A stretch of 64,000 nucleotides of DNA, from assembly GCF_054482595.1 (NCBI RefSeq), contig NZ_CM137008.1; one strand, written 5' to 3'. A program made the position numbers and the translations under genes. The notes under the pieces are model-generated. The model made no database searches, had not been told where the DNA came from, and was given only the letters and a program-made list of their open reading frames with translations. Below are positions 1 through 64,000 of the stretch, in pieces (within the stretch, counting starts at the first letter, position 1; the number at the start of each line of letters is the position of its first letter).

Positions 1-533
1 GTTTCCACCGTCACTTCCAGCGGATCGTTAGTTGCAGAAGCCGAAGGCGGTACGATGCGATCAACGGCGGAATCGACAAAGCCAACGTGTTCTTCTACCC
101 ACGCTTTGGCGTCTTCCTGCAGGGCGTTCATCACATGGCCTTTCAGCTGCGTGGTGCCGCGGACCATGTTTTCACAAGCGATGATGTTCAGCGGAGATTC
201 ATTACCTTGTTCTTTACGTTTCACCAGCCCTTTGGCGATAGCCGGAGCAATACGTTCCAGCACTACCGGGCCAACGGCGGTAGTGACTAAATCAACCTGA
301 GCAATGAGATCAACGACATCATCACCAATGCTGCTGACAGCATTGACGCCGGAAACGGTATCTACCTGCTCGGTTTCACCTACCACATGAACCTGATAGC
401 TATGACGGGCATTCAGGGCATCAAGTACCACCTGATTGACATCGGCAAACGTCAGTTGTATACCCGCGTCTGCCAGCAGTTTACCGATAAAGCCACGACC
501 GATATTACCTGCGCCAAAATGTAATGCTTTCAT
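1..533 (-). CDS. mtlD: Mannitol-1-phosphate 5-dehydrogenase, 5' portion (gene continues beyond window start)
   Basis: Reverse-strand translation from ATG at 531-533 gives [15 protein letters not shown]... (Rossmann GxGxxG motif); lies downstream of mtlA in the same orientation as in the mtlADR operon. Confidence 0.9.
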
Positions 534-762
<229 letters not shown>

Positions 763-2676
763 TTACTTATGACCTGCCAGCAGTTCCAGCACTTCATCCA
801 CGCTGGTGGTGTGTGCCAGACGCTCGATGACGGACTCATCATCCAGTGCATTGGTCAGGCTGGTGATAACCTGAATGTGCTCGTTGTTACGGGCAGCAAT
901 ACCAATCACCAGACGGGCAATGTCATCTTCTTCTTCACCGAAGCGCACGCCTTCCGGGTACTGGCAGAACACCACGCCCGTTTTCAGTACGCGATCTTTC
1001 GCTTCAACCGTACCGTGTGGCACCGCGATAGACTCACCCAGATAAGTCGGGGTCAGTTTTTCACGATCCAGCATCGCCTGAACGTATTCCGGCTCAACGT
1101 AACCGCCTTTCACCAGCTGCTCGCCAGCAAAACGAATCGCTTCTTCTTTGGTGGCCGCTTTGCGACCGAGGAAGATGTTCTCCGCGCCCAGTTTGAACAG
1201 GTTAGCACTGGAATCGTCAAAGCTGTCTTTCAGACTGTCTTTCACTTTCACTTCGTTTTCAGTATGGCGCTGGGCAGCAACCAGACGTTCGGTCAGGCTG
1301 GTGTACAGGCCGCTGTCGAGGAAGTTGGTCAGCGAAATATGCTGTGCCTGCGGAACCTGGCGCATAGCGCGTTCGGTCAGGTCACGGTGAGTGATGACGA
1401 GGTCCACATCTGGCGGCAGGTTGTTGATCGCACTGTTAGTGACCGAAATCTGCGACAGACCTGCATCCTGAATTTTCTTACGCAGCACGCCTGCGCCCAT
1501 CGCACTTGAACCCATACCGGCGTCACAGGCAACGATGATTTTACGTACGTGGCTCAGGTCGTTAGTCACATCGCCCGCAGACAGCGGAGATGCACCTTTA
1601 GACTCAGCTTTCATGTCCTGCATACGACGAGTTGCTGCTTCAATATCATCTTCTTCTTTCACTTTGCTGGTTTTCAGCAAAATAGCAGAGACAACAAAGG
1701 AGACAGCCATCGCCGCACACACACCCGCGATGTTAGCGAAATAAGCACCTTTTGGTGTCATCGCCAGTACAGCAAGGATAGAACCCGGAGATGCCGGAGA
1801 AACCAGACCACCGCCCAGGATAGTCAGCGTGAACACGCCAGTCATACCGCCGAGGATAACGGCCAGGATCAGACGCGGATTCATCAACACATACGGGAAG
1901 TAAATTTCGTGGATACCACCCAGGAAGTGGATAATTGCCGCACCGCCCGCAGACTGTTTAGCGCTACCACGACCAAAGAACATGTACGCCAGCAGCACGC
2001 CCATACCCGGACCTGGGTTAGCTTCAATCAGGAAGAATATGGATTTACCCAGTTCATGGGACTGCTGAATACCCAGCGGCGAGAAGATACCGTGGTTAAT
2101 GGCGTTGTTGAGGAACAGGATTTTCGCCGGTTCAACAAAGATAGACGCCAGCGGCAGCATGTCATGGACAACCATGAAGTTAACGCCCGCAGCCAGCATT
2201 TTGGACAGGGCTTCAACAATCGGGCCAATGCCGAGAAATGCCAGAATGGCGAGGATCATCCCGATGATGCCTGCGGAGAAGTTATTCACCAGCATCTCAA
2301 AACCGGATTTGATCTTACCGTCTACCCAGCGGTCGAAGTGCTTAATGCACCAGCCGCCCAGCGGACCTGCAATCATAGAACCGAGGAACATCGGCATGTC
2401 TGCGCCGACGATAACGCCCATGGTGGTGATGGCACCGACTACGCCGCCACGTTCGCCGCCTACCAGCTTACCACCGGTATAACCGATCAGCAGCGGCAGG
2501 AGATAAGTGATCATCGGCCCGACCAGCTTCGCCAGCGTCTCGTTCGGTAACCACCCTGTTGGAATAAATAACGCGGTGATGATACCCCACGCGATAAACG
2601 CGCCGATATTTGGCATCACCATGTTGCTGAGGAAACGACCAAAGCTTTGCACTTTGATCTTAATATCGGATGACAT
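763..2676 (-). CDS. mtlA: PTS mannitol-specific EIICBA component
   Basis: 637-aa [35 protein letters not shown]..., membrane EIIC domain followed by EIIB/EIIA domains; synteny with mtlD. Confidence 0.95.
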
Positions 2677-2819
2677 AAAAACACCCCTTCTTATGTTTGC
2701 TGTCGCGCAGGCTGGAAGCCCGAGGTTTTTTGTTAATGTGGCGGCAGAGGTAGCCGGACCTTGTAGATACTGCGAAATCTGGCACTGAATCGGTTAACTG
2801 TCCAGTCGACGGCCTTTTG

Positions 2820-3040
2820 TGTGATATCAGTCACATAAATATAGGGGGTAGAGAGGTAATTGACGTGATACTCATCACAAAACGCTTGTGTAAAAAAGCA
2901 ACAAGACGGCGATTTTCGCTAAAAATGGCATTTAAATGTGAGTAGTGTCACATTTTTGTTTTGATGGTTTGTTGAATCTTTGTGATCTGAATCACAAGAT
3001 ATTTTCTTACGGCGTTCACCTGATGTGATCTACAGCATGT
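2820..3040 (-). promoter_or_regulatory. mtlA promoter region with an array of CRP-type sites
   Basis: Four perfect TGTGA-N6-TCACA palindromes at 2820-2835, 2864-2879, 2937-2952 and 2981-2996, plus a half-site near 3024, upstream of the mtlA start; consistent with the known multi-CRP-site mtl promoter. Confidence 0.7.
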
Positions 3041-3212
3041 TATGCCTTCGTCATACAATCGTTATGTAACTAAGCAACTCATCACCTCTAAAAATTATTC
3101 TTTGGTGTTATGGCGAGAATCGCGAACCCGGATTATTGTCAAAATATCAGCCTGACTCCCTTCTGGCTGCCAGCCCAAAAACAACACTGATAAACGTGAA
3201 TCCGAGGCAGAT

Positions 3213-3575
3213 ATGTTTCTAAACTATTTCGCGTTGGGAGTGCTGATCTTCGTCTTTCTGGTGATTTTTTATGGAATCATCGCGATACATGACATCCCTT
3301 ATCTGATTGCCAAAAAGCGCAATCACCCCCATGCCGACGCTATTCATACGGCGGGCTGGGTGAGCCTGTTTACTCTGCATGTTATCTGGCCGTTTCTGTG
3401 GATCTGGGCGACGCTCTATCAACCGGAGCGTGGCTGGGGTATGCAGTCACATGTTGCGTCGCAGGAGAAAGCAACTGACCCGGAAATCGCCTCACTTTCT
3501 GACCGAATTTCCCGGCTGGAGCATCAACTCGCCGCCGAGAAAAAGACTGACTATTCCACGTTCCCGGAGATCTAA
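3213..3575 (+). CDS. yibI: DUF3302-type small inner-membrane protein
   Basis: 120-aa ORF with an N-terminal hydrophobic segment and a C-terminal coiled-coil-like tail; paralogue of the yiaW-like ORF at 21791; immediately precedes the HlyD-like gene. Confidence 0.8.
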
Positions 3576-3577
3576 TT

Positions 3578-4714
3578 ATGGATCTATTGATTGTTTTAAC
3601 TTACGTGGCGCTGGCGTGGGCGGTCTTTAAAATCTTCCGCATTCCGGTAAATCAGTGGACGCTGGCGACGGCGGCGCTGGGAGGCGTGTTTCTGGTGAGT
3701 GGTTTGATTTTGTTGATGAACTACAACCACCCTTACACTTTTACCGCGCAAAAGGCAGTGATAGCGATCCCTATCACGCCACAGGTGACGGGAATTGTTA
3801 CTGAAGTCACTGACAAGAATAATCAGCTTATTCAAAAGGGCGAGGTGCTTTTTAAGCTCGACCCGGTTCGTTACCAGGCGCGAGTTGACAGACTTCAGGC
3901 TGACCTGATGACGGCGACGCATAATATAAAAACGCTGCGCGCCCAGCTCACTGAAGCGCAGGCCAACACCACCCAGGTTTCAGCGGAGCGCGACCGTCTG
4001 TTTAAAAATTATCAACGTTACCTGAAAGGCAGCCAGGCGGCGGTGAATCCGTTCTCGGAACGTGACATCGACGATGCGCGGCAAAATTTCCTCGCGCAGG
4101 ATGCGTTAGTGAAAGGCTCGGTGGCGGAGCAGGCGCAGATCCAGAGTCAGCTCGACAGTATGGTCAACGGCGAGCAATCGCAGATTGTGAGCTTAAGAGC
4201 GCAACTTACTGAAGCAAAATATAATCTTGAGCAGACTGTCATTCGCGCACCAAGCAATGGCTACGTCACTCAGGTACTGATCCGCCCAGGCACATACGCA
4301 GCTGCCTTGCCGTTGCGTCCGGTGATGGTTTTCATCCCCGAGCAAAAACGGCAAATTGTCGCCCAATTTCGGCAAAACTCGCTGTTACGTCTGAAACCTG
4401 GCGATGATGCGGAAGTGGTGTTTAACGCGCTACCTGGGCAGGTGTTCCACGGCAAACTGACCAGTATTTTACCTGTCGTGCCAGGCGGTTCTTATCAGGC
4501 GCAGGGGGTATTGCAATCATTAACGGTCGTGCCCGGCACGGACGGTGTGCTGGGAACCATTGAACTGGACCCTAACGATGATATCGATGCCTTACCCGAC
4601 GGCATTTACGCCCAGGTGGCAGTTTACTCCGACCATTTCAGCCATGTTTCGGTGATGCGAAAAGTGCTGCTAAGAATGACCAGCTGGATGCATTATCTTT
4701 ATTTGGATCATTGA
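3578..4714 (+). CDS. yibH: HlyD-family membrane-fusion-like protein
   Basis: 378-aa ORF with one N-terminal TM segment and long coiled-coil regions; SD ggaga before the ATG; paralogue of the yiaV-like ORF at 22120. Confidence 0.85.
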
Positions 4715-5173
4715 GGGGGAAGGGGGAGATTATGGAACTTTGCTCCCTGTAAGGACTAATTATTTTTGCATATTATTTCATCGGCTGTGATGATTTTTCG
4801 TTAATATCCATTATGTTAAGAAGTTCGGGATGAGTGTGAACTCATTGGATTTTTTATCCGTCTTGATCTGCCGAAGGATCAGACTATACATTGTCGAGAT
4901 CGCAATGATGATATGAGTTGTTCCTCCTGCGACGGCTCTAATCAAAAAAGAGCAGGAGTGCTTTTCCATCTATTGCGATGATGGCTTTATTATCTGAAGG
5001 ATGACAGTCACATTTAAAAAATATTTAATCTATAGATCACAATGTAGGGTCATGGAATATATGTATACAACTATTTTCTTCTTCACTTTTAATTATCGTG
5101 TTCATTATAAAACCAAGTTAAAAAAACTCCTGGAGAGTGACTTATTAATATATTTTTAAATAAAATTAAGTTA

Positions 5174-5695
5174 TTATTCATCGATGCATTTTATAGAATC
5201 ATCAATGGCCATAATAGTACTATTAACTCTCCACTTTATATTTTTATCATCACTACAAATATTAACTGAATTTATATCAATGATTTTTTTATTCTTATCT
5301 TTTGTTTTATTTACTGTTTCAATGCAATCAGCGGCAAGTTGGAGTGGATTTAGATTTTTCAGATATGGTCTTATGATCTTTCCCTTACTTAATAAATAGC
5401 ATGTATAGGATTCGGAAAGTCCAGCATCTATTTTGTACCTCATTATATTAGATAAGGATGTGAGAAATTCCTTGTTATCATTCGCAGCCATATATGCCAG
5501 TCCGAGTTCAGCCTCTGCGGCCTTACAGGCAAAATAGCTAAGTGAACACGCTTTTCGTCCCTCTTTAGTACTGGCTGATATTAGTGCCCATAATATTGCT
5601 TTGTCTGCCAAATCTAACTCTCTCTGAAATTGTCTTGCAGTAACTGCACTCGCAGAAATAGAGAAAAAAAATACAATTGTTAATAACTTTGCCAT
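5174..5695 (-). CDS. Putative secreted immunity protein for the adjacent orphan Rhs toxin tip (yibG-like by position)
   Basis: 173-aa ORF with a signal-peptide-like N-terminus (MAKLLTIVFFFSISASAVTA); AT-rich; directly downstream of the orphan Rhs C-terminal module. Confidence 0.55.
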   Translation of the reverse strand: MAKLLTIVFFFSISASAVTARQFQRELDLADKAILWALISASTKEGRKACSLSYFACKAAEAELGLAYMAANDNKEFLTSLSNIMRYKIDAGLSESYTCYLLSKGKIIRPYLKNLNPLQLAADCIETVNKTKDKNKKIIDINSVNICSDDKNIKWRVNSTIMAIDDSIKCIDE

Positions 5696-5700
5696 ATTTT

Positions 5701-6594
5701 TTAGTCCGTAACTGTTAATGTGCTATCTGGCTCTGAAAATATTAACTCATTTAATTTTTGCATGTCATTAGATGAACCAGTTATACAACCCTCGGAACAG
5801 AATCGAGGTCCTAAAGACGGACCGAAAGCGTTTAAACAACTATGTGTTAAAAATCCATCACGATTATATGTTTCTGTATTTGCTGACGGTACTAAACGTA
5901 TACCATTAGGTTTTCTATTGGTTGCTCCAGGACCATTAACATTCCAGCTCCATACCCCTTGAGGTATTGGACCTCTATTTTGTAAGTGTGTACAACCAGG
6001 ATTATTTTTACATTGCATATTATTACCATTATTACCAGAGGCGACAGGAATAGTAAGCACATCATAAGAGTTATCATCATTTTGCGTATCTGAAACGCAT
6101 GAAAGCATACTTAAAGTTATGCTGTATAAACAGGTCGCTAATCCCAACGGGTCAATATCAGTTATCGGATTCAACGGATACTGATAAAAATTCCATCCCC
6201 CTTTCAGCCCAATCGGATCCTGAGTGATATATCGCCCCTGCAGCGGGTCATAATAGCGGTGGCGGTTGTAATACAGGCCGGACTCCTCATCATACTGCTG
6301 CCCCGGCAGGCGGATAAGCTGCTGCAGCTGATGCGGGTTCTCTTCATTCAGCAGGTTGCCCCACTCATCGTATTCTGCGCACCATTCTGTAGCACCTTCC
6401 GTGCTGATAAGCGCCAGCGGCAGGCCGCGATGGTCGCAGTGGTACAGGTGGATTTTTCGCGCCGGCGTGTACACCGGGTCCATCTGGTTTTGCATCTGCG
6501 CCACCGTCAGGCCGCACGATGCCAGCCAGCGGCGGCTTTCCTCACTCACCCGGTCAGCCAGGATTTCACTTTCCAGCCGGTCGAGCATCTGCAC
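5701..6594 (-). CDS. Orphan Rhs C-terminal module: truncated core end (through DPxGL) plus variable toxin tip, no native start (yibJ-like by position)
   Basis: ORF contains ...[39 protein letters not shown] followed by a ~145-aa AT-rich tip; homology to the main rhs core stops abruptly near 6595. Confidence 0.75.
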
Positions 6595-6595
6595 C
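6165..6595 (-). repeat. Rhs 3' core repeat, copy 3 (partial)
   Basis: About 430 bp near-identical to 10330-10760 and 8462-8890 (e.g. ccaatcggatcctgagtgatata...gcgggtcataatagcggtggcggttgtaatacaggccggactcctcatcatactgctg). Confidence 0.9.
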
Positions 6596-6635
6596 GTGCC
6601 GGCGGGAATCCCCCACTGTGCATAGGCAACTCACG

Positions 6636-7478
6636 CTATGAACGCTTCAGCTTATCAATAGCGGAAGTTATAATTTCATTGTCATCAAACTTGTACAACA
6701 TAGTATCTAAAACAGGAAGTAGCGTTTTATCACCTAATTCACCCGCAGCTTCAATGATATCATCATAAACAGTATTTTTTTTTAACTCATCGCATAAAAC
6801 AGATAAAACCCTTTTATCTTTTCTGTAGGAAAGTCAGATTATTGCTTCAATACGGACTTCCTCATTTTTATCCTGAAGCATCTCCACAAAATAATCCCTA
6901 ATATCACTATTATCATATTTATTGATATTTATTGCAAATGCGGCCCAGTTTCTGACATCTCCATTTGGATCTTTTAACAGATTAATCAATAGTGGAATTG
7001 TTGCTTTATCATTGATAACAGAAATAGCAAATGCTGTAGCACGTCTGACATTAGTCGATTTATCAAAAGCAGTAATTTGAGATTGTTCTACTATTTTAGG
7101 TGAATAATTTGGGTTTTTCTTGCATCGCTGAGCCGTTGACTCGATTGCCGTAGCTCGAACGCAAGCGCTCTTATCATTCAATGCCATATTGTTCAAAATA
7201 TTAAAAACATTATCTTCGCATTTTTTGCAAATTTTTATTTGCCCGAGTATAAATGCTCCGATATCTCTACGGATATAATTTTTATCAGAGCAGAACTCAA
7301 TTGCCAATCTAACAGCGTCTTGCCCACCTCTTAACTGTAATACTCTGGCAGATGAAATCCTTTTCAAGGAATTGTGATCATCAAGTAAGCGAAATAATTC
7401 ATCATCATTTAGTTTCTTACATTGATTATATAAACCATACTCTTTACTTGCCTTTCTTTTCTGGTATGTATTTGACAT
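6636..7478 (-). pseudogene. yibA: HEAT-repeat protein YibA, interrupted by an in-frame TGA
   Basis: Translation from the MSNTYQKRKASKEYGLYNQCKK start reads to ...EVRIEAII then TGA (6834-6836); the same frame continues LSYRKDKRVLSVLCDELKKNTVYDD...DKLKRS to a TAG at 6636-6638. Confidence 0.7.
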
Positions 7479-7582
7479 TGCAGGAACCTCCACAAAGGCT
7501 ATCTTTTTTTATCGTTTGACTGTCTGGAGTCCTCCACCTACTCTGCCATCAGCGCACACGATGTTTGATTATCCTTACATAC

Positions 7583-7966
7583 TTATTTTCCGTGGCCAAA
7601 ATTCAGAATTCTCCCATCATTTTTGCCTATTTCTATAATAAAAACCCCACCAGCAATTTGGTCTGAGTGAATGGTACCTTCAACAACCCAACTTGTTGTT
7701 AACTCAGTGATTTCGTATGGTTTTTCTTCTTCTGCGGCATCCTGTCCATAACGATTCTTAACATATATCTCAGCTAATTCCAATGCTATAGCTTTATTTT
7801 TAACCAAATTTCTAACGGTATATTTACCTTCACTTTCATACTTGCGCATTATTTTAATATTATTATTACACTGCGCCCATGTGTTGTATGTAAAAACAAA
7901 CAAAGATACAATGACACATTTCCTAAACAATATTTTTTTACATATTACCATGAACTCTGCAGACAT
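7583..7966 (-). CDS. Putative immunity protein for orphan Rhs tip 1 (possibly a lipoprotein or secreted)
   Basis: 127-aa ORF, AT-rich, hydrophobic N-terminus ([24 protein letters not shown]); overlaps the 3' end of the orphan toxin ORF; true start may be the internal Met at 7951. Confidence 0.5.
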
Positions 7967-9407
7967 TAGGTAATCCTTTTCCGTTTGTTATTTCCTTCCC
8001 GTGGTTATCTATTGCTTTAAAATTACCACTGGGCGTACCTAAATAAAATGACTTGATATTGTTATCTTTACTTTTAACTATTTTCTCATCTTTACCTGAA
8101 AATATTTCGTCCCAATATTCTCCATGACTATCTGCACCATGAGTATGATAAGCTGATACTTTCTCAGTACCATTAGGGCAAGGGCTATTGAATGGATATG
8201 ATCCTTTTCTTTCTCCTCGGTTAGGTGCTGTTGAGAAATATCTGCCACTATTATCCTTACATATTAAACCAGCGAACTCTTTATCTTCGCAAATAGATTG
8301 GCTATTTATTTTATTTAAGGCGTCATATGCGGTGCTATCTATAGAATCAAATTTATCTGGACCTATCATAGCGGATAGTGTGCCGCAAAGACCATTAGTA
8401 CATGCCCCCGATTTTGCATCCTCCCACATAGATAAACCCAGGGGGTCGATGTCTGATATCGGATTCAATTGATATCCATACAGGTTCCATCCCCCCTTCA
8501 GCCCAATCGGATCCTGAGTGATATACCTCCCCTGCAGCGGGTCATAATAGCGGTGGCGGTTGTAATACAGGCCGGACTCCTCATCATACTGCTGACCCGG
8601 CAGGCGGATGAGCTGCTGCAGCTGGTGCGGGTTCTCTTCATTCAGCAGGTTGCCCCATTCATCGTATTCTGCGCACCATTCTGTAGCCCCTTCCGTGCTG
8701 ATAAGCGCCAGCGGCAGGCCGCGATGGTCGCAGTGGTACAGGTGGATTTTTCGCGCCGGCGTGTACACCGGGTCCATCTGGTTTTGCATCTGCTCCACCG
8801 TCAGGCCGCACGATGCCAGCCAGCGGCGGCTTTCCTCACTCACCCGGTCAGCCAGGATTTCACTTTCCAGCCGGTCGAGCATCTGCACCAGCACCGGCGG
8901 GAACACCACACTGCCACCGTCTTCGCCGCCGGACTGCTGAAGGGCATCCGCCAGGCTGCGGCGCTGCGTTTTCGCCAGCTCACCGGTGGCAGTTTCGACC
9001 CTGATGAGTGGCGTGAAGCTCCCCGGCTGATAAATCGTCTGGATGCGGCTCCTGTCGTTCTGTATCGTGGTCAGCCGGTCGCCGTCCCAGCCGTACCAGG
9101 TCACTTGCGGTTTCCGTGACAGCGACATCCAGCCCGTCAGGTCCCGTTCACGCCGCCACACCCGTTTTGCCACCCTGCGGCCCAGCGGGTCGTAAAGATA
9201 GCGACTTTCGACCAGCGGCTCTGCATATTGTGTCCGCGTGTAGTGCACCAGCCGGTGCTGACTGTCGTAATGGTACCGGTGGGTGCGCTCATCATCCGTG
9301 CGGATAACCCCTTCCGGGATGAGGTCGGTTTTCTCCGTCAGCCTGCCGTGACGGTCATACCGGTAAAGATAGTGCGCGTCACGGGCGATACGGTTATCCG
9401 GCCACAT
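7938..9407 (-). CDS. Orphan Rhs C-terminal module 1: about 1 kb of core 3' end plus a distinct ~175-aa toxin tip, no native start
   Basis: 489-aa ORF beginning inside core sequence ([18 protein letters not shown]...), includes [27 protein letters not shown] then an AT-rich tip; core homology to the main gene ends near 9480. Confidence 0.75.
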
Positions 9408-9480
9408 GCTGAGGGCGCTGTCCGGGTGCAGCTCCGGGTCGGGCAGGCGGTTACCTGCCGGGTCTGTGGCATACGGGATA
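8462..9480 (-). repeat. Rhs 3' core repeat, copy 2
   Basis: About 1 kb highly similar to 10330-11350 of the main rhs gene. Confidence 0.9.
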
Positions 9481-9524
9481 TCAATGCCCAGGTTACATAT
9501 AATAATAAGAGCAATTAACTTAAT

Positions 9525-9851
9525 TTATTTGTTTATAATGCGCTTACTTAATACAAACCATTGAATATACCCTCCTGACAGAAAATAAAGCCATATTATT
9601 ATCGCCATAATATACTTACTATCAATCCTTACGCCAATAATGTCTGATACAGTCCCTATAAATATTAGAGCAATAAAGAATACTATGCCTGTTGGAAAAC
9701 ATATTACCATCATTCCATAAGACATGAGACTAATTAACTCGCTCACATCACGAGTGGAGTCTAATAGTGAAAGTCTATGCATGGAAAAGAATAGTATTAA
9801 AAGCGATAAAGCCAGCCATATAGCTCTGAATAAAAAAATAATATATTTCAT
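9525..9851 (-). CDS. Putative RhsI immunity protein (small polytopic membrane protein) for the main Rhs tip
   Basis: 108-aa ORF with about three hydrophobic helices; start codon overlaps the rhs stop by 1 nt (TAATG); AT-rich. Confidence 0.6.
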   Translation of the reverse strand: MKYIIFLFRAIWLALSLLILFFSMHRLSLLDSTRDVSELISLMSYGMMVICFPTGIVFFIALIFIGTVSDIIGVRIDSKYIMAIIIWLYFLSGGYIQWFVLSKRIINK

Positions 9852-12800
9852 TACATCACTCCGGTGAATACAAATCTAATAAAACGTCCAATGTTATTTC
9901 CGGAGCACTTCATCTTACATGTTTCTAAAGAATCATTAGACCAGTCTTGGCAGTTTTTAAATAGCCCTAAATTTATAGGTGTGAATATATCAGGCAATAC
10001 AGAATAACGCGGCCTTACCTCTTTAAACTTCCCTTTTAAACAGTTCTCCACACAACTATTATCGGTTTCAACGAGGTCACAACGGCCAGCAGCTTCTTTT
10101 GTATCATTACTTGCTTTACCTGGCCCCCATAGACCATCTCCTTTTGATTCTCCCCGTTGGTCTTGGCCACCACAAGTATAGTCCCCTTTACCATCTGGGA
10201 CACAAAGATATTGATGATAGAACGGATTCCCCCATATATCTGGACCGCTTCTTTCACCAGTTCCGCCCATTGAATGCAGTGGCTTAATGCATTTTAGTGT
10301 TTCTAATCCTAATGGATCTATATTTGAGATCGGATTCAACGGATACTGATAAAAATTCCATCCCCCCTTCAGCCCAATCGGATCCTGAGTGATATACCGC
10401 CCCTGCAGCGGGTCATAATAGCGGTGGCGGTTGTAATACAGGCCGGACTCCTCATCATACTGCTGCCCCGGCAGCCGGATAAGCTGCTGCAGCTGATGCG
10501 GGTTCTCTTCATTCAGCAGGTTGCCCCATTCATCATATTCTGCGCACCACGCTGTTGCCCCTTCCGTGCTGATGAGCGCCAGCGGCAGGCCGCGATGGTC
10601 GCAGTGGTACAGGTGGATTTTTCGCGCCGGCGTGTACACCGGGTCCATCTGGTTTTGCATCTGCTCCACGGTCAGGCCGCACGATGCCAGCCAGCGGCGG
10701 CTTTCCTCACTCACCCGGTCAGCCAGGATTTCACTTTCCAGCCGGTCGAGCATCTGCACCAGCACCGGCGGGAACACCACACTGCCACCGTCTTCGCCGC
10801 CGGACTGCTGAAGCGCATCCGCCAGGCTGCGGCGCTGCGTTCTGGCCAGTTCACCGGTGGCAGTTTCAACTCTGATGAGTGGTGTGAAGCTCCCCGGCTG
10901 ATAAATCGTCTGGATGCGGCTCCTGTCGTTCTGTATCGTGGTCAGCCGGTCGCCGTCCCAGCCGTACCAGGTCACTTGCGGTTTCCGTGACAGCGACATC
11001 CAGCCCGTCAGGTCCCGTTCACGTCGCCATACCCGTTTTGCCACCCTGCGGCCCAGCGGGTCGTAAAGATAGCGACTTTCGACCAGCGGCTCTGCATATT
11101 GTGTCCGCGTGTAGTGCACCAGCCGGTGCTGACTGTCGTAATGGTACCGGTGGGTGCGCTCATCATCCGTACGGATACCCCCTTCCGGGATGAGGTCGGT
11201 TTTCTCCGTCAGCCTGCCGTAACGGTCATACCGGTAAAGATAGTGCGCGTCACGGGCGATACGGTTATCCGGCCACATGCTGAGGGTGCTGTCCGGGTGC
11301 AGCTCCGGGTCGGGCAGGCGGTTGCCCGCCGGGTCCGTGGCATACGGGATGCGGATATCCAGATTCGCTGCGGTGGTGTGAACGCCGGTCAGCCTGCCGG
11401 TGGTGCTGTAGCTGTAACTCCGGGTCTGGCGCGGGCTGCTGATGCGGATGAGTTCGCCGTTGTCGTTCCAGGTGTAATCGCGGTCATACTGCAGGCTGTT
11501 CAGGTGCTGACGCTGTAACTGCCCGGCAGGGGTGTAAGCGGTGGTGAGTTCATAACGACCGAAGCTGCGCAGCGTTTCCCGGTGCAGGCGGTCGCGGGTG
11601 AAATCCACCAGCGGTGTGTCGCCGAGCTTCATGCCTGCCAGCCAGCCGCTGCCGTAGGTCAGCCATTCCACGGCGGGCAGGCTGTCCGGTATACAGCGGT
11701 TCGCCAGTCCCTGCGCGTTGTACGCATGTCTGGTCTCATGCTGCCAGAGCAGTGCTTCCGTCTGCGGGTGATGCACCGTCTGGCGCTCACCGGTCAGGCG
11801 GCCTTTCTCATCATACCTGTAATGCACCGCTACCCGGTGCCCTTCGCTGATATGGCTGATGTCTGTCAGCCAGCCACGTTCGTCATACCGCCACCGCTCT
11901 GCGGTTTCACCCTTCACGGTGCGGTGCGTGAGGCGGTCTGCTTCGTCATAGTGCCAGTGGGTGACCAGACCCTCATCCTCGCTGCGGATAAGTTTGCCGG
12001 TCAGGTCGTGGTGATAACGCTGTGTGCGGCCGTCAAAGCCGGTTTCCTGTATCAGCCGGTCAAGTACATCGTAACGGAAGGTGGTGTGGCTGCCGTTTTC
12101 ACTGGTCAGGCGGATGACCCGTCCGGCAGCATCGTATTCCATACTGCGCGTCAGCCCGCCCTGCGTGGTACGGACGGCCTTTCCCCACGCATCGTACTGT
12201 GTCCCGTTTCTGCTGCCGTCCGGGGCAATGACGGCGGTCAGGTCACCGGCGATGTTGTATTCATACCGCGTTTCATGGCCCTGCGTGTCTTTCACGGCAA
12301 TTAACTGTCCACGGCTGTCGTATGCGCGGTACTGGCTCAGCCCTTCCTCGCGGTGCACCGCCGTCATCTGCCCGAAGCGGTCATGGTCATAACGGGTCTG
12401 GTAGCCGGAACAGTCGGTGAAGCTCAGCAACTGGCCGTAACGGCTCCACGTCATGGTTTTCCGGCTGCCGGTGGCATCGTCCGTTGCGCAGGGGAGGTCA
12501 CTGTGTGGATTATCATAACGGTAGCGGGTGATATCGCCGTCAGGGGCGGTTTCCTGAATCAGACGGCCGGATTCATCATATTCCCGGCGCAATTCCAGCC
12601 CGTCAGGCCCGGTGGCTGACGTTAACTGGTTGTGGTGGTTATAGTAAAACGCCGATGCCCTGCCATCCGGCGTGGTTATGCGCGTGATGAGGCCCGTCAC
12701 CACATCCGGGCTGTACTCTGTTGTCCTGCCTGCGGCATCCGTCTGTGCCCTGAGCCTGCCCACGGCGTCAAACTGACTCTGCGTGACGCTGCCGTCCGCG

Positions 12801-14035
12801 TGTTCCTTTTTCACCACCCGCTTCAGCCCGGCTTCGCCCTGCGTGTGCAGCACTTCACGGCGGTCCAGGCTGTCGGTGATGGTGATGCGGTCTTTCTCAT
12901 ACTGATACGTGTAGCTTAAGCCTGCCGGGTTTAGCTGTTCTGTCACCCGCCCGTCGCTGTCGTAACGGTAACGGATTTCCGGCCGGCCCGTGTGACGGTG
13001 CGCCACCATCCGGCCCCGGTATTTATCATCGTAAGTAAAGCTGCGCACCTGTGTATTGCTGCGGTCATACACTGCCGCCAGTTCGCCGCGCGGCGTCCAG
13101 CCATAGCGCACCAGCGGCGCGGCAGGTAAATTCTCCGGGTATTCCGGGTCGTGCGTCAGCCACACGGCAGACAGACGGATGCCGTTGTCCCGGCCATATT
13201 CGGTGTAACCCGGCAGGGTATCAGGAAAAGCGGACGGTTCCGTCCCGCCGGAAATGGCCTGCTGCCGGGCTTCTTCTGCCTGCTGCGCCTGCGTGGTCAG
13301 TACCAGCCGGAAGTGACGCCCGGCACCATCCGTCACGCCGGTGATTTCGCCGCTGAATTCACCGGCGGCTTCGCGGTGGAACGTCTGTGTGCGCCCGAAG
13401 CGGTCCACCAGCCCGGTCAGTACCCGGTACGGCGGCAGCGGCGCAGGCAGCACCTCATCCGCTTCCGGCACCCGCTCACACCACCACCACGGCCCCTGCG
13501 GACTGTTTGTCGCCAGATAACGATGCGGACTTAAGCGGAGTTCTTCCGGCAGCGCCTGCCAGAGTGCGGCCAGCCGGTGACCTTCATCCAGTTTCGCCAC
13601 GCCGCCGCGCACCAGCCACAGTGACTCGCTGCGGCTGTAACCGTCCTCACCGGGAAACAGGTGCTCAAAATACAGGCTTCTGCCGCCGTTATCACTGAGT
13701 ATCAGTGTGTTATCGCGCAGCTGTAAGCGGATATCCGCAGGCATTTTCCAGCCGGGGCCGAGGCTCCCCACCGGCGCGGGCGTTTTTGTCCGGTAACTGC
13801 TGTAGGTGCGGGAGAGGATGAACGGCAGCGGGGCGGGCAGGGCGATGTCGGTTTCACCGGGAAGGACCTTTGCACCGAGCAGGGGATTGACCGGATGGCC
13901 GGACGTCACTCCGCCGGGGCACCCCGAACAGGCCACACCGGTTGGGGCACCGATGCGCACCCCGGCTGAACCCTGAACAATGCTACCGCCATACTGCGTC
14001 ATGTCGCCCTGACGCGCCGCCGGTTTTCCGCTCAT
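9851..14035 (-). CDS. rhsA: Rhs-family polymorphic toxin with N-terminal PAAR-like domain, YD-repeat core and variable C-terminal tip
   Basis: 1394-aa ORF; N-terminus [42 protein letters not shown] (PAAR-like); many YD repeats; DPLGL hinge followed by a ~150-aa Cys-rich AT-rich tip; sits next to yibF as rhsA does in K-12. Confidence 0.9.
10330..11350 (-). repeat. Rhs 3' core repeat, copy 1 (within the main rhs gene)
   Basis: Source copy of the about 1-kb segment duplicated in the two orphan modules. Confidence 0.9.
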
Positions 14036-14263
14036 CTGCTCATCCTTGTTTTATCGAGTTATTTGTCTGCTTCCAGGCAAAACCCTACAGATTTATAAGA
14101 AAGCCTTAAGTGAGATATCCATCAGATAGAAACAATTAGGAAAATATTTATATCACCATGATAAATATGTGATTTATTTGGAAGTAACAAACCATCAACA
14201 TTTTCTGCCCTTTTTCCCATCACCAGGCCATACTGATATTTTTCCTCGCACAAAGGACTCGGC

Positions 14264-14872
14264 ATGAAACTCGTCGGTAGCTACACCAGCCCGTTTGTAC
14301 GCAAACTTTCTATTCTGTTGTTAGAAAAGGGCATAACTTTCGAATTTATTAATGAACTGCCCTATAACGCGGACAACGGCGTGGCGCAATTTAACCCGTT
14401 AGGAAAAGTGCCGGTGCTGGTGACCGAAGAGGGCGAATGCTGGTTTGATTCGCCGATCATCGCTGAATATATTGAATTAATGAATGTCGCTCCGGCGATG
14501 TTACCGCGCGATCCGCTGGAGTCGTTGCGGGTGCGCAAAATTGAGGCGCTGGCGGATGGCATTATGGATGCCGGGCTGGTATCGGTGCGTGAACAGGCGC
14601 GTCCAGCGGCGCAGCAGTCTGAAGATGAATTGTTACGCCAGCGGGAGAAAATCAACCGTAGTCTGGATGTGCTGGAAGGATATCTGGTCGATGGCACACT
14701 TAAAACCGATACGGTCAATCTGGCGACTATCGCCATTGCCTGTGCCGTCGGATATCTCAATTTCCGCCGCGTTGCGCCAGGCTGGTGTGTCGACCGCCCA
14801 CACTTAGTCAAACTGGTCGAAAACCTGTTTAGCCGCGAAAGTTTTGCTCGCACCGAACCGCCAAAGGCTTGA
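14264..14872 (+). CDS. yibF: Glutathione S-transferase family protein
   Basis: 202-aa [26 protein letters not shown]..., GST N-terminal thioredoxin-like fold; conserved neighbour of rhsA and selA. Confidence 0.9.
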
Positions 14873-14969
14873 TGCGCGATATGTCCTCCTGACCCATCTC
14901 ACGTTACAATCCGTGGTTATGTTAAACGCCCTTCTCCGTGTGAGAGGGCCTTGATCAGCCAGGTTTCCT

Positions 14970-16361
14970 ATGACAACCGAAACGCGTTCCCTCTATAGTC
15001 AACTTCCGGCTATTGATCGCTTATTGCGCGATAGCTCCTTCCTTTCTTTGCGTGATACTTATGGTCACACCCGCGTGGTGGAATTGTTGCGTCAGATGCT
15101 TGACGAAGCGCGAGAAGTGATTCGTGACAGCCAGATGCTGCCCGCGTGGTGTGAAAACTGGGCGCAAGAAGTCGATGCCCGGTTGACGAAAGAGGCGCAG
15201 AGCGCGCTGCGTCCGGTGATCAACCTGACGGGAACCGTGCTGCATACCAATCTTGGGCGAGCTTTACAGGCGGAAGCTGCGGTGGAAGCCGTTGCGCAGG
15301 CTATGCGTTCGCCAGTGACCCTCGAGTACGATTTGGACGACGCCGGACGCGGACATCGCGATCGGGCGCTGGCGCAGCTGCTGTGCCGCATTACCGGCGC
15401 GGAAGATGCCTGTATCGTTAATAACAATGCGGCGGCGGTGTTATTGATGTTGGCGGCCACTGCCAGCGGGAAAGAGGTGGTGGTTTCTCGCGGCGAACTG
15501 GTGGAGATTGGCGGCGCGTTTCGTATTCCCGATGTTATGCGTCAGGCAGGCTGCACCCTACACGAAGTAGGGACCACCAACCGCACGCACGCGAATGATT
15601 ATCGTCAGGCGGTGAATGAAAATACCGCACTGTTGATGAAAGTACATACCAGTAACTACAGCATTCAGGGGTTCACCAAAGCGATAGACGAAGCTGAACT
15701 GGTGGCGCTCGGCAAAGAGCTGGATGTTCCCGTAGTGACTGATTTAGGCAGTGGCTCGCTGGTCGATCTTAGCCAGTACGGTTTGCCGAAAGAGCCAATG
15801 CCGCAGGAGTTGATTGCGGCGGGCGTCAGTCTGGTGAGTTTCTCCGGCGACAAGTTGTTAGGCGGGCCGCAGGCAGGAATTATCGTTGGTAAAAAAGAGA
15901 TGATCGCCCGCCTGCAAAGCCACCCGCTGAAACGTGCATTACGCGCGGATAAAATGACCCTCGCGGCGTTGGAAGCCACGTTGCGTCTTTATTTACACCC
16001 TGAAGCTCTGAGTGAAAAATTACCGACCCTGCGCCTGCTTACCCGCAGCGCAGAGGTCATTCAAATCCAGGCACAACGTTTACAGGCTCCCCTTGCCGCA
16101 CATTACGGCGCGGAGTTTGCGGTACAGGTTATGCCATGTCTTTCGCAGATTGGCAGTGGTTCGCTGCCGGTTGATCGCCTGCCGAGCGCGGCATTAACGT
16201 TTACACCCCATGATGGACGCGGTAGCCACCTTGAGTCATTAGCCGCCCGCTGGCGTGAATTGCCAGTGCCGGTGATTGGTCGTATTTATGACGGACGATT
16301 GTGGCTGGATTTACGCTGCCTTGAAGATGAGCAACGGTTTTTGGAGATGTTGTTGAAATGA
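14970..16361 (+). CDS. selA: L-seryl-tRNA(Sec) selenium transferase (selenocysteine synthase)
   Basis: 463-aa [24 protein letters not shown]...; stop overlaps the selB ATG (ATGA). Confidence 0.95.
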
Positions 16362-18202
16362 TTATTGCGACTGCCGGACACGTTGACCACGGCAAAACAA
16401 CCTTATTGCAGGCGATTACTGGCGTAAATGCCGATCGTCTGCCGGAAGAAAAAAAGCGCGGCATGACCATCGATCTCGGCTATGCCTACTGGCCGCAGCC
16501 GGATGGTCGTGTGCCTGGTTTTATCGACGTACCCGGTCATGAAAAGTTTCTTTCCAACATGCTGGCGGGCGTTGGTGGTATCGATCACGCGCTGTTGGTG
16601 GTGGCGTGCGATGACGGCGTGATGGCACAGACCCGTGAGCATCTGGCGATTTTGCAGCTGACCGGTAACCCGATGCTGACAGTGGCGCTGACCAAAGCCG
16701 ATCGCGTGGACGAAGCGCGTGTTAATGAGGTTGAACGCCAGGTAAAGGAGGTGCTGCAGGAATACGGTTTTGCTGAGGCAAAACTGTTTATCACCGCAGC
16801 AACCGAAGGTCGGGGAATTGATGCCCTGCGCGAGCATCTGCTTCAGTTACCAGAACGTGAACACGCCAGCCAACATAGTTTCCGCCTCGCGATCGACCGC
16901 GCATTTACCGTAAAAGGTGCCGGGCTGGTCGTCACCGGTACGGCGTTAAGCGGGGAAGTGAAGGTAGGCGATTCACTATGGCTGACTGGTGTAAATAAAC
17001 CGATGCGCGTGCGTGCGCTGCATGCGCAAAACCAGCCAACAGAAACCGCTCATGCCGGGCAGCGTATCGCGCTTAACATCGCGGGGGATGCGGAAAAAGA
17101 GCAGATTAACCGTGGCGACTGGCTGCTTGCCGATGTGCCGCCAGAGCCGTTCACGCGGGTGATTGTCGAGCTTCAAACCCATACGCCGCTGACCCAGTGG
17201 CAGCCGCTGCATATTCACCACGCCGCCAGCCACGTTACGGGACGCGTTTCGCTGCTGGAAGATAACCTTGCCGAGCTGGTGTTCGACACGCCGCTGCGGC
17301 TGGCGGATAACGATCGCTTAGTGTTGCGCGATATCTCGGCCCGCAATACGCTGGCGGGGGCGCGTGTGGTGATGCTTAACCCGCCGCGTCGCGGTAAACG
17401 TAAGCCGGAATATCTGCAATGGCTGGCGTCTCTTGCACGGGCGCAGAGCGATGCCGATGCGTTATCTGTTCATCTGGAACGCGGAGCGGTTAACCTTGCG
17501 GATTTCGCCTGGGCGCGCCAGCTCAACGGCGAAGGGATGCGCGAACTGCTGCAACAGCCGGGCTATATTCAGGCTGGTTATAGCTTGTTGAATGCGCCAG
17601 TTGCCGCCCGCTGGCAGCGGAAAATTCTTGACACATTAGCGACTTATCATGAGCAACATCGCGATGAACCTGGTCCTGGGCGCGAACGTCTGCGACGTAT
17701 GGCGTTGCCAATGGAAGATGAAGCGCTGGTACTGCTGCTGATTGAAAAAATGCGCGAAAGCGGCGACATCCACAGCCATCACGGCTGGCTGCATCTGCCA
17801 GATCACAAAGCGGGCTTCAGCGAAGAGCAGCAGGCCATCTGGCATAAAGCAGAGCCGCTGTTTGGTGACGAACCGTGGTGGGTGCGTGACCTGGCAAAAG
17901 AGACGGGAACCGACGAGCAGGCAATGCGTCTGACGCTACGCCAGGCGGCCCAACAGGGGATAATTACCGCGATCGTCAAAGATCGTTATTACCGTAACGA
18001 TCGGATTGTCGAGTTTGCCAATATGATCCGCGATCTCGATCAGGAATGTGGTTCAACCTGCGCGGCGGATTTCCGCGATCGCTTAGGGGTTGGGCGAAAA
18101 CTGGCGATTCAAATCCTGGAATATTTTGACCGCATTGGCTTTACGCGGCGTCGCGGAAATGATCATTTATTGCGCGACGCATTATTATTTCCGGAAAAAT
18201 AA
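16358..18202 (+). CDS. selB: Selenocysteine-specific translation elongation factor
   Basis: 614-aa [25 protein letters not shown]... (GTPase G1 motif), long C-terminal winged-helix extension. Confidence 0.95.
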
Positions 18203-18260
18203 GGAAATGATTAATTAAGTTTTAAAATAAATTAATACAAAATTCTTATGATTTTAAAAA

Positions 18261-18296
18261 AAGCACATTGTTTAATGAATACAATGTGCTTTTTAT
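18261..18296 (+). terminator. Rho-independent terminator downstream of selB
   Basis: Hairpin agcacattg...caatgtgct followed by a T-run. Confidence 0.6.
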
Positions 18297-18391
18297 TAGA
18301 TTAATTTTGCTAAACAATAATACTGATCATATTTTCGAATGAAAATCCTCAGTAAGCTGCCCGCCCTTTTTTACACTTTCAGGAGTGTGTT

Positions 18392-19543
18392 ATGGCAGCT
18401 TCAACCTTTTTTATTCCTTCTGTGAATGTCATCGGCGCTGATTCATTGGCTGATGCAATGAATATGATGGCAGAATATGGGTTTCGCCGTACATTGATTG
18501 TCACTGACAGTATGTTAACGAAATTAGGTATGGCGGGCGATGTGCAAAAAGCACTGGAAGAACGCAATATTTTTAGCATTATTTATGATGGCACCCAACC
18601 TAACCCCACCACGGAAAACGTCGCCGCAGGTTTGAAATTACTTAAAGAAAATAATTGCGATAGCGTGATCTCCTTAGGCGGTGGTTCTCCGCACGACTGC
18701 GCAAAAGGTATTGCGCTGGTGGCAGCCAATGGCGGCGATATTCGCGATTACGAAGGCGTTGACCGCTCTGCAAAACCGCAGCTGCCGATGATCGCCATCA
18801 ATACCACGGCGGGTACGGCCTCTGAAATGACCCGTTTCTGCATCATCACTGACGAAGCGCGTCATATCAAAATGGCGATTGTTGATAAACATGTCACTCC
18901 GTTGCTTTCTGTCAATGACTCCTCTCTGATGATTGGTATGCCGAAGTCACTGACCGCCGCAACGGGTATGGATGCCTTAACGCACGCTATCGAAGCGTAT
19001 GTTTCTATTGCCGCTACGCCGATCACTGACGCTTGCGCACTGAAAGCCGTGACCATGATTGCCGAAAACCTGCCGTTAGCCGTTGAAGATGGCAGTAATG
19101 CGAAAGCGCGTGAAGCAATGGCTTATGCCCAGTTCCTCGCCGGTATGGCGTTCAATAATGCTTCTCTGGGTTATGTTCATGCGATGGCGCACCAGCTGGG
19201 CGGTTTCTACAACCTGCCACACGGTGTATGTAACGCCGTACTGCTGCCGCATGTTCAGGTATTCAACAGCAAAGTCGCCGCTGCACGTCTGCGTGACTGT
19301 GCCGCTGCAATGGGAGTGAACGTGACAGGTAAAAACGACGCGGAAGGTGCTGAAGCCTGCATTAACGCCATCCGTGAACTGGCGAAGAAAGTGGATATCC
19401 CGGCAGGCCTGCGCGACCTGAATGTGAAAGAAGAAGATTTCGCGGTTCTGGCGACTAATGCCCTGAAAGATGCCTGTGGCTTTACTAACCCGATTCAGGC
19501 AACTCACGAAGAAATTGTGGCGATTTATCGCGCCGCAATGTAA
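18392..19543 (+). CDS. yiaY: Iron-containing (group III) alcohol dehydrogenase
   Basis: 383-aa [26 protein letters not shown]..., Fe-ADH family; SD aggag before the ATG; synteny with aldB. Confidence 0.9.
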
Positions 19544-19707
19544 TCATCATTCCAACAACGGCTGGCAAATTGTCAGCCGCTTTTTCAACTATCTCTGTAA
19601 TCCTTGCCCGTAAATTCGTGATAGCTGTCGTAAAGCTGTTACCGACTGGCGAAGATTTCGCCAGTCACGTCTACCCTTGTTATACCTCACACCGCAAGGA
19701 GACGATC

Positions 19708-21246
19708 ATGACCAACAATCCCCCTTCAGCACGTGTTCAGCCCGGCGAGTATGGTTTTCCTCTTAAGTTAAAAGCACGCTACGACAACTTTATTGGCGGC
19801 GAATGGGTAGCCCCTGCCGACGGCGAGTATTACCAGAACCTGACGCCGGTGACCGGGCAGCTGCTGTGCGAAGTGGCGTCTTCGGGCAAACGAGACATCG
19901 ATCTGGCGCTGGATGCTGCGCACAAAGTGAAAGATAAATGGGCGCACACCTCGGTGCAGGATCGTGCGGCGATTCTGTTTAAGATTGCCGATCGAATGGA
20001 ACAAAACCTCGAGCTGTTAGCGACAGCTGAAACCTGGGATAACGGCAAACCCATTCGCGAAACCAGTGCTGCGGATGTACCGCTGGCGATTGACCATTTC
20101 CGCTATTTCGCCTCGTGTATTCGGGCGCAGGAAGGTGGGATCAGTGAAGTTGATAGCGAAACCGTGGCCTATCATTTCCATGAACCGTTAGGCGTGGTGG
20201 GGCAGATTATCCCGTGGAACTTCCCGCTGCTGATGGCGAGCTGGAAAATGGCTCCCGCGCTGGCGGCGGGCAACTGTGTGGTGCTGAAACCCGCACGTCT
20301 TACCCCGCTTTCTGTACTGCTGCTAATGGAAATCGTCGGTGATTTACTGCCGCCGGGCGTGGTGAACGTGGTCAACGGTGCAGGTGGGGAAATTGGCGAA
20401 TATCTGGCGACCTCGAAACGCATCGCCAAAGTGGCGTTTACCGGCTCAACGGAAGTGGGCCAACAAATTATGCAATACGCAACGCAAAACATTATTCCGG
20501 TGACGCTGGAGCTGGGCGGTAAGTCGCCAAATATCTTCTTTGCTGATGTGATGGATGAAGAAGATGCCTTTTTCGATAAAGCGCTGGAAGGCTTTGCACT
20601 GTTTGCCTTTAACCAGGGCGAAGTTTGCACCTGTCCGAGTCGTGCCTTAGTGCAGGAGTCAATCTACGAACGCTTTATGGAACGCGCCATCCGCCGTGTC
20701 GAAAGCATTCGCAGCGGTAACCCACTCGACAGCGTGACGCAAATGGGTGCGCAGGTTTCTCACGGGCAACTGGAAACCATCCTCAACTACATTGATATCG
20801 GTAAAAAAGAGGGCGCAGACGTGCTCACCGGCGGGCGGCGCAAGCTGCTGGAAGGCGAACTGAAAGACGGCTACTACCTTGAACCGACGATTCTGTTTGG
20901 TCAGAACAATATGCGGGTGTTCCAGGAAGAGATTTTTGGCCCGGTGCTGGCGGTGACCACCTTCAAAACGATGGAAGAAGCGCTGGAGCTGGCGAACGAT
21001 ACGCAATATGGCCTGGGCGCAGGTGTCTGGAGCCGCAACGGTAATCTGGCCTATAAGATGGGGCGCGGCATTCAGGCCGGGCGCGTGTGGACCAACTGTT
21101 ATCACGCTTACCCGGCACATGCGGCGTTTGGCGGCTACAAACAATCAGGCATTGGACGCGAAACCCACAAGATGATGCTGGAGCATTACCAGCAAACCAA
21201 GTGCCTGCTGGTGAGCTACTCAGATAAACCGTTGGGGCTGTTCTGA
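19708..21246 (+). CDS. aldB: Aldehyde dehydrogenase B (NADP-dependent)
   Basis: Start placed at [17 protein letters not shown] after SD aaggag; 512 aa; ALDH catalytic-Cys region ([12 protein letters not shown]-like); the ORF-track upstream extension is unlikely. Confidence 0.9.
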
Positions 21247-21277
21247 TGTAAGAAGCTGGTCGCATCGGGTATTCATT

Positions 21278-21360
21278 GCCTGATGCGACGCTTACGCGTC
21301 TTATCATGCCTACGGGGACCTGACCGTAGGCCGGATAAGGCGTACACGCCGCATCCGGCA
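21278..21360. repeat. REP/BIME element downstream of aldB
   Basis: gcctgatgcgacgcttacgcgtcttatcatgcctacgg and ccgtaggccggataaggcgtacacgccgcatccggc, inverted REP units. Confidence 0.8.
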
Positions 21361-21790
21361 TAAACAAAGCGCACGTTGTTACAATTTACGTTTTAAACCT
21401 ACGTGTGCAATAACCCAGACTACGCCAACAAAAGTGCGTTTCTGGGGCGTGTTTTGCCAGGAGTTTAATCTCGCGTTTCGATGGTGAGCGGGCAAACCAG
21501 ACCGTAAATCACCATTGGTATTCCGAGGACAATCAGCAATAAACGGTAGATTATTGAAGGTTTAATACGCTTAATCTGCATTGTGGATGTTTTACGGTTT
21601 TTAATCATAAATTTGGCCAATAGTTCCATTATTTCAATATGATAAGCCTCGACCTGTTAAAAAGCCAGGCAGCACACTTCAGGAAGTATATAAAAAACAA
21701 TATGTCGTTATATAAATAAGGAAATTGCACTGCATCATGGCATTTCATAATATGCGTTAATTGTTCTTTTTTATATTCTCTGAGGGAAAT

Positions 21791-22114
21791 ATGTTCCTGG
21801 ACTATTTTGCACTGGGAGTGCTTATTTTTGTATTTCTGGTGATATTCTATGGGATTATTATTTTACATGATATTCCCTACCTGATTGCTAAAAAACGTAA
21901 TCATCCTCATGCCGACGCCATTCATGTTGCAGGTTGGGTGAGTCTTTTTACGTTACATGTTATCTGGCCGTTTTTGTGGATTTGGGCCACGCTTTACCGC
22001 CCGGAGCGGGGATGGGGAATGCAAAGCCATGATTCATCCGTTATGCAACTGCAACAGCGCATTGCCGGGCTGGAGAAACAGCTCGCCGACATCAAATCCT
22101 CTTCTGCCGAGTAA
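21791..22114 (+). CDS. yiaW: DUF3302-type small inner-membrane protein (paralogue of yibI)
   Basis: ATG at 21791 after SD gaggga (the track ORF starts at an upstream TTG); [23 protein letters not shown]...; about 80 percent nucleotide identity to yibI over the 5' region. Confidence 0.85.
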
Positions 22115-22119
22115 TACTT

Positions 22120-23256
22120 ATGGATTTACTGATTATTTTGACCTATGTGGCTTTTGCATGGGCAATGTTTAAGATCTTCAAAATTCCCGTAAATAAATGG
22201 ACCATTCCCACAGCGGCCTTGGGTGGAATATTTATTGTCAGCGGTCTAATTCTGTTAATGAACTATAACCATCCGTATACCTTTAAAGCGCAAAAAGCGG
22301 TTATTTCTATTCCTGTTGTCCCACAGGTGACTGGTGTGGTGATTGAAGTGACGGATAAGAAAAATACGCTGATTAAAAAAGGTGAAGTGCTATTTCGACT
22401 GGACCCGACGCGTTATCAGGCGCGGGTGGATCGGCTGATGGCGGATATCGTTACCGCAGAACATAAACAGCGGGCGTTGGGCGCAGAGTTAGATGAGATG
22501 GTGGCGAATACTCAGCAGGCAAAGGCCACGCGGGATAAATTCGCTAAAGAGTATCAGCGTTACGCACGCGGCAGCCAGGCGAAAGTAAACCCGTTTTCAG
22601 AACGCGATATCGATGTGGCGCGGCAAAATTATCTGGCGCAGGAAGCCTCCGTAAAGTCATCGGCAGCGGAACAAAAACAGATCCAGAGCCAGCTGGATAG
22701 CCTGGTGTTGGGTGAACATTCTCAAATCGCCAGCCTGAAAGCGCAGCTCGCGGAAGCAAAATATAACCTTGAGCAGACGATAGTGCGTGCGCCGAGCGAT
22801 GGTTATGTGACCCAGGTACTGATTCGTCCGGGTACCTATGCCGCGTCGCTGCCGCTACGTCCGGTGATGGTGTTTATACCCGATCAGAAACGACAAATCG
22901 TGGCGCAGTTCCGTCAGAACTCCTTGCTGCGCCTGGCTCCCGGCGATGATGCGGAAGTGGTATTTAACGCTCTGCCAGGCAAAGTGTTCAGCGGTAAGCT
23001 GGCAGCCATTAGTCCAGCTGTTCCCGGCGGAGCTTATCAGTCGACCGGCACCTTACAGACGTTAAACACAGCGCCGGGTTCAGATGGCGTTATCGCGACC
23101 ATTGAACTGAATGAGCACACTGATTTGAGCGCTTTACCAGACGGTATTTACGCCCAGGTGGCGGTCTACTCTGATCATTTCAGCCATGTCTCGGTGATGC
23201 GCAAAGTGTTATTACGTATGACCAGCTGGGTGCATTACCTTTATCTCGATCATTAA
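22120..23256 (+). CDS. yiaV: HlyD-family membrane-fusion-like protein (paralogue of yibH)
   Basis: 378-aa ORF collinear with yibH over its entire length. Confidence 0.85.
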
Positions 23257-24227
23257 TCTTCGCTTTCCGCCGCTTGTTCAGGCCGCAATTGCTGCGACTG
23301 AGCAAGCTGGTGGCGAATTTCACGCAGCATTTCATCCAGCACATACTGGACCCGCCAGGGCTGGTATTCCCGTTTACGGAAGATAGCCACCAGATCCAGC
23401 CACCATTCATACGGGTGCTGAAAGCAGGGCACCAGCGTGCCGTCTTGCAGATCGCTCTGCACACTTTTGTCTGGCGCAAACACAATCCCCAGGTGATTTC
23501 GTGCCAGCTCCAGCGCCGATTGCGTGTTGTCGCAAACGTAATTTCCCTTCACGCGATAATCCCGCACCTCTTTACTCCCGGCGACGTTGAAGCGCCAGAT
23601 ATTCGCGTCGTCGATCATCATCGAGTCGATCAAAATACAGGAGTGATGTTCGAGTTCGTCAGGACGGCTAATAGGATGTTTCTCAAGATAGCGCTGGCTG
23701 GCATAAGCGGTTACGGCATATTGTGTAATAAAACTGGCAACCAGCGATTCATCTTTTGGTGGAGCGTAGCTGATTAAAACATCACAGTCATCAGGAAATT
23801 CGACGCCTTCATAAAAGGCATTACGCTCAAGATTGCAGGTTTTTAGCGATAAGGTGATATCACCGATATCTTTAATTTTATCGATTACATGTTTGGATAA
23901 ATAGGTAATTATGCCGGTTGGGGCGTAGATGGTGACCCGACCACGTTTCTCATGCTTATAATCTGCAATAAAATTATTAAGCTGCTCGTTTCTGTCCAGC
24001 ATGTCGTTGATGTACGGTAACAGCGCGGTACCAAAAGGTGTGAGCATCAGCTGCCGGGTGGTTCGGTCAAAGACTTTTAAACCCACTTTTGATTCAAAAT
24101 CAGCAAGATATTTGCTGACGTTGGCCTGTGCGATGCCAAGTACAGTCGCGGCATGGCTGATATTTTCACTGGCAGCGATTACCGAGATAATTTTTAACTC
24201 CCGGTACTTAAGTTGTAATTTTGTCAT
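23253..24227 (-). CDS. yiaU: LysR-family transcriptional regulator
   Basis: 324-aa ORF with N-terminal HTH ([35 protein letters not shown]); 3' end overlaps the yiaV stop by 4 nt, convergent. Confidence 0.9.
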
Positions 24228-24350
24228 CGCAACAGCCCAATTATATATAATTTTATATATTACTATATAAATATGAATCTTGCACCGGAGAAATTGTAAG
24301 CATTACTATGCCGACTCTTTTTTATCTTATTTTAAAATGGAATACCGGAC

Positions 24351-25091
24351 ATGTTAATTAACCGCAATATTGTGGCGTTATTTGCGTTGCCTTTTATGGC
24401 AAGCGCAACTGCTTCTGAATTATCCATTGGTGCTGGTGCGGCTTATAATGAATCGCCTTATCGCGGTTATAATGAAAATACAAAGGCAATTCCGCTGATT
24501 AGCTATGAAGGTGATACTTTTTATGTTCGTCAGACCACGTTAGGTTTTATTCTGTCGCAAAGTGAAAAAAATGAACTTAGCCTGACCGCATCCTGGATGC
24601 CGCTGGAATTTGACCCTGCCGATAATGACGATTATGCCATGCAACAGCTTGATAAGCGTGATAGTACGGCTATGGCGGGGGTTGCCTGGTATCACCACGA
24701 GCGTTGGGGAACCGTGAAAGCCTCTGCAGCTGCGGACGTTCTGGATAACAGCAACGGCTGGGTGGGGGAGCTATCGGTATTCCACAAAATGCAGATAGGT
24801 CGTCTGTCGCTGACACCTGCGCTGGGCGTTCTCTATTATGACGAGAATTTCAGTGACTATTACTATGGCATTTCAGAGAGTGAGTCCCGTCGTAGCGGTC
24901 TGGCAAGTTATTCCGCGCAGGATGCCTGGGTGCCCTATGTCAGCCTGACGGCAAAATACCCGATAGGAGAGCACGTCGTATTGATGGCGAGCGCAGGATA
25001 CAGCGAGCTGCCGGAAGAGATTACCGACAGCCCGATGATTGATCGTAATGAGAGTTTTACCTTCGTCACCGGCGTGAGCTGGCGTTTTTAA
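24351..25091 (+). CDS. yiaT: MipA/OmpV-family outer-membrane protein
   Basis: 246-aa ORF with signal peptide (MLINRNIVALFALPFMASATA) and a C-terminal aromatic residue (…VSWRF), typical of beta-barrel OMPs. Confidence 0.85.
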   Translation: MLINRNIVALFALPFMASATASELSIGAGAAYNESPYRGYNENTKAIPLISYEGDTFYVRQTTLGFILSQSEKNELSLTASWMPLEFDPADNDDYAMQQLDKRDSTAMAGVAWYHHERWGTVKASAAADVLDNSNGWVGELSVFHKMQIGRLSLTPALGVLYYDENFSDYYYGISESESRRSGLASYSAQDAWVPYVSLTAKYPIGEHVVLMASAGYSELPEEITDSPMIDRNESFTFVTGVSWRF

Positions 25092-25099
25092 TTCACCGG

Positions 25100-25228
25100 T
25101 GGATGTCGGTGCGGCTGGCCTACGCTCTCGCACCGACTTGTATGCCTGATAAGACGTGTTAAGCGTCGCATCAGGCAATGTGCTCCTTACGTTGGATGCG
25201 GCGCGAGTGCCTTATCCAACCTACGGAT
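25100..25228. repeat. REP/BIME element at the yiaT-proximal boundary of the GH127 module
   Basis: gcctgataagacgtgttaagcgtcgcatcaggc and ggatgcggcgcgagtgccttatccaacctacgg; the last unit overlaps the GH127 stop codon. Confidence 0.75.
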
Positions 25229-27191
25229 GGCAATGCTTTTCCTCATTCACCCAGATCCGCATTTCGCCTTCACCCCGGTTGGCCCAGCTAAACCACGGGA
25301 TAAAGGTCAGAGTTTGCGTCTGGCGTTTGGCTGGCGCGCTGTCGTAATGCCACAGCGGTTGCTGCTCTGGATTGCTCTGTTCATACCGGTAACCCGGTGC
25401 CTGGATTAAGATCTTATGGCTAAACAATCCATTGCCTTCAAATGTCGTAAATGGCGCATCGGTGGGCAGCCACAGATTATGCAGTGACTCGCCGTTGTCG
25501 GCCTGTTCCAGGCAATACACCAGCGGGCCGCGCTGAATCGCCACTTTTCCGGCGACGTGACGCACCAGCGGGTTACCGTAAACGCGACGTACTGGCATCG
25601 GCAAAGTCAGATTCAGCGTGTCGCCCTCCTGCCATTCGCGGGTAATGTGCAAATACCCTTTACGAATATCCTGCTCGACCTCTTCCCCATTCAATATGAT
25701 CTGCGGCTGTGTGCACCAGTCCGGCAGACGTAAAGCAAGTGTATGACGCACCGGCTGGGGCGATTCGACCGCAATCGTCACCTGTTCCTGCCACGGATAG
25801 TTCCCGCTAACCCGCAGGCGCAGCGTGCCATTTTCTACCGGCACTTCCATGCTGTTTCCTGCGTATATGTTGATATACAACGCATCTTCTCGCGGCGTGT
25901 AGAGATAATGACCAATCGAGGTCAGCACGCGGGCGATATTTGGCGGACAACAAGCGCAGCCAAACCAACGCTGGCGGATCGGTTTAACGTGATCGTAGAT
26001 ATGGTTGAATTTCAGCGATTTTGGATGTACTTCCAGCGGATTCACATAGAAGAAATGTTTGCCATCCAGCGCCATGCCGCCGAGCACGGTGTTGTACAGT
26101 GCGCGCTCCATCACATCGGCATATTGACTGTCGCCTTCCATTTCCAGCATTCGTCGGGCAAACATCATCAGGCCGATGGAGGCGCAACTTTCAGCGTATA
26201 CCGTGTCATTCGGCAGATCGTAATCGCTGCTGAACGCTTCACCGCTGCTCTGTGAGCCAATGCCGCCGGTAATATATAACTGACGCTGGGCCATATTGTT
26301 CCACAGCCGCAGGCAGTTCTGACGCTTGCTGTCATCGTGACTTAAACGCGCGAGATGCGCGACGCCGGTCATCAGATAGACAAAACGTACCGCGTGACCG
26401 ATGGCGGTTTGCTGTTGCGCAAGGGGCAAATGTGCCTGGCTGTAGGCTTTGTCTTTCACCATCCACGCCGGGCCGTAGGTGTGCCAGTGCGATGTCTGCC
26501 CGCGCTTTTCATATTCCTGGTCGTAATAGTGCGGTTGCGCACCACGTTGTTCGACAAAATAGTTCGTCAGTGCCAGGTAGCGCGGCTCTTCGGTCACTTC
26601 ATACAGACGCATCAGTGCCAGTTCAATTTCCGGGTGACCAGGGTAACCGTGTAACTTACTTTCATCTGGACCAAACACGCTGTCGATATGATCGGCCAGA
26701 CGGCAAACCACTTCCAGCAAGCGCCGCTTGCCCGTGGCCTGGAAGAAGGCGACTCCAGCTTCAATCAGATGACCTGCGCAGTAAAGTTCATGACACTCCG
26801 CCAGATTGCTCCAGCGTTCTTCGGGTGCTTTTACCGTAAAGTAAGTATTGAGATAGCCGTCTTCGCATTGGGCGGAGGCGATCAGTTCGATTACCTCGTC
26901 GGCGGTTTTTTCCAGTTCGGCGTCTGGCTTCTGGCACAGCGACCAGGCTACCGCTTCCAGCCATTTGGCGACATCGCTGTCCTGAAACACCATCCCGTAA
27001 AATTCACCCTCCTGAAGTCCGGCGGCAATGCGAAAGTTTTCAATCGCATGGCTGGGTTCCGCTTCTGGTATACGATCGTTCAAGGCATCCCACTGATAAG
27101 GAATCACCACGTCGCGGACCAGTTGTTGGTACTGACCGAGAAACGGATCGCTGACCGTCAGTTTATGCAGATCGACTTCCGAAATGTTCAT
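25221..27191 (-). CDS. Glycoside hydrolase family 127-like protein (DUF1680; putative beta-L-arabinofuranosidase), cytoplasmic
   Basis: Start taken at MNISEVDL after SD aaggag (656 aa); contains YAESCASIG and WFGCACCPPN, matching the Glu-x-Cys and Cys-x-Cys-Cys zinc/nucleophile signature of GH127 enzymes; no signal peptide. Confidence 0.75.
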   Translation of the reverse strand: MNISEVDLHKLTVSDPFLGQYQQLVRDVVIPYQWDALNDRIPEAEPSHAIENFRIAAGLQEGEFYGMVFQDSDVAKWLEAVAWSLCQKPDAELEKTADEVIELIASAQCEDGYLNTYFTVKAPEERWSNLAECHELYCAGHLIEAGVAFFQATGKRRLLEVVCRLADHIDSVFGPDESKLHGYPGHPEIELALMRLYEVTEEPRYLALTNYFVEQRGAQPHYYDQEYEKRGQTSHWHTYGPAWMVKDKAYSQAHLPLAQQQTAIGHAVRFVYLMTGVAHLARLSHDDSKRQNCLRLWNNMAQRQLYITGGIGSQSSGEAFSSDYDLPNDTVYAESCASIGLMMFARRMLEMEGDSQYADVMERALYNTVLGGMALDGKHFFYVNPLEVHPKSLKFNHIYDHVKPIRQRWFGCACCPPNIARVLTSIGHYLYTPREDALYINIYAGNSMEVPVENGTLRLRVSGNYPWQEQVTIAVESPQPVRHTLALRLPDWCTQPQIILNGEEVEQDIRKGYLHITREWQEGDTLNLTLPMPVRRVYGNPLVRHVAGKVAIQRGPLVYCLEQADNGESLHNLWLPTDAPFTTFEGNGLFSHKILIQAPGYRYEQSNPEQQPLWHYDSAPAKRQTQTLTFIPWFSWANRGEGEMRIWVNEEKHCHP

Positions 27192-27201
27192 CTTGTGCTC
27201 C

Positions 27202-28602
27202 TTAAGGCTGTACATGACGCTGACGCAGGTCGGTAGCAATGCGTGACATCATAGGGTTATTGAGTTTGCAAAAGCGGATCGCCCCTGCCAGCAGCAGGTG
27301 GAATAGCGCAGGCAGTAATGTTTCCATCGCCGTGATCCCGCCAAGCGAACTGGTGGTCTGGTTTTCCACGCCTGGCTGGTAGGCGACAAAAATAAACAGC
27401 AGGCTGATGATCCCGGCGCTGGAGGCCCAGGCCAGCTTGATGAAAAACAGATTGAAGGCGAAGTTCATGCCGGAAGAACGTACGCGGGTTTTCCACTCGC
27501 CGTAGTCATCGGCAAAGGCCATCAATGAGAAGTGCAGTGGCAATGTGAAGCCAAGAATCACGCCATTACCGAGGATCACCGCCAGCCACAGCGTTTGATA
27601 AGCCGGGCCGGAGGGCAGGAACCACATCAACACCGCCAGTGCAGCGAGGAGCAGGTTGGTGTAGTAATAAATTTTGACGGTATCGAAACGCCGCGTTAAC
27701 GGGCTGACAATCACCGAGCCGATAATGGAGGCGAAGGTGACCATGGTGAAGAACAGCGACGTGTAGCCCGTGCTGCCTTGTAAGACGTAGGTAATGAAGT
27801 ACATATACCCACCGCCGCGAATATTAAAGACGTTAATCAGCAGGAAAGACATGACCAGCATCAGCAGCAGTTGGTCGTTGTTCCGCAGCCCGGCAAGATG
27901 TTCGCGCAGGGTAAATTTCCCCATTGTGGAGAGTGGCACCCGTTCACGAACCCAGAAAAAACAGCACAGGAACATCACCACGGCAATGGCGCACAGCACG
28001 CCGACGCCCAATTGATAGCCGCGCGCGGCATTACCCTGACCGAAGAGATCTACCATCCACGGTAAGCCTACCGAAACCAGAAATCCCGCTACGCCACAGA
28101 GAACGAATCGCCAGGACTGGCAGGAGATCACTTCATTGTGGCGGGTGGTCATGGTGTTGATCAGCGCGCAGTACGGTACGTTGATGGCGGTATAACCGAC
28201 TGAAAGGAGCAGGTAAGTACCGAACGCCCAGGCGATTTTTACTCCCATGCTGGCATCTGGCACGGTGAACGTCAGGATGCCGATAATGCCGATGGGAATG
28301 GCAATCCATAGCTGCCACGGACGAAAGCGCCCCCAGCGACTTTGCGTCCGGTCGGCAATGACGCCCATCACCGGGTCGGAGATGGCATCAAACACGCGCA
28401 GTGCAATAAACAGCGTGCCAACCAGCGCCGGAGTTAATCCAAAAACGTCGGTGTAGAAAAAGGTGAGAAAGTTCATGATCAGGCAAGTTATTACGGTGCC
28501 GCCTGCGTCACCCAGGCCGTAGCCTATTTTTTCCCGTACCGATAACGCATCGTCAATTTTACCTTTAGCGATATCAGCGGTAGTAATCGGTGTAGAGGTC
28601 AT
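27202..28602 (-). CDS. GPH-family glycoside/pentoside/hexuronide:cation symporter (MelB-like)
   Basis: 466-aa polytopic [38 protein letters not shown]...[13 protein letters not shown] (GPH signature region); SD gagga; stop lies 10 nt before the GH127 start, so operon-like. Confidence 0.8.
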
Positions 28603-28740
28603 AGATATTCCTCGTGAATAGGGAGCAATTTTTAGTTTTATTGAAATGACCTGATTAATTCTGCCGTGAACGGGAATATCAACAAGGCGAGAAAAGAGTA
28701 AAAAAAGGTGACGATTCCGACCTGAATTTAAAAGTGTGAA

Positions 28741-29643
28741 ATGGATCAGGTGAAATTAATGTTTTTTATTAATAATCAAAAGGTAATGTGTTTTGTCATT
28801 AATGAAGAAGCGGGAAATTACATATCAATGCTCGAATTATCCATGACGTTACCGATTAAAGTGCAAAATGGTGGATTATTTATTTCCCGTGGCGTAGGGA
28901 GGCATCCTGCAAGGCGGCTGGAGTCATGGGAAATTATCTTTGTCGAAAAAGGTCGATTAACGATTCAGGAAGAAGAACGGATATTTCTGGTCGATGCGGG
29001 AGAGAGTTTATTACTCTGGCCGAACCGACAACATGTTGGGGTGGAGGATTTTCCCGCCGATCTCAAATTTTACTGGCTGCATTTTGAGGTTAAAGCGCCG
29101 GACAACGACCCTCGCTGGCTTACTCATCTTAGCGTGCCGCAACAAACGAAGGTTGTCGATCCGCAGGCGCTGGTGGCCCTGTTTCGCCAGTTCTTAAGCG
29201 AACAGGAAAAGCATCAACGCACTCCGGCGCTGGAGTTTATTGTGCTGCTCATTTTGCAGCAGCTCACCCGTGACGCGCGTCTTGATGAACAGGCCGATGG
29301 CGCAGGCACCACCCTTGCCTGGAAAGCGCAGAAACTGATCCGCACGCAATATCATCGCCCGCTTTCTACGGTGCTTCTGGCCCGCGAGCTGTACTGCAAT
29401 GCCGATTATCTTGGGCGCGTCTACCGGCGGGTGTTTCATCTGACGTTAACAGAAGCAATCCATCGCCAGCGGGTGCGCGAAGCCGAAAAGCTGTTAATTA
29501 GCGAAGCGCGATCGCTCACGGAAGTGGCGGCGTTGTGCGGGTTTAATGACGTTGGCTATTTCCGGCAGATTTTTCGCAAACACACCGGTTTAACGCCAGC
29601 AGCGTGGAAGCGGCGTTACAGCAAGGAACATATCAATTCGTAG
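28741..29643 (+). CDS. AraC/XylS-family transcriptional regulator (N-terminal cupin-like sensing domain, C-terminal HTH)
   Basis: 300-aa ORF divergent from the transporter gene; C-terminal region with the typical AraC HTH; start codon uncertain (ATG 28741 or a downstream Met near 28819). Confidence 0.75.
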
Positions 29644-29886
29644 TGCCGTGTCGATTTCGCTTTCGACATCACGTCTGAAACAGGTGGGGGAGAAAAATCT
29701 CCTGAAACCACTGCGTGAAACCGCGCAGGCTATTTCTAATGAACTGGGATTTACTGTCAGGGATGACCTTGGCGCGATCACATAACGCTTTGGACAAGTG
29801 CCAAAACTTTAACATTTCCTTCGTTGGATCAAAGCAGTAGGGACGTGCTCTCTGGCACTCTGCTGTTTTAGTGCAAAGGAGTGATC

Positions 29887-30360
29887 ATGAACCGGTTTAT
29901 TATTGCGGATGCGACGAAATGTATCGGTTGCCGTACCTGTGAAGTGGCTTGCGCAGTGTCGCATCAGGAGAATCAGGATTGCGCTGCGTTGTCACCAGAC
30001 GAGTTTATTTCCCGTATTCGTGTTATTAAAGACCACAGCTGGACCACGGCAGTAGCCTGTCATCAGTGTGAAGATGCACCGTGCGCGAATGTCTGCCCTG
30101 TTGACGCGATAAGCCGCGAACATGGGCATATTTTCGTTGAACAATCACGTTGCATTGGCTGTAAAAGCTGTATGCTGGCTTGCCCGTTTGGTGCGATGGA
30201 GGTCGTTTCTTCGCGCAAAAAGGCGAGGGCGATTAAGTGCGATCTGTGCTGGCATCGGGCGACGGGACCGGCCTGTGTTGAAGCCTGCCCGACAAAGGCG
30301 TTGCAGTGCATGGATGTCGAGAAAGTGCAGCGGCATCGGCTACGGCAGCAGCCTGTTTGA
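29887..30360 (+). CDS. ysaA: 4Fe-4S ferredoxin-type protein
   Basis: 157-aa ORF from ATG 29887 after SD aaggag; several CxxCxxCxxxCP motifs (CIGCRTCEVAC, CHQCEDAPCANVCP, CIGCKSCMLACP). Confidence 0.9.
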   Translation: MNRFIIADATKCIGCRTCEVACAVSHQENQDCAALSPDEFISRIRVIKDHSWTTAVACHQCEDAPCANVCPVDAISREHGHIFVEQSRCIGCKSCMLACPFGAMEVVSSRKKARAIKCDLCWHRATGPACVEACPTKALQCMDVEKVQRHRLRQQPV

Positions 30361-30398
30361 AACGTTTTTCCGGCGTTTCTCAACGCCGGAATAGCGTA

Positions 30399-31652
30399 TT
30401 AATGGCTTTCAGCCCAGGCGCGTTCAATCTCTTCCGCCAGAATCTTCACACCCGCCTCAATTTTCTCCGGCTCCGGCACGTAGTTCATGCGCATACATTG
30501 ATGTGTATGTGGCCACGGTTTATCCAGTCCTGGGAAGAAGTTGTGCCCCGGCACCATCAGCACGCCGCGTGCTTTCAGGCGCTGATAGAGCTGCTCGGTC
30601 GTAATGGGCAAATCCTTAAACCATAGCCAGAGGAAAATGGCTCCTTCCGGTTTATGAATCAGGCAGCGATTTTCCGGTAAATAGCGGCGAATGATGGCGA
30701 TAGTTTCCTGAACACGCTGGTAGTAAAACGGTTTGATGACTGTTTCAGACAGGCGCAGCAGATCGTTACGCTTAATCATTTCACACATCATCGCCGGACC
30801 AATACCGCCAGGTGCCAGGCTGATAATGCCGTTCATATTGGTGATGGCGGTGATGATTTTTTCATTGGCGATGATAATGCCGCAGCGGGAGCCAGGTAGA
30901 CCCAGCTTGGAAAGACTCATGCACAGCACGATATTCGGATTCCATAGCGGGCGCGCTTCACTGAAGATGATACCCGGGAACGGGACGCCATAAGCGTTAT
31001 CAATCACCAGCGGAATGCCGTGTTGATTCGCCAGCGCGTCAAGCTTCAGCAACTCTTCGTCAGTAATCACATTGCCTGTTGGATTCGTCGGCCGGGAGAC
31101 GCAAATCATCCCGGTTTCTTCGCCAATATGCAGATGCTCAAAATCGACGTGGTATTTAAACTGGCCTTCAGGCAGCAGTTCAATATTCGGACGCGCAGAG
31201 ACAAACAGATCTTCTTCCAGTCCGGCGTCAGCGTAGCCAATGTATTCCGGTGCCAGCGGGAACAGCACTTTTTTGACCCGACCATCGGCACGGCGTCCGG
31301 CAAATAGATTAAATAAGTAGAAAAACGCGCTCTGGCTGCCGTTTGTTAGTGCAATATTCTGTGGTTCGATATCCCAACCCAACTTCTCGTGCAGCATTCC
31401 GGCAAGCAGTGTGAGTAGCTCCGTTTTCCCCTGTGGACCGTCGTAATTGCACAGTGCATCAGTCGCTTTGCCACTTTCCAGCATGTCGGTCAGTAGCGTC
31501 TGGAAGTAGTCCTGCATTTCCGGGATCTGCGCCGGATTACCGCCGCCGAGCATAATCGCGCCAGGCGTGCGTAAACCGTCGTTCAGATCTTCCATCAGCA
31601 GCGTAATGCCGGAGTGGCGGGTAAATTTGTCACCAAAAAGGGAGAATGTCAT
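30399..31652 (-). CDS. avtA: Valine-pyruvate aminotransferase (transaminase C)
   Basis: Start at MTFSLFGDKFTRHSGITLLMEDLN (417 aa); class I/II aminotransferase; the ORF-track upstream extension is rejected. Confidence 0.9.
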   Translation of the reverse strand: MTFSLFGDKFTRHSGITLLMEDLNDGLRTPGAIMLGGGNPAQIPEMQDYFQTLLTDMLESGKATDALCNYDGPQGKTELLTLLAGMLHEKLGWDIEPQNIALTNGSQSAFFYLFNLFAGRRADGRVKKVLFPLAPEYIGYADAGLEEDLFVSARPNIELLPEGQFKYHVDFEHLHIGEETGMICVSRPTNPTGNVITDEELLKLDALANQHGIPLVIDNAYGVPFPGIIFSEARPLWNPNIVLCMSLSKLGLPGSRCGIIIANEKIITAITNMNGIISLAPGGIGPAMMCEMIKRNDLLRLSETVIKPFYYQRVQETIAIIRRYLPENRCLIHKPEGAIFLWLWFKDLPITTEQLYQRLKARGVLMVPGHNFFPGLDKPWPHTHQCMRMNYVPEPEKIEAGVKILAEEIERAWAESH

Positions 31653-31829
31653 AGCGGGATATCTGTCGAACTCTGTAGCAAGGAAGGTAACAATAACGCT
31701 ACATTTGCTGGGGTGCAAATCAGTCTGTTGAAGAGTGAGTGGTGCTTTATCCTGCAACGCTGATTAGGGCTGACATTTTATCCTGGTTGGCGGCTTCCCG
31801 AGGTACTGACTAACGGGAAGCCGGAAAAG

Positions 31830-33860
31830 TCACTGTTGCCCAGCCCAGATGACCAGCACTTTATCGTCGCCATGCTCACGAACAAAGCCGTAGCCCTGCT
31901 TCAGCGAAAGTGTCGTTTGTTTGCCCGCGCCAATTGCGGGATGACGGGCGCGGAACTGGCTGATTTTCTGCCAGTGCGCGACGCTGGTGGCAGATTTACC
32001 GCTAACATCCTGCCAGTTCATATCCGAACGCGTACCTTGCAGCGGATCAGAACCGGTAGGACCGAACGGACGCGAGGATTCATCACCATAAAAGATTTGT
32101 ACCGCGCCTGGCGCTAATAATAATAACTCTGCTGCTTTGTCGCCCCCTTCACGGAACAGGCGGGTATCATGCGACGAGAGGTAGCTCAACACGTTGAAAC
32201 CCTGCAATTTCTCCGCCATTTGCTGCCAGGTCGTATCCATCTGCGCCAGACAATCGACTGCTTTCGCCGCCTGCTCCTGATAATCGAAATTGATCATCGC
32301 ATCGAAGCCGTGGCGATAGTAGTCACTTTGCATCACGCCGTGGCCCCAGGCTTCACCGGTCATCCAGAAAGGTTTGTCATCTAATGCTTTGTCGGGGTTA
32401 GCTTTTTTCCATTCGCGAAGCGCGGCGCTGGCTTCGGTTTTCAGTTGCTGCCAGGCGGGCAACTCAACATGTTTGGCGGTATCGACTCGAAAACCATCAA
32501 TCCCATAGTCGCGGACCCACTGACTTAACCAGTGGGTTAAGTAATCGCGAGGGGTAAAGCCGTCGATGACTTTAGCGTGGGTATCCGTTTTGTTTTTATA
32601 GAACACCGGCAGACCAGAAGCGGTCGTTGATTCGGTTTTGATATCCGGCAAAAAGGCCAGCGACATAGTGAGATCGTCAAATCCAGGATTGTCGTAATCG
32701 CCGATATCCGTTCTGATCCAGTTTTTTCCCCACCATTTATCCCAGCCTGTTTTGTCGCTGAAATTAATGTAATCGTTAAAGCTATGCCAGGTTTGCCCGG
32801 CGGCAGGTTTCCAGTCACTCCAGCGTTCACCCAGCGTTTTTTTCAGCTCGTCACCAGAAAGATATAACGCGCCAAACTGATACTCCTGCATATCCGCCAG
32901 CGTGGCATAGCCGGTGTGGTTCATCACGACATCAAAGAGAATACGAATACCGCGCTGATGCGCGCTATCAACCAGCGTCCGTAGATCGGCTTCGTTGCCC
33001 ATATTGGCATCAAGATTCGTCCAGTCCTGTGTGTAATAACCGTGGTAGGCATAATGCGGGAAATCACCTTTTGTACCGCCGCCGACCCAGCCGTGAATTT
33101 GCTCAAATGGGGCGCTTATCCACAAAGCATTGACGCCCAGCTGCTGGAGATAATCCAGTTTGTTGGTCAGGCCGCGTAAATCGCCGCCGTGAAAAGTACC
33201 TATTTCCGCCATACCGTCTTTATGACGTCCGTAACTCTGGTCATTACTGGGATCGCCGTTTTCGAAACGATCTGTCAGCACAAAGTAAACCGTGGCGTTA
33301 TGCCAGTCGAAAGGGGCAGGGGCGTCAGTTTCTGCCCGTTCCAGCAGGAGTAAACCGTTGCTGGTGGCAGCGGGTTGTAACGTTATTTGACCGTTCTTCA
33401 CTATCGCAATTTGCTGGCTGTAATAATCCCGTACGGCGGCTCCTTCCGGAAAAGTGGCGCTGACATCCAGCGTGAGCGGTAATCCATCCCATTTCGGGCA
33501 TACACGGACCTGGCTTGCTACCGGTTCGGCGGCGTTCTGGATGGAAATCATCAATGTTGGCGTGCCGGAGCGGGTGTCTATTTGCAGCGTATATTCGCCG
33601 TCCCTGAACAATCGCCATTGAGGCGGCGTGTTGCTACAAGGTTGCAGGGAAAGCATCTGATTGAGTTTTATCGCATCCGCAGGCTGCCAGCACTGTTGGT
33701 CAAAATTTAGCGTTAGTGGACGCGTACCTTTGGGCAACTGCGCGTGGCTGACAAATGTTCCCGTTCCCTGTTCACTAAAGGCAGGGAACCCCGGAGAAGT
33801 CCAGCTGGCGGCAACGGCGAAGCCAGGAAGGAGTGTCAGAAAACAGGCGGCGAGTTTCAT
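31830..33860 (-). CDS. malS: Periplasmic alpha-amylase
   Basis: 676-aa ORF with signal peptide (MKLAACFLTLLPGFAVAASW) and GH13 motifs (GFRVDTAKH, DVVMNH). Confidence 0.95.
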   Translation of the reverse strand: MKLAACFLTLLPGFAVAASWTSPGFPAFSEQGTGTFVSHAQLPKGTRPLTLNFDQQCWQPADAIKLNQMLSLQPCSNTPPQWRLFRDGEYTLQIDTRSGTPTLMISIQNAAEPVASQVRVCPKWDGLPLTLDVSATFPEGAAVRDYYSQQIAIVKNGQITLQPAATSNGLLLLERAETDAPAPFDWHNATVYFVLTDRFENGDPSNDQSYGRHKDGMAEIGTFHGGDLRGLTNKLDYLQQLGVNALWISAPFEQIHGWVGGGTKGDFPHYAYHGYYTQDWTNLDANMGNEADLRTLVDSAHQRGIRILFDVVMNHTGYATLADMQEYQFGALYLSGDELKKTLGERWSDWKPAAGQTWHSFNDYINFSDKTGWDKWWGKNWIRTDIGDYDNPGFDDLTMSLAFLPDIKTESTTASGLPVFYKNKTDTHAKVIDGFTPRDYLTHWLSQWVRDYGIDGFRVDTAKHVELPAWQQLKTEASAALREWKKANPDKALDDKPFWMTGEAWGHGVMQSDYYRHGFDAMINFDYQEQAAKAVDCLAQMDTTWQQMAEKLQGFNVLSYLSSHDTRLFREGGDKAAELLLLAPGAVQIFYGDESSRPFGPTGSDPLQGTRSDMNWQDVSGKSATSVAHWQKISQFRARHPAIGAGKQTTLSLKQGYGFVREHGDDKVLVIWAGQQ

Positions 33861-34179
33861 GGCGGATGAGTCCTTATTGCTGCGATTTCAGACAGTTTGC
33901 CAGCGATAAGCCATACAAAACTCATCCCTGAGCGGTAAGTCCACAGGATGAGAAGCAAGGGTGAGCGATCTCGCGCAAAAAACGGCTGAATTTTGCGATA
34001 AACCCCACATTTTCTGCGATTTAGCGCCAATCTGAATCGTTAACACGTGACATAGTTTCAGATTTGGACTATTCCTTGGGGTGCTCTTGACAGCTATTTT
34101 TGATATGATTTGAGATTCAACTCTCAAATTTGTGAAAAATATAAGGTGTTGGAATGATTAAATCCGACCAGGAGACCTG

Positions 34180-35004
34180 ATGATTTTGACTCCCATACGA
34201 CGATATGGGGCGATGATTCTTATGTTACTCACTCTGGTGTTTTCGAGTGAGGTGTTAGCGAAGACGCACACAACAACAGCGAGTCAAAAGTCCCACTTAA
34301 CTAAAGCTAGTAATAAACAGGTAAGCAGTAAACAAGAGTATTCTCGCAATAGTGCAAAGAGTAGTTCACTTCCTGATTTGCGAAAATACCCTTCCGGAAC
34401 ACCAAGGAAAAAGGCGTTTCTCCGGACCGTAATGCCTTACATTACCAGCCAAAATGCAGCCATTACTGCAGAACGTAACTGGCTGATTTCAAAACAGTAT
34501 CAGGGCCAATGGTCACCTGCTGAGCGTGCGCGTCTGAAAGACATCGCCAAACGCTACAAGGTGAAGTGGTCTGGTAATACGCGAAAAATCCCGTGGAATA
34601 CCTTGCTTGAACGCGTAGACATTATCCCTACCAGTATGGTGGCGACGATGGCTGCAGCAGAAAGCGGTTGGGGAACGTCGAAGCTGGCGCGCAACAACAA
34701 CAATCTTTTCGGCATGAAATGCATGAAAGGACGTTGTACCAATGCGCCGGGTAAAGTGAAAGGGTACTCACAGTTTAGTTCTGTCAAAGAATCGGTGAGC
34801 GCCTATGTCACTAACCTCAATACGCATCCGGCTTACTCTTCGTTCCGTAAATCGCGTGCGCAGCTGCGTAAAGCTGATCAGGAAGTGACTGCCACAGCGA
34901 TGATTCACAAGCTGAAGGGCTACTCGACCAAAGGGAAGAGTTATAACAACTACCTGTTCGCAATGTACCAGGATAACCAACGGTTAATCGCGGCGCATAT
35001 GTAA
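34180..35004 (+). CDS. bax: Bax protein (glucosaminidase-like domain)
   Basis: 274-aa ORF; SD ggaga; conserved position between malS and xylR. Confidence 0.85.
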   Translation: MILTPIRRYGAMILMLLTLVFSSEVLAKTHTTTASQKSHLTKASNKQVSSKQEYSRNSAKSSSLPDLRKYPSGTPRKKAFLRTVMPYITSQNAAITAERNWLISKQYQGQWSPAERARLKDIAKRYKVKWSGNTRKIPWNTLLERVDIIPTSMVATMAAAESGWGTSKLARNNNNLFGMKCMKGRCTNAPGKVKGYSQFSSVKESVSAYVTNLNTHPAYSSFRKSRAQLRKADQEVTATAMIHKLKGYSTKGKSYNNYLFAMYQDNQRLIAAHM

Positions 35005-35017
35005 TTGTATTTCCTCG

Positions 35018-35098
35018 AGCCTTATCCGACTTGTCGGTCGGATAAGGCTTTTGATCGCATCAGGTGGTTGTGCTGAGTTACCTGATGCGACGCCGACA
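35018..35098. terminator. REP-like hairpins, probable bidirectional terminator between bax and xylR
   Basis: Perfect palindrome gccttatccgac-ttgtc-ggtcggataaggc followed by gcatcaggt...acctgatgc. Confidence 0.6.
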
Positions 35099-35111
35099 AT
35101 TCTCATCATCG

Positions 35112-36290
35112 CTACAACATGACCTCGCTATTTACATCGCGATACTCTTTTGGCGTCGTGTCATATGCTTTTTTAAAAACAGAGTAGAAATATTGCAGCG
35201 ATGGATAACCGCACATTTGCGATATCTCATTGATCGACAAGGTGGTTGAAATCAGCAGACTGCGCGCTTTCTCCAGCTTCTCGGCATGAATCATGGCATG
35301 GATGGTTTCACCCACCTCTTCTTTAAAACGCTTCTCAAGATTGGAGCGCGAGATCCCGACCGCATCGAGTACCTGATCCACTTTAATCCCTTTACAGGCG
35401 TGATTACGAATGTAATGCATGGCCTGAATAACGGCGGGATCGGTCAGCGAACGGTAATCTGTTGAGCGCCGTTCAATGACGCGAACTGGAGGGACCAAAA
35501 TCCGCTGTAGCGGCATTTCTTCTTTATCTAATAATCGATGCAACAGTTTTGCCGCCTGATAGCCCATTTGCCGCGCGCCCTGAGCGACCGAAGAAAGGGC
35601 GACACGCGACAGATAGCGGGTCAGTTCTTCGTTATCGATGCCAATCACGCATAATTTTTCCGGTACGGGAATGTGTAGATGTTCACATACTTGCAGAATA
35701 TGCCGCGCCCGGGCGTCAGTAACGGCAATAATCCCGGTTTGCGGTGGCAGCGTTTGTAGCCAGTCTGCCAGCCGATTTTGCGCGTGTTGCCAGTTCTCTG
35801 GTGCGGTTTCTAACCCCTGATAAACCACTCCGCGATACTTTTCTTCGGCGACAAGCTGACGAAATGCATATTCGCGTTCAGTGGCCCAACGTTTGCCGCT
35901 TGATTCCGGAAGACCATAAAAAGCAAAGCGGTTAACGCCTTTCTCTTTTAAATGCAAAAATGCGCTTTCAACCAGCGCATAGTTATCGGTGGCAATGTAA
36001 TGAACGGGTGGGTAACTTTCTGCAAGGTGATACGAGCCGCCAACCCCAACAATGGGGACGTCGACATCAGCCAGCGCTTGCTCGATTTGTTTGTCGTCGA
36101 AGTCGGCAATGACGCCATCTCCTAACCAGTCCTTGATTTTATCAATGCGGGCGCGGAAATCTTCTTCAATGAAAATATCCCATTCCGATTGTGACGCCTG
36201 TAAATATTCCCCTACGCCTTCTACTACCTGCCGGTCATAGGCTTTATTGGCATTGAACAGTAATGTGATGCGGTGACGTTTAGTAAACAT
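35112..36290 (-). CDS. xylR: Xylose operon transcriptional activator (AraC family with periplasmic-binding-protein-like domain)
   Basis: 392-aa ORF, MFTKRHRITLLFNANKAYDRQVVEGVGEYL..., C-terminal AraC HTH. Confidence 0.95.
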   Translation of the reverse strand: MFTKRHRITLLFNANKAYDRQVVEGVGEYLQASQSEWDIFIEEDFRARIDKIKDWLGDGVIADFDDKQIEQALADVDVPIVGVGGSYHLAESYPPVHYIATDNYALVESAFLHLKEKGVNRFAFYGLPESSGKRWATEREYAFRQLVAEEKYRGVVYQGLETAPENWQHAQNRLADWLQTLPPQTGIIAVTDARARHILQVCEHLHIPVPEKLCVIGIDNEELTRYLSRVALSSVAQGARQMGYQAAKLLHRLLDKEEMPLQRILVPPVRVIERRSTDYRSLTDPAVIQAMHYIRNHACKGIKVDQVLDAVGISRSNLEKRFKEEVGETIHAMIHAEKLEKARSLLISTTLSINEISQMCGYPSLQYFYSVFKKAYDTTPKEYRDVNSEVML

Positions 36291-36367
36291 GGTTCTTTTC
36301 CTGCTGAATCATGCAAAAACTCAAAACCGGTAATACGTTACCGGCTTTGAGAAAATTTTTATCAAAA

Positions 36368-37549
36368 TCAAGAACGGCGTTTGGTTGCGGAGTCCATCCA
36401 TACTGCCAGCAACAGAATCGCACCTTTAACGATATACTGCCAGAAGGTCGGTACATCCATCATACTCATACCGTTATCCAGTGAAGCCATGATGAATGCC
36501 CCCATTACCGCTCCAGCCACGCTCCCGACGCCGCCTGCCAGACTGGTGCCGCCAATCACGCATGCTGCAATTGCGTCCAGCTCGGCGATATTCCCCGCAG
36601 AAGGTGAACCAGCGCCAAGTCGAGAACTGAGGATTAATCCGGCGATGGCTACCATTAATCCGTTAATAGCGAACACGGCAAGTTTGGTGCGTTCAACGTT
36701 AATCCCGGAGAGACGTGCTGCTTCCAGATTGCCGCCGATGGCATAAATGCGTCGTCCAAATGCTGTCCGCGTTGCCATAAACATTCCGCCGAGTAACAGC
36801 AACGTCAGCAGCAGAACAGGAGTGGGAACGCCACGATAATCATTCAACAGCCAGATTGCGCCTAATACGATGATAGCGGTTAAAGCCTGGCGACCGACTA
36901 CTGCGGTAGAGGCCGGAGACTGCAAACCCAAAGCCTGACGGCGCATTCTTCCGCGCCATTGCCAACCAACAAAAGCCATTAAGCCAAGCGCGCCAATGAT
37001 GAAGCCGGTGCTGGCGGGGAGATAGCTTTGCCCAATTTGTGACATCGCGGCGCTGGTGGGGGATACTGTCGTGCCGTTGGTGATGCCAATGAGTATGCCG
37101 CGAAATGCCAACATGCCCGCGAGGGTGACAATAAATGAAGGAACTTTACGATACGCGACCCACCATCCGTTCCAGGCACCGAGAAGCAGTCCCAGAACCA
37201 GCGTCACAATGATGGTAAGTGGTAAAGGCCAGCCTAGCCAGACGTCACAAATCGCCGCGACGCCACCTAATAGCCCCATCATTGAGCCGACGGAAAGGTC
37301 GATTTCAGCAGAAATTATGACGAACACCATTCCTACCGCGAGGATGCCGGTAATCGCGGTCTGGCGTAACAGGTTGGAGACGTTACGGGCGCTTAAGTAG
37401 GCACCATCGGTGGTCCAGGTAAAGAACAGCATGATTGCGATGATAGCTGCAATCATCACGAAGACCTGCAAATTCAGTGATTTCAGCCCGGAGAAGCCAC
37501 CGGATGTCGGTACGGCCAATTTCACTTCAGACGGATTGCTTTTCGACAT
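36368..37549 (-). CDS. xylH: Xylose ABC transporter permease
   Basis: 393-aa polytopic membrane ORF downstream of xylG. Confidence 0.95.
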
Positions 37550-39068
37550 GATGTTCGCTCCTCAATGCGGCTTCCATCACCTGCTCCTGAGTCAGGTTAT
37601 GATTTATCAGGTTGGCTTTTAGTTTCCCTTCATGCATCACTAGTACACGATCGCTAAGGCCGAGCACTTCAGGTAATTCAGAAGAGATGACAATAACGGC
37701 AATACCCTGCTGGACGAGTTGGTTAATTAATTTGTAGATCTCGTATTTCGCGCCAATATCGATACCCCTGGTGGGTTCATCAAGAATGAGAATGCGCGGG
37801 TTAAGTAACAGACAGCGAGCGAGGATCGCTTTTTGCTGATTGCCGCCGCTCAAACGTCCAATAGCAAGGTCGGGGGACGACGTTTTAACTTTGAGTTGCT
37901 GGATTGATTCCAGAATACATTTTTGCTCTGCCGCGTCATCAAGCTGGCTAATGCCACCGGTAAATTTATTGAGTGCGGCGAGGGTAATATTTTTACCAAC
38001 CGCCATTACCGGAACGATGCCGTCGCGCTTTCTGTCTTCGGGGACCATCGCAATCCCCTGGGCGATGGCTTGCTGACAGTTACGAATATCTACCTGTTTG
38101 CCATCAATATAAATTTTTCCTTCCCATTGTCCGGGCCACACACCAAACAGGCACTGAATGGTCTCGGTACGTCCGGCACCAACGAGTCCGGCAATACCCA
38201 GTATTTCGCCACGTTTCAGGGAAAACGAGACATCATTAACTCGTTTAATATGACGATTAACCGGATGCCATGCCGTCAGATGTTCAATACGTAATATTTC
38301 ATCTCCGGTGGTATGTGGTTCATTAGGGTAAAGCGCGGTTAACTCTCGCCCGACCATCATGGTGATAATATCGTCTTCACTCATTCCGGCAGCATCACGC
38401 GTACCAATGTGCTGTCCGTCGCGAATAACGCAAATCGTATCGGAAATCGCTTTGACTTCGTTGAGTTTGTGCGAAATATAAATACAGGCGATACCGTGCT
38501 GTTGTAGATCGCGAATAATATCCAGTAAAACCGACGTTTCCTGCTCAGTTAATGAGGCTGTCGGTTCATCGAGAATTAACAAGCGCACCTGTTTATTAAG
38601 TGCCTTGGCAATTTCAACCAGTTGTTGTTGCCCAAGCCCTAAATCGCCAACGCGGGTATCAGGTGAAATGGATAAACTGACCTGTGCGAGCAGCTTCTGA
38701 CAGCGTAGCGTCATCAGGTCATAATCCATAATGCCATTGTGGGTTATTTCGTTACCCAGGAAGATATTTTCCAGCACGGTCAATTCTTTCACCAGGGCCA
38801 ATTCCTGGTGAATGATGGCGATACCTTTGCGTTCGGTATCGCGGATGTGACTCGCCTGAATCTCTTCTCCCGCAAAAATAATTTCGCCTTCGTAGGAGCC
38901 ATGGGGATAAATACCACACAGCACTTTCATCAGCGTTGATTTACCAGACCCATTTTCCCCACAGAGTGAGACGATTTCGCCAGCATTCAACCGCAAGCTG
39001 ACGTTATCAATCGCCTTCACACTGCCGAAGGTTTTGGTAATGTTCTTCATTTCAAGTAGATAAGGCAT
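37527..39068 (-). CDS. xylG: Xylose ABC transporter ATP-binding protein (tandem ABC domains)
   Basis: 513-aa ORF with two Walker A motifs ([18 protein letters not shown]); 23-nt overlap with xylH. Confidence 0.95.
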
Positions 39069-39145
39069 AACGACTCCACCTAAGCCAATTCATTCACGCG
39101 GCATGGAGAGAAATCACGCCCCCGCTCCGCGCTGGGGCGTAACGC

Positions 39146-40138
39146 TTACAACTCGCTCTCTTTGTGGAATCCGTCTTTAATTACCGTATCTTTGATGTTG
39201 TTTTTATTCACATCTATCGGTGTCAGGAGGCGGGAGGGGACATCTTTCAAGCCATTATTCAGTGAGGTATCTGCTTTTGGCTCCTGACCATTGCCCAACT
39301 CAACGGCAATTTCTGCGGCAGTATTTGCCAGCAATGTAATAGGTTTATATACCGTCATAGTTTGCGTACCGGCAGCAATACGTTTAATACCTGCGAGATC
39401 CGCATCCTGGCCGGAAATTGCTACTTTCCCTGATAAACCTTGCGCGCTTAATGCCTGAATTGCCCCACCTGCGGTGGCATCGTTTGAGGCAACTACAGCA
39501 TCAATTTTGTTATTATTGGCGGTTAGCGCGTTTTCCATAATTTTCAATGCGTTTTCCGGTAACCAGCCATCAACCCATTGGTCACCAACGACTTTAATTT
39601 TTCCGGAATCAACGTAAGGTTTTAACACTTTCATTTGTCCGGCGCGGAACAGCTTGGCGTTGTTATCTACCGGCGAGCCGCCCATCAGGAAGTAATTACC
39701 TTGTGGAACAATATCGACCAGGGCTTTTGCCTGCAGTTCACCGACTTTTTCGTTATCGAAAGAAATATAAAAATCGATATCCGCATCGTTAATCATACGG
39801 TCGTAAGCTAATACTTTAATGCCTTCTTGTTTGGCTTCTTTTACAACGTTACTTAATACCTGACCGTTATACGGAATAATGACAAGAACATCGACACCCC
39901 GGTTTATCATGTTTTCAATCTGCGACATTTGTGTTTCTTCATTGCCATTTGCAGACTGTACAAATACTTTCGCGCCGAGAGATTCTGCCTTTTTCACAAA
40001 GATATCTCGATCTTTTTGCCAGCGTTCAAGACGGAGATCATCAATCGCCATACCTATTTTGACTTCTTTGGCGTGTGCAGCAACGTTGGTAAGCAGGAGT
40101 GAGGTGCAAAGGGTGAGTAGAATGTTCTTTATTTTCAT
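39146..40138 (-). CDS. xylF: D-xylose-binding periplasmic protein
   Basis: Start at MKIKNILLTLCTSLLLTNVAAHA (signal peptide), 330 aa; the ORF-track N-terminal extension is rejected. Confidence 0.95.
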   Translation of the reverse strand: MKIKNILLTLCTSLLLTNVAAHAKEVKIGMAIDDLRLERWQKDRDIFVKKAESLGAKVFVQSANGNEETQMSQIENMINRGVDVLVIIPYNGQVLSNVVKEAKQEGIKVLAYDRMINDADIDFYISFDNEKVGELQAKALVDIVPQGNYFLMGGSPVDNNAKLFRAGQMKVLKPYVDSGKIKVVGDQWVDGWLPENALKIMENALTANNNKIDAVVASNDATAGGAIQALSAQGLSGKVAISGQDADLAGIKRIAAGTQTMTVYKPITLLANTAAEIAVELGNGQEPKADTSLNNGLKDVPSRLLTPIDVNKNNIKDTVIKDGFHKESEL

Positions 40139-40503
40139 GGTGTAGGGCCTTCTGTAGTTAGAGGACAGCTTTAATAAGTAACAATCACCGCGATAAACGT
40201 AACCAATTTTTAGCAACTAAACAGGGGAAAACAATTACAGATTTTTATCTTTCGATTACGATTTTTGGTTTATTTCTTGATTTATGACCGAGATCTTACT
40301 TTTGTTGCGCAATTGTACTTATTGCATTTTTCTCTTCGAGGAATTACCCAGTTTCATCATTCCATTTTATTTTGCGAGCGAGCGCACACTTGTGAATTAT
40401 CTCAATAGCAGTGTGAAATAACATAATTGAGCAACTGAAAGGGAGTGCCCAATATTACGACATCATCCATCACCCGCGGCATTACCTGATTATGGAGTTC
40501 AAT
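40139..40503. promoter_or_regulatory. Divergent xylFGH / xylAB promoter region with XylR and CRP binding sites
   Basis: Intergenic region between divergent xylF and xylA; repeated tgtgaa motifs (tgtgaattatctcaatagcagtgtgaaataacataattga) upstream of xylA; individual site boundaries not resolved. Confidence 0.6.
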
Positions 40504-41826
40504 ATGCAAGCCTATTTTGACCAGCTCGATCGCGTTCGTTATGAAGGCTCAAAATCCTCAAACCCGTTAGCATTCCGTCACTACAATCCCGACGAACTGG
40601 TGTTGGGCAAGCGTATGGAAGAGCACTTGCGATTTGCCGCCTGCTACTGGCACACCTTCTGCTGGAACGGGGCGGATATGTTTGGTGTGGGGGCGTTTAA
40701 TCGTCCGTGGCAGCAGCCTGGTGAGGCACTGGCGTTGGCGAAGCGTAAAGCAGATGTCGCATTTGAGTTTTTCCACAAGTTACATGTGCCATTTTATTGC
40801 TTCCACGATGTGGATGTTTCTCCTGAGGGCGCGTCGTTAAAAGAGTACATCAATAATTTTGCGCAAATGGTTGATGTTCTGGCAGGCAAGCAAGAAGAGA
40901 GCGGCGTGAAGCTGCTGTGGGGAACCGCTAACTGCTTTACAAACCCTCGCTATGGCGCGGGTGCGGCGACGAACCCAGATCCAGAAGTCTTCAGCTGGGC
41001 GGCAACGCAAGTTGTTACAGCGATGGAAGCAACCCATAAATTGGGTGGTGAAAACTATGTCCTGTGGGGCGGTCGTGAAGGTTACGAAACGCTGTTAAAT
41101 ACCGATTTGCGTCAGGAGCGTGAACAACTGGGCCGCTTTATGCAAATGGTGGTTGAGCATAAACATAAAATCGGCTTCCAGGGCACGTTGCTTATCGAAC
41201 CGAAACCGCAAGAACCGACTAAACATCAATATGATTACGATGCTGCGACAGTCTATGGCTTCCTGAAACAGTTTGGTCTGGAAAAAGAGATTAAACTGAA
41301 CATTGAAGCTAACCACGCGACGCTGGCAGGTCACTCTTTCCATCATGAAATTGCCACCGCCATTGCGCTTGGCCTGTTTGGTTCTGTCGACGCCAACCGT
41401 GGCGATGCTCAACTGGGCTGGGACACCGATCAGTTCCCGAACAGTGTGGAAGAGAATGCGCTGGTAATGTATGAAATTCTCAAAGCAGGCGGTTTCACCA
41501 CCGGCGGTCTGAACTTCGATGCCAAAGTACGTCGTCAAAGTACTGATAAATATGATCTGTTTTACGGTCATATCGGCGCGATGGATACGATGGCACTGGC
41601 GCTGAAAATTGCAGCGCGCATGATTGAAGATGGCGAGCTGGATAAACGCATCGCGCAGCGTTATTCCGGCTGGAATAGCGAATTAGGCCAGCAAATCCTG
41701 AAAGGCCAAATGTCACTGGCAGATTTAGCCAAATATGCTCAGGAACATAATTTGTCTCCGGTGCATCAGAGTGGTCGCCAGGAGCAACTGGAAAATCTGG
41801 TAAATCATTATCTGTTCGACAAATAA
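40504..41826 (+). CDS. xylA: Xylose isomerase
   Basis: Start at [28 protein letters not shown] (440 aa) after SD ggag. Confidence 0.95.
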
Positions 41827-41897
41827 CGGCTAACTGTGCAGTCCGTTGGCCCGGTTATCGGTAGCGATACCGGGCATTTTTTTAAGGAACGATCGAT

Positions 41898-43352
41898 ATG
41901 TATATCGGGATAGATCTTGGCACCTCGGGCGTAAAAGTTATTTTGCTTAACGAGCAGGGTGAGGTGGTTGCTTCGCAAACGGAAAAGCTGACCGTTTCGC
42001 GCCCGCATCCACTCTGGTCGGAACAAGACCCGGAACAGTGGTGGCAGGCAACTGATCGCGCAATGAAAGCTCTGGGCGATCAGCATTCTCTGCAGGACGT
42101 TAAAGCATTGGGTATTGCCGGCCAGATGCACGGAGCAACCTTACTGGATGCTCAACAACGGGTATTGCGCCCTGCCATTTTGTGGAACGACGGGCGCTGT
42201 GCGCAAGAGTGCACTTTGCTGGAAGCGAGAGTTCCGCAATCACGAGTGATTACCGGCAACCTGATGATGCCCGGATTTACTGCGCCTAAATTGCTATGGG
42301 TTCAGCGGCATGAGCCGGAGATATTCCGTCAAATCGACAAAGTATTATTACCGAAAGATTACTTGCGTCTGCGTATGACGGGGGAGTTTGCCAGCGATAT
42401 GTCTGACGCAGCTGGCACCATGTGGCTGGATGTCGCAAAGCGTGACTGGAGTGACGTCATGCTGCAGGCTTGCGACTTATCTCGTGACCAGATGCCCGCA
42501 TTATACGAAGGCAGCGAAATTACTGGTGCTTTGTTACCTGAAGTTGCGAAAGCGTGGGGTATGGCGACGGTGCCAGTTGTCGCAGGCGGTGGCGACAATG
42601 CAGCTGGTGCAGTTGGTGTGGGAATGGTTGATGCTAATCAGGCAATGTTATCGCTGGGGACGTCGGGGGTCTATTTTGCTGTCAGCGAAGGGTTCTTAAG
42701 CAAGCCAGAAAGCGCCGTACACAGCTTTTGCCATGCGCTACCGCAGCGTTGGCATTTAATGTCTGTAATGCTGAGTGCAGCGTCGTGTCTGGATTGGGCC
42801 GCGAAATTAACCGGCCTGAGCAATGTCCCAGCTTTAATCGCTGCAGCTCAACAGGCTGATGAAAGTGCCGAGCCAGTTTGGTTTCTGCCTTATCTTTCCG
42901 GCGAGCGTACACCACACAATAATCCCCAGGCGAAAGGGGTTTTCTTTGGTTTGACTCATCAACATGGCCCCAATGAACTGGCGCGAGCAGTGCTGGAAGG
43001 CGTGGGTTATGCGCTGGCAGATGGCATGGATGTCGTGCATGCCTGCGGCATTAAACCGCAAAGTGTTACGTTGATTGGTGGCGGGGCGCGTAGTGAGTAC
43101 TGGCGTCAGATGCTGGCGGATATCAGCGGTCAGCAGCTCGATTACCGTACGGGGGGGGATGTGGGGCCAGCACTGGGCGCAGCAAGGCTGGCGCAGATTG
43201 CGGCGAATCCAGAGAAATCGCTCATTGAGTTGTTGCCGCAGCTACCGTTAGAACAGTCGCATCTACCAGATGCGCAGCGTTATGCCGCTTATCAGCCACG
43301 ACGTGAAACATTCCGTCGCCTCTATCAGCAACTTCTGCCATTAATGGCGTAA
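41898..43352 (+). CDS. xylB: Xylulokinase
   Basis: 484-aa ORF, MYIGIDLGTSGVKVILLNEQGEVVA... (FGGY kinase N-terminal motif). Confidence 0.95.
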   Translation: MYIGIDLGTSGVKVILLNEQGEVVASQTEKLTVSRPHPLWSEQDPEQWWQATDRAMKALGDQHSLQDVKALGIAGQMHGATLLDAQQRVLRPAILWNDGRCAQECTLLEARVPQSRVITGNLMMPGFTAPKLLWVQRHEPEIFRQIDKVLLPKDYLRLRMTGEFASDMSDAAGTMWLDVAKRDWSDVMLQACDLSRDQMPALYEGSEITGALLPEVAKAWGMATVPVVAGGGDNAAGAVGVGMVDANQAMLSLGTSGVYFAVSEGFLSKPESAVHSFCHALPQRWHLMSVMLSAASCLDWAAKLTGLSNVPALIAAAQQADESAEPVWFLPYLSGERTPHNNPQAKGVFFGLTHQHGPNELARAVLEGVGYALADGMDVVHACGIKPQSVTLIGGGARSEYWRQMLADISGQQLDYRTGGDVGPALGAARLAQIAANPEKSLIELLPQLPLEQSHLPDAQRYAAYQPRRETFRRLYQQLLPLMA

Positions 43353-43520
43353 ACGTTATCCCCTGCCTGACCGGGTGGGGGATAATTCACATCTATATAT
43401 CTCAGCAATTAATTAATATTTAGTATGAATTTATTCTGAAAATCATTTGTTAATGGCATTTTTCAGTTTTGTCTTTCGTTGGTTACTCGTAATGTATCGC
43501 TGGTAGATATGGAGATCGTT

Positions 43521-43862
43521 ATGAAAACCTCAAAAACTGTGGCAAAACTATTATTTGTTGTCGGGGCGCTGGTTTATCTGGTTGGGCTATGGATCTCATG
43601 CCCATTGTTGAGTGGAAAAGGCTATTTTCTTGGCGTGTTAATGACAGCAACTTTTGGCAACTATGCATATCTTCGCGCAGAAAAACTCGGGCAACTGGAT
43701 AATTTTTTTACCCATATTTGCCAGTTAGTTGCGTTAATCACTATCGGTCTCTTGTTTATCGGTGTTTTAAATGCACCTATCAATGCTTATGAAATGGTGA
43801 TCTACCCCATCGCCTTTTTTGTCTGCTTGTTTGGTCAAATGCGTTTGTTTCGCTCGGTATGA
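43521..43862 (+). CDS. yiaB: Small inner-membrane protein
   Basis: Start at MKTSKTVAKLLFVVGALVYLVGLW after SD ggag (113 aa); paralogous to yiaA. Confidence 0.8.
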   Translation: MKTSKTVAKLLFVVGALVYLVGLWISCPLLSGKGYFLGVLMTATFGNYAYLRAEKLGQLDNFFTHICQLVALITIGLLFIGVLNAPINAYEMVIYPIAFFVCLFGQMRLFRSV

Positions 43863-43907
43863 GCAACATAAAGCTCTTACACATTCAGGAATGAAAGGAA
43901 TACTGTG

Positions 43908-44345
43908 ATGGACAACAAAATATCAACCTATTCACCGGCCTTTAGTATTGTGTCATGGATAGCTCTCGTTGGTGGTATCGTTACCTATCTGTTAGGGCTA
44001 TGGAATGCAGAGATGCAGTTAAATGAAAAAGGATATTATTTTGCCGTACTGGTATTAGGACTGTTTTCTGCGGCGTCTTATCAAAAGACCGTTCGGGACA
44101 AGTATGAAGGCATACCGACCACTTCCATTTATTATATGACCTGCCTGACTGTCTTTATTATCTCTGTTGCATTACTGATGGTAGGTCTGTGGAATGCGAC
44201 ATTATTACTCAGCGAAAAAGGTTTTTATGGACTGGCTTTCTTCTTAAGCTTGTTTGGTGCAGTAGCGGTGCAGAAAAATATTCGTGATGCCGGAATAAAC
44301 CCACCAAAAGAAACACAGGTTACCCAGGAAGAATACAGCGAATAA
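43908..44345 (+). CDS. yiaA: Inner-membrane protein
   Basis: 145-aa [35 protein letters not shown]..., four hydrophobic segments. Confidence 0.8.
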
Positions 44346-44352
44346 CTCACGT

Positions 44353-44384
44353 AAGCCCGGTCAGTCCAATGTGACCGGGCTTTT
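44353..44384. terminator. Bidirectional rho-independent terminator between yiaA and wecH
   Basis: Hairpin gcccggtca...tgaccgggc with T-run on the plus strand; convergent genes on both sides. Confidence 0.65.
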
Positions 44385-44386
44385 AC

Positions 44387-45382
44387 TTAACTCACTAATC
44401 TGTTTCTGTCGATTCGTTGTACCAGCATAGAAAGTAACAAACTCGCTGCCAACGTCGCGCAAAAAATCCAAATAATATCCAGTATTGGCCAATTTTTAAG
44501 CTCAATTCCCCGGGTGCGCAGCGCATGAATAATCAAGGCGTGGAATCCGTATATACCCAACGAATGGCGGGAGATTAAGCCAAGTCCGCGAATGGTACGC
44601 GTATCCAGCGTGTTTTTAACCAGAGTCAATAGCGCGATTGCGCAGATAAAAACCATCGGCCCACTGTAAAGATACCAGGTATCGGCAAAATTTCCGCGCC
44701 ACTGCAATTCATATAATGTCCCGCGAGAGATAATAAAAACTCCCGTCGCAAACAGTGCGGCGCTCACCCACGACAGTGCTTTATGCTGTGTGTCCATCAT
44801 CCCTATAGCGCGGCCCAACATGCCATACAGAATGTAGTAAAAAGTATCGCCATTGATATATAAGTTAATTGGCAGCCATTCAAAACCGTCGATTTTCTGC
44901 GGCACGGTGTTTGGGTTAGCGATGATACCAATCACCACCATTAGCACCAGCAACATTTTTCCGCCGACGTTCTTCACCTGAATCAGCGGTGAAACCAGAT
45001 AAATCACCGCAATCGCGAAGAAAAACCATAAGTGGTAAAACACTGGCTTTTGCAGCAGGTTTTTCAGCGCTAACTCCACATTAATGGAGGTAAACAGTGC
45101 AATGTAGAGCAGCGCGATTGCGCTATAAAAAAACAGACATAAGCCGATACGCAAGAAATGGCGCGGCTGGGCGCTGCGTTCGCCAAAAAAGAGATAGCCG
45201 GAAATCATGAAAAATAGCGGCACGCTGACACGAGAGGCAGAGTTCAGAACATTGGCGATATCCCAGGTGACGGGGCTAACACTATGAGCATTGGTCACAT
45301 ACCAGGTAGTGGTGTGAATCATCACCACCATTAAACACGCTATCCCTCGCAGGTTATCAATCCAGTAAATTTTGGGCTGCAT
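44387..45382 (-). CDS. wecH: Membrane acyltransferase-3 family protein (enterobacterial common antigen O-acetyltransferase)
   Basis: 331-aa polytopic [28 protein letters not shown]... Confidence 0.9.
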
Positions 45383-45556
45383 CTGTGTCTCTGTATCTGG
45401 TTAAAAAAAGTCTGACCGATAAATCATTCAGTTGGCGCACTGGAATAATCTGAGTTTTAACACTACAGCTTATAGAGGCTTAAGGAAATTCGTAAGATAT
45501 CAGCCACTATACCGATATAAATAATAAGACTCACCTGCAAACCAGACGGTAATTTA

Positions 45557-45856
45557 ATGATGATGAACGCTTTCTTTCCGGCAATGGCGCTTATGGTGCT
45601 AGTGGGTTGTTCTACACCGTCACCCGTGCAGAAAGCACAACGGGTAAAGGTTGATCCTCTGCGTTCGTTGAATATGGAAGCGTTATGCAAGGATCAGGCG
45701 GCAAAACGTTATAACACCGGCGAGCAAAAAATCGACGTCACCGCCTTCGAACAGTTCCAGGGAAGCTATGAAATGCGCGGTTATACCTTCCGTAAAGAGC
45801 AGTTTGTCTGTTCTTTTGACGCAGATGGCCATTTTTTGCATCTTTCCATGCGTTAA
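45557..45856 (+). CDS. ysaB: Small lipoprotein
   Basis: 99-aa ORF with lipobox (LVGCSTPSP). Confidence 0.85.
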   Translation: MMMNAFFPAMALMVLVGCSTPSPVQKAQRVKVDPLRSLNMEALCKDQAAKRYNTGEQKIDVTAFEQFQGSYEMRGYTFRKEQFVCSFDADGHFLHLSMR

Positions 45857-45950
45857 GCCCTGCTTTTTCCCGTTTCATACTGTATATCTTCCATCCAGCG
45901 GGTATACTGATCCCTTCCTTTAAATCCACACGTATCCAGCACGAAATAAT

Positions 45951-46862
45951 ATGCAAAAGTTTGATACCAGGACCTTCCAGGGCTTGATCCTGACCTTACA
46001 GGATTACTGGGCTCGCCAGGGCTGCACCATTGTTCAACCATTGGACATGGAAGTCGGCGCGGGAACCTCTCACCCAATGACCTGTCTGCGCGCGCTGGGG
46101 CCAGAACCGATGGCGGCTGCTTATGTTCAGCCTTCTCGTCGCCCGACCGATGGTCGCTACGGCGAAAACCCCAACCGTTTACAGCACTACTATCAGTTCC
46201 AGGTGGTCATTAAGCCATCGCCGGACAATATTCAGGAGCTGTACCTTGGTTCTCTGAAAGAGCTGGGCATGGACCCGACTATCCACGATATCCGTTTCGT
46301 GGAAGATAACTGGGAAAACCCGACGCTGGGTGCCTGGGGACTGGGCTGGGAAGTGTGGCTAAACGGCATGGAAGTGACGCAGTTCACTTACTTCCAGCAG
46401 GTTGGTGGTCTGGAGTGTAAACCGGTTACCGGCGAGATCACCTACGGTCTGGAACGTCTGGCCATGTACATTCAGGGCGTAGACAGCGTTTACGACCTGG
46501 TCTGGAGCGACGGCCCGCTGGGTAAAACCACCTACGGCGACGTGTTCCATCAGAACGAAGTGGAGCAGTCCACTTACAACTTCGAATACGCGGACGTGGA
46601 CTTCCTGTTCACCTGCTTCGAGCAGTACGAGAAAGAAGCGCAGCAGCTGCTGGCGCTGGAAAATCCGCTGCCGCTGCCAGCTTACGAGCGTATTCTGAAA
46701 GCCGCCCACAGCTTCAACCTGCTGGATGCGCGTAAAGCCATCTCCGTCACCGAGCGTCAGCGCTACATTCTGCGCATTCGCACCCTGACCAAAGCAGTGG
46801 CAGAAGCATATTACGCTTCCCGTGAAGCCCTCGGCTTCCCGATGTGCAACAAAGATAAGTAA
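45951..46862 (+). CDS. glyQ: Glycine--tRNA ligase alpha subunit
   Basis: 303-aa [42 protein letters not shown]... Confidence 0.97.
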
Positions 46863-46871
46863 GAGGCGGCT

Positions 46872-48941
46872 ATGTCTGAGAAAACTTTTCTGGTGGAAAT
46901 CGGCACTGAAGAGCTGCCACCAAAAGCACTGCGCAGCCTGGCAGAGTCCTTTGCTGCGAACTTTACTGCGGAGCTGGATAACGCAGGCCTCGCACACGGC
47001 ACCGTTCAATGGTTTGCTGCTCCGCGTCGTCTGGCGCTGAAAGTAGCTAACCTGGCGGAAGCGCAACCGGATCGTGAAATCGAAAAACGCGGCCCGGCGA
47101 TTGCCCAGGCGTTCGACGCTGAAGGCAAACCGAGCAAAGCGGCAGAAGGTTGGGCGCGTGGTTGCGGTATTACCGTTGACCAGGCTGAGCGTCTGACTAC
47201 CGATAAAGGCGAATGGCTGCTGTATCGCGCCCATGTGAAGGGCGAAAGCACTGAAGCACTGCTGCCGAATATGGTTGCGACTTCGCTGGCGAAACTGCCG
47301 ATTCCGAAACTGATGCGCTGGGGTGCAAGCGACGTGCACTTCGTGCGTCCGGTGCACACCGTGACCCTGCTGCTGGGCGACAAAGTCATTCCTGCAACCA
47401 TTCTGGGCATTCAGTCCGATCGCGTGATTCGCGGCCACCGCTTTATGGGCGAGCCGGAATTCACCATCGATAACGCCGATCAGTATCCGGAAATTCTGCG
47501 TGAGCGTGGGAAAGTCATCGCCGATTACGAAGAACGTAAGGCGAAGATTAAAGCCGATGCCGAAGAAGCAGCGCGTAAGATTGGCGGTAACGCTGACTTA
47601 AGCGAAAGCCTGCTGGAAGAAGTGGCTTCGCTGGTGGAGTGGCCGGTCGTTCTAACCGCGAAATTTGAAGAGAAATTCCTCGCGGTGCCGTCTGAAGCAC
47701 TGGTTTACACCATGAAAGGTGACCAGAAGTACTTCCCGGTGTATGCGAACGACGGCAAACTGCTGCCGAACTTTATCTTCGTTGCCAACATCGAATCGAA
47801 AGATCCGCAGCAAATTATCTCTGGTAACGAGAAAGTCGTTCGTCCACGTCTGGCTGATGCCGAGTTCTTCTTCAACACCGACCGTAAAAAACGTCTGGAA
47901 GATAACCTGCCGCGTCTGCAAACCGTGCTGTTCCAGCAACAGCTGGGTACGCTGCGTGACAAGACTGACCGCATCCAGGCGCTGGCTGGCTGGATCGCCG
48001 AACAGATTGGCGCTGACGTTAACCACGCAACCCGTGCGGGCCTGCTGTCTAAGTGTGACCTGATGACCAACATGGTCTTCGAGTTCACCGACACCCAAGG
48101 CGTTATGGGGATGCACTATGCGCGTCACGATGGCGAAGCGGAAGACGTAGCCGTGGCGCTGAATGAGCAGTATCAGCCGCGTTTTGCTGGTGATGACCTG
48201 CCGTCCAACCCGGTAGCTTGTGCGCTGGCGATTGCTGACAAGATGGATACTCTGGCGGGTATCTTCGGTATCGGTCAGCATCCGAAAGGCGACAAAGACC
48301 CGTTTGCGCTGCGTCGTGCCGCGCTTGGCGTGCTGCGTATTATCGTTGAGAAGAACCTCAACCTTGATCTGCAAACGCTGACCGAAGAAGCGGTGCGTCT
48401 GTATGGCGATAAGCTGACTAATGCCAACGTAGTTGATGATGTTATCGACTTTATGCTCGGTCGCTTCCGCGCCTGGTATCAGGACGAAGGTTATACCGTT
48501 GACACCATCCAGGCGGTACTGGCGCGTCGTCCGACTCGTCCGGCTGATTTCGATGCCCGCATGAAAGCGGTATCGCACTTCCGTACCCTGGAAGCAGCTG
48601 CAGCACTGGCGGCGGCGAACAAACGTGTATCTAACATCCTGGCGAAATCTGACGAAGTGCTGAGCGATCGCGTGAATGCCTCTACTCTGAAAGAGCCGGA
48701 AGAAATTAAACTGGCGATGCAGGTTGTGGTGCTACGTGACAAGCTGGAGCCGTACTTTGCGGAAGGTCGTTACCAGGATGCGCTGGTCGAACTGGCAGAG
48801 CTGCGTGAACCGGTCGATGCCTTCTTCGATAAAGTGATGGTCATGGTTGATGACAAAGAATTGCGTATCAACCGTCTGACCATGCTGGAGAAACTGCGCG
48901 AACTGTTCCTGCGCGTTGCGGATATTTCGCTGTTGCAGTAA
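46872..48941 (+). CDS. glyS: Glycine--tRNA ligase beta subunit
   Basis: 689-aa ORF immediately downstream of glyQ. Confidence 0.97.
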
Positions 48942-48955
48942 TAACGCCGTTATTA

Positions 48956-48985
48956 AAAAGCCTGCCATCTGGCAGGCTTTTTTTA
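48956..48985 (+). terminator. Rho-independent terminator of glyQS
   Basis: gcctgccatctggcaggc hairpin followed by ttttttt. Confidence 0.8.
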
Positions 48986-49262
48986 TCGCTAAATAATACA
49001 GCAACCTTTAATAATCTTCTGCTGAATAAAGATTATCTCATATATTAATTTTATGAGATTTTTTAGGATTATATCAAGGAGAAGAAACAAACTTATTAAG
49101 CTAGAATAGCCACGGGTGCTTGAGACTGTTTGTCTCAGGTATTCACCGAAAGGCAGACAGAGAAAAGCCCCACCTGACTATAAATCAAAGTGAGGCCCCT
49201 CTATGCATAGACACCATAAGGTTAGCCTCTTACTCGTTGGAAATCAACACAGGGGGCTGGGA

Positions 49263-49415
49263 ATGCCGCAGAAATATAGATTGCTTTCTTTAATAGTGAT
49301 TTGTTTCACGCTTTTATTTTTCACCTGGATGATAAGAGATTCACTGTGTGAATTGCATATTAAACAGGGGAGTTATGAGCTGGCGGCATTTTTAGCCTGC
49401 AATTTGAAAGAGTAA
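49263..49415 (+). CDS. hokA: Hok-family small membrane toxin (type I toxin-antitoxin locus)
   Basis: 50-aa reading frame MPQKYRLLSLIVICFTLLFFTWMIRDSLCELHIKQGSYELAAFLACNLKE, typical Hok; followed by a GC hairpin (cggcgggaagttattcccgcc, about 49424-49444) resembling the 3' fold-back element of hok mRNAs. Confidence 0.8.
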   Translation: MPQKYRLLSLIVICFTLLFFTWMIRDSLCELHIKQGSYELAAFLACNLKE

Positions 49416-49544
49416 GAGTCTTCGGCGGGAAGTTATTCCCGCCTTTCTTACGGCGTTGCGCATTCTCATTGCACCCAAATTTATTTTTCACAAAAATAAT
49501 ACTAGATTTTATTACGCGATCGATTATTTATTTCCTGAAAAACA

Positions 49545-49580
49545 AATAAAAAAATCCCCGCCAAATGGCAGGGATCTTAG
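49545..49580 (-). terminator. Rho-independent terminator of cspA
   Basis: On the minus strand: atccctgccatttggcgggga hairpin followed by a T-run, immediately after the cspA stop. Confidence 0.7.
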
Positions 49581-49602
49581 ATTCTGTGCTTTTAAGCAGA
49601 GA

Positions 49603-49815
49603 TTACAGGCTGGTTACGTTACCAGCTGCCGGGCCTTTAGCGCCGCTTTCGATGGTGAAGGACACTTTCTGACCTTCGTCCAGAGATTTGTAACCATCGT
49701 TCTGGATAGCAGAGAAGTGTACGAACACGTCTTTAGAGCCATCGTCAGGAGTGATGAAGCCGAAGCCTTTGTCAGCGTTGAACCATTTTACGATACCAGT
49801 CATTTTACCGGACAT
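49603..49815 (-). CDS. cspA: Major cold-shock protein
   Basis: 70-aa [73 protein letters not shown]. Confidence 0.97.
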
Positions 49816-50095
49816 AGTGTATTACCTTTAATAATTAAGTGTGCCTTTCGGCGATATGGCGTGCTTTACAGATTTTGAAGCGTTAAAGGAATGTGCACTA
49901 CGAGGGGTATCAACGATAACTCTTGAAGGGACTTGCCTTACTACACTGCTTTAATGGTCTGTACGTCAAACCGTTGATGTGCATTAAGCCACGCATTGGC
50001 GGGTGATGCAACAATTATTTTTCATATTTATGATTAATCGGTTGGAAAACGGTCCTGTCATCAGGACCGTAAACCGCAATAAAGTGGATAAAAGT

Positions 50096-50386
50096 CTATT
50101 CCATCAACTGCTTACTTAATGCCGGGTTGGCTTGAATCAAACGCATCAATTTTAGTTCGGCACTTGAAGGCTTCACGCGTCTGGATTCCCATTCCTTTAC
50201 CATGGCGACTGATACGCCCAAAACCCGGGCGAAATCATCGATTTTTAATCCTGTCCCTTTTCGTAACTGCTCAATTTCGGTACAGGACGTTGTTCTGTGC
50301 GTCAGGGTAATTTTCTGCGTTTCATCTTTAAAAACAATCTGTTCCAGGCTGCTCAACAGCTCATGCATTGGATCTTTATATTCCAT
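50096..50386 (-). CDS. yiaG: XRE-family HTH transcriptional regulator
   Basis: 96-aa ORF with HTH (LKIDDFARVLGVSVAMVKEWES). Confidence 0.85.
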   Translation of the reverse strand: MEYKDPMHELLSSLEQIVFKDETQKITLTHRTTSCTEIEQLRKGTGLKIDDFARVLGVSVAMVKEWESRRVKPSSAELKLMRLIQANPALSKQLME

Positions 50387-50819
50387 TGAAAACTCCTCAA
50401 ATCACACTGCGGGATCGTGAATTGCATCGAAGCTCATTAAGAATAGTCGGGAAAAGCAGACACAGCGGGGTGAAGTCAGGGCATGCTCTGGCTATGATTC
50501 GATTCAGCCAGTCATTTAGCGTGACTTATAGCCACCTAACGATCTGATAAATGCCGATATATCTCTTACCACTCCTGGTTTGTAAAGATTTCGAAAATCT
50601 AACCTTCTGCGAAGGCGTAAATCTCTGGCTACAAAAAAGGCAACGGCAATATCATTTTTTAACAATGAAACAACAAATTAACCTTGTTTCATTTTCTCCA
50701 TGATTTTACCAGGAAGATTACGTAGAAAGGGTATCCTGCAAGCCTGTCCTGGACTATCCTTGTCACGTCAGACACGCGTGTGTCGTTGTGCGCTTTTTTT
50801 GGGTGAAAGGAGTAAGAAA

Positions 50820-51530
50820 ATGGCGACAGGAAAGTCCTGCTCTCGCTGGTTTGCGCCTCTTGCGGCGTTATTAATGGTAGTTAGCCTGAGTGGGTGTTTT
50901 GATAAAGAAGGCGATCAGCGTAAAGCGTTTATCGACTTCCTGCAGAATACAGTGATGCGTAGCGGTGAACGTCTACCAACCCTGACTGCCGATCAGAAAA
51001 AACAGTTTGGTCCTTTTGTCTCTGATTACGCGATTCTGTATGGTTATTCTCAGCAGGTGAATCAGGCGATGGATTCCGGTCTGCGCCCGGTTGTAGACAG
51101 CGTTAACGCAATTCGCGTACCGCAGGATTACGTTACGCAAAGCGGTCCGCTGCGTGAAATGAATGGTTCGCTGGGTGTGCTGGCGCAACAACTGCAAAAT
51201 GCGAAGTTGCAGGCCGATGCTGCGCACTCTGCGCTAAAACAGAGTGATGACCTGAAACCGGTCTTTGATCAGGCATTCACCAAAGTGGTAACGACGCCAG
51301 CTGATGCATTGCAACCATTGATTCCGGCGGCACAAACTTTCACGCAACAACTGGTGATGGTTGGAGACTACATTGCCCAACAAGGTACTCAGGTGAGCTT
51401 TGTAGCAAATGGCATCCAGTTCCCGACTTCACAGCAGGCAAGTGAATATAACAAACTGATTGCGCCATTACCGGCACAGCATCAGGCGTTTAATCAGGCC
51501 TGGACTACAGCAGTTACTGCAACCCAATAA
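50820..51530 (+). CDS. yiaF: Lipoprotein of unknown function (DUF3053)
   Basis: Start at MATGKSCSRWFAPLAALLMVVSLSGCF (lipobox) after SD aaggag, 236 aa; the ORF-track upstream extension is rejected. Confidence 0.85.
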   Translation: MATGKSCSRWFAPLAALLMVVSLSGCFDKEGDQRKAFIDFLQNTVMRSGERLPTLTADQKKQFGPFVSDYAILYGYSQQVNQAMDSGLRPVVDSVNAIRVPQDYVTQSGPLREMNGSLGVLAQQLQNAKLQADAAHSALKQSDDLKPVFDQAFTKVVTTPADALQPLIPAAQTFTQQLVMVGDYIAQQGTQVSFVANGIQFPTSQQASEYNKLIAPLPAQHQAFNQAWTTAVTATQ

Positions 51531-51579
51531 AGAGTAAAAGCCCGAGTGATTATCGGGCTTTACTCCACGCAGTCGCGGC

Positions 51580-52554
51580 TTAGTCCGCGACGTGCGGATT
51601 CACACAGTTCTTCTCAACCTTTCCTAGTAACGCATCAATCAAATTATCCACGGCACAGGCGGCCATGCCATAACGCGTCTCATGGGTGGCAGATCCAATA
51701 TGCGGTACTGCGACGACGTTGGCCATTGAGAGCAACGGCGAATCTACGGAAAGTGGCTCTTGTTCGAAGACATCCAGCCCGGCGGCGTGAATTTCGCCTT
51801 TCTGCAATGCAGCAATCAGTGCATTTTCATCAACCACCGGGCCACGTCCGGCATTAATGAATATGGCGGAGGATTTCATTTTGGCGAATTGTTCTGCGCC
51901 AAATAGATGATACGTCTCATCAGTTAACGGCAGGATCAGGCAAACGAAATCTGACTCTTGTAACAGTGTATCCAAATCGCAGTAGCGGGCGTTGAAGCGT
52001 TCTTCTGCTTCTTTATGGTGGCGGCGCGCGTTATAGAGGATGGGCATGTTGAAGCCAAAGTGCGCACGTTGTGCCAGCGCCATACCGATCCGTCCCATCC
52101 CGACAATGCCCAGTGTTTTATGGTGAACGTCAGTGCCGTACCAGTCCGGGCCTATGCTCGCGGTCCATTCGCCTGCTTTTACCCGTTCTGCTACCTCCAC
52201 AACCCGACGAGCGGTAGACAACATCAGCGCCATCAGCGTATCGGCGACGGTTTCTGTTAATACGGTTGGCGTGTGCATGAGCAGAATTTTTCGGGCGGTA
52301 AGCGCATCGACATCAAAATTGTCATAGCCGACGGAGATCGTTGATGTGGCACGCAGTTTCGGCATTTTTTCCAGCAATGCGGCATCTACATTCTCGTTTG
52401 AACCCAGTAAACCTTCAGCTTCTGCAAAAATTGCTGCATTTTGATCGACGGTTTGTGGGCTGAGGTTTGCCACCTGGTGAACGGTGAAATGCTCTTGCAG
52501 GCGTTGCAGTAAATCATCAGGTAAGGCTTTGTAGAGGATAACGGACGGCTTCAT
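51580..52554 (-). CDS. ghrB: Glyoxylate/hydroxypyruvate reductase B (2-ketoaldonate reductase)
   Basis: Start at [25 protein letters not shown] (324 aa); D-isomer 2-hydroxyacid dehydrogenase family with NAD-binding GxGxxG. Confidence 0.93.
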
Positions 52555-52657
52555 GCTTCTCTCCATTCACTGATAAGGCGATCACCTTAGCCTGAAATAT
52601 GATGAAGGAAAACTGAAGAATGCCAGGTGATTTCTGCATCACCTGGCATGAAAGGGA

Positions 52658-53317
52658 TTACAGCGGGCTTAAGGTAATTTCTACACGGCGGTTTTGCGCC
52701 TTACCTTCTGCGGTGCTGTTGCTGGCGATTGGGTTAGCCGGGCCAAGGCCCTGAGTACGGATGCGGCTGGCGTCCACGCCCTGGGTGATCAACGCGCTGG
52801 CAACGGAATCCGCACGCTGCTGGGAGAGACGCATGTTCAGATCGTGACCACCCGTGCTGTCGGTATAACCAATCACGTTAACCGCCGTTTTCGGATACTC
52901 TTTCAGCACCATTGCCACGCCGGTCAGGGTGTTAGCGCCCGCAGGTTTCAGGGTCGCGCTGCTGCTGTCGAAGGTCACATTGTTCGGCATATTGAGGATA
53001 ATGTTATCCCCGCTGCGGGTTACGCTAACACCAGTGCCGCGCATTTTGTCACGCAGCTTCGCTTCCTGCACATCCATGTAATAACCCACGCCGCCGCCCA
53101 GAGCTGCGCCTGCTGCTGCGCCAATCAGCGCGCCTTTACCGCGATCTTTCTTAGAAGAAGAGAGCGCTCCAATACCCGCGCCCACGAGAGAGCCCAGACC
53201 TGCGCCGATAGCAGATTTACCTGCTTCGCGTTCGCCGGTGTAAGGGTTAGTTGTGCAGCCAGATACCGCCAGAGCGCCACTCACTACGGCGGCAATAAGA
53301 TAAACACGTTTCTTCAT
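52658..53317 (-). CDS. yiaD: OmpA-domain outer-membrane lipoprotein
   Basis: 219-aa ORF with lipobox (ALAVSGCTTN), glycine-zipper region and C-terminal OmpA peptidoglycan-binding domain. Confidence 0.9.
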   Translation of the reverse strand: MKKRVYLIAAVVSGALAVSGCTTNPYTGEREAGKSAIGAGLGSLVGAGIGALSSSKKDRGKGALIGAAAGAALGGGVGYYMDVQEAKLRDKMRGTGVSVTRSGDNIILNMPNNVTFDSSSATLKPAGANTLTGVAMVLKEYPKTAVNVIGYTDSTGGHDLNMRLSQQRADSVASALITQGVDASRIRTQGLGPANPIASNSTAEGKAQNRRVEITLSPL

Positions 53318-53469
53318 TGTTAATCCTTAATAACCTTTTTATTCTTTGCCACGGGTTCCGTGGCGGGAGATTATGCCGCGTGAACATGAAGATTATTCCT
53401 GGGAATACTCGGAAATTTGTAAGTAATATTTAACTGCTCAATACATCTAACCTTTCAGGAGTCTTCGGT

Positions 53470-55803
53470 TTGGCCAACTCATCCTCACGATATTCCGTTC
53501 TGACTGCCGCCCATTGGGGGCCCATGCTGGTTGAAACCGACGGCGAAACCGTGTTTAGCTCGCGTGGCGCGTTAGCCACAGGAATGGAAAACTCCTTGCA
53601 GAGCGCGGTTCGCGACCAGGTTCACAGCAATACGCGGGTACGATTTCCAATGGTGCGCAAAGGCTTTCTCGCGTCACCGGAAAACCCGCAAGGCATTCGT
53701 GGGCAGGATGAATTTGTTCGCGTGAGTTGGGATGAGGCGCTGGATCTTATTCACCAACAACATAAACGCATTCGTGAGGCTTATGGTCCGGCATCGATTT
53801 TTGCTGGTTCCTACGGCTGGCGTTCAAACGGCGTGCTGCATAAGGCCTCGACATTATTACAACGCTATATGGCGCTGGCAGGCGGTTATACCGGGCATCT
53901 GGGGGATTATTCGACCGGTGCGGCACAGGCGATCATGCCGTATGTCGTGGGTGGCAGCGAAGTTTATCAACAGCAAACCAGTTGGCCGCTGGTGCTGGAA
54001 CATAGCGATGTCGTGGTGCTGTGGAGTGCTAACCCACTCAATACGCTGAAAATTGCGTGGAATGCATCTGATGAGCAGGGGCTTTCTTACTTTTCCGCAC
54101 TGCGTGACAGCGGGAAAAAGCTGATCTGCATTGATCCAATGCGATCGGAAACCGTCGATTTCTTTGGCGATAAAATGGAGTGGGTGGCACCGCACATGGG
54201 CACCGATGTTGCGCTGATGCTGGGGATCGCCCATACGTTGGTGGAAAATGGTTGGCACGACGAAGCGTTTCTGGCGCGTTGCACCACCGGTTATGCCGTC
54301 TTCGCCTCTTATTTGCTGGGCGAGAGTGACGGAATAGCGAAAAACGCCGAATGGGCGGCAGAGATTTGTGGTGTTGGCGCAGCGAAAATCCGCGAGCTGG
54401 CGGCTATTTTCCACCAAAATACCACCATGCTGATGGCAGGCTGGGGAATGCAGCGCCAACAGTTTGGTGAGCAAAAACACTGGATGATCGTCACGCTGGC
54501 AGCAATGTTGGGGCAAATCGGCACACCCGGCGGCGGTTTTGGTCTTTCTTATCATTTTGCCAATGGTGGTAACCCCACGCGGCGTTCTGCGGTGCTCTCT
54601 TCCATGCAGGGCAGCTTGCCGGGTGGCTGCGATGCGGTGGATAAAATCCCTGTTGCCCGCATTGTTGAAGCACTGGAAAACCCTGGTGGCGCATATCAAC
54701 ACAACGGTATGAACCGACATTTCCCGGATATTCGTTTTATCTGGTGGGCGGGCGGTGCCAACTTTACTCATCATCAGGATACCAATCGCCTGATCCGTGC
54801 CTGGCAAAAACCGGAGCTGGTGGTGATCTCTGAATGCTTCTGGACGGCGGCGGCAAAACACGCGGATATCGTTCTGCCTGCGACTACCTCTTTTGAGCGT
54901 AATGATCTCACCATGACCGGTGATTACAGTAATCAGCATCTGGTGCCGATGAAGCAAGTGGTGCCGCCACGCTATGAAGCGCGTAATGATTTTGATGTTT
55001 TTGCCGAGTTAAGTGAACGCTGGGAGAAGGGCGGTTATGCACGTTTTACGGAAGGAAAAAGTGAGCTGCAATGGCTGGAAACGTTTTATAACGTTGCCCG
55101 ACAGCGCGGGGCAAACCAGCAGGTTGAATTGCCGCCATTTGCTGAGTTCTGGCAAGCCAATCAGTTAATTGAGATGCCGGAAAACCCGGACAGCGAGCGG
55201 TTTATTCGCTTCGCTGATTTTTGCCGCGATCCGCAGGCGCATCCATTAAAAACCGCCAGCGGTAAGATTGAAATCTTCTCGCAGCGTATTGCCGATTACG
55301 CTTATCCGGATTGCCCGGGGCATCCAATGTGGCTGGTGCCGGACGAATGGCAGGGCAATGCCGAACCGGAACAGTTACAGGTACTTTCTGCTCATCCGGC
55401 GCATCGTCTGCACAGCCAGCTGAATTACAGTTCTCTGCGCGAATTGTACGCGGTGGCAAACCGTGAGCCTGTCACCATTCATCCTGACGATGCCCAGGCG
55501 CGCGGCATACAAGATGGCGATACTGTTCGGCTGTGGAACTCACGCGGGCAAATTCTTGCCGGAGCGGTCATTAGCGAGGGAATTAAACCTGGCGTGATTT
55601 GCATTCACGAAGGGGCATGGCCGGATCTGGATTTAACCGCTGACGGTATTTGTAAAAACGGCGCAGTGAACGTGCTGACCAAAGATCTCCCCAGCTCGCG
55701 GCTGGGGAATGGCTGTGCGGGTAATACGGCGCTGGCATGGCTAGAAAAATACAACGGTCCGGAACTGACACTTACAGCGTTTGAACCACCGGCCAGCTCA
55801 TAA
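53470..55803 (+). CDS. bisC: Biotin sulfoxide reductase (molybdopterin oxidoreductase)
   Basis: 777-aa ORF; the track start at 53470 is a TTG codon preceded by SD aggag; DMSO-reductase-family domains. Confidence 0.9.
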
Positions 55804-56212
55804 TCCAGGTGGGTAGTTGGGTTTCATCCTGCCATGCGCAATCGACAATGTGAAAACCCTGCGCCTGGTAAAAATCTATCGCCGGTTGATTTTTTTGATA
55901 AACCTCCAGCATCAGATGGGGATGGCGCTGTTGCACATACTGCATCAGCGCCTTACCAATACCGCGCCTGACGGCCTTCGGTGCGACAAACATCGCTGCC
56001 AGAAATCGGCCTTCCATAATGCTGACAAAACCAAGAAGCTTACTGTCTTCTTCCCAGACCCAGTTTTGTGCGTTGGCAAGATAGGCATCCCGCACCAGCG
56101 GAATGCACTCGCGCCAGTAATTCGCTTTTATAAAGGGATGGCCCCAGGTTGTACTTTCCAGCCACAGTTCGAGGATCGCGGGGAGTTCTGAACGTTGCGC
56201 TTCCCTAATCAT
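55772..56212 (-). CDS. yiaC: GNAT-family N-acetyltransferase
   Basis: 146-aa ORF; start overlaps the tag stop (ATGA); 3' end overlaps the bisC 3' end by 32 nt, convergent. Confidence 0.88.
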
Positions 56213-56772
56213 GGTTTATTTCCCGGATAGCAACAGCAGCCAACCACATGATCATTCACCAGCCCACATGCCTGCATAAAGGAGTAACAGATTGTGGTAC
56301 CGACAAACTTAAAACCACGTTTTTTCAGTGCCTTAGATAGGGCGTCGGAGGCGGGCGTAGATGTGGGGATTTCGCTCAACGTTGTGGCTTGTGTCACCTG
56401 TGGCTGATGATTTACAAACGACCAGACAAAGTCGGCAAACGGTTCGCCGTTCTGTTCCATTTGCAGGTACGCCCGCGCATTACCAATAATTGCCTGAATT
56501 TTCCCGCGATGGCGGATAATCCCGGCGTCCTGTACCAGTCTTTCGACATCCTCTTCCTGCATTGCGGCAACCTTCACCGGATCGAACTGATGAAAGCAGG
56601 CGCGATAGTTTTCGCGTTTTTTGAGGACGGTGATCCACGATAACCCAGCCTGCTGCCCTTCCAGGCAGATCATTTCGAACAGTTTTTTACTGTCAGTTTC
56701 AGGCACGCCCCACTCATTATCATGGTAGGCAATATAAAGCGGGTCCTGACTCACCCAGCCGCAACGTTCCAT
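56209..56772 (-). CDS. tag: DNA-3-methyladenine glycosylase I
   Basis: Start at MERCGWVSQDPLYIAYHDNEWGVP (187 aa); the ORF-track N-terminal extension to 57009 is rejected. Confidence 0.93.
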   Translation of the reverse strand: MERCGWVSQDPLYIAYHDNEWGVPETDSKKLFEMICLEGQQAGLSWITVLKKRENYRACFHQFDPVKVAAMQEEDVERLVQDAGIIRHRGKIQAIIGNARAYLQMEQNGEPFADFVWSFVNHQPQVTQATTLSEIPTSTPASDALSKALKKRGFKFVGTTICYSFMQACGLVNDHVVGCCCYPGNKP

Positions 56773-56929
56773 ACTTTCCCTCGCTATGTACCCGATCGTA
56801 AAAATTTCAGCCGCTTTTCTTGACGCATCGGTGAAAAAGTCAATATTTAATACAGGGCTACTATGCCCGATATCCTTCATACAATGACAATAATATTGCC
56901 GAATTCGGCTCTTCCCTGGAGTCGTGTTA

Positions 56930-57628
56930 ATGATCATAAAAAAAAGCGGTGGTCGCTGGCAGCTAAGCCTGCTGGCGAGTGTGGTAATCAGTGCCTTTTT
57001 TCTCAACACAGCTTACGCCTGGCAACAAGAATATATCGTTGATACGCAACCCGGGCATTCCACAGAGCGTTACACCTGGGATAGTGATCATCAACCTGAT
57101 TACAACGATATTTTGTCGCAACGTATTCAAAGTAGCCAAAGGGCGCTGGGACTGGAAGTCAATCTGGCGGAAGAAACCCCTGTGGATGTGACCAGCAGTA
57201 TGAGTATGGGCTGGAATTTTCCTTTATATGAACAGGTTACAACTGGCCCGGTCGCGGCATTACATTACGATGGCACAACCACCTCGATGTATAACGAGTT
57301 TGGCGACAGTACTACCACTCTGACCGATCCGTTATGGCATGCCAGCGTGAGTACCTTAGGCTGGCGTGTTGACTCCCGGCTTGGCGATCTCCGACCCTGG
57401 GCGCAAATCAGCTATAACCAGCAATTTGGCGAGAATATCTGGAAGGCGCAATCAGGCCTGAGCCGGATGACGGCGACAAACCAGAACGGCAACTGGCTGG
57501 ATGTCACCGTAGGCGCTGATATGTTGCTCAATCAAAATATTGCCGCCTATGCCGCGCTATCTCAGGCAGAAAATACCACTAACAATAGCGATTATCTGTA
57601 TACGATGGGGGTTAGTGCCAGATTTTAA
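56930..57628 (+). CDS. yhjY: Outer-membrane autotransporter-like beta-domain protein
   Basis: 232-aa ORF from ATG 56930 after SD ctggag; signal-like N-terminus; C-terminal aromatic residue (…VSARF). Confidence 0.85.
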   Translation: MIIKKSGGRWQLSLLASVVISAFFLNTAYAWQQEYIVDTQPGHSTERYTWDSDHQPDYNDILSQRIQSSQRALGLEVNLAEETPVDVTSSMSMGWNFPLYEQVTTGPVAALHYDGTTTSMYNEFGDSTTTLTDPLWHASVSTLGWRVDSRLGDLRPWAQISYNQQFGENIWKAQSGLSRMTATNQNGNWLDVTVGADMLLNQNIAAYAALSQAENTTNNSDYLYTMGVSARF

Positions 57629-57730
57629 CGTAACAATCACAATTAAAACCATTGAATAACAATAGTTGTGGCGATAGTGGGTGCTAACTTACCAAATAAT
57701 AAATTTGGTGAATAATTGTCGCGTCATTCA

Positions 57731-57761
57731 TTCCTGAACTAAGGCATTTCATTCCGTTCTG
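57731..57761 (+). promoter_or_regulatory. yhjX promoter direct repeats (LytTR-type response-regulator site, YpdB/BtsR-like)
   Basis: Two perfect copies of ggcatttcat (57731-57740 and 57752-57761) separated by 11 bp, about 100 bp upstream of the yhjX ATG. Confidence 0.65.
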
Positions 57762-57856
57762 ATGGCATTTCATGCCGTTTTTCCCCAGGCATAAAGTGCA
57801 CTTCGTTATGGTTGTCGGCAGAGATTTTTCCTTTTTATTACTGCAGGAATACTGCC

Positions 57857-59059
57857 ATGACACCTTCAAATTATCAGCGTACCCGCTGGTTGACACTCAT
57901 CGGTACTATCATTACCCAGTTTGCGCTGGGGTCGGTTTATACCTGGAGCCTGTTTAACGGCGCGCTTTCCGCCAAGCTGGATGCGCCGGTAAGCCAGGTC
58001 GCTTTCTCTTTCGGCTTGTTAAGTCTGGGGCTGGCAATATCGTCTTCTGTTGCGGGCAAATTGCAGGAACGTTTTGGTGTTAAACGCGTCACCATCGCTT
58101 CCGGCATTTTGCTGGGATTAGGGTTCTTCCTGACAGCGCATTCTGACAACCTGATGATGCTGTGGTTAAGCGCCGGTGTGCTGGTCGGTCTGGCGGATGG
58201 CGCGGGTTACCTGCTGACGCTCTCTAACTGCGTGAAATGGTTCCCGGAGCGTAAAGGTCTGATCTCCGCGTTCGCTATCGGTTCTTATGGTCTGGGTAGC
58301 CTGGGTTTCAAATTTATCGACACGCAGCTGCTGGAAACGGTCGGTCTGGAAAAAACCTTTGTGATTTGGGGAGCGATTGCGCTGGTGATGATTGTTTTCG
58401 GCGCAACATTAATGAAAGACGCACCAAAACAGGAAGTGAAAACCAGCAATGGCGTAGTGGAGAAAGATTACACGCTGGCAGAGTCGATGCGTAAACCGCA
58501 GTACTGGATGTTAGCGGTAATGTTCCTGACTGCCTGCATGAGCGGCCTGTATGTGATTGGGGTAGCGAAAGATATCGCCCAAAGTCTGGCACACCTTGAT
58601 GTGGTTTCCGCAGCCAATGCAGTCACTGTTATTTCCATCGCCAACCTTTCAGGTCGTCTGGTGCTGGGCATTCTGTCTGACAAAATCGCCCGTATCCGTG
58701 TTATCACCATTGGTCAGGTAATTTCGCTTGTGGGTATGGCGGCCCTGCTGTTTGCACCATTGAATGCAGTGACGTTCTTTGCAGCGATTGCCTGCGTGGC
58801 ATTTAACTTTGGCGGCACTATTACCGTCTTTCCGTCACTGGTCAGTGAGTTCTTCGGCCTCAATAACCTGGCGAAAAACTACGGTGTGATTTACCTCGGT
58901 TTCGGTATCGGTAGCATTTGTGGTTCGATTATCGCCTCACTGTTTGGCGGCTTCTATGTGACGTTCTACGTCATCTTTGCTCTGCTGATTCTGTCATTGG
59001 CGCTTTCTACGACGATTCGTCAGCCAGAGCAGAAAGTATTGCGTGAGGCGCATATTTAG
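57857..59059 (+). CDS. yhjX: MFS transporter (oxalate/formate antiporter-like; pyruvate-inducible)
   Basis: Start at MTPSNYQRTRWLTLIGTIITQFALGSVYTWSLF; 12-TM MFS. Confidence 0.92.
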   Translation: MTPSNYQRTRWLTLIGTIITQFALGSVYTWSLFNGALSAKLDAPVSQVAFSFGLLSLGLAISSSVAGKLQERFGVKRVTIASGILLGLGFFLTAHSDNLMMLWLSAGVLVGLADGAGYLLTLSNCVKWFPERKGLISAFAIGSYGLGSLGFKFIDTQLLETVGLEKTFVIWGAIALVMIVFGATLMKDAPKQEVKTSNGVVEKDYTLAESMRKPQYWMLAVMFLTACMSGLYVIGVAKDIAQSLAHLDVVSAANAVTVISIANLSGRLVLGILSDKIARIRVITIGQVISLVGMAALLFAPLNAVTFFAAIACVAFNFGGTITVFPSLVSEFFGLNNLAKNYGVIYLGFGIGSICGSIIASLFGGFYVTFYVIFALLILSLALSTTIRQPEQKVLREAHI

Positions 59060-59083
59060 CCAGGAACTACAGATTTTGAACGA

Positions 59084-59110
59084 AAGGGGGAGGAAATCCT
59101 CCTTTTTTAT
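59084..59110 (+). terminator. Rho-independent terminator of yhjX
   Basis: ggggaggaaatcctcc hairpin followed by ttttttatt. Confidence 0.75.
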
Positions 59111-59403
59111 TGCATTTTAAAGAATAAAAATGAAAATATTTTATCTTATTATTTGTGTGGTGAATGTTTTTGTTTTGTTTAATTGATATTTTATATTTAT
59201 TTATTCCTAAAAATAAACGATGGCTTTTTATGTGAAAATGTAACGCAATGATTTTTTTTAAGATTTAAAGTTGGATGCGCTATTAATATATTATTCGTAT
59301 AATTTTATTATTCGTATTTCATTGTATAATCCTTCCTTCAAAGTTGTCGATTTTGATACATCAAGATTTTCTTTTTAATGTAATTTTTTAAATGGAGTTT
59401 TTC

Positions 59404-59928
59404 ATGAAAAAGGTCGTTTTTGCCTTAACCGCACTGGCGTTAACTTCTGGCACTGTATTCGCAGCAGAGTCTGGTGACGGCACGGTTAAATTTACAGGCG
59501 AGATCGTGGATTCACCTTGCGTACTGTCCGTTGACTCTCAGAACCAGGAAGTTGTGTTGGGTCAGGTACAAAAATCTGTATTTGCTGCGGTTGGTGACAA
59601 ATCCCCGGCAAAACCTTTCGAAATCAAACTGGAAGATTGCGATACCACCACGATGAAAAAAGCCAATGTGAGCTTTAGCGGTGTTGGTGATGCAGATCAA
59701 TCTGATCTGATTTCTGTTAGTACTGAAGCCGGTGCGGCGAAAGGTGTTGGTATCGGTATTTATGATAACAGCAACACCCTGGTCGCTCTTAACGGTGGTA
59801 AAGCAAGTGTTGATCTGAGTAAAGGCCAGACGGTTCTCTACTTTACCGCCAACTACGTTTCAACTCTGGCAACGGTAACGACCGGTTACGGCAATGCGCA
59901 GGTCGATTTCAACCTGTCTTACGAGTAA
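59404..59928 (+). CDS. lpfA: Fimbrial major subunit, long-polar-fimbriae type
   Basis: Start at MKKVVFALTALALTSGTVFAAESGDGTVKFTGEIVDSPCVL after SD ggag; type 1 pilin domain with C-terminal ...VDFNLSYE; preceded by a very AT-rich promoter region. Confidence 0.85.
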   Translation: MKKVVFALTALALTSGTVFAAESGDGTVKFTGEIVDSPCVLSVDSQNQEVVLGQVQKSVFAAVGDKSPAKPFEIKLEDCDTTTMKKANVSFSGVGDADQSDLISVSTEAGAAKGVGIGIYDNSNTLVALNGGKASVDLSKGQTVLYFTANYVSTLATVTTGYGNAQVDFNLSYE

Positions 59929-59980
59929 TCGTCTGTTTTACCCATGGCGGCGTAATTGCCGCCATTAGTCGTCAAAATTC

Positions 59981-60679
59981 ATGGATCGAATGATGAAAAG
60001 TAAATTTGTTGCGTTGGCTCTGTCTCTGTTCCTCTCCCAGTCAGTTCTGGCGGGGGGCGTTGGGCTTAGTGCTACCCGTGTGATTTATGATGGCAGTAAG
60101 AAAGAAGCCTCGCTGACCGTACAGAATAAAAGTAAGACGGAAGAGTTTCTGATCCAGTCCTGGGTGGATGATGCCGCGGGCAGCAAAAAAACACCGTTTA
60201 TAATTACCCCGCCGTTGTTCAGGCTCGATCCTGGAAAAAACAATATATTGCGTATTGTAAATACTACCCCTGGCCTGCCGCAGGATCGCGAATCGGTCTA
60301 CTGGGTTAATGTGAAAGCCATTCCGTCTAAAAGTGACGACAGCGAAAACAAAAATGTATTACAGATTGCTGTTCGCACCCGAATCAAACTTTTTTATCGC
60401 CCGGCAGGTTTAAAGGGTGATGTAAAAACCGCGCCAAATGAACTGCGATTTACGCGTAACGGTAATCAGCTCCGCGTTGATAATCCGACAGTTTTTAATA
60501 TTACCTTTAATCAATTTTTTGCGAATGACAAAGAAATTGAAAAAGCAGGCATGGTACCCGCTAAAGGGGCATTAAATATCACATTACCCGCCGGGGTAGG
60601 TAGCGTTTCTAAAATTAAATATAACGCCATCAATGACTTTGGATCGTCAGCGGAAATGATGACTAAAAATGTTGATTGA
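59981..60679 (+). CDS. lpfB: Periplasmic fimbrial chaperone (PapD-like)
   Basis: 232-aa ORF with signal peptide; chaperone motifs (LSATRVIYDG..., NPTPYY-like region); start may be at 59990 or 59993. Confidence 0.85.
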   Translation: MDRMMKSKFVALALSLFLSQSVLAGGVGLSATRVIYDGSKKEASLTVQNKSKTEEFLIQSWVDDAAGSKKTPFIITPPLFRLDPGKNNILRIVNTTPGLPQDRESVYWVNVKAIPSKSDDSENKNVLQIAVRTRIKLFYRPAGLKGDVKTAPNELRFTRNGNQLRVDNPTVFNITFNQFFANDKEIEKAGMVPAKGALNITLPAGVGSVSKIKYNAINDFGSSAEMMTKNVD

Positions 60680-60707
60680 TTAATATCTTTTCAGGAGAAA
60701 TAGCTCA

Positions 60708-63281
60708 ATGTCACGGAAGACCGTTTCACGTACTTTTTCTTCCTTTTCTATCTCTGTGGTGGCGGTTGCTGTTGCCAGCACGTTTTCTGCACATGCCGGA
60801 AAGTTTAACCCCAAATTCCTGGAGGACGTTCAGGGTGTGGGCCAGCATGTCGATTTAACGATGTTCGAAAAAGGCCAAGAACAGCAGTTACCCGGCATCT
60901 ATCGTGTCTCTGTTTACGTCAATGAACAGAGAATGGAAACCCGCACACTGGAATTTAAAGAGGCCACAGAAGCACAGCGCAAAGCGATGGGGGAATCCCT
61001 TGTGCCTTGCCTTAGCCGGACGCAACTGGCAGAGATGGGCGTGCGCGTTGAAAGCTTTCCGGCCCTCAATCTGGTGCCTGCCGAAGCCTGCGTACCGTTT
61101 GACGAAATCATTCCCCTGGCCTCAAGCCATTTCGACTTCAGTGAACAAAAGCTGGTATTAAGTTTCCCTCAGGCGGCGATGCACCAGGTGGCGCGTGGCA
61201 CGGTGCCGGAATCTTTATGGGACGAAGGTATCCCTGCGTTGCTGCTGGATTACAGTTTTAGCGGGAGCAACAGTGAATATGACTCGACGGGGTCTTCCAG
61301 CAGTTATGTCGATGATAATGGCACTGTTCATCATGATGATGGTAAAGATACGCTAAAGAGCGACAGCTACTACCTCAACTTACGCAGCGGGCTGAACCTT
61401 GGCGCTTGGCGGTTACGGAATTACAGTACCTGGAGCCATTCCGGTGGCAAAGCGCAGTGGGATAATATCGGTACGTCTTTGAGTAGGGCCATCATCCCTT
61501 TCAAAGCGCAATTAACAATGGGGGATACGGCGACCGCGGGGGATATTTTTGACAGCGTTCAGATGCGTGGCGCGATGTTAGCCTCCGATGAAGAGATGCT
61601 GCCCGACAGCCAGCGAGGCTTTGCACCCATCGTTCGTGGGATCGCCAAAAGTAACGCCGAAGTCAGTGTTGAACAAAACGGCTACGTTATTTATCGCACC
61701 TATGTGCAGCCTGGTGCCTTTGAAATAAACGATCTTTACCCCACTGCAAACAGCGGTGATCTCACGGTCATTATTAAAGAAGCGGATGGCAGTGAACAAC
61801 GCTTTATTCAGCCATTCTCATCGGTGCCAATTTTCCAGCGTGAAGGCCATCTCAAATATAGCTTTGCCGCAGGTGAATATCAGGCCGGGAATTATGACAG
61901 CGGCTCGCCGCGTTTCGGGCAGCTTGATCTGATTTATGGTTTACCGTGGGGGACGACCGCCTACGGCGGCGCATTAATCTCCAATAATTACAATGCGTTT
62001 GCATTAGGGATAGGTAAAAACTTTGGTTATATCGGGGCGATTTCCATCGATGTGACACAGGCGAAAAGCGAGCTGAATAACGATCGCGATAGCCAGGGAC
62101 AATCTTATCGCTTCTTATATTCCAAGAGCTTCGAAAGCGGCACCGATTTCCGCCTCGCGGGCTATCGATACTCTACCAGCGGTTTCTATACCTTCCAGGA
62201 AGCCACCGATGTTCGCAATGATGCCGACAGCGACTATAACCGTTATCACAAGCGCAGCGAAATACAGGGTAACCTGACGCAGCAATTAGGGTCATATGGC
62301 TCTGTTTATTTAAATTTAACGCAGCAGGATTACTGGAACGACGCAGGTAAACAGAACACGGTATCGGCGGGTTACAACGGACGTATTGGCAAGGTCAGTT
62401 ACAGTATTGCATATAGCTGGAATAAAAGCCCTGAATGGGATGAAAGCGATCGCTTGTGGTCTTTCAATATTTCCGTTCCACTAGGCCGGGCCTGGAGTAA
62501 CTATCGCGTCACGACCGACCAGGATGGTCGTACCAATCAACAGGTTGGGGTCAGCGGAACGCTGCTTGAGGATCGCAACCTGAGCTACAGTGTCCAGGAA
62601 GGCTACGCCAGCAACGGTGTGGGTAACAGCGGTAATGCTAACGTTGGCTATCAGGGTGGGTCCGGTAATGTCAACGTAGGCTATAGCTACGGGAAAGATT
62701 ACCGGCAGCTCAACTACAGCGTTCGCGGCGGCGTGATAGTTCATAGCGAAGGCGTGACGCTTTCCCAACCGCTAGGCGAAACCATGACGCTCATCTCCGT
62801 ACCCGGTGCGCGCAATGCCCGCGTGGTGAATAACGGCGGCGTTCAGGTTGACTGGATGGGTAACGCGATCGTGCCTTACGCCATGCCGTATCGTGAAAAC
62901 GAAATCTCACTGCGTAGCGATTCGTTGGGTGACGATGTTGACGTTGAAAATGCGTTCCAGAAAGTGGTGCCAACGCGTGGAGCGATTGTCAGAGCGCGTT
63001 TTGATACCCGCGTTGGTTACCGCGTATTAATGACGCTGCTTCGTTCCGCGGGCAGCCCGGTGCCCTTTGGAGCAACGGCAACGCTAATCACCGATAAACA
63101 AAACGAGATGAGCAGTATCGTTGGTGAAGAAGGACAGCTCTATATTAGCGGAATGCCAGAGGAAGGACGGGTATTGATTAAATGGGGTAATGACGCGTCG
63201 CAGCAATGCGTGGCGCCTTATAAATTATCCCTGGAATTAAAACAGGGCGGAATTATTCCTGTTTCGGCCAATTGCCAGTAA
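60708..63281 (+). CDS. lpfC: Outer-membrane fimbrial usher, intact
   Basis: 857-aa ORF with SD aggag; usher N-terminal, barrel and C-terminal domains in a single uninterrupted frame. Confidence 0.88.
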   Translation: MSRKTVSRTFSSFSISVVAVAVASTFSAHAGKFNPKFLEDVQGVGQHVDLTMFEKGQEQQLPGIYRVSVYVNEQRMETRTLEFKEATEAQRKAMGESLVPCLSRTQLAEMGVRVESFPALNLVPAEACVPFDEIIPLASSHFDFSEQKLVLSFPQAAMHQVARGTVPESLWDEGIPALLLDYSFSGSNSEYDSTGSSSSYVDDNGTVHHDDGKDTLKSDSYYLNLRSGLNLGAWRLRNYSTWSHSGGKAQWDNIGTSLSRAIIPFKAQLTMGDTATAGDIFDSVQMRGAMLASDEEMLPDSQRGFAPIVRGIAKSNAEVSVEQNGYVIYRTYVQPGAFEINDLYPTANSGDLTVIIKEADGSEQRFIQPFSSVPIFQREGHLKYSFAAGEYQAGNYDSGSPRFGQLDLIYGLPWGTTAYGGALISNNYNAFALGIGKNFGYIGAISIDVTQAKSELNNDRDSQGQSYRFLYSKSFESGTDFRLAGYRYSTSGFYTFQEATDVRNDADSDYNRYHKRSEIQGNLTQQLGSYGSVYLNLTQQDYWNDAGKQNTVSAGYNGRIGKVSYSIAYSWNKSPEWDESDRLWSFNISVPLGRAWSNYRVTTDQDGRTNQQVGVSGTLLEDRNLSYSVQEGYASNGVGNSGNANVGYQGGSGNVNVGYSYGKDYRQLNYSVRGGVIVHSEGVTLSQPLGETMTLISVPGARNARVVNNGGVQVDWMGNAIVPYAMPYRENEISLRSDSLGDDVDVENAFQKVVPTRGAIVRARFDTRVGYRVLMTLLRSAGSPVPFGATATLITDKQNEMSSIVGEEGQLYISGMPEEGRVLIKWGNDASQQCVAPYKLSLELKQGGIIPVSANCQ

Positions 63282-63295
63282 GCAAGGAGAGCGAA

Positions 63296-64000
63296 ATGAA
63301 AGCGGCAATAGCATTATCCTTATTAGGATGCGTATTCGGATTTTCTGGCAAGGCATTTGCCGGAGATGCGTGGGGGCCATGTACCCCCGCGGATGGCACG
63401 ACTTATCACTATAATGTCGATGTGGATGTTGGTATACCTGATGCGGCAAAAAACGTCGCAGGAACGGTTTTACCGGATGTCCTTAACTGGTCTAATGGAC
63501 AAAACGTATCGCTAATTTGTGAATGTCCTGATTCTTATAAGAATGAAAAAGATACTCTAGTACAAGGGGTGAGTATGCTTCCCCCTTCTGGCCGTTCGGT
63601 TGACAGTATGAAATATTATACTTTGACGGAGGAACTGGAGGTTGCGACGAAAATTCGCATCAGTACCAGTGTGTATGGATTTGTTCCTTTCAAAAACCAG
63701 CAGGCGCTGCAAACAACCGGATGCAACAAAGTCATTACTACGCCCTATATGGGCGGCGCAGGTCTACTTTCCTTTGCTATTACTAAACCCTTTATCGGCG
63801 ATTCAGTCATCCCTCCCACGTTAATTGCCGAACTGTATGCCTCCAAAACAAATAAAGATTACGGAACAATGCCAATATCTTCCGTATCTATTCAGGGCCG
63901 CGTCACCATAACCCAGGATTGCGAAATTAAACCTGGCACGGTGCTGGATGTGCCATTTGGTGAATTCCCCTCCTCGGCATTCAAAAACAGGCAAGGGCAA
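63296..64000 (+). CDS. lpfD: Fimbrial minor subunit / putative adhesin, 5' portion (continues beyond window end)
   Basis: Open frame from ATG 63296 to the window end with no stop: MKAAIALSLLGCVFGFSGKAFAGDAWGPCTPADG...; SD aaggaga. Confidence 0.75.
   Translation, partial: MKAAIALSLLGCVFGFSGKAFAGDAWGPCTPADGTTYHYNVDVDVGIPDAAKNVAGTVLPDVLNWSNGQNVSLICECPDSYKNEKDTLVQGVSMLPPSGRSVDSMKYYTLTEELEVATKIRISTSVYGFVPFKNQQALQTTGCNKVITTPYMGGAGLLSFAITKPFIGDSVIPPTLIAELYASKTNKDYGTMPISSVSIQGRVTITQDCEIKPGTVLDVPFGEFPSSAFKNRQGQ

Follow-up and report, generated by a model that had tools for sequence, protein, structure and literature searches.

The window analysed here, a stretch of 64,000 nucleotides, is 100% identical to Escherichia coli XH990 (NZ_CP019359). 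Between yiaT and ysaA (RefSeq annotation) it carries a module of three genes, in which a symporter gene and a hydrolase gene on one strand face a divergent regulator gene on the other. All three open reading frames are intact and lie where the original prediction had placed them, the start of the regulator alone excepted. The features are as follows (plus and minus denote the strand).

25143–25177: REP-type palindrome (TGCCTGATAAGACG / CGTCGCATCAGGCA) 3' of the operon (inverted-repeat search)
25188–25223: second REP-type palindrome, inverted relative to the first, with one end overlapping the TAG stop of the hydrolase gene
25221–27191, minus: GH127 glycoside hydrolase, 656 aa from the ATG, cytoplasmic, predicted beta-L-arabinofuranosidase (ORF list, Pfam, PDB alignments)
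27198–27203, minus: AAGGAG Shine-Dalgarno of the hydrolase gene, overlapping the symporter TAA stop at 27202–27204 (read directly)
27202–28602, minus: GPH (glycoside-pentoside-hexuronide):cation symporter, 466 aa, operon gene 1 (TIGR00792, MFS_2)
28603–28827: divergent regulatory region, with blocks conserved over 16 genera (alignment)
28658–28685, minus: putative activator-dependent sigma-70 promoter of the symporter–hydrolase operon; hexamers invariant or nearly so in the 16-genus alignment
28686–28721, minus: conserved block GTCGGAAT...TTTTTnTAC...CTTGTTG, which lies immediately 5' of the -35 and runs into it (same alignment)
28735–28750: CRP-like site (TGTGAAATGGATCAGG, plus strand), centred at about -92.5 from the predicted start
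28771–28776, plus: AATAAT, conserved, candidate -10 of the regulator's own promoter, 52 nt 5' of the ATG at 28828
28828–29643, plus: AraC/XylS-family regulator, 271 aa (ORF list, HTH_18, AraC_binding, RefSeq start, conserved start)
29644–29649: deletion junction with the 4-nt microhomology GCCG (comparison with L004)
29645–29785, plus: remnant of yiaJ (IclR-family repressor), last 49 codons, pseudogene (RefSeq pseudogene; tblastn)

Direct reading of the symporter–hydrolase junction (...CCT TAA GGAGCACAAG ATG) bears out the arrangement originally described: the symporter stop overlaps the Shine-Dalgarno sequence and lies 10 nt before the hydrolase start, and to judge from this coupling the two genes form an operon. 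The REP elements reported on the yiaT side correspond to the two palindromes listed, of which the one at 25188–25223 is probably a 3' mRNA stabiliser or terminator. The palindrome at 25143–25177 resembles a canonical REP at 21278–21313. No mobility gene is annotated near the module in RefSeq, in agreement with the original reading, and its GC content is unremarkable.

The hydrolase and its symporter

The hydrolase matches all three GH127 domains in Pfam (PF07944 at 1e-112, PF20736 and PF20737), as expected of a GH127/DUF1680 protein. Its best match in the PDB is Ara127N (4qjy; 782 bits, 54.9% identity), followed by HypBA1 (509 bits), with other GH127 structures at 387 and 323 bits; the sole NCBIfam match is to the aceric acid hydrolase equivalog, at 458 bits against a cut-off of 950. 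In HypBA1, Glu322 is the acid/base and Cys417 the nucleophile (PMC8106489). These residues align with E318 and C414 of the hydrolase, the (Cys)3-Glu zinc site aligns with C336/C414/C415/E334, and His142, His194 and His270 of the -1 subsite are also histidines, so that the catalytic Glu and Cys and the zinc positions are all conserved. Both motifs first picked out in this protein, YAESCASIG and WFGCACCPPN, are present, and the catalytic and zinc motifs are kept in 80 of 80 orthologous loci. By sequence the protein is thus a firm member of GH127 with its catalytic machinery in place; the family includes activities other than arabinofuranosidase, and a paper on carrageenan catabolism cites it heavily, so membership alone leaves the substrate unfixed. 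Inspection shows an acidic, hydrophilic N-terminus (MNISEVDLHKLTVSDPFLGQ), and from residue 11 onwards the protein aligns with Ara127N (from residue 16) and HypBA1 (from residue 3). Because the alignments start there, the hydrolase carries no signal-peptide extension, and it is predicted, as before, to lack a signal peptide.

For the symporter, the proposed GPH assignment holds, with matches to the curated model TIGR00792 (331.7 bits; cut-off 231.35) and to MFS_2 (6.8e-73). Alignment to MelB (4m64) identifies R69, D72 and D76 as equivalents of the conserved cation site. The galactoside-binding residues D19 and D124 of MelB are not conserved, being T36 and N141 here, and none of the curated models for characterised symporter equivalogs was matched above its cut-off.

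The regulator and the conserved intergenic DNA

The longest regulator reading frame spans 28741–29643 (plus strand), and the gene had been taken to begin with it. RefSeq uses the ATG at 28828, and in the 16-genus alignment conservation starts exactly at MLELS, the DNA upstream diverging with non-triplet indels. The 5' extension is not conserved, which on this alignment places the real start at 28828 and not at 28741. The divergent orientation and the family stand as originally given, with a double HTH (HTH_18, 4.9e-19) and an AraC-type, ligand-binding cupin (AraC_binding, 1.7e-9). The protein scores 37.5 bits against the MelR equivalog (cut-off 253), a match through the shared HTH alone, and 59 bits against the AraC equivalog (cut-off 208). 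The 271-aa sequence was found on 700 contigs.

The putative operon promoter combines a -35 TTGTTG (28680–28685) and a -10 CAGAAT (28658–28663) across a 16-nt spacer, with transcription predicted to start near 28650. A generic promoter scan did not pick up 28658–28685, and for that reason we infer this promoter from its conserved hexamers. The block at 28686–28721 contains a C(A/G)CCTT(T/G)TT-like direct repeat with 21-bp spacing and is a candidate binding region for the AraC-type regulator. Within the CRP-like site, GATC-N4-TCACA is invariant across genera; the CRP motif match by itself is not above chance (36 found vs. 26 expected). Promoter, CRP site and activator site are predicted purely from their conservation. 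On the strand opposite AATAAT, the same scan flagged GATTAT, whose paired -35 is not conserved.

Distribution and history of the locus

K-12 carries yiaJ-yiaKLMNO-lyxK-sgbHUE between ysaA and yiaT. This cluster had been reported missing from the window, which is correct apart from 141 bp of the yiaJ 3' end (YiaJ residues 234–282, 94% identity by tblastn). The yiaJ remnant was not part of the original description. Relative to genomes with both clusters, about 9.9 kb are gone at the junction (sgbE through yiaK, plus yiaJ codons 1–233). K-12 in turn retains pieces of the module in the corresponding place, flanked by sgbE and yiaT, as the pseudogenes ysaC (b4648), a non-functional 102-bp scar of the regulator 3' end (window 29540–29655), and ysaD (b4649), a 192-bp hydrolase fragment (window 25329–25518) that is 89% identical to the window copy.

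We surveyed 5,426 complete E. coli genomes, about 43% of which contain the module. It adjoins an intact yiaJ–sgbE cluster in 1,893 of the carriers, and the arrangement of the window, with the same deletion junction, occurs in 426 genomes, O157:H7 included. The module is lost or scarred in more than half of the complete genomes, most A/B1-type genomes being without it, and in at least one strain, GN06098, the hydrolase gene is frameshifted; this frameshift and the A/B1 losses indicate that the hydrolase is dispensable. In about 70 species of Enterobacterales the order and orientation of regulator, symporter and hydrolase are kept in several flanking contexts, and the orthologues are intact (78–87% protein identity). 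The regulator gene adjoins sgbE in 26 of 80 loci of other species, for example in Klebsiella, Citrobacter, Enterobacter, Salmonella diarizonae and Raoultella. At another site, between ubiX and purF, lies a diverged paralogous symporter–hydrolase pair (~70% identity) whose regulator is of the LacI type.

The ancestral order is yiaT – (hydrolase–symporter / regulator) – (sgbE...yiaK / yiaJ) – ysaA. From it the window strain lost the yia-sgb cluster by a microhomology deletion of about 9.9 kb, whereas K-12 lost the GH127 module instead and kept ysaC and ysaD. The module is an old, widespread and vertically inherited enterobacterial unit, not a new cassette that displaced K-12 genes.

Nor is it wholly new to annotation. 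In RefSeq, "glycoside hydrolase family 127 protein" is the label of the hydrolase in all records with the module among the matches listed, and GH127 is discussed as accessory in two E. coli pangenome studies of IBD, which infer for it the same role in arabinofuranoside use. The description of this capability as new to E. coli was therefore overstated; what stands of it is that no biochemical or physiological study of the module in any enterobacterium was found in the searchable literature. As for prior characterisation of the same genes in K-12 or other reference strains, K-12 has only the two remnants.

Predicted function and comparison with known systems

We consider it likely that this vertically inherited module serves GPH import of a beta-L-arabinofuranoside and its cytoplasmic hydrolysis by GH127 to L-arabinose, under AraC-type control. 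Going by family, the substrate would most likely be beta-L-Araf-(1,2)-L-Ara, a disaccharide, or some comparable short glycoside. Other microbes would set it free from plant material (hydroxyproline-rich glycoproteins, arabinan or arabinogalactan), but this source is conjecture, since E. coli itself secretes no obvious enzyme that releases such glycosides. The symporter would bring the glycoside in, the cysteine glycosidase would cleave it, and the L-arabinose would enter the araBAD pathway. Many E. coli strains other than K-12 can in this way probably exploit beta-L-arabinofuranosides of plant origin. The divergently encoded, ligand-binding activator would drive transcription through the conserved DNA blocks, with CRP probably co-acting from about 92 bp upstream.

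The same architecture could instead serve a different furanoside or a small-molecule glycoside of plant or microbial origin, with the products entering another pathway. GH127 holds more than one specificity, one of its enzymes being implicated in carrageenan catabolism; the only NCBIfam match is to aceric acid hydrolase; the symporter differs from MelB at its sugar contacts and matches no characterised equivalog above cut-off; and no gene beside the module links it to arabinose. Yet the score against the aceric acid hydrolase model does not reach half of its curated cut-off, and the hydrolase is far closer to the two beta-L-arabinofuranosidases of known structure than to the other GH127 structures, with 55% full-length identity to Ara127N and every catalytic, zinc and -1-subsite histidine position of HypBA1 conserved. 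A different substrate thus seems unlikely to us.

The original prediction saw the module as an alternative cassette that had replaced yiaJ–sgbE in a shared slot by homologous recombination, or, in a broader form, by horizontal acquisition. In the window it does occupy the K-12 yia-sgb interval, with REPs present and mobility genes absent, and the deletion haplotype (found in O157:H7-type strains, XH990 and one Escherichia cryptic-clade genome) could, once formed, have passed from lineage to lineage through homologous recombination in the flanks. Comparison of the ysaA–yiaT interval, however, shows neighbours, not alternatives: the 1,893 genomes with both units side by side, the same adjacency in 26 loci of other species, the K-12 remnants, the unremarkable GC content, and the yiaJ remnant at a junction whose 4-nt microhomology is typical of illegitimate deletion already contradict replacement, to which we give almost no credence. 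That the module is a decaying relic without current function in this strain is likewise very improbable. Its losses and scars in E. coli and the GN06098 frameshift would fit such decay, but the three frames are full length, catalytic residues are intact and the genes share 98% identity with the O157-type copies; full-length frames, intact orthologues in about 70 species and conserved regulatory DNA point to purifying selection.

Among known systems, Ara127N of Geobacillus stearothermophilus T6 (GH127; PDB 4QJY/4QK0) aligns over its full length with hydrolase residues 11–650 and shares the three-domain layout, the catalytic Glu/Cys, the Cys3-Glu zinc motif and the lack of a signal peptide. In Geobacillus the gene belongs to an extensive L-arabinan utilisation cluster that also encodes ABC importers and a number of further arabinosidases, whereas the hydrolase here has a GPH symporter and an AraC-type regulator as its only partners. 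The HypBA1/HypBA2 and ABC transporter system of Bifidobacterium longum, which handles beta-arabinooligosaccharides, likewise has a cytoplasmic GH127 enzyme acting on an imported beta-L-arabinofuranoside, as predicted here. Identity to it is lower (509 bits), its importer is of the ABC type and not a GPH symporter, and the E. coli module has no GH121 or other secreted partner, so it can scavenge only ready-made small glycosides. In E. coli melR-melAB, too, a divergent AraC-family regulator faces a two-gene operon that pairs a glycosidase with a GPH cation symporter; our symporter, which scores 206 bits with the MelB model, is a homologue of MelB, and CRP co-activation is plausible here as well. 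The transporter gene comes first here, however, the glycosidase is of GH127 and not GH4, and the MelB sugar-binding residues are not conserved. At araBAD, CRP is centred at -93.5 with AraC I1-I2 downstream. The predicted layout here is similar to that of araC-araBAD, with the CRP-like site at about -92.5 followed by about 40 bp of conserved sequence that extend to the -35 and could hold two half-sites at 21-bp spacing.

Organization of the module, the hydrolase and the symporter

The window matches the chromosome of E. coli XH990 (NZ_CP019359) at 100% identity. Between yiaT and ysaA it carries the three ORFs of the original prediction: a hydrolase, a transporter and a divergent AraC-family ORF ending at 29643.

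Features between yiaT and ysaA (window coordinates)
25221-27191, minus strand: GH127 hydrolase, ORF of 656 aa
27202-28602, minus strand: GPH symporter, ORF of 466 aa
28828-29643, plus strand: AraC-family regulator, 271 aa, almost certainly starting at ATG 28828
29645-29785: yiaJ pseudogene remnant, 141 bp

The symporter TAA overlaps the AAGGAG Shine-Dalgarno of the hydrolase and lies 10 nt from its ATG, an arrangement already read correctly from the sequence, and the two are closely translation-coupled operon genes. An inverted-repeat search found two REP-type palindromes between the yiaT and hydrolase stop codons; the full REP consensus pattern did not match them because their loop length differs. 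Just past the yiaT stop, at 25105-25137, a perfect 9-bp stem (GTCGGTGCG / CGCACCGAC) encloses a loop of 15 nt, and the K-12 deletion endpoint (after window position 25118) falls inside this structure. On the other side, the ysaA ORF has a possible GTG start at 29881, and the RefSeq start is ATG 29887. Elsewhere in the window, the ~180 bp at 2820-2996 contain four CRP-type palindromes that are near-perfect, with 0-1 mismatch to TGTGA-N6-TCACA; this may be the multi-CRP mtlA promoter region.

As anticipated, profile searches assign the hydrolase to GH127/DUF1680, with all three Pfam domains of the family matched: PF07944 (1e-112, residues 12-427), PF20736 (1.3e-23) and PF20737 (3.1e-25). It has the catalytic (alpha/alpha)6, middle and C-terminal beta domains and aligns over its full length to the two best-matching solved structures, Ara127N of Geobacillus stearothermophilus (4qjy; 782 bits, residues 11-650, 54.9% identity) and HypBA1 of Bifidobacterium longum (3wkw; 509 bits). 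Other GH127 structures score lower (6ex6, 387 bits; 5mqo, 323 bits), and the protein is nearer to characterized beta-L-arabinofuranosidases (EC 3.2.1.185) than to GH127s with other activities. Its sole NCBIfam match, the aceric acid hydrolase equivalog, reaches 458 bits vs. a cut-off of 950. An exact-sequence look-up in the protein collection found neither the hydrolase nor the symporter allele of the window.

HypBA1 uses Cys417 as nucleophile and Glu322 as acid/base, and has a (Cys)3-Glu Zn2+ site (PMC8106489). The proposed alignment to HypBA1 bears out the expected catalytic residues: Cys417 and Glu322 correspond to C414 and E318 of the hydrolase, and a metal site is predicted at E334/C336/C414/C415. 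The latter align to the HypBA1 zinc ligands, presumably E338/C340/C417/C418, a numbering consistent with the 3wkw sequence. Positions 142, 194 and 270 of HypBA1, residues of the -1 subsite, are His in 3wkw, and each aligns to a His in the hydrolase. The motifs YAESCASIG and WFGCACCPPN, noted earlier, are present, and the catalytic and zinc motifs are retained in 80 of 80 orthologous loci. Since the protein has no N-terminal extension or hydrophobic leader, in agreement with the earlier reading that it lacks a signal peptide, it is predicted to be cytoplasmic. Judged by sequence, it belongs to the beta-L-arabinofuranosidase branch of GH127 and is predicted to hydrolyze terminal non-reducing beta-L-arabinofuranosides.

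The transporter passes the curated GPH (TC 2.A.2) model TIGR00792 (331.7 bits, cut-off 231.35, over all 437 model positions), matches MFS_2 (6.8e-73) and is classed by these profiles as a MelB homologue. In alignment with Salmonella MelB, Arg52, Asp55 and Asp59, the helix-II cation-site residues, are kept as R69, D72 and D76 (in the segment aligned to ARIWDAINDP), so that the helix-II cation site is retained; MelB Asp19 and Asp124 are not kept, being replaced by T36 and N141. This pattern would fit cation coupling with a sugar other than that of MelB.

The AraC-type regulator and its intergenic region

The regulator had been placed at 28741-29643. The family and the 3' end stand, but the true start is almost certainly ATG 28828 (271 aa), because this is the RefSeq start, the 271-aa sequence occurs on 700 contigs of the protein collection, and conservation in a 16-genus alignment begins exactly at the MLELS codons, with diverged sequence and non-triplet gaps upstream. 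The protein has the C-terminal double HTH and the N-terminal ligand-binding cupin of the family (HTH_18, 4.9e-19, 213-292; AraC_binding, 1.7e-9, 55-161). It reaches no NCBIfam named equivalog cut-off and is therefore not AraC, MelR or RhaS/R itself.

Alignment of the 225-bp intergenic region across genera revealed blocks that are invariant or nearly so.

Elements of the intergenic region (window coordinates)
28658-28663: CAGAAT, block conserved across genera
28680-28721: GTCGGAAT...TTTTTnTAC...CTTGTTG, block conserved across genera
28735-28750: GATC-N4-TCACA, conserved CRP-like site with one perfect half-site
28771-28776: ATTATT read towards the symporter, AATAAT on the regulator strand; candidate -10, 52 nt before ATG 28828

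TTGTTG-16 nt-CAGAAT is a candidate activator-dependent promoter with a weak -35 and a start near 28650, which would center the CRP-like site at about -92.5. The conserved block from that site to the -35, with its 21-bp-spaced repeat, is probably the site of the regulator. A generic promoter/terminator scan did not detect this candidate promoter, and its promoter hits were fewer than in shuffled sequence; the one intergenic match (28799-28772, minus strand) was rejected as operon promoter, its -35 not being conserved. The CRP consensus match by itself is at chance level, and the site is kept as a candidate only because it is conserved across genera. In araBAD, CRP binds at -93.5 and AraC at I1-I2, and the layout predicted here resembles that one.

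Haplotypes, gene loss and distribution

At least 80% of the module length was found in 2,311 of 5,426 complete E. coli genomes, always on the chromosome. Haplotypes were told apart with junction-specific probes.

Arrangements of the locus in E. coli
Module adjoining a full yiaJ-sgbE cluster, with sgbE joined to the 3' end of the regulator: 1,893 genomes, e.g., ST131, GN06098
Regulator/yiaJ-remnant junction of the window: 426 genomes, including O157:H7-type strains
K-12 scar: 2,462 genomes
Other arrangements: ~645 genomes (by subtraction), e.g., Nissle 1917, with aldB abutting sgbE

The original prediction suggested that the module had replaced, by homologous recombination, the yia-sgb cluster (yiaJ-yiaKLMNO-lyxK-sgbHUE) that K-12 carries between ysaA and yiaT. 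The module does occupy this interval here, and ~9.9 kb is missing relative to a genome carrying both clusters, but the absence is not complete: a remnant of yiaJ, which encodes an IclR-family repressor, persists between the regulator and ysaA as the last 49 codons of the gene. It marks a deletion covering yiaK-sgbE that runs from 6 nt past the regulator stop to yiaJ codon 233, with a 4-nt microhomology (GCCG) at the junction. Replacement is refuted by this deletion junction together with the 1,893 genomes in which the two clusters stand side by side rather than as alternatives. An island or cassette acquired horizontally fails on the same evidence, and also on GC content (0.53-0.56 in the module, similar to the flanks) and on mobility genes, none of which is annotated nearby. 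Because of the haplotypes and deletion junctions, the module and the yia-sgb cluster are adjacent neighbors lost reciprocally in different lineages, not exchanged cassettes.

In K-12 the loss fell on the module, whose scar appears in the annotation as two pseudogenes, ysaC (b4648) and ysaD (b4649). In MG1655 (positions 4814-5110 of the extracted locus) the scar maps to window 29540-29655 and 25329-25518, and therefore reflects deletions of ~4.0 kb and ~0.2 kb. Identity to the window is only 89% for the ysaD fragment (against the hydrolase gene), vs. 98% for the adjacent yiaT flank; the scar is either old and drifting, or derives from a divergent allele.

Further variants were observed. Escherichia sp. 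E1V33 likewise has a YiaJ C-terminal remnant between regulator and ysaA. Nissle 1917 represents a fourth haplotype, with aldB adjoining sgbE, yiaWVUT and the entire module cleanly absent, and no AraC remnant. The bloodstream isolate GN06098 lacks yiaW-yiaV-yiaU-yiaT, so that aldB abuts the hydrolase gene, which is annotated as frameshifted; it also carries a gene of the Fic family between yiaY and aldB and, between yiaL and yiaM, a DUF4862 gene that is absent from K-12.

A scan of one genome per species found 80 loci, with hydrolases 76-96% identical in Escherichia, Citrobacter, Klebsiella, Raoultella, Enterobacter, Kluyvera, Kosakonia, Phytobacter, Leclercia, Lelliottia, Buttiauxella, Salmonella diarizonae, Pantoea, Mixta, Hafnia and others. 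About 70 of the 80 have the symporter directly upstream of the hydrolase in the same orientation and the regulator divergent upstream of the symporter. In many genera the module is flanked by yiaT and/or ysaA orthologues, and in 26 loci sgbE adjoins the regulator, so the arrangement with both clusters is ancestral. Elsewhere the neighbors are unrelated housekeeping genes, and the three genes therefore form a self-contained unit. Enterobacteriaceae bacterium MGYG-HGUT-00110, a gut organism that carries the canonical module, has a second, diverged symporter-hydrolase pair (~70% identity; 4572-7956 of locus L083) accompanied by a regulator of the LacI family and located between ubiX and purF; this paralogous pair is independent support for coupling of transporter and enzyme. 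No further substrate clue came from neighboring genes in Pantoea, Klebsiella or Bradyrhizobium, or at the paralogous locus.

Several Bradyrhizobium species have a GH127 gene 71-72% identical to the enterobacterial one, with neither symporter nor regulator, as if the enzyme gene had moved horizontally between classes by itself. A module recorded for "Chryseobacterium sp. 18061" has the same identities and coordinates as that of Citrobacter sp. 18056 from the same project, and the record is probably mislabeled or contaminated.

Predicted function, prior reports and related systems

The three-gene unit is intact and conserved, as is its regulatory DNA; the GH127 catalytic machinery is complete, the transporter is a GPH member, and the regulator is of the AraC family with a ligand-binding domain. 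Together these make it probable that the module imports beta-L-arabinofuranosides and hydrolyzes them in the cytoplasm to L-arabinose under AraC-type control. Cation symport would bring in a small beta-L-arabinofuranoside, the L-arabinose released would feed the araBAD pathway, and the operon, under catabolite control, would be induced by substrate or product via the regulator. The natural substrate would probably be a disaccharide, for which beta-Ara2 is an example; that beta-Ara2-type compounds specifically are used is a tentative assignment. Bifidobacterium frees beta-Ara2 from hydroxyproline-rich glycoproteins with the GH121 enzyme HypBA2 (PMC8106489). E. coli would be a scavenger, as it has no obvious secreted partner enzyme. 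Scavenging of beta-L-arabinofuranosyl disaccharides, e.g., beta-Ara2 that enzymes of Bifidobacterium or Bacteroides free from extensins in the diet, could possibly be an ancestral trait across the Enterobacteriaceae, which is a tentative reading. If so, the symporter and the regulator would be the first among GPH transporters and AraC-type sensors, respectively, with specificity for beta-L-arabinofuranosides, and presence of the module (B2, D/E, O157, ST131-type) vs. its loss (K-12, A/B1-type, Nissle) would be a real gut/plant niche determinant.

The capability had been put forward as undescribed in E. coli, which holds for biochemistry but not for the gene. Among the RefSeq records listed, every one that carries the module labels it "glycoside hydrolase family 127 protein." A 2021 preprint describes GH127 as a CAZy family that in E. 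coli is non-core and varies with clade, and Kim et al. (2024) include it in a set of genes that co-segregate with epithelial invasion among IBD isolates, with beta-Ara2 cleavage inferred by homology. With these pangenome mentions, the RefSeq label and the named K-12 remnants, the module was not previously unnoticed. The searchable literature on GH127 or beta-L-arabinofuranosidase in E. coli, O157 and Enterobacteriaceae, and on DUF1680 with yiaT, yielded only pangenome mentions and CAZy count tables: no biochemical study of the enterobacterial module, and for no enterobacterial copy any data on enzymology, transport, regulation or growth. In Sakai, yiaI/ysaA bears the tag ECs4456, which should make the module ECs4457-4459; literature for these tags and for Z5001-Z5003 contained nothing relevant. 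In EDL933, the gene Z5000 ("putative regulatory protein") is reported to depend 48-fold on RpoS in stationary phase (PMC2907692), and by position, given ECs4456, it may be the AraC-type regulator of the module.

The module is real and testable; its proposed evolutionary origin is refuted. If the prediction holds, a large share of E. coli, natural and pathogenic alike (O157:H7, ST131 and others), and likewise most enteric genera, have a plant-glycan-derived carbon source that K-12 cannot use, which would add a cross-feeding link from primary degraders such as Bifidobacterium to Enterobacteriaceae. It would also assign substrates to one GPH transporter and one AraC-family sensor, both uncharacterized, and account for ysaC and ysaD, the pseudogenes of K-12. 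The advance is modest and brings no new principle; the locus is a clean example of reciprocal gene loss, two adjoining sugar clusters each being deleted in different lineages.

Among known systems, the module resembles the last step of the HypBA system of Bifidobacterium, yet it is not a member: there is no secreted GH121 beta-L-arabinobiosidase and no ABC importer, the interval between yiaT and the yiaJ remnant holds the three module genes only, and neighbors in other genera are unrelated. It is built like melR-melAB, but is not part of that system.

Follow-up and report, generated by a model that had tools for sequence, protein, structure and literature searches.

The 64,000-nucleotide stretch of DNA analysed here, hereafter the window, carries a small toxin gene of the hok family between glyS and cspA. 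The spacer between these two genes comprises 661 bp and accommodates the following genes, predicted transcripts and regulatory elements, given with their coordinates and strands.

48941: end of glyS
49102–49107 (+): predicted hokA promoter −10 hexamer, TAGAAT, with a poor −35 region and no TG extension
49114–49486 (+): predicted full-length hokA mRNA, with the 5′ end placed according to the family model and an approximate 3′ end just past fbi
49114–49125 (+): tac, the 5′-terminal element GGGUGC U UGAGA, which pairs with fbi in the MFE fold
49157–49212 (−): predicted SokA antisense RNA of about 52–56 nt, single-stranded at its 5′ end, followed by a long hairpin and ending in UUUUCU
49165–49173 (+): ucb, the upstream complementary box or anti-Shine-Dalgarno (anti-SD), AAGCCCCAC
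49192–49195 (+): mokA Shine-Dalgarno (SD) sequence, GAGG, aligned with the R1 mok SD
49192–49229 (+): SD/dcb hairpin GAGGC...GCCUC, predicted SokA target region
49203–49415 (+): mokA frame, 70 aa, in frame with hokA and ending at the same stop codon
49219–49247 (−): predicted sokA promoter, −35 TTGATT (49247 to 49242), 17-nt spacer, −10 TAACCT (49224 to 49219)
49252–49256 (+): hokA SD, GGGGG
49263–49415 (+): hokA toxin gene, 50 aa, with Pfam and NCBIfam matches
49424–49443 (+): 3′ stem-loop GGCGGGAA-GTTA-TTCCCGCC, followed by TTTCTT
49464–49476 (+): fbi, the fold-back inhibition element UCUCA UU GCACCC, complementary to the 5′ end
49603–49815 (−): cspA

E. coli C has a collinear spacer, likewise of 661 bp, with 17 differences from that of the window, and the spacer of strain XH990 is 100% identical. 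Comparison of the whole 661 bp with these two strains revealed no insertion sequence (IS) element in the glyS–cspA interval, in agreement with the preliminary description, which had placed an IS-free hokA locus at these coordinates. The distance of about 190 bp it gave from hokA to the cspA terminator holds for the cspA stop codon, located 188 bp from the hokA stop, but not for the terminator hairpin itself (49551–49578), which is closer at about 135 bp. The downstream gene was identified as cspA because of its position, the K-12 annotation and its full cspA thermoregulator leader (Rfam RF01766, 501 bits). NCBI PGAP names the same gene ‘cspE’ (WP_000014594.1) in most RefSeq E. coli records, and this mislabel was seen in our records L001–L003, L006–L010 and L015. 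On the minus strand of the glyS-proximal part of the spacer (48949–49077), a promoter-like sequence TTGATA-18-TAAAAT (49077 to 49048) is directed away from hokA, and a sub-threshold Rfam match to STnc370 (49016 to 48949; 41 bits, gathering score 54) finishes in the glyS bidirectional terminator, which most of the match covers. This segment could encode a small divergent RNA or merely be AT-rich sequence followed by a terminator.

The hokA reading frame translates to MPQKYRLLSLIVICFTLLFFTWMIRDSLCELHIKQGSYELAAFLACNLKE. It matched Pfam family PF01848 (HOK_GEF) with an E-value of 9.1e-24 (83.2 bits, cutoff 22) and the NCBIfam HokA equivalog NF007290 over residues 1–50 of 50 with an E-value of 6e-39 (131.9 bits, cutoff 89), so that the 50-residue Hok frame recognised earlier from the sequence at this position now has family matches above both cutoffs. 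The translation contains a hydrophobic N-terminal helix, LLSLIVICFTLLFFTW, and both conserved cysteines, C29 and C46, which HokA encodes without RNA editing (PMC12214031; bioRxiv 10.1101/2025.08.07.668861). E. coli C encodes exactly the same protein (WP_001135738.1), whereas identity to Hok of plasmid R1 is 40%; from K-12 HokA the window protein differs by G35 and N47 in place of E35 and K47. The SD sequence of hokA reads GGGGG in the window and GGAGG in K-12 and Pseudocitrobacter. Given the small size of the ORF, and nothing further, one may ask whether it arose by chance beside a hairpin in an AT-rich spacer; the probability of this is close to nil, as the idea is refuted by the E-values of 9e-24 (Pfam) and 6e-39 (NCBIfam) for the protein and 1.6e-28 (Rfam) for the RNA preceding it.

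This RNA match, to Rfam family RF01794, extends over 49114–49265 on the plus strand and model positions 1–157 (120.2 bits, gathering score 59, E 1.6e-28). Although the family is named ‘sok’, it really describes the hok 5′ leader, because on an R1-type plasmid locus, which it matches with 87 bits, it spans the hok mRNA from +1 to the hok AUG. As the match in the window begins at 49114, the 5′ end of hokA mRNA is predicted at about this position (GGGUGCUUGAG). The TAGAAT hexamer sits 7 nt upstream of model position 1. It is invariant in the Escherichia and Pseudocitrobacter orthologues, while the sequence upstream of it is only 27% identical, and in plasmid homologues the corresponding hexamer is TAGAAT, TAGGAT, TACAAT or TATGAT. 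A generic promoter scan with a strict 9-of-12 threshold called neither the hokA nor the sokA promoter, because both score below this threshold; the two promoters were positioned by alignment with R1 and other hok family members.

The frame overlapping hokA from upstream (49203–49415), for which a mok-like role had been suspected, turned out to be an in-frame N-terminal mokA extension of 70 aa with its own SD sequence, which was found by alignment with the R1 mok SD (PMC9841398). The same arrangement exists in the R1-type locus and in the K-12 annotation, and the mokA frame is open in Pseudocitrobacter too. The SD and start region of mokA is predicted to form the SD/dcb hairpin (local fold −11.4 kcal/mol), which has the same architecture in the R1-type and E. 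coli C versions and is a paired element in the Rfam consensus.

Folding of the predicted 373-nt RNA (49114–49486) yielded −139.4 kcal/mol, a z-score of −8.2 against shuffled sequences. In this full-length fold, nucleotides 1–6 and 8–12 pair with GCACCC (49471–49476) and UCUCA (49464–49468), respectively, and the mokA SD region is paired with ucb. The ensemble pairing probability of tac with fbi in the predicted structure was 1.00 in the window and likewise in E. coli C and the R1-type control. The tac/fbi duplex amounts to −18.9 kcal/mol, and none of 500 shuffled tails was as good. Fifteen other hok loci, found in Escherichia, Pseudocitrobacter, Rahnella, Photobacterium and plasmids, have the same element at a distance of 47–56 nt from the stop codon; over the 16 loci, position 12 of the tac/fbi pairing is an A-U pair in hokA and Pseudocitrobacter but a G-C pair in Rahnella and in hokD-type loci of plasmids. 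The predicted complementarity of fbi to the hokA 5′ end is beyond a chance match.

The GC hairpin seen earlier just after the hokA stop is present at 49424–49443, where a terminator-like scan found eight pairs, six of them G-C. By analogy with R1, for which the role of the equivalent 3′ hairpin was described (PMC9841398), it is predicted to close the processed (truncated) mRNA at its 3′ end and to protect it. When the RNA was truncated after this hairpin, the MFE fold re-paired the 5′ end with ucb, with an ensemble probability of 0.63. The truncated-RNA ensemble did not clearly free the mokA SD and, because the R1 positive control failed the same calculation, ensemble folding is uninformative on SD release.

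A Sok-type antisense gene had been expected on the minus strand upstream of the hokA start, and the sequence there offers a predicted promoter in register, a hairpin and a U-tail. The putative sokA promoter aligns with TTGCGC-17-TATCCT of R1 and TTGCCT-17-TAACCT of an IncY plasmid; the predicted SokA folds with −25 kcal/mol (z = −4.05) and shares its 3′ end with the 35-nt sokA remnant annotated in K-12 (3722077–3722111, corresponding to window 49191 to 49157). The rule that target loops contain a YUNR U-turn motif reportedly goes back to Franch et al. in 1999. The predicted SokA target loop of the window, GCAUAGACACC, is without this motif and E. coli C has CUGA; we considered the missing motif as a defect of the window allele and rejected this idea, as the same loop is conserved in Pseudocitrobacter. 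In E. coli C the SokA target comprises 52 nt and sokA regulates hokA in the usual manner (PMC3562002). The earlier suggestion that the window copy may retain Sok-type regulation is reasonable.

The alignment with R1 and K-12 proposed earlier thus located all three elements it was meant to place, mok, the sok promoter and the fold-back element. The window shares with hok/mok/sok of R1 the in-frame mok extension, the closure of the mRNA by tac and fbi, the sequestration of the SD by ucb, the 3′ hairpin, the position of the antisense promoter within the mok–hok junction and a match to the same Rfam model. The leader of the window is shorter, with the hok ATG at +150 compared to +169 in R1, and the window locus is chromosomal and vertically inherited whereas that of R1 is plasmid-borne. 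By every sequence criterion that gave a clear answer, the locus belongs fully to the hok/sok family.

A mechanism can be drawn up by homology with hok/sok of plasmid R1. The weak promoter with its −10 at 49102 would give rise to an hokA mRNA of about 370 nt, in which fbi, close to the 3′ end, would hold tac; ucb would thereby sequester the mokA SD and the RNA would be translationally silent. Slow trimming from the 3′ end to the 49424–49443 hairpin would remove fbi; tac would then pair with ucb, the mokA SD/dcb hairpin would form and mokA would become translatable, with translation of hokA coupled to that of mokA. The short, unstable SokA, transcribed from about 49212 to 49157 on the minus strand, would pair with the mokA start region and direct the duplex to decay by RNase III. 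Because this pairing would trigger decay of the duplex, HokA, a 50-aa inner-membrane toxin, would be made only once SokA disappears. That either strand is transcribed, that the mRNA is trimmed at its 3′ end, that RNase III cleaves the duplex and that the window variant of HokA is toxic we infer from the homology with R1.

The closest characterised relative is the locus of E. coli C (NZ_CP020543.1, 346016–346676; hokA at 346202–346354), which occupies the same glyS–hokA–cspA site, is 97% identical and IS-free and has all regulatory elements in common with the window. Six of the 17 differences cluster at 49197–49210, where they change the mokA N-terminus from MPEHH to MHRHH and alter the 5′ part of SokA; upstream of fbi, a single base is deleted. 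The mokA-start haplotype of the window is the less frequent one in E. coli, with about 1,300 genomes against about 2,500, and this 6-nt variant is probably ancestral because it is shared with Pseudocitrobacter. In the E. coli C records (L013–L015), the gene order after dnaA is bioH-malT-glg-ugp-liv followed by cspA-hokA-glyS, which, compared with K-12, implies a large inversion around the origin region in the NZ_CP020543.1 assembly.

Conservation of the module was followed within E. coli by a survey of 5,426 complete genomes and beyond it by a cross-species pattern scan with one genome per species. The spacer was matched in 5,425 of the 5,426 E. coli genomes, always on the chromosome. The scan added three more cases of hokA flanked by glyS and cspA-yiaG, in Escherichia sp. 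E1V33, Pseudocitrobacter vendiensis and P. faecalis. Pseudocitrobacter and the window share the glyS-hokA-cspA-yiaG order, the mokA frame, fbi and the 3′ hairpin, in which a compensatory A-U to G-C change in Pseudocitrobacter keeps the stem paired. The HokA proteins of Pseudocitrobacter are 74–82% identical to that of the window, and its hokA promoter has a TG-extended −10, which the window does not have. P. vendiensis carries a single hokA copy and P. faecalis a tandem triplication. The three tandem hokA/sokA modules of P. faecalis DSM 27453 (L025, 949–2250) lie between glyS and cspA and repeat about every 453 bp; each contains the full Rfam leader (111–114 bits) and fbi, and their HokA copies differ at few residues.

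Identity between the window and P. vendiensis varies strongly along the locus. It reaches 95.3% (142/149) in the leader from +1 to the hokA AUG, 81.7% in the hokA coding sequence and 70.5% in the 3′ UTR, and falls to 27–35% in the spacer outside the module; at third codon positions it is 70% for hokA and 70.9% for glyS. The value of 95.3% compared with about 71% at neutral-like sites points to strong constraint on the leader, which combines mRNA structure, mokA and SokA. Because the synteny is shared and the third-position divergence of hokA equals that of glyS, the module is as old as its flanks. The same data bear on whether a mobile hok module of plasmid or prophage origin was recently acquired and came to lie between glyS and cspA by chance. 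Hok loci are common on plasmids, and leader matches of 79–85% were found there; with the strictly chromosomal occurrence of the spacer in E. coli, the glyS-hokA-cspA-yiaG order retained in Escherichia sp. E1V33 and Pseudocitrobacter, and the equal third-position values of hokA and glyS (70% and 71%), we regard such an acquisition as highly improbable. Two full-length, near-identical hits in the plasmid collection (H31 and H32) were rejected as plasmid-borne hokA since, going by record size only, these megabase-scale records look like mislabelled chromosomal sequence. A third candidate, on the 61-kb plasmid of record L011 (H33), is a truncated hok remnant adjoining cspA.

In K-12, the same gene occupies the same site and is 97.3% identical to the window over 49231–49602, including the 3′ hairpin, fbi and the ysaE overlap, but the locus contains a 1,443-bp IS150 and is missing 39 bp that correspond to window 49192–49230. 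The K-12 flanks align to 48942–49191 and 49231–49602. The absent 39 bp, kept in the window, comprise the mokA SD and ATG, the sokA −10 and the first approximately 20 nt of SokA; moreover, the hokA promoter and leader of K-12 are split from the coding sequence. The MG1655 annotation lists hokA (b4455), mokA (b4647) and sokA (b4614) as pseudogenes in the latter two cases, and IS150 (insJ/insK), which agrees with the statement in the preliminary description that K-12 hokA is accompanied by IS150 and considered inactive. The K-12 hokA is hence a damaged copy, by IS150 and the 39-bp loss, and the window sequence represents the wild-type state.

About 2,800 of the 5,426 complete E. coli genomes, or roughly half, carry the uninterrupted allele: 2,830 genomes match the spacer as one place at a coverage of at least 80%, and 2,790 are contiguous over the 49161–49229 core. 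The exact K-12 junction was found in 1,663 of the 5,426 genomes. A second IS150, in the opposite orientation to the K-12 copy and with an AAG 3-bp duplication at 49188–49190, is inserted two bases upstream of the mokA SD in at least 570 genomes and on both mokA-start haplotypes; with its derivatives, this class comprises about 900 genomes. It was seen in 2013C-4974 (L003) and YZ22PE68 (L022), and in the latter only the last 128 bp of the IS are left and window 49075–49187, with the hokA promoter and leader, is gone. We considered whether the K-12 lesion is a deletion derivative of the AAG-type insertion and rejected this because the IS orientation is opposite. In O145:H28, the mokA SD is replaced by TGTACT, the terminus of IS150 (AAAGTG-TGTACT-GCCCC), in 59 complete genomes; the replacement, seen in strain 12E115 (L010) at the equivalent of window 49188–49199 and, among the matches listed, only in O145, is probably an excision or deletion scar of IS150.

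Alleles that count as uninterrupted can carry smaller lesions too, of which the O145 replacement is one. In NR341 (L006) the −10 TAGAAT is changed to TGGAAT, a 1-bp deletion shifts the mokA frame and GCACCC of fbi reads ACACCC, and in 00-3076 (L009) the hokA stop codon TAA is changed to TTA. Point mutations disrupting the sok promoter or the activation element had been named as evidence that would speak against retained regulation; compared with IS150 plus the 39-bp loss, IS150 at AAG, the O145 scar, the NR341 mutations and the stop loss of 00-3076, the window shows none of the lesions seen in other alleles. Repeated IS150 insertion within about 40 bp of the control region, affecting about half of E. 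coli, would, on a speculative reading taken up below, reflect either selection for silencing or a structural hot spot. In Escherichia albertii NBRC 107761 (L023), the contig breaks off within the sokA promoter region, at the equivalent of window 49248 and 15 nt short of the hokA ATG; an IS or another repeat at this place would lead to such a contig end in this species too.

Based on these comparisons, we are highly confident that the region carries the type I toxin-antitoxin locus hokA/mokA/sokA of the E. coli chromosome in its uninterrupted form, free of IS elements. This finding as such is already known because the same IS-free locus was characterised in E. coli C (Pedersen & Gerdes 1999); mildly new are only how often each lesion occurs in the population and the conservation of synteny and leader across genera. 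The allele might nevertheless be complete in sequence and silent, a relic on the same path of decay as the disrupted alleles owing to transcription that is too weak or to a cryptic point defect. A recent preprint (bioRxiv 10.1101/2025.08.07.668861) reports on Pedersen & Gerdes 1999 (Mol Microbiol 32:1090) that hokA of E. coli C, when tested, showed neither post-segregational killing, which R1 does mediate, nor activation by rifampicin, as would suit a silent locus. Loss of the module is evidently tolerated, since hokA is inactivated by lesions in about half of E. coli genomes; moreover, the promoter of hokA looks weak and its SD is GGGGG. On the other hand, the leader, 95% identical across genera as against about 71% at neutral-like sites, indicates sustained purifying selection on the RNA elements; compensatory changes occur in the 3′ hairpin and in tac/fbi, the window has an open mokA frame and every element intact, and the HokA coding sequence of MG1655 is toxic when overexpressed (bioRxiv 10.1101/2025.08.07.668861). 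Taken together, we consider a silent relic unlikely.

For the intact hokA/mokA/sokA allele, the age of the module and the constraint on its leader argue, at the level of sequence, against mere junk, even though E. coli tolerates its loss. A module that is functional and yet often lost finds some support in the roughly half of genomes with an intact copy, in the leader conservation and in the independent insertion of IS150 on at least two occasions, accompanied by secondary deletions and a scar. One can speculate further that IS-free hokA/sokA is an old vertical element whose regulatory RNA is under strong purifying selection for a host function other than plasmid-type post-segregational killing, an idea that is possible but for the time being doubtful. 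Strains with the window allele provide the right background for asking what chromosomal hok does.

The 3′ end of hokA and its 3′ hairpin are overlapped in antisense, downstream of cspA, by an ORF (49392–49463, minus strand) homologous to the K-12 small protein YsaE (b4793), and ysaE–hokA is given as a convergent ‘excludon’ (PMC12288877). As an additional speculation, cspA/ysaE transcription running convergently over the 3′ hairpin and fbi of hokA might link activation or decay of hokA to cold shock. The YsaE sequence is MRNAVRKAGITSRRRLLLFQIAG in the window and MRNAVSKAGIISRRRLLLFQFAG in K-12, and its length differs among alleles.

Follow-up and report, generated by a model that had tools for sequence, protein, structure and literature searches.

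The yiaD / bisC / yiaC-tag region studied here is, with a probability of about 85%, a normal E. coli locus in which every compact feature is a conserved piece of ordinary gene organisation. The window, that is the whole stretch of 64,000 nucleotides analysed (contig NZ_CM137008.1 of assembly GCF_054482595.1), had been singled out in its initial annotation for a TTG start of bisC, a convergent overlap between bisC and yiaC, and ATGA junctions of tag with yiaC and of selA with selB. All of these are standard, already annotated E. coli layout, conserved in enteric bacteria and of ordinary kinds. The features discussed below are the following.

16358-16361, plus strand: ATGA in which the selB start overlaps the selA stop, from the annotation (selA 14970-16361, selB 16358-18202)
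53346-53374, plus strand: candidate sigma-70 promoter of bisC (TTGCCA, 17 nt, GATTAT) between the divergent genes yiaD and bisC, a prediction from a consensus scan only
53457-53461, plus strand: Shine-Dalgarno sequence AGGAG, 8 nt before the bisC start, read directly
53470-55803, plus strand: bisC coding sequence, 777 aa, TTG start and TAA stop, from the open reading frame and the annotation
55520, minus strand: published Rho termination region of transcripts that run out of yiaC, converted from MG1655 3714344(+) through the collinear bisC coding sequence, of low resolution
55687-55709, minus strand: hairpin within bisC codons 740-747, a terminator-like scan match 63 nt beyond the yiaC stop and a candidate 3'-end or terminator structure
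55772-55803, shared by both strands: convergent coding overlap, made of the last 9 codons, the stop and 2 nt of a tenth codon of both bisC and yiaC
55772-56212, minus strand: yiaC coding sequence, GNAT N-acetyltransferase, 146 aa, from the open reading frame and the annotation
56209-56212, minus strand: ATGA in which the yiaC start overlaps the tag stop, read directly
56209-56772, minus strand: tag coding sequence, 3-methyladenine DNA glycosylase I, 187 aa, from the annotation

Gene organisation and protein families

The gene boundaries in the window are exactly those of RefSeq NZ_CP019359, which is 100% identical, and of K-12 MG1655 (b3549-b3551). For K-12 bisC (b3551), yiaC (b3550) and tag (b3549) as given by RefSeq/EcoCyc, the order, strands, starts and stops are all identical to those in the window, with the same TTG start, the same 32-nt and 4-nt overlaps and an identical sequence in the start region. 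The window itself comes from another E. coli lineage than K-12, with 100% identity to strain XH990 and 99% protein identity to K-12. A TTG start is carried by one of the 51 intact coding sequences in the window, and such starts amount to about 3% genome-wide in E. coli (bioRxiv 10.1101/063800). Two same-strand junctions have a 4-nt overlap, and 3 of the 10 convergent junctions overlap, namely yiaV/yiaU (4 nt), hokA with a small ORF (24 nt) and bisC/yiaC (32 nt). The TTG start and the overlaps are uncommon yet normal, and they form no statistical anomaly. What does go beyond chance is the conservation of these features over about 69 species.

The three proteins belong to well-defined families. 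BisC, annotated as the biotin / free methionine-S-sulfoxide reductase, a cytoplasmic molybdoenzyme of the DMSO reductase family, has the Pfam domains Molybdopterin_N (PF18364) at residues 12-52, Molybdopterin (PF00384, E 2e-91) at 56-517 and Molydop_binding (PF01568) at 636-741. Its residues 7-775 align with mature DMSO/TMAO reductase structures (phmmer: 7l5i, E 1e-276; 1eu1, E 7e-248), so that both molybdopterin domain types and full-length similarity to solved reductases place it in the family. YiaC is a GNAT protein by its matches to PF00583 (Acetyltransf_1, E 5.5e-15), PF13508 and PF13673, its nearest solved relative being the paralogue YjaB (2kcw, E 2e-13), while Tag matches Adenine_glyco (PF03352, E 3e-83) over residues 6-181 of 187.

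Translation initiation of bisC

The TTG at 53470, read in the initial annotation as the bisC start preceded by aggag, is the first codon of the open reading frame with AGGAG 8 nt upstream, and RefSeq and K-12 agree with it. The arrangement is shared far beyond E. coli. Among 70 orthologous loci, AGGAG or GGAG stands 6-8 nt ahead of the start codon in every one, and the start codon so preceded is TTG in 66 (65 of 69 enterobacterial species), GTG in 4 and ATG in none. In E. coli, the exact 40-mer spanning the Shine-Dalgarno sequence and the TTG is found in at least 4188 of 5426 genomes. The 7-11 codons right after the start vary freely among orthologues. On the upstream side, TTG is the first ATG, GTG or TTG after an in-frame stop 12 codons upstream, and an alternative upstream start is rejected, no such codon lying between that stop and the TTG.

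Downstream, the motif LTAAHWGP, which precedes both Met19 and Met39, is invariant in BisC orthologues at the protein level while its third codon positions vary, and from residues 7-10 onward BisC matches mature DMSO reductase 1eu1, right from the beginning of the latter. As candidate starts, Met19 and Met39 would cut into this motif and into the Molybdopterin_N domain. With just 10 residues before the motif that matches the mature DMSO reductase start, BisC has no twin-arginine signal and is of the cytoplasmic form. The periplasmic TorZ/DmsA-like S-/N-oxide reductases, which carry a Tat signal, belong to the same enzyme family, and in them LTAA(H/R)WG opens the mature domain as it does in BisC. 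Paralogues 66% identical to BisC, found in Citrobacter, Trabulsiella and Entomohabitans, have a 39-residue twin-arginine leader (MKLTRRDFIK...) in three translated sequences, and 9 of 10 paralogues have an ATG preceded by a Shine-Dalgarno sequence at the position of the leader start, whereas BisC is leaderless and starts with TTG. None of the 10 paralogues has yiaC as a neighbour.

The opposite view is that the TTG is an annotation over-extension and that BisC truly starts at a downstream ATG, either Met19 (53524) or Met39 (53584). Older database versions of BisC are shorter, at 739 aa, which presumably would correspond to Met39, and the K-12 protein record stands at version 3. ATG is also the commonest start codon (~83% of genes; 10.1101/063800), and no experimental BisC N-terminus was found in the literature searched; among supplements, the N-terminomics set of TRAINSPOTTER is without an entry for bisC, P20099, b3551 or yiaC, and the in-vitro initiation-site set of INRI-seq is without one for bisC or b3551. 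The single match to 'bisC' in bioRxiv 511675 is the author name Bischler. The initial annotation had named a downstream ATG as the finding that could overturn the TTG, and comparison tells against it: the Met19 position is I, V or L in Citrobacter, Salmonella and many others, the invariant motif lies upstream of it, the Pfam N-terminal domain and the solved homologues extend ahead of it, and the Shine-Dalgarno sequence is conserved before the TTG in all 70 loci. We consider a downstream start extremely improbable.

Translation of BisC from UUG 53470, positioned by the AGGAG 8 nt upstream, is well supported. UUG initiation falls in the class of 10-100% of AUG (10.1101/063800). A start codon that has stayed UUG across Enterobacteriaceae, with GUG in a few species and AUG in none, would likely hold synthesis of this molybdoenzyme at a modest level, selection being suggested by the conservation itself. 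Further upstream, both hexamers of the predicted promoter are kept in Escherichia, Citrobacter, Salmonella, Klebsiella/Raoultella, Kluyvera and Enterobacter. An RNA element in the bisC leader, such as a Moco riboswitch, was considered and rejected, as no Rfam match occurs at E<=1 in 53000-57300, and the leader folds no better than shuffled sequences (z = +0.6).

The convergent overlap of bisC and yiaC

The 3' end of yiaC was described as reaching 32 nt into the 3' end of bisC on the opposite strand, and indeed the two coding sequences have 55772-55803 in common. Across more than 20 genera, all but one of the 71 loci have an overlap of 23, 32 or 38 nt, and the bisC stop always lies 409 nt from the yiaC start. 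Within the overlap, bisC codon position 3 opposes yiaC position 2. The entropy of bisC third positions drops from ~1.1 to 0.47 solely in the last 20 nt, and the most conserved of the 228 four-fold sites in bisC is that of A775 (GCC), opposing YiaC Trp141. By this comparison the overlap is old, older than the split of the sampled genera, with bisC and yiaC sharing their last ~10 codons. The double reading-frame constraint is limited to ~20 nt, and the remainder is a freely drifting YiaC tail whose stop codon shifts.

The tag/yiaC and selA/selB junctions

The shared ATGA holds at both same-strand junctions for which it was noted: the tag stop (56209-56211) and the yiaC start (56210-56212) lie in one ATGA on the minus strand, and selA and selB meet in another at 16358-16361. 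In both pairs a stop and a start on the same strand overlap, and the upstream gene contains a ribosome-binding sequence. This resembles coupling by overlapping stop and start codons (ATGA/TAATG type), known in many operons including selAB. Overlap of tag and yiaC is found in nearly every genus sampled, its length being 23 nt in 46 loci, 20 in 8, 11 in 5, 4 in 8 and 1 in 2, so that most relatives of the window's tag/yiaC pair differ from the ATGA type, with 23 nt instead of 4. Inside tag, GGAGG stands 6-8 nt before the yiaC ATG in most genera, while E. coli has the weaker GGGAA. The ancestral form is the 23-nt overlap with internal GGAGG, kept in most genera, and the 4-nt ATGA of Escherichia is a derived variant. 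We infer translational coupling from this geometry: tag and yiaC would be co-transcribed, and translation of yiaC would be coupled to termination of tag through the stop/start overlap.

Transcript ends and antisense transcription

Because the coding sequences overlap, complete bisC and yiaC transcripts must overlap as well. The layout leaves no room for an intergenic terminator, so that either transcript has to end within the opposing gene. For the transcript leaving yiaC, supplementary file 2 of PMC7815308 reports a Rho termination region antisense in bisC, ~250 nt beyond the yiaC stop, at MG1655 3714344(+) with a Rho score of 7.3 and p 5.5e-14, classed as antisense to bisC. These calls compare DirectRNA-seq with and without BCM in 800-nt windows, which gives them low positional resolution, and the published data show the greater read-through under bicyclomycin that defines a Rho-dependent terminator. 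The region is in line with Rho-dependent antisense suppression in E. coli, being likewise BCM-sensitive and antisense within bisC, downstream of yiaC; it differs in that its antisense RNA prolongs a bona fide mRNA, tag-yiaC, at the 3' end and is no spurious product of an antisense promoter. By the published data, tag-yiaC transcription is thus ended by Rho within bisC, on its antisense strand and a few hundred nt from the overlap, possibly helped by the conserved hairpin that lies 63 nt beyond the stop of yiaC. For the bisC transcript, RNAalifold sliding windows over +/-400 nt around the bisC stop, all species pooled, give weak signals and no convincing terminator inside yiaC. SMRT-Cappable-seq supplements are without a 3'-end entry for the locus.

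On the tag-yiaC strand the hairpin reads UUCCCCAGC-CGCGA-GCUGGGGAG, followed by AUCUUUGGUC, with a 9-bp stem (6 GC) and a 5-nt loop. Wobble-pair counts (3 vs 3 at the informative pair) favour neither strand as the one that the hairpin serves. The hairpin could be taken as a tag-yiaC terminator of the intrinsic type that lies among bisC codons and acts in place of Rho. In its favour are the GC-rich stem and short loop soon after the yiaC stop, its occurrence across most genera, where synonymous sites show some compensatory CG/GC and CG/UA exchanges, and the retention of the rare codons CCC and GGG within it. Yet the tail AUCUUUGGUC, with 4 U in its first 9 nt, is no proper U-tract and encodes conserved residues; the stem is absent or broken in Klebsiella/Raoultella, Shimwellia and Cedecea; and the shuffle control is known to be inflated by the relatedness of the sequences. 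Moreover, the Term-seq tables of Adams 2021 (PMC7815308) list no RNA 3' end within MG1655 3713000-3714199, where low expression could hide one, and the BCM-sensitive signal of the same study lies further downstream. An intrinsic terminator at this place is therefore unlikely, and termination by Rho remains the preferred reading.

The initial annotation had further proposed possible antisense interference between the bisC and tag-yiaC transcripts. We regard this as plausible, sense/antisense pairing or polymerase collision of the two mRNAs being physically possible. In classical excludons it is long UTRs that overlap, and the expression of the two genes is mutually exclusive. The yiaC-bisC pair resembles the convergent excludons of the concept of Sesto et al. 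in being convergent with necessarily overlapping transcripts, and differs from the classical ones in that the coding sequences themselves overlap. Overlapping transcripts of opposite-strand neighbours are indeed present, by the 32-nt coding overlap, by antisense transcription to the Rho region and by the excludome listing of MG1655, in which ExcludonFinder counts yiaC-bisC among 165 convergent transcriptional overlaps and sees it in at least 50% of 58 RNA-seq sets (PMC12288877). A functional excludon would say more: tag-yiaC transcription into bisC, and bisC transcription into yiaC, would each down-regulate the partner, either through colliding polymerases or through duplex cleavage by RNase III, setting the repair/acetyltransferase operon and expression of the sulfoxide reductase in mutual antagonism. 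The overlap kept in 70 of 71 loci, its recurrence in the RNA-seq sets, antisense transcription reaching ~250 nt or more into bisC before the Rho stop, and a hairpin with some covariation in the antisense tract agree with such a role. Transcript overlap, however, follows automatically from coding overlap, so the listing adds little; dual-coding constraint alone explains the persistence, as an earlier stop in either gene would shorten a conserved C-terminus; and the overlap length drifts (23, 32 or 38 nt) as for a passive tail. In the literature searched, we found no study of interference between the two transcripts or of its effect on expression, and no data on expression anticorrelation, mutants, mutually exclusive expression or RNase III processing. 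A functional excludon is, on balance, quite improbable.

Conclusions

A still wider reading would join the UUG start, the convergent overlap and the bisC hairpin, which may have been retained together across enterobacteria, into a conserved post-transcriptional module, in which Rho limits and the hairpin shapes a tag-yiaC read-through that tunes an intentionally weakly translated sulfoxide reductase. We hold this to be highly doubtful; if true, it would tie the salvage of oxidised methionine and biotin to alkylation repair or to protein acetylation. Should the hairpin or the antisense overlap alone be regulatory, it would be one more case of known classes (excludons, 3'-end structures in coding sequence) and no new principle.

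Under the reading of an ordinary, conserved E. coli locus, the significance is slight outside annotation quality, where the comparative data give solid support to a non-ATG start of bisC that seems to rest on computational annotation. The locus also illustrates, cleanly and on a small scale, the persistence of a convergent overlap, with ~20 nt dually constrained and then a drifting tail, and it shows where transcripts end if two genes leave no space between them: within the opposing gene, through Rho termination.

Organization of the locus

The window derives from an Escherichia coli chromosome; its segment 53300-57100 matches strain XH990 and many more strains at 100% identity, and 5422 of the 5426 complete E. 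coli genomes contain it. The RefSeq annotation of the locus is as follows:

yiaD, minus strand
bisC, 53470-55803, plus strand, biotin/free methionine-S-sulfoxide reductase
yiaC, 55772-56212, minus strand, GNAT N-acetyltransferase
tag, 56209-56772, minus strand, 3-methyladenine DNA glycosylase I
yhjY, plus strand

The layout is equal in K-12 MG1655 (b3549-b3552), where the bisC start region is identical, TTG included. The genes are confirmed members of their assigned families, with boundaries and overlaps as in the reference annotation. On the whole, the features of this locus are already known, and published tables contain both its transcript overlap and its Rho region.

Within the window, ATG starts 50 of the 51 intact annotated CDSs and TTG starts bisC alone; TTG serves as the start in about 3% of E. 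coli genes (bioRxiv 10.1101/063800). Three of ten convergent junctions overlap, and two same-strand overlaps are of 4 nt:

selA/selB, 16358-16361, same strand, 4 nt
tag/yiaC, 56209-56212, same strand, 4 nt
xylH/xylG, same strand, 23 nt
ybfB/rhsC, 1 nt
yiaV (plus)/yiaU (minus), 23253-23256, convergent CDS overlap of 4 nt, TTAA
hokA (plus)/annotated hypothetical 23-codon ORF (minus), 49392-49415, convergent, 24 nt
bisC (plus)/yiaC (minus), 55772-55803, convergent, 32 nt

By these tallies each feature is of a known kind and not especially rare; the informative signal in the TTG start and the overlaps is their conservation. The pair yiaU-yiaV is also among the convergent excludons, neighbouring opposite-strand genes with overlapping transcripts, reported by ExcludonFinder (PMC12288877), and ysaE-hokA, on the same list, may equal the hokA/hypothetical-ORF pair. 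Several annotated pseudogene fragments lie in the Rhs region (6139-9494): an RHS core fragment, yibA with an internal stop, and a truncated rhsB that shares 29 nt with yhhH.

Conservation of the TTG start

The initial annotation placed the bisC start at TTG 53470 behind aggag, and this is borne out, with AGGAG at 53457-53461 and a spacer of 8 nt. For comparison, 80 loci with BisC relatives were fetched, one genome per species; of the 82 loci that the set totals, 70 are orthologous with yiaC-tag downstream and were scored, representing 69 species because E. coli occurs twice. Two further orthologous loci were left unscored, L062 for its disrupted 5' end and L069 because a contig end cuts it. 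L062 (Leclercia adecarboxylata NCTC13032) has in-frame stops within the first roughly 12 bisC codons, from pseudogene formation or assembly error.

All 70 loci have AGGAG or GGAG 6-8 nt 5' of the start codon, and the codon preceded by this Shine-Dalgarno (SD) sequence is TTG in 66, GTG in four (one Leclercia, two Silvania and Shimwellia) and ATG in none. At least 4188 of the 5426 E. coli genomes contain the exact 40-mer that spans SD and TTG, and the stretch after the upstream stop has no in-frame ATG, GTG or TTG before this one. From the start to the first conserved motif there are 7-11 codons, variable in length and sequence.

Initiation at the downstream in-frame ATG codons, Met19 or Met39, would truncate conserved protein. 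The motif LTAAHWGP, which is invariant, lies upstream of Met19; the Pfam domain Molybdopterin_N covers residues 12-52; and the alignment of BisC with mature DMSO reductase begins at BisC residues 7-10, opposite the first ordered residues of that structure (1eu1 residue 8), as it does for other solved family members. Met19 itself is replaced by Ile, Val or Leu in Citrobacter, Salmonella arizonae and others. Together with the SD evidence, these observations rule out both starts for practical purposes. No direct experimental N-terminus of BisC was found in the literature and published datasets searched, so the TTG assignment is a comparative one.

A second BisC-like gene, of 66% identity, is present in Citrobacter, Trabulsiella and Entomohabitans (ten loci, L063-L068, L070-L072 and L074). 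The twin-arginine leader MKLTRRDFIK...AWA appears in all three sequences translated, an SD-preceded ATG stands at that position in nine of the ten loci, and none has yiaC as neighbour. This gene looks like a periplasmic paralogue.

Upstream of bisC, the yiaD-bisC intergenic region has a promoter-like TTGCCA-17-GATTAT (53346-53374, plus strand), whose hexamers are conserved across genera. Its spacer contains an inverted repeat (GCCACGG GTT CCGTGGC in E. coli), the arms of which co-vary in other genera, e.g. GTCAC...GTGAC in Raoultella; the repeat may be a regulator binding site common to the divergent yiaD and bisC promoters. Just 5' of the SD, about 15-30 nt upstream of the start, a further motif, CACCTGCA (loci L015-L060), is conserved in most genera outside Escherichia and the Citrobacter freundii group and is missing from E. 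coli.

Overlaps between the genes

The three overlaps reported in the initial annotation are all found as described: bisC and yiaC share the 32 nt at 55772-55803, and ATGA is common to the tag stop and yiaC start (56209-56212) and to selA and selB (16358-16361).

Of 71 loci, 70 have the bisC/yiaC overlap, most often as 32 nt (32 loci) or 38 nt (31), with 23 nt in seven; the sole locus without it is L075, where yiaC is disrupted. In L075 (Citrobacter amalonaticus AUH_CA_2023_1) the yiaC start region is disrupted and the gene truncated, again a pseudogene or an assembly error. The distance from bisC stop to yiaC start is a constant 409 nt, and the yiaC stop alone shifts, giving YiaC of 143, 146 or 148 aa. 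BisC ends in a conserved LTAFDPPAS-, aligned with the DMSO reductase C-terminus to within 2 residues of that protein's end, while YiaC retains PTWIM-W and is variable afterwards.

Position 3 of bisC codons stands opposite position 2 of yiaC codons and vice versa, a phase that Rogozin et al. 2002 reportedly found preferred in convergent overlaps. Third-position entropy in bisC drops from about 1.1 bits, its level both upstream and in the distal overlap, to 0.47 in the last 20 nt; A775 (GCC in 66 of 66), the most conserved of the 228 four-fold sites of bisC, lies opposite the invariant YiaC Trp141. About 20 nt are thus genuinely dual-coding, and the other 12 nt or so shared in E. coli are unconstrained YiaC tail. 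The bisC stop is TAA or TGA by locus, matching synonymous ATT/ATC of a YiaC Ile.

The tag/yiaC overlap occurs in 69 of 71 loci (23 nt in 46, 20 in eight, 11 in five, 4 in eight and 1 in two), and most genera have GGAGG 6-8 nt 5' of the yiaC ATG, made by tag Pro-Gly-Gly codons. The ATGA form is found in E. coli, E. albertii and one further Escherichia species, and elsewhere in Trabulsiella, Shimwellia, Cedecea, one Citrobacter and one Klebsiella locus. With this scattered distribution it looks like a recurrent derived variant. Such stop/start overlap is the textbook arrangement for translational coupling, which is putative here. An INRI-seq table (PMC9825163, supplementary file 6) gives, for a single replicate class, a weak ATT initiation signal in frame with yiaC and 108 nt inside it (MG1655 3713759, plus; window about 56105, minus); it is probably noise.

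Transcription across the convergent junction

Because there is no intergenic space, complete bisC and yiaC mRNAs must overlap. The pair yiaC-bisC is among the 165 MG1655 convergent transcriptional overlaps listed by ExcludonFinder, which were seen in at least half of 58 RNA-seq sets (PMC12288877). On the tag-yiaC strand, the data of Adams et al. 2021 put a region of bicyclomycin-sensitive Rho termination at MG1655 3714344, classed antisense to bisC (Rho score 7.3, p 5.5e-14; PMC7815308). In window coordinates this is 55520, some 250 nt beyond the end of yiaC, at low positional resolution because the method compares 800-nt windows. On the plus strand, no terminator-like site beyond the bisC stop came up in a simple scan, and a pooled RNAalifold scan was likewise weak there.

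The terminator scan gave one feature within bisC:

stem-loop, 55687-55709, either strand, bisC codons 740-747

In the tag-yiaC direction, it follows the yiaC stop at a distance of 63 nt. Most enterobacterial genera retain it, among them Escherichia, Citrobacter, Enterobacter, Kosakonia, Lelliottia, Leclercia, Kluyvera and Pseudocitrobacter, with some compensatory pair exchanges at synonymous sites (CG 25, GC 8, UA 1 at one pair; CG 35, UA 2, UG 2, GU 1 at a second). Counts of wobble pairs favour neither strand as the user of the hairpin (3 against 3 at the informative pair). Rare codons are kept in it, CCC in 58 of 67 (15% of Pro codons gene-wide) and GGG in 48 of 67 (21% of Gly codons), and the shuffle control for the hairpin inflates significance where sequences are related. 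A terminator role is disfavoured by the poor U-tract, the loss of the stem in Klebsiella/Raoultella, Shimwellia and Cedecea, and the lack of a mapped 3' end there in published Term-seq tables (PMC7815308). The hairpin is plausibly a candidate, not an established, 3'-end or stability element.

Antisense interference between bisC and tag-yiaC, raised in the initial annotation, is possible; no data on reciprocal expression effects were found in the literature searched.

What the comparison adds to this known locus is how deeply the TTG start and the overlaps are conserved and how far the dual constraint reaches, together with the derived nature suggested for ATGA and the embedded hairpin. UUG initiation falls in the class of 10-100% of AUG (bioRxiv 10.1101/063800), and we infer that the persistent weak TTG codon would keep BisC synthesis modest.

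Follow-up and report, generated by a model that had tools for sequence, protein, structure and literature searches.

The direct repeat upstream of yhjX in an lpf-carrying Escherichia coli strain very probably corresponds to the known YpdB operator

The stretch of DNA analysed here (the window, 64,000 nt of contig NZ_CM137008.1 from RefSeq assembly GCF_054482595.1) contains near its 3' end the gene yhjX (57857–59059, + strand), a target of the regulator YpdB that encodes a 400-aa MFS transporter resembling oxalate/formate antiporters. This gene is annotated in 5422 of the 5426 complete E. coli genomes, and residues 1–399 of the product carry three substitutions relative to a K-12-like strain. 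In RefSeq/PGAP, yhjX is named 'L-lactate MFS transporter'. Upstream of yhjX lies yhjY (56930–57628), from which it is separated by a 228-nt intergenic region, while the 3' end of yhjX runs into a block of lpf fimbrial genes that begins at 59054. A reading of the interval 56800–59600 as containing an RNA element was dropped, an Rfam scan having returned no matches.

The yhjY–yhjX intergenic region contains two exact copies of the 10-mer GGCATTTCAT on the + strand, at 57743–57752 (site A) and 57764–57773 (site B), separated by the 11-nt spacer TCCGTTCTGAT (57753–57763). The true span of the pair is 57743–57773 (31 nt), and its 3' end is located 84 nt from the ATG codon of yhjX at 57857. The earlier note had reported this 10-mer twice with an 11-bp spacer in the yhjX promoter, and the sequence, spacing and location hold; however, its coordinates, 57731–57761, are 12 nt too low, so that site B falls outside them while site A and the larger part of the spacer are included. 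The similarity between both copies extends to 16 nt with a single mismatch, GGCATTTCAT[T/G]CCGTT, and across species the unit that stays invariant is a longer 13-mer box, namely GGCATTTCATTCC for site A (to 57755) and GGCATTTCATGCC for site B (to 57776), the two boxes being 8 nt apart. The 10-nt direct repeats and the 11-nt spacer agree with the general architecture of LytTR-type operators such as those of AgrA, PlnC and VirR, which consist of two direct or inverted repeats of 9–11 nt placed 11–13 nt apart (PMC4847170), although each regulator has a consensus of its own, unrelated to those of the others.

Positions 57720–57777 (+ strand) match the K-12 PyhjX SPR fragment at 58 of 58 nucleotides (oligo in Table 1, PMC4847170). 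This fragment, used to determine the kinetics of YpdB binding, is described as holding all DNase I-protected nucleotides together with sites A and B (Behr et al. 2016, PMC4847170); the footprint borders are given here as relayed in that paper, the primary description being that of Fried et al. 2013. The comparison with the published footprint proposed by the earlier note consequently yields an exact coincidence with the footprint-derived oligo, and the motif reported in PMC4847170 is the GGCATTTCAT pair itself rather than a different one. Likewise, the statement of the earlier note that yhjX is the main target of the pyruvate-responsive YpdA/YpdB system, whose regulator binds direct repeats, is backed by the literature (PMC4847170, PMC7660256).

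In the published binding studies, the phosphomimetic variant YpdB-D53E is a monomer in solution that binds site A with a KD of 1.2 nM, whereas binding to site B, which needs site A, has a KD of 21 nM and is fast in both association and dissociation. Mutation of site A abolishes all binding of YpdB-D53E, while with site B mutated A is still occupied, in a single binding event with a KD of 23 nM. These results led to a sequential 'AB-BA' model of pulsed yhjX expression, yhjX being described as the sole direct target of YpdB, and the very different behaviour of the two identical 10-mers has been credited by the authors to their flanking nucleotides (PMC4847170). In K-12, yhjX is induced approximately 680-fold by 3 mM pyruvate (PMC7660256). 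Moreover, the BtsSR and YpdAB systems are interconnected in UPEC, where BtsS signals to YpdB, and a UTI89 btsS ypdB double mutant loses yhjX induction (PMC9765748). Given the sequence identity and these published data, the repeat is almost certainly the known YpdB (PyrR) operator of yhjX. As a sequence feature this operator is already published and is an ordinary, well-understood feature of E. coli.

The surroundings of the operator and its regulator are likewise those of K-12. The interval 57690–57860 is identical to that of a K-12-like strain, and the only three mismatches in the 228-nt intergenic region all lie upstream of 57690. Thus, the 58-nt sequence, the gene, the distance to the ATG and the regulator protein are the same as in the K-12 yhjX operator (Fried et al. 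2013; PMC4847170), with no difference at the operator, and the two loci differ in these substitutions further upstream and in the yhjX 3' end and terminator. The window shows one mismatch in 14.7 kb relative to strain XH990, which has intact copies of ypdA and ypdB, genes located outside the window, and a YpdB that matches the K-12 protein at 244 of 244 residues; ypdAB DNA is found in 5422 of the 5426 complete E. coli genomes. Since the site, the interval 57690–57860 and YpdB all equal those of K-12, YpdB control of yhjX is expected to be intact in the source strain, and the statement of the earlier note that the site is intact stands. This would mean that an lpf-carrying strain keeps the standard pyruvate-sensing YpdB–yhjX circuit, an observation of little value beyond annotation.

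The operator is deeply conserved within and beyond E. coli. The 31-bp core was counted wherever 28 or more of its bases matched contiguously, and on this criterion 5386 of the 5426 complete E. coli genomes possess it, whether or not they carry lpf. The whole 58-mer finds a match in 5395 E. coli genomes, in 3599 of them without any difference and in a further 1723 with one or two mismatches. A scan for GGCATTTCAT-N9-13-GGCATTTCAT in one genome per species matched 22 enterobacterial species of Escherichia, Citrobacter, Intestinirhabdus and Raoultella. In all 22, the spacer is exactly 11 nt long and the pair is situated 70–84 nt upstream of a yhjX orthologue; the spacer is thus invariant in length and only partly conserved in sequence. 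The TCC extension of box A is invariant in 19 species, and the GCC extension of box B is likewise invariant. Furthermore, a protein homologue search, dominated by E. coli, provided three useful orthologues that were more distant and were not chosen by the motif, from E. fergusonii, Scandinavium and one metagenomic contig. In these three, both boxes are kept as [G/T]GCA[T/G]TTCAT[T/G]CC with the same spacing and with one or two substitutions in all over both boxes. The promoter comparison thus covered Escherichia, Citrobacter, Intestinirhabdus, Raoultella and Scandinavium together with the metagenomic contig.

A natural allele of site A, TGCATTTCAT, carries T for G at position 1 (57743) and is accompanied by C57722A. 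It occurs in the sampled members of the two-mismatch class, which comprises about 1700 E. coli genomes, namely 28Eco12, U1 and UTI89, together with AF5, which has one further change (loci L072–L074 and L076); in these sampled members the exact repeat is 9 bp long. Since the native yhjX transcript of UTI89 is still induced in a btsS/ypdB-dependent manner (PMC9765748), position 1 of site A is dispensable.

Two other explanations of the repeat have to be weighed against a YpdB operator. A duplication that arose by chance or slippage and has no function might be suspected, given that short-range exact 10-mer repeats are not rare: the 64-kb window contains eight pairs with a period of 10–40 nt versus 2.2 expected, and one pair with a period of 20–23 nt, where a first-order Markov model predicts 0.35. 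A 10-mer repeat found de novo at such a spacing in 64 kb is, thus, statistically unremarkable. The situation differs when the motif pair is specified beforehand, as one occurrence with three or fewer mismatches was observed in the window versus 0.01 expected, with no second match elsewhere in the 64 kb. However, a functionless duplication is exceedingly improbable, because the core is invariant in nearly all E. coli genomes, the boxes are conserved across genera amid an otherwise diverged intergenic region, and YpdB binding is altered when one or the other box is mutated (PMC4847170); published mutagenesis and conservation have already refuted it. What counts as evidence is the exact identity to an experimentally characterised site together with the deep conservation, not the repeat statistics. 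A lone extra copy of GGCATTTCAT at 21739–21748 has no partner at LytTR spacing and is probably due to chance, 11 matches with one or no mismatch being found in the window versus 7 expected.

A site for a regulator other than YpdB, for instance its LytTR paralogue BtsR, or CRP or PdhR, could also be considered in view of the interconnection between BtsSR and YpdAB and the signalling from BtsS to YpdB in UPEC (PMC9765748). This is nevertheless very improbable: direct binding of YpdB to the repeat sequence has been shown (PMC4847170), and induction is lost in the btsS ypdB double mutant (PMC9765748). An inspection of the upstream region, by eye only, revealed no conserved CRP or PdhR consensus. 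The BtsR motif of Kraxenberger et al. in 2012 reportedly has a different sequence and a 13-nt spacer, which also counts against BtsR. No sequence evidence against the YpdB operator was found.

Regarding the promoter downstream of the operator, a consensus scan of the yhjX promoter region found no canonical –35/–10 pair, which is consistent with an activator-dependent promoter. The sequence CTTCGnTATnnT is conserved in all 19 species and in the three motif-independent orthologues, and this universality makes the hexamer TATGGT (TATnnT; 57807–57812, + strand), 30 nt downstream of box B, the best candidate for the –10 element. An alternative –10 candidate, CATAAA (57790–57795), was rejected because Intestinirhabdus, Raoultella, E. 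fergusonii and Scandinavium lack it, and a possible palindrome in the stretch from box B to the –10 element was dropped, not being kept across species. The Shine–Dalgarno region, CAGGAA (57844–57849, + strand), lies within the conserved GCAGGAAnACnGCCATG. A literature search for the yhjX transcription start found nothing, and the distances to the putative promoter elements are deduced from the sequence rather than from a mapped start.

According to the literature on DNA identical to that of the window, the operator works as follows. External pyruvate activates the kinase (YpdA, or BtsS in UPEC), and an activated YpdB monomer, as studied with the D53E variant, first binds the upstream box A with a KD of about 1 nM. 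Occupation of box A then allows a second monomer to bind box B, located 21 bp (two helical turns) downstream, with a KD of about 20 nM, and rapid release, first from B and then from A, generates the pulse of yhjX expression. The authors of PMC4847170 have proposed that RNA polymerase is recruited by the occupied box B. Our comparison suggests, moreover, that the functional boxes may be the 13-mers [G/T]GCA[T/G]TTCAT[T/G]CC with 8 nt between them, that box B would end 30 nt before the conserved TATnnT hexamer acting as –10, and that, given the lack of a recognisable –35, the promoter probably depends on its activator.

The same comparison points to a degenerate third box, here called R0, with the sequence GTCATTCATTCC (57723–57734, + strand), 8 nt upstream of box A. 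R0 differs from box A by a G-to-T change and by lacking one T, and R0, A and B share a 21-bp register (TCATTCC, TCATTCC and TCATGCC, respectively). Its 12 positions are all invariant in nine representative species, while the flanks contain 0 of 22 and 0 of 8 invariant columns, and 10–11 of the 12 are kept with the same spacing in the three motif-independent orthologues. Thus, the conservation of R0 across genera equals that of A and B, and R0 too lies within the published 58-nt fragment. In the literature searched, GTCATTCATTCC was found only inside the published SPR oligos, where it is not discussed, although Fried et al. 2013 may cover R0.

A three-box operator, in which R0 would provide either a cooperative third contact for YpdB or a DNA-shape element, is possible, but is advanced here only tentatively. 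It would explain why A can nucleate binding while B, with the same 10-mer, cannot bind alone, a difference that has been credited to flanking nucleotides, and it would agree with the invariance of R0 between variable flanks, with the 8-nt gap between R0 and A in every species including the three motif-independent ones, and with the position of R0 inside the fragment said to hold all DNase I-protected nucleotides (PMC4847170). However, the oligo with a mutated site A and with R0 and B intact does not bind YpdB-D53E, so R0 does not act as a YpdB site by itself in vitro, and the oligo with a mutated site B and with R0 and A intact gives one binding event, without a second protomer on R0 in vitro (PMC4847170). 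Alternatively, R0 could be the site of another protein or of the RNA polymerase alpha-CTD. A function of R0 in YpdB-dependent activation, whether by offering a cooperative third contact or by serving as the flank through which A, and not the identical 10-mer B, becomes the nucleation site, is on balance somewhat unlikely. The 13-mer boxes, the G-to-T variant of site A and R0 could inform how LytTR regulators distinguish identical 10-mers, while as by-products they leave the overall picture of the system unchanged.

A close parallel is found in Bacillus subtilis, in which another pyruvate-responsive LytS/LytTR system induces a pyruvate transporter through the LytT boxes of pftAB (ysbAB) (Charbonnier et al. 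2017, PMC5626966). These two 13-nt boxes lie 8 nt apart, that is, in the geometry of the yhjX 13-mers, and the YpdB site has been stated by the authors to be similar in sequence to the LytT boxes (PMC5626966). However, the B. subtilis target is of the LrgAB type and adjoins the regulator genes, whereas YhjX belongs to the MFS, and the comparison made here is one of geometry. An exact GGCATTTCAT-N11-GGCATTTCAT pair is also located between lytR and lrgA in the lytSR-lrgAB locus of four closely related Limosilactobacillus species (L007, L023, L045 and L048), with invariant repeats and variable spacers, and the Limosilactobacillus LytR is 36% identical to YpdB. This pair fits the published similarity between LytT and YpdB boxes (PMC5626966), although it differs from the yhjX operator in its 3' extensions and in having no R0-like box.

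Downstream of yhjX, homology to the K-12-like genome stops after 59053, six bases short of the stop codon of yhjX, where the lpf block begins (59054–64000, + strand, continuing past the window end). The block comprises 5904 bp in all and replaces 152 bp of the K-12-type yhjX–eptB spacer, with a G+C content of 47.6% versus 51.2% in the flank. It carries lpfA1 (59404–59928), lpfB (59993–60679), lpfC (60708–63281) and, from 63296, a gene annotated merely as 'fimbrial protein', and 393 of the 5426 genomes share its junction. A terminator-like hairpin followed by a T run (59083–59108, + strand) lies on the lpf side of the junction, in place of the K-12 hairpin GGGCCAATTAACTGGCCC-T5. The earlier note had concluded from the intact site that acquisition of lpf has not disturbed yhjX control. 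The site is indeed intact, but this says little about lpf: the operator lies 1.28 kb from the start of the block and is equally intact in approximately 5000 genomes without the lpf junction, so that its integrity is to be expected and is uninformative about lpf. The lpf block would, thus, appear to have no bearing on the operator mechanism. As for the protein, YhjX ends in ...REAHI* (400 aa) instead of the K-12-type ...REAHGSL* (402 aa). This was considered as an effect of lpf insertion and rejected, because the same ...HI* end occurs in E. fergusonii, which has no lpf, and YhjX is usually 400 aa long in other genera; the 3' end of yhjX is, thus, a variable junction whose change is not attributable to lpf. 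Within the block, an exact direct repeat of ATTATTCGTAT (12-mer TATTATTCGTAT) is present at 59290–59300 and 59307–59317, with a 17-nt period, in AT-rich sequence that precedes lpfA1 by about 90 nt; it may be regulatory or just reflect low complexity.

The motif scan also returned approximately 46 non-enterobacterial matches, which were set aside as unrelated, most being longer tandem repeats that contain the 10-mer and the rest isolated. Among them are arrays of a 23-bp unit, composed of GGCATTTCAT, 5–6 variable nucleotides and TTTTTGT or a close variant, in several Bacteroidales genera, one Clostridia MAG and one Eggerthellaceae MAG (L022, L025, L036, L042, L050, L051, L052, L054, L058 and L065). 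They are located 63–122 nt upstream of, and divergent from, a gene for an ATPase of about 430 aa with AAA_14 and DUF4143 domains, and approximately four copies were counted by Tandem Repeats Finder in the two loci L022 and L065. These arrays are unrelated to yhjX. Finally, the 23-bp unit GGCATTTCATTCCGTCATTTTTT is repeated 5.8 times in a Bacilli MAG (L066, 5608–5740). This array follows rpoA-rplQ and precedes an ORF of 451 aa without a Pfam match, and the first 16 nt of its unit equal box A and its flank in several Citrobacter species (GGCATTTCATTCCGTC).

Follow-up and report, generated by a model that had tools for sequence, protein, structure and literature searches.

An lpf1-type fimbrial operon with an uninterrupted usher gene between yhjX and eptB of Escherichia coli and a conserved hairpin after lpfA

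The lpfABCDE operon of Salmonella enterica is the founding member of the lpf family. In Escherichia coli O157:H7 strains EDL933 and Sakai, the lpf1 operon (lpfABCC'DE, O-island 141) has the same gene order and lies at the same site, between yhjX and eptB (yhjW), as the operon described below, whose host lineage, unlike these two strains, is not O157:H7. The lpfA1-2-type lpf1 (O104:H4, O26, O111, and O103) also shares this site and gene order, and the same site and architecture are found in the B2-type genome CUVET20-PYO2, which we take to represent the lpf type of adherent-invasive E. coli LF82. Earlier work has documented the operon and its site, as well as its alleles and the usher defect of O157:H7, and RefSeq already contains an annotation of the exact sequence reported here. 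We analyzed a 64,000-nucleotide stretch of DNA (the window; contig NZ_CM137008.1 of assembly GCF_054482595.1), of which positions 59060–64000 can with high confidence be assigned to the promoter-proximal 4.9 kb of an E. coli lpf1 (O-island-141-type) operon, which encodes a chaperone-usher system of the type-1-like kind and lies between yhjX and eptB.

Gene content, site, and family of the operon

Four genes were read on the plus strand of the window, namely lpfA1, lpfB, lpfC, and the 5' part of lpfD, which encode a major subunit, a chaperone, an usher, and an adhesin, respectively. One mismatch, a synonymous one, separates the window from E. coli XH990 and from ten further complete genomes, and the RefSeq annotation of XH990 and its near-identical relatives gives the order lpfA1-lpfB-lpfC-fimbrial protein-lpfE-eptB, with all genes intact. 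The lpfD frame runs off the end of the window, and the completeness of lpfD and lpfE is taken from these genomes differing by one base. In them, the rest of lpfD (351 aa in full), lpfE (176 aa), eptB, and proK follow without interruption, which completes the lpf1-type order lpfABCDE and answers the suggestion of the first-pass annotation to look for these genes beyond the window. The closest genomes are not those of EHEC; their sources are urine, poultry, pig, and duck.

The upstream neighbor is yhjX (57857–59059, plus strand), an MFS transporter gene recognized by the RefSeq annotation of XH990, by the Pfam MFS_1 profile, and by comparison with K-12; together with eptB on the other side in the near-identical genomes, it confirms the proposed location of the operon between yhjX and yhjW. 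The expected absence from K-12 was likewise borne out, since MG1655 has no such operon and carries 152 bp in place of a 5,904-bp segment. Homology to K-12 ends at 59053, six bases ahead of the yhjX stop codon. The yhjX terminator, a hairpin followed by T6 (59083–59108, plus strand; terminator scan, RNA fold of -13.5 kcal/mol, and position relative to the K-12 breakpoint), sits within the lpf-linked segment and outside the DNA shared with K-12. All elements listed by the first-pass annotation (this terminator, AT-rich DNA, pilin, chaperone, usher, and the start of an adhesin) were found where it had placed them.

The major subunit gene lpfA1 (59404–59928, plus strand) encodes 174 aa with a Pfam Fimbrial domain (E 1.9e-30), and a GGAG motif at 59394–59397 favors the start at 59404 over an ATG at 59392. 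Its product differs from LpfA1 of O157:H7 by a single residue (Q99K). Both lpfA1-3 typing primers (PMC3417533) match exactly, at 59589 and 59814, and yield a 244-bp amplicon by in-silico PCR; in O145-type alleles, the reverse primer is mismatched at four positions. The allele, which is closest to those of O157:H7 and O55:H7, thus types as lpfA1-3 by primer match, in reply to the typing proposed earlier for LpfA. Since an allele typing as lpfA1-3 is also present in genomes that are neither O157:H7 nor O55:H7 (those from urine, poultry, pig, and duck), the lpfA1-3 marker is not strictly lineage-specific.

The chaperone gene lpfB (59993–60679, plus strand; 228 aa) encodes a periplasmic PapD-like protein with both PapD_N and PapD_C domains, whose closest solved chains are FimC (E 2e-48) and SfaE. 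The open reading frame spans 59981–60679, with an in-frame ATG at 59981, and the RefSeq start is at 59993. In its 5' half, lpfB represents a different allelic type: over 59654–60253, 38 differences separate the window from O157:H7, and it does not differ from EC974.

The outer-membrane usher gene lpfC (60708–63281, plus strand) reads through 857 aa with no stop, as the first-pass annotation had indicated, and its product covers the Pfam profiles almost completely (PapC_N 1–145 of 146, Usher 1–549 of 549, and PapC_C 1–65 of 66). FimD is the closest solved chain (E 6e-226, aligned over residues 33–857). The previously noted split of this gene in O157:H7 was also recovered: codon 368 (61809–61811, plus strand) is CAG (Gln) in the window and TAG in O157:H7, where the annotation flags lpfC as a pseudogene with an "internal stop". 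The exact TAG-containing 65-mer occurs in 299 of 5426 complete genomes and the CAG-containing 65-mer of the window in 100 of them. lpfC is intact in O55:H7 and in the four other non-O157 alleles of this type examined (O145, Res13, 2018-05-2CC, and EC974). By these sequence comparisons, only the O157:H7 lineage carries the nonsense codon. Intactness of the usher is thus not notable in itself, because it is the normal state outside O157:H7; intact-usher strains like this one might suit work on Lpf1 assembly better.

The window holds 235 of the 351 codons of lpfD (63296–64000, plus strand) as an open frame that covers the receptor-binding domain of the predicted two-domain tip adhesin. Full-length LpfD from XH990 matches PDB 5AFO end to end (E 1.5e-66), an entry deposited as "FIMBRIAE" that is presumably LpfD of LF82; a Pfam Fimbrial domain was found at residues 198–349, and no Pfam lectin domain matched the adhesin.

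Like the uninterrupted three-domain usher, the two-domain PapD-like chaperone and the Fimbrial domains of LpfA, LpfD, and LpfE fit the type-1-like clade of the chaperone-usher pathway (FimD-like ushers). We considered whether the operon might merely be labeled lpf and in fact belong to another type-1-like family, such as fim, bcf, or sti, given that FimA, FimC, and FimD rank as the closest solved or the next-best families and that LpfD scores under the cut-off of its NCBIfam model (330 versus 412 bits). However, the NCBIfam equivalog models for LpfA (340 bits, cut-off 221), LpfB (438, cut-off 360), LpfC (1713, cut-off 1271), and LpfE (291, cut-off 169) pass by wide margins, in agreement with the original lpf call, whereas every Fim, Bcf, and Sti model fails its own; gene order and site fit lpf1, and at the DNA level the identity to the O157:H7 lpf1 operon is 97.8%. 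The LpfD model is still the best family for the adhesin (next, 103 bits), and its low score reflects divergence of the adhesin, not membership of another family. We therefore regard mislabeling as refuted, with a negligible residual probability.

The hairpin after lpfA

Directly behind lpfA lies a hairpin, ATGGCGGCG-TAAT-TGCCGCCAT (59944–59965, plus strand), of nine base pairs and -16.1 kcal/mol (z = -3.8; 1 of 200 shuffled sequences folds as well). A stem-loop had been noted at this place before; the structure is real and, as detailed below, conserved with covariation, but it starts at 59944 rather than 59942. It may act as an attenuator or as a stabilizer of the mRNA 3' end. In an alignment of 12 lpf variants from five genera, the stem pairs in 99% of cells, and five of the nine pairs show compensatory changes. 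None of 500 shuffles equaled the observed pairing, the covariation score, or the count of compensated cells, and alignments slid by one or two columns gave about 30% pairing (60–68% at an offset of three). All 12 variants share the same inner four pairs (TGGC...GCCA), while the upper stem varies and yet stays complementary (GGCG, AGUGA, AGCA, AACA, and AACGG), and the loop ranges from 3 to 7 nucleotides. Judged by this covariation, the hairpin is under clear structural selection across the five genera. The invariant inner pairs are also what a sequence-specific site might show, so the palindrome could conceivably act at the DNA level, by binding a dimeric regulator or by serving as a recombination hotspot, for example, instead of as an RNA structure; an upper stem that is free to change as long as it remains complementary, with a loop of variable length, is however the signature of structure, and makes a DNA-level role very improbable.

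As in an intrinsic terminator, the stem-loop is G+C-rich. In Salmonella, Citrobacter werkmanii, and Enterobacter hormaechei (one of the two Enterobacter versions), the same stem is followed by a T6 run and thus has the form of a canonical intrinsic terminator, which would fit a Rho-independent attenuator that stops a share of the transcripts and does not stabilize the 3' end. In the window, however, it is TAGTCGTCAAAA that follows the stem instead of a T/U run, the terminator scan made no call there, and a clear T-run is lacking in all Escherichia variants compared, so that for the present operon we hold such an attenuator to be possible but on the unlikely side. Since the Escherichia hairpin has no U-tract, a barrier to 3'-exonucleases or a weak attenuator is more likely than a canonical intrinsic terminator.

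A role of the hairpin in setting the ratio of major to minor subunits is plausible by analogy with papBA and cfaAB, which provide a precedent for pilin-gene hairpins and differential mRNA decay (PMC5927463); the hairpin would raise the lpfA message relative to lpfBCDE. As a tentative and rather unlikely scenario, it may have begun as an intrinsic terminator, with Escherichia losing the U-tract and keeping the stem by compensatory substitutions as a barrier to mRNA decay. If true, this would be a conversion of a terminator into a stabilizer inside an operon, with the ratio of pilin to assembly genes set in a different way. Its structural conservation makes the hairpin well suited to a simple test of RNA stability.

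Upstream region, assembly, and expression

Between the yhjX terminator and lpfA1 lies an AT-rich region (59109–59403, plus strand; 295 bp), presumed to be regulatory and to contain the promoter and an H-NS target, with 20.7% G+C versus 50.2% for the whole window, as is typical of the promoter regions of horizontally variable, H-NS-silenced loci. In the upstream alignment, the full yhjX-lpfA spacer (344 bp) shares 97.1% identity with its O157:H7 counterpart. Two further elements emerged from this alignment, both on the plus strand: (i) a poly-T tract of strain-variable length (59252–59259), which is T8 in the window, T7 in O157:H7, and T6 in O55:H7 and O145, and (ii) TTGTATAAT (59322–59330), a candidate -10 element kept even in the otherwise divergent upstream region of EC974. 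A promoter scan found 4 promoter-like sites, fewer than the 8.0 given by shuffled sequence, and thus no excess over chance. Transcription of lpf would start within the 295-bp AT-rich region, on which H-NS probably has the silencing effect that it has in O157:H7; control of lpf1 by H-NS and Ler in that serotype is stated in PMC5357955, which also cites reports that H-NS binds the O157:H7 region and that repression is relieved in an hns mutant.

From the fimbrial family, it can be expected that Sec would export the subunits, that LpfB would cap them in the periplasm, and that donor-strand exchange at the LpfC pore would polymerize them, presumably with LpfD at the tip, LpfA as the shaft, and LpfE as a minor subunit. 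The intact usher may point to a functional operon, as the first-pass annotation suggested. In an alternative reading, an intact usher does not make the operon functional: H-NS would keep the AT-rich promoter silent, the lineage appears to be non-attaching-effacing and may lack Ler, and fimbriae would seldom, if ever, be produced. Such an intact yet cryptic state would agree with an upstream region of 20.7% G+C that is 97% identical to the one described as H-NS-controlled in O157:H7 (PMC5357955), and with the non-EHEC origin (urine, poultry, pig, and duck) of the nearest genomes. On the other hand, the reading frames of all five genes have stayed open in each of the non-O157:H7 genomes compared, which speaks for continued selection, and Lpf1 aids adhesion in LEE-negative O104:H4, albeit with a different lpf1 allele (PMC4636846). 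We regard a cryptic operon as possible but less likely than not.

Comparison with known fimbrial systems

In papBA and cfaAB, a stable hairpin flanks the major pilin cistron, and the pilin message is expected to exceed that of the assembly genes (PMC5927463); the parallel with lpf lies in the mechanism and does not extend to the sequence. Type 1 fimbriae (fimAICDFGH) provide the closest solved usher and chaperone, FimD and FimC, and both systems have a two-domain tip adhesin; however, they are encoded in a separate operon, and the operon in the window has no fimB/fimE invertible switch.

Within the lpf family, the Salmonella operon has the same five-gene order and the conserved hairpin after lpfA, with identities to the window type of 76% for LpfA, 67% for LpfB, 70% for LpfC, 40% for LpfD, and 53% for LpfE. 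It differs in its strongly diverged adhesin, in the T-run that makes its hairpin a canonical terminator, whereas the window hairpin has none, and, on the contig examined, in its upstream neighbor. The lpfA1-2-type lpf1 is about 71% identical to the window in DNA over lpfAB (LpfA 73% and LpfD 38%). A further 933 genomes match at 60–80% identity; many of them carry this type, and the band also includes B2-type and weak fimbrial-chaperone matches. CUVET20-PYO2 is about 75% identical in DNA, with LpfA 89%, LpfD about 51%, and LpfE about 57% identical. By contrast, the O157:H7 identity given above extends over the whole 4.9 kb and includes the adhesin (LpfD, 97.7%), and lpf1 of EDL933 and Sakai departs from the window in the TAG at codon 368 of lpfC, in the T7 tract, and in the 5' half of lpfB.

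Gene content and identity of the operon

The yhjX gene ends at 59059 (ORF list and sequence) and is followed by its terminator, a hairpin with a T6 run at 59083-59108 (terminator scan and RNA fold), and by an AT-rich stretch of 295 bp (59109-59403) with a G+C content of 20.7%, as compared with 50.2% for the whole window. Behind it, on the same plus strand, lie the pilin gene lpfA1 (59404-59928, 174 codons; Pfam Fimbrial), the start of which at 59404 is favoured by GGAG at 59394-59397, the chaperone gene lpfB (59993-60679; Pfam PapD_N and PapD_C), with an alternative in-frame ATG at 59981, and the usher gene lpfC (60708-63281), a stop-free frame of 857 codons in which all three usher domains (Pfam PapC_N, Usher and PapC_C) align over almost the entire profile length. 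The 5' part of lpfD runs from 63296 to the window end, where its frame has been open for 235 codons. The spacers measure 64 bp (lpfA-lpfB), 28 bp (lpfB-lpfC) and 14 bp (lpfC-lpfD). The first-pass annotation had described a pilin, a chaperone, an intact usher and the start of an adhesin after yhjX, and had interpreted them as a long polar fimbriae (lpf) operon. The ORFs and Pfam domains confirmed the description as accurate, while the interpretation is supported by the protein families, the chromosomal site and the allele.

The scores of NCBIfam equivalog models (cut-off in parentheses) were 340 bits (221) for LpfA, 438 (360) for LpfB, 1713 (1271) for LpfC and 291 (169) for LpfE, and assignment to another fimbrial family was ruled out by these model scores. 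LpfD reached 330 bits, which is under the cut-off of 412, hence its generic RefSeq name "fimbrial protein", yet well ahead of every other family. Full-length LpfD carries a C-terminal Fimbrial domain (residues 198-349) and aligns end to end with PDB 5AFO (E 1.5e-66), a chain that is named only "FIMBRIAE" in the PDB file and that is taken here as LpfD, the adhesin from strain LF82.

The 4,941 bases of the operon region (59060-64000) differ from E. coli XH990 (NZ_CP019359.1, 187060-192000) by one mismatch. The same one-mismatch match was found in ten further complete genomes, and two more were nearly as close. Positions 1-49000 equal XH990 without difference, and the sole difference between 52060 and 64000 is at 62636 (T in the window, C in XH990; 61 kb compared in all), the third position of lpfC codon 643 (AAT/AAC, Asn in both), so that it is synonymous. 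Each of the eleven best-matching genomes shows exactly one mismatch, which makes the source genome a very close relative from outside the collection. RefSeq annotates on XH990 yhjX, lpfA1, lpfB, lpfC, the fimbrial protein (351 aa), lpfE (176 aa), eptB and tRNA-Pro, all intact; the remaining lpfD, lpfE and eptB, which the first-pass annotation had wanted looked for beyond the window edge, are thus present and intact in near-identical genomes. The feature is a known and already annotated operon: lpf1, in an allele that belongs to the O157:H7-like group, with the ordinary intact usher.

The XH990 annotation also places a GH127 glycoside hydrolase, an MFS transporter, an AraC-family regulator and a fragment of an IclR-family regulator between yiaT and ysaA (about 25221-29785), a position held in K-12 by the yiaJ-yiaK...sgbE cluster. 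At about 5174-14035 the same annotation shows an Rhs cluster made up of rhsC, a truncated rhsB, a fragment of an RHS core, an Imm57 immunity gene and yibA, a pseudogene interrupted by a stop.

State of the usher and distribution of the allele

In O157:H7, lpfC bears a pseudogene flag and an internal TAG stop at codon 368, just as had been claimed of a broken usher in that serotype, whereas the window reads CAG at this codon (61809-61811). A 65-base probe containing the TAG matched exactly in 299 genomes, and all eight matches listed were O157:H7 or unlabelled strains; the CAG version found in the window was exact in 100 genomes. The gene is intact in O55:H7 DEC5A, in O145, and in two isolates from humans and one from a pig that carry this lpf1 type, as well as in the B2-type operon and in two divergent (~70-71%) operons. 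lpfC was unbroken in all non-O157:H7 operons examined; together with the probe counts, this makes an intact usher both ancestral and common, and O157:H7 the exceptional lineage. The intact usher to which attention had been drawn is therefore present but not notable. What the analysis adds is a count that places the defect specifically in the O157:H7 lineage. Strain TR01 (L037), labelled O157:H7, has an intact lpfC and an O145-type LpfA (WP_000758168.1), unlike other O157:H7 genomes; its lineage may be atypical, it may be a recombinant, or its label may be at fault. A literature search on the O157:H16 Santai lineage found nothing.

Across 5,426 complete E. coli genomes, this lpf1 type was present at >90% identity in 422 and the B2-type operon, at about 75-78% identity, in 78. 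A more sensitive search yielded 1,355 matching genomes, of which 500 cover at least 80% of the query and are the same 500 as in the first search, while 855 further genomes match at 60-80% identity over <80% of lpfAB. When 27 rows were sampled from these 855, 18 represented the lpfA1-2 type (O104:H4, O111, O103 and others; ~71% identity), two a further type at ~70%, and in five the match covered 73 bp of unrelated fimbrial chaperone genes. The B2-type and divergent operons occupy the same chromosomal site in the genomes examined. A scan of the genome collection with LpfB returned mainly unrelated fimbrial chaperones (35-48% identity) and lpf at three loci only (L010-L012); the orthologues from Salmonella, Citrobacter and others were obtained via protein search and contig look-ups.

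LpfA of the window and LpfA1 of O157:H7 are one residue apart (Q99K). Typing assigned the allele to lpfA1-3, with both published primers (PMC3417533) matching exactly and giving the expected 244-bp product. O55:H7 and EC974, an isolate from urine, are matched by these primers as well, whereas the allele shared by O145, Res13, 2018-05-2CC and TR01 has four mismatches to them. That the primer-defined lpfA1-3 allele occurs beyond O157:H7 and O55:H7 is a second addition of this analysis. Judged by sequence, the operon is a recombinant mosaic. In the segment covering the 3' end of lpfA and the 5' half of lpfB (59654-60253), EC974 is identical to the window and O157:H7 shows 38 differences. The receptor-binding part of lpfD (63554-63853) has 9 differences to O157:H7/O55:H7 and 86-89 per 300 bp to other alleles, which indicates two sharply separate LpfD forms inside one operon type.

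Spacer hairpin and upstream region

A stem-loop directly after lpfA had been proposed, and both folding and conservation proved it real. The hairpin ATGGCGGCG-TAAT-TGCCGCCAT (59944-59965) folds with -16.1 kcal/mol (z = -3.8). We aligned the lpfA-lpfB spacer of 12 distinct lpf variants (five E. coli allele types, a near-identical metagenome bin, E. albertii, Escherichia sp. E2748, two Enterobacter, Citrobacter werkmanii and Salmonella), and the hairpin occurred at the same position in 12/12. Its stem base TGGC...GCCA is invariant and the upper stem variable, with standard pairs in 99% of alignment cells and changes on both sides in 5/9 pairs (17 cells). The observed pairing, covariation score and compensated-cell count were each reached by 0/500 column shuffles, and the number of pairs with both-side change by 11/500. 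When the 3' arm was shifted by 1 or 2 columns, pairing fell to ~30%, and with a shift of 3 columns it was 60-68%; RNAalifold on the first eight variants returned the same helix. Together these results are good evidence that the structure is under selection. TTTTTT directly follows the stem in Salmonella, Citrobacter and E. hormaechei, making it a canonical intrinsic terminator there. The T-run is absent or broken in Enterobacter kpr-6 and every Escherichia variant, the window reading TAGTCGTC, and a terminator scan of the window did not call the hairpin. The idea of the first-pass annotation that the hairpin may tune the ratio of major to minor subunits is reasonable, given the hairpin precedent in the pilin operons papBA and cfaAB (PMC5927463); for the window allele, protection of the 3' end or weak attenuation would be a better fit than plain termination. 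Quantitative support for the conserved structure and the loss of the T-run in Escherichia are new here.

The 344 bp upstream of lpfA share 97.1% identity with their O157:H7 counterpart, where lpf1 is reported to be under the control of H-NS and Ler (PMC5357955). A promoter scan gave 4 sites versus 8.0 in shuffled sequence and did not place the promoter. The top match (minus strand, 59350-59321: TCGACA-18-TACAAT, 10/12) faces yhjX, away from lpfA, and is probably a by-product of AT-richness, since the number of sites is under the shuffle expectation. TTGTATAAT at 59322-59330, retained even in EC974, whose upstream region otherwise diverges, is a candidate -10 element. A poly-T tract (59252-59259) is T8 in the window, Res13 and 2018-05-2CC, T7 in O157:H7, and T6 in O55:H7 and O145; such variation could alter promoter geometry. 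An 11-bp direct repeat, ATTATTCGTAT, lies at 59290-59300 and 59307-59317, its first copy overlapping TATAAT at 59298-59303; of six further upstream regions compared from operons of this lpf1 type, five keep it (one base off in 2018-05-2CC) and EC974 does not. A pap-like Dam-methylation switch appears unlikely because the upstream region contains no GATC site. No recombinase gene adjoins the operon, and an Rfam scan of 57000-64000 (E up to 1) detected no known RNA family.

Chromosomal site and relation to other lpf systems

The operon had been stated to be missing from K-12, and this holds: 152 bp stand there in place of 5,904 bp in an lpf-bearing strain, and yhjX and eptB of MG1655 are 323 bp apart. 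K-12 homology ends at window position 59053 (boundary 59053/59054), six bases short of the yhjX stop codon, and is back 183 bp before eptB, so the yhjX terminator (59083-59108) is part of the lpf-linked segment. The last yhjX codons and this terminator travel with lpf. The right-hand third of the 152 bp in the K-12 locus (L008) matches at 98.8% the DNA that immediately follows lpfE in the O104:H4 operon, which is of the lpfA1-2 type (L034, 11960-12045). A yhjX orthologue (89-98% protein identity) lies directly 5' of lpfA in Citrobacter werkmanii, Enterobacter hormaechei and Escherichia sp. E2748, from which it follows that the yhjX-lpf linkage predates E. coli; in Enterobacter sp. kpr-6 (L012), by contrast, eptB takes that place. 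Together, the O104:H4-like DNA in K-12 and these orthologues point to an old locus and hint that K-12 may have lost it by deletion from an lpf-bearing ancestor.

Among solved structures, the usher and chaperone nearest to LpfC and LpfB are FimD and FimC of type 1 fimbriae. The corresponding proteins on a Salmonella enterica contig share 76% (LpfA), 67% (LpfB), 70% (LpfC), 40% (LpfD) and 53% (LpfE) identity.
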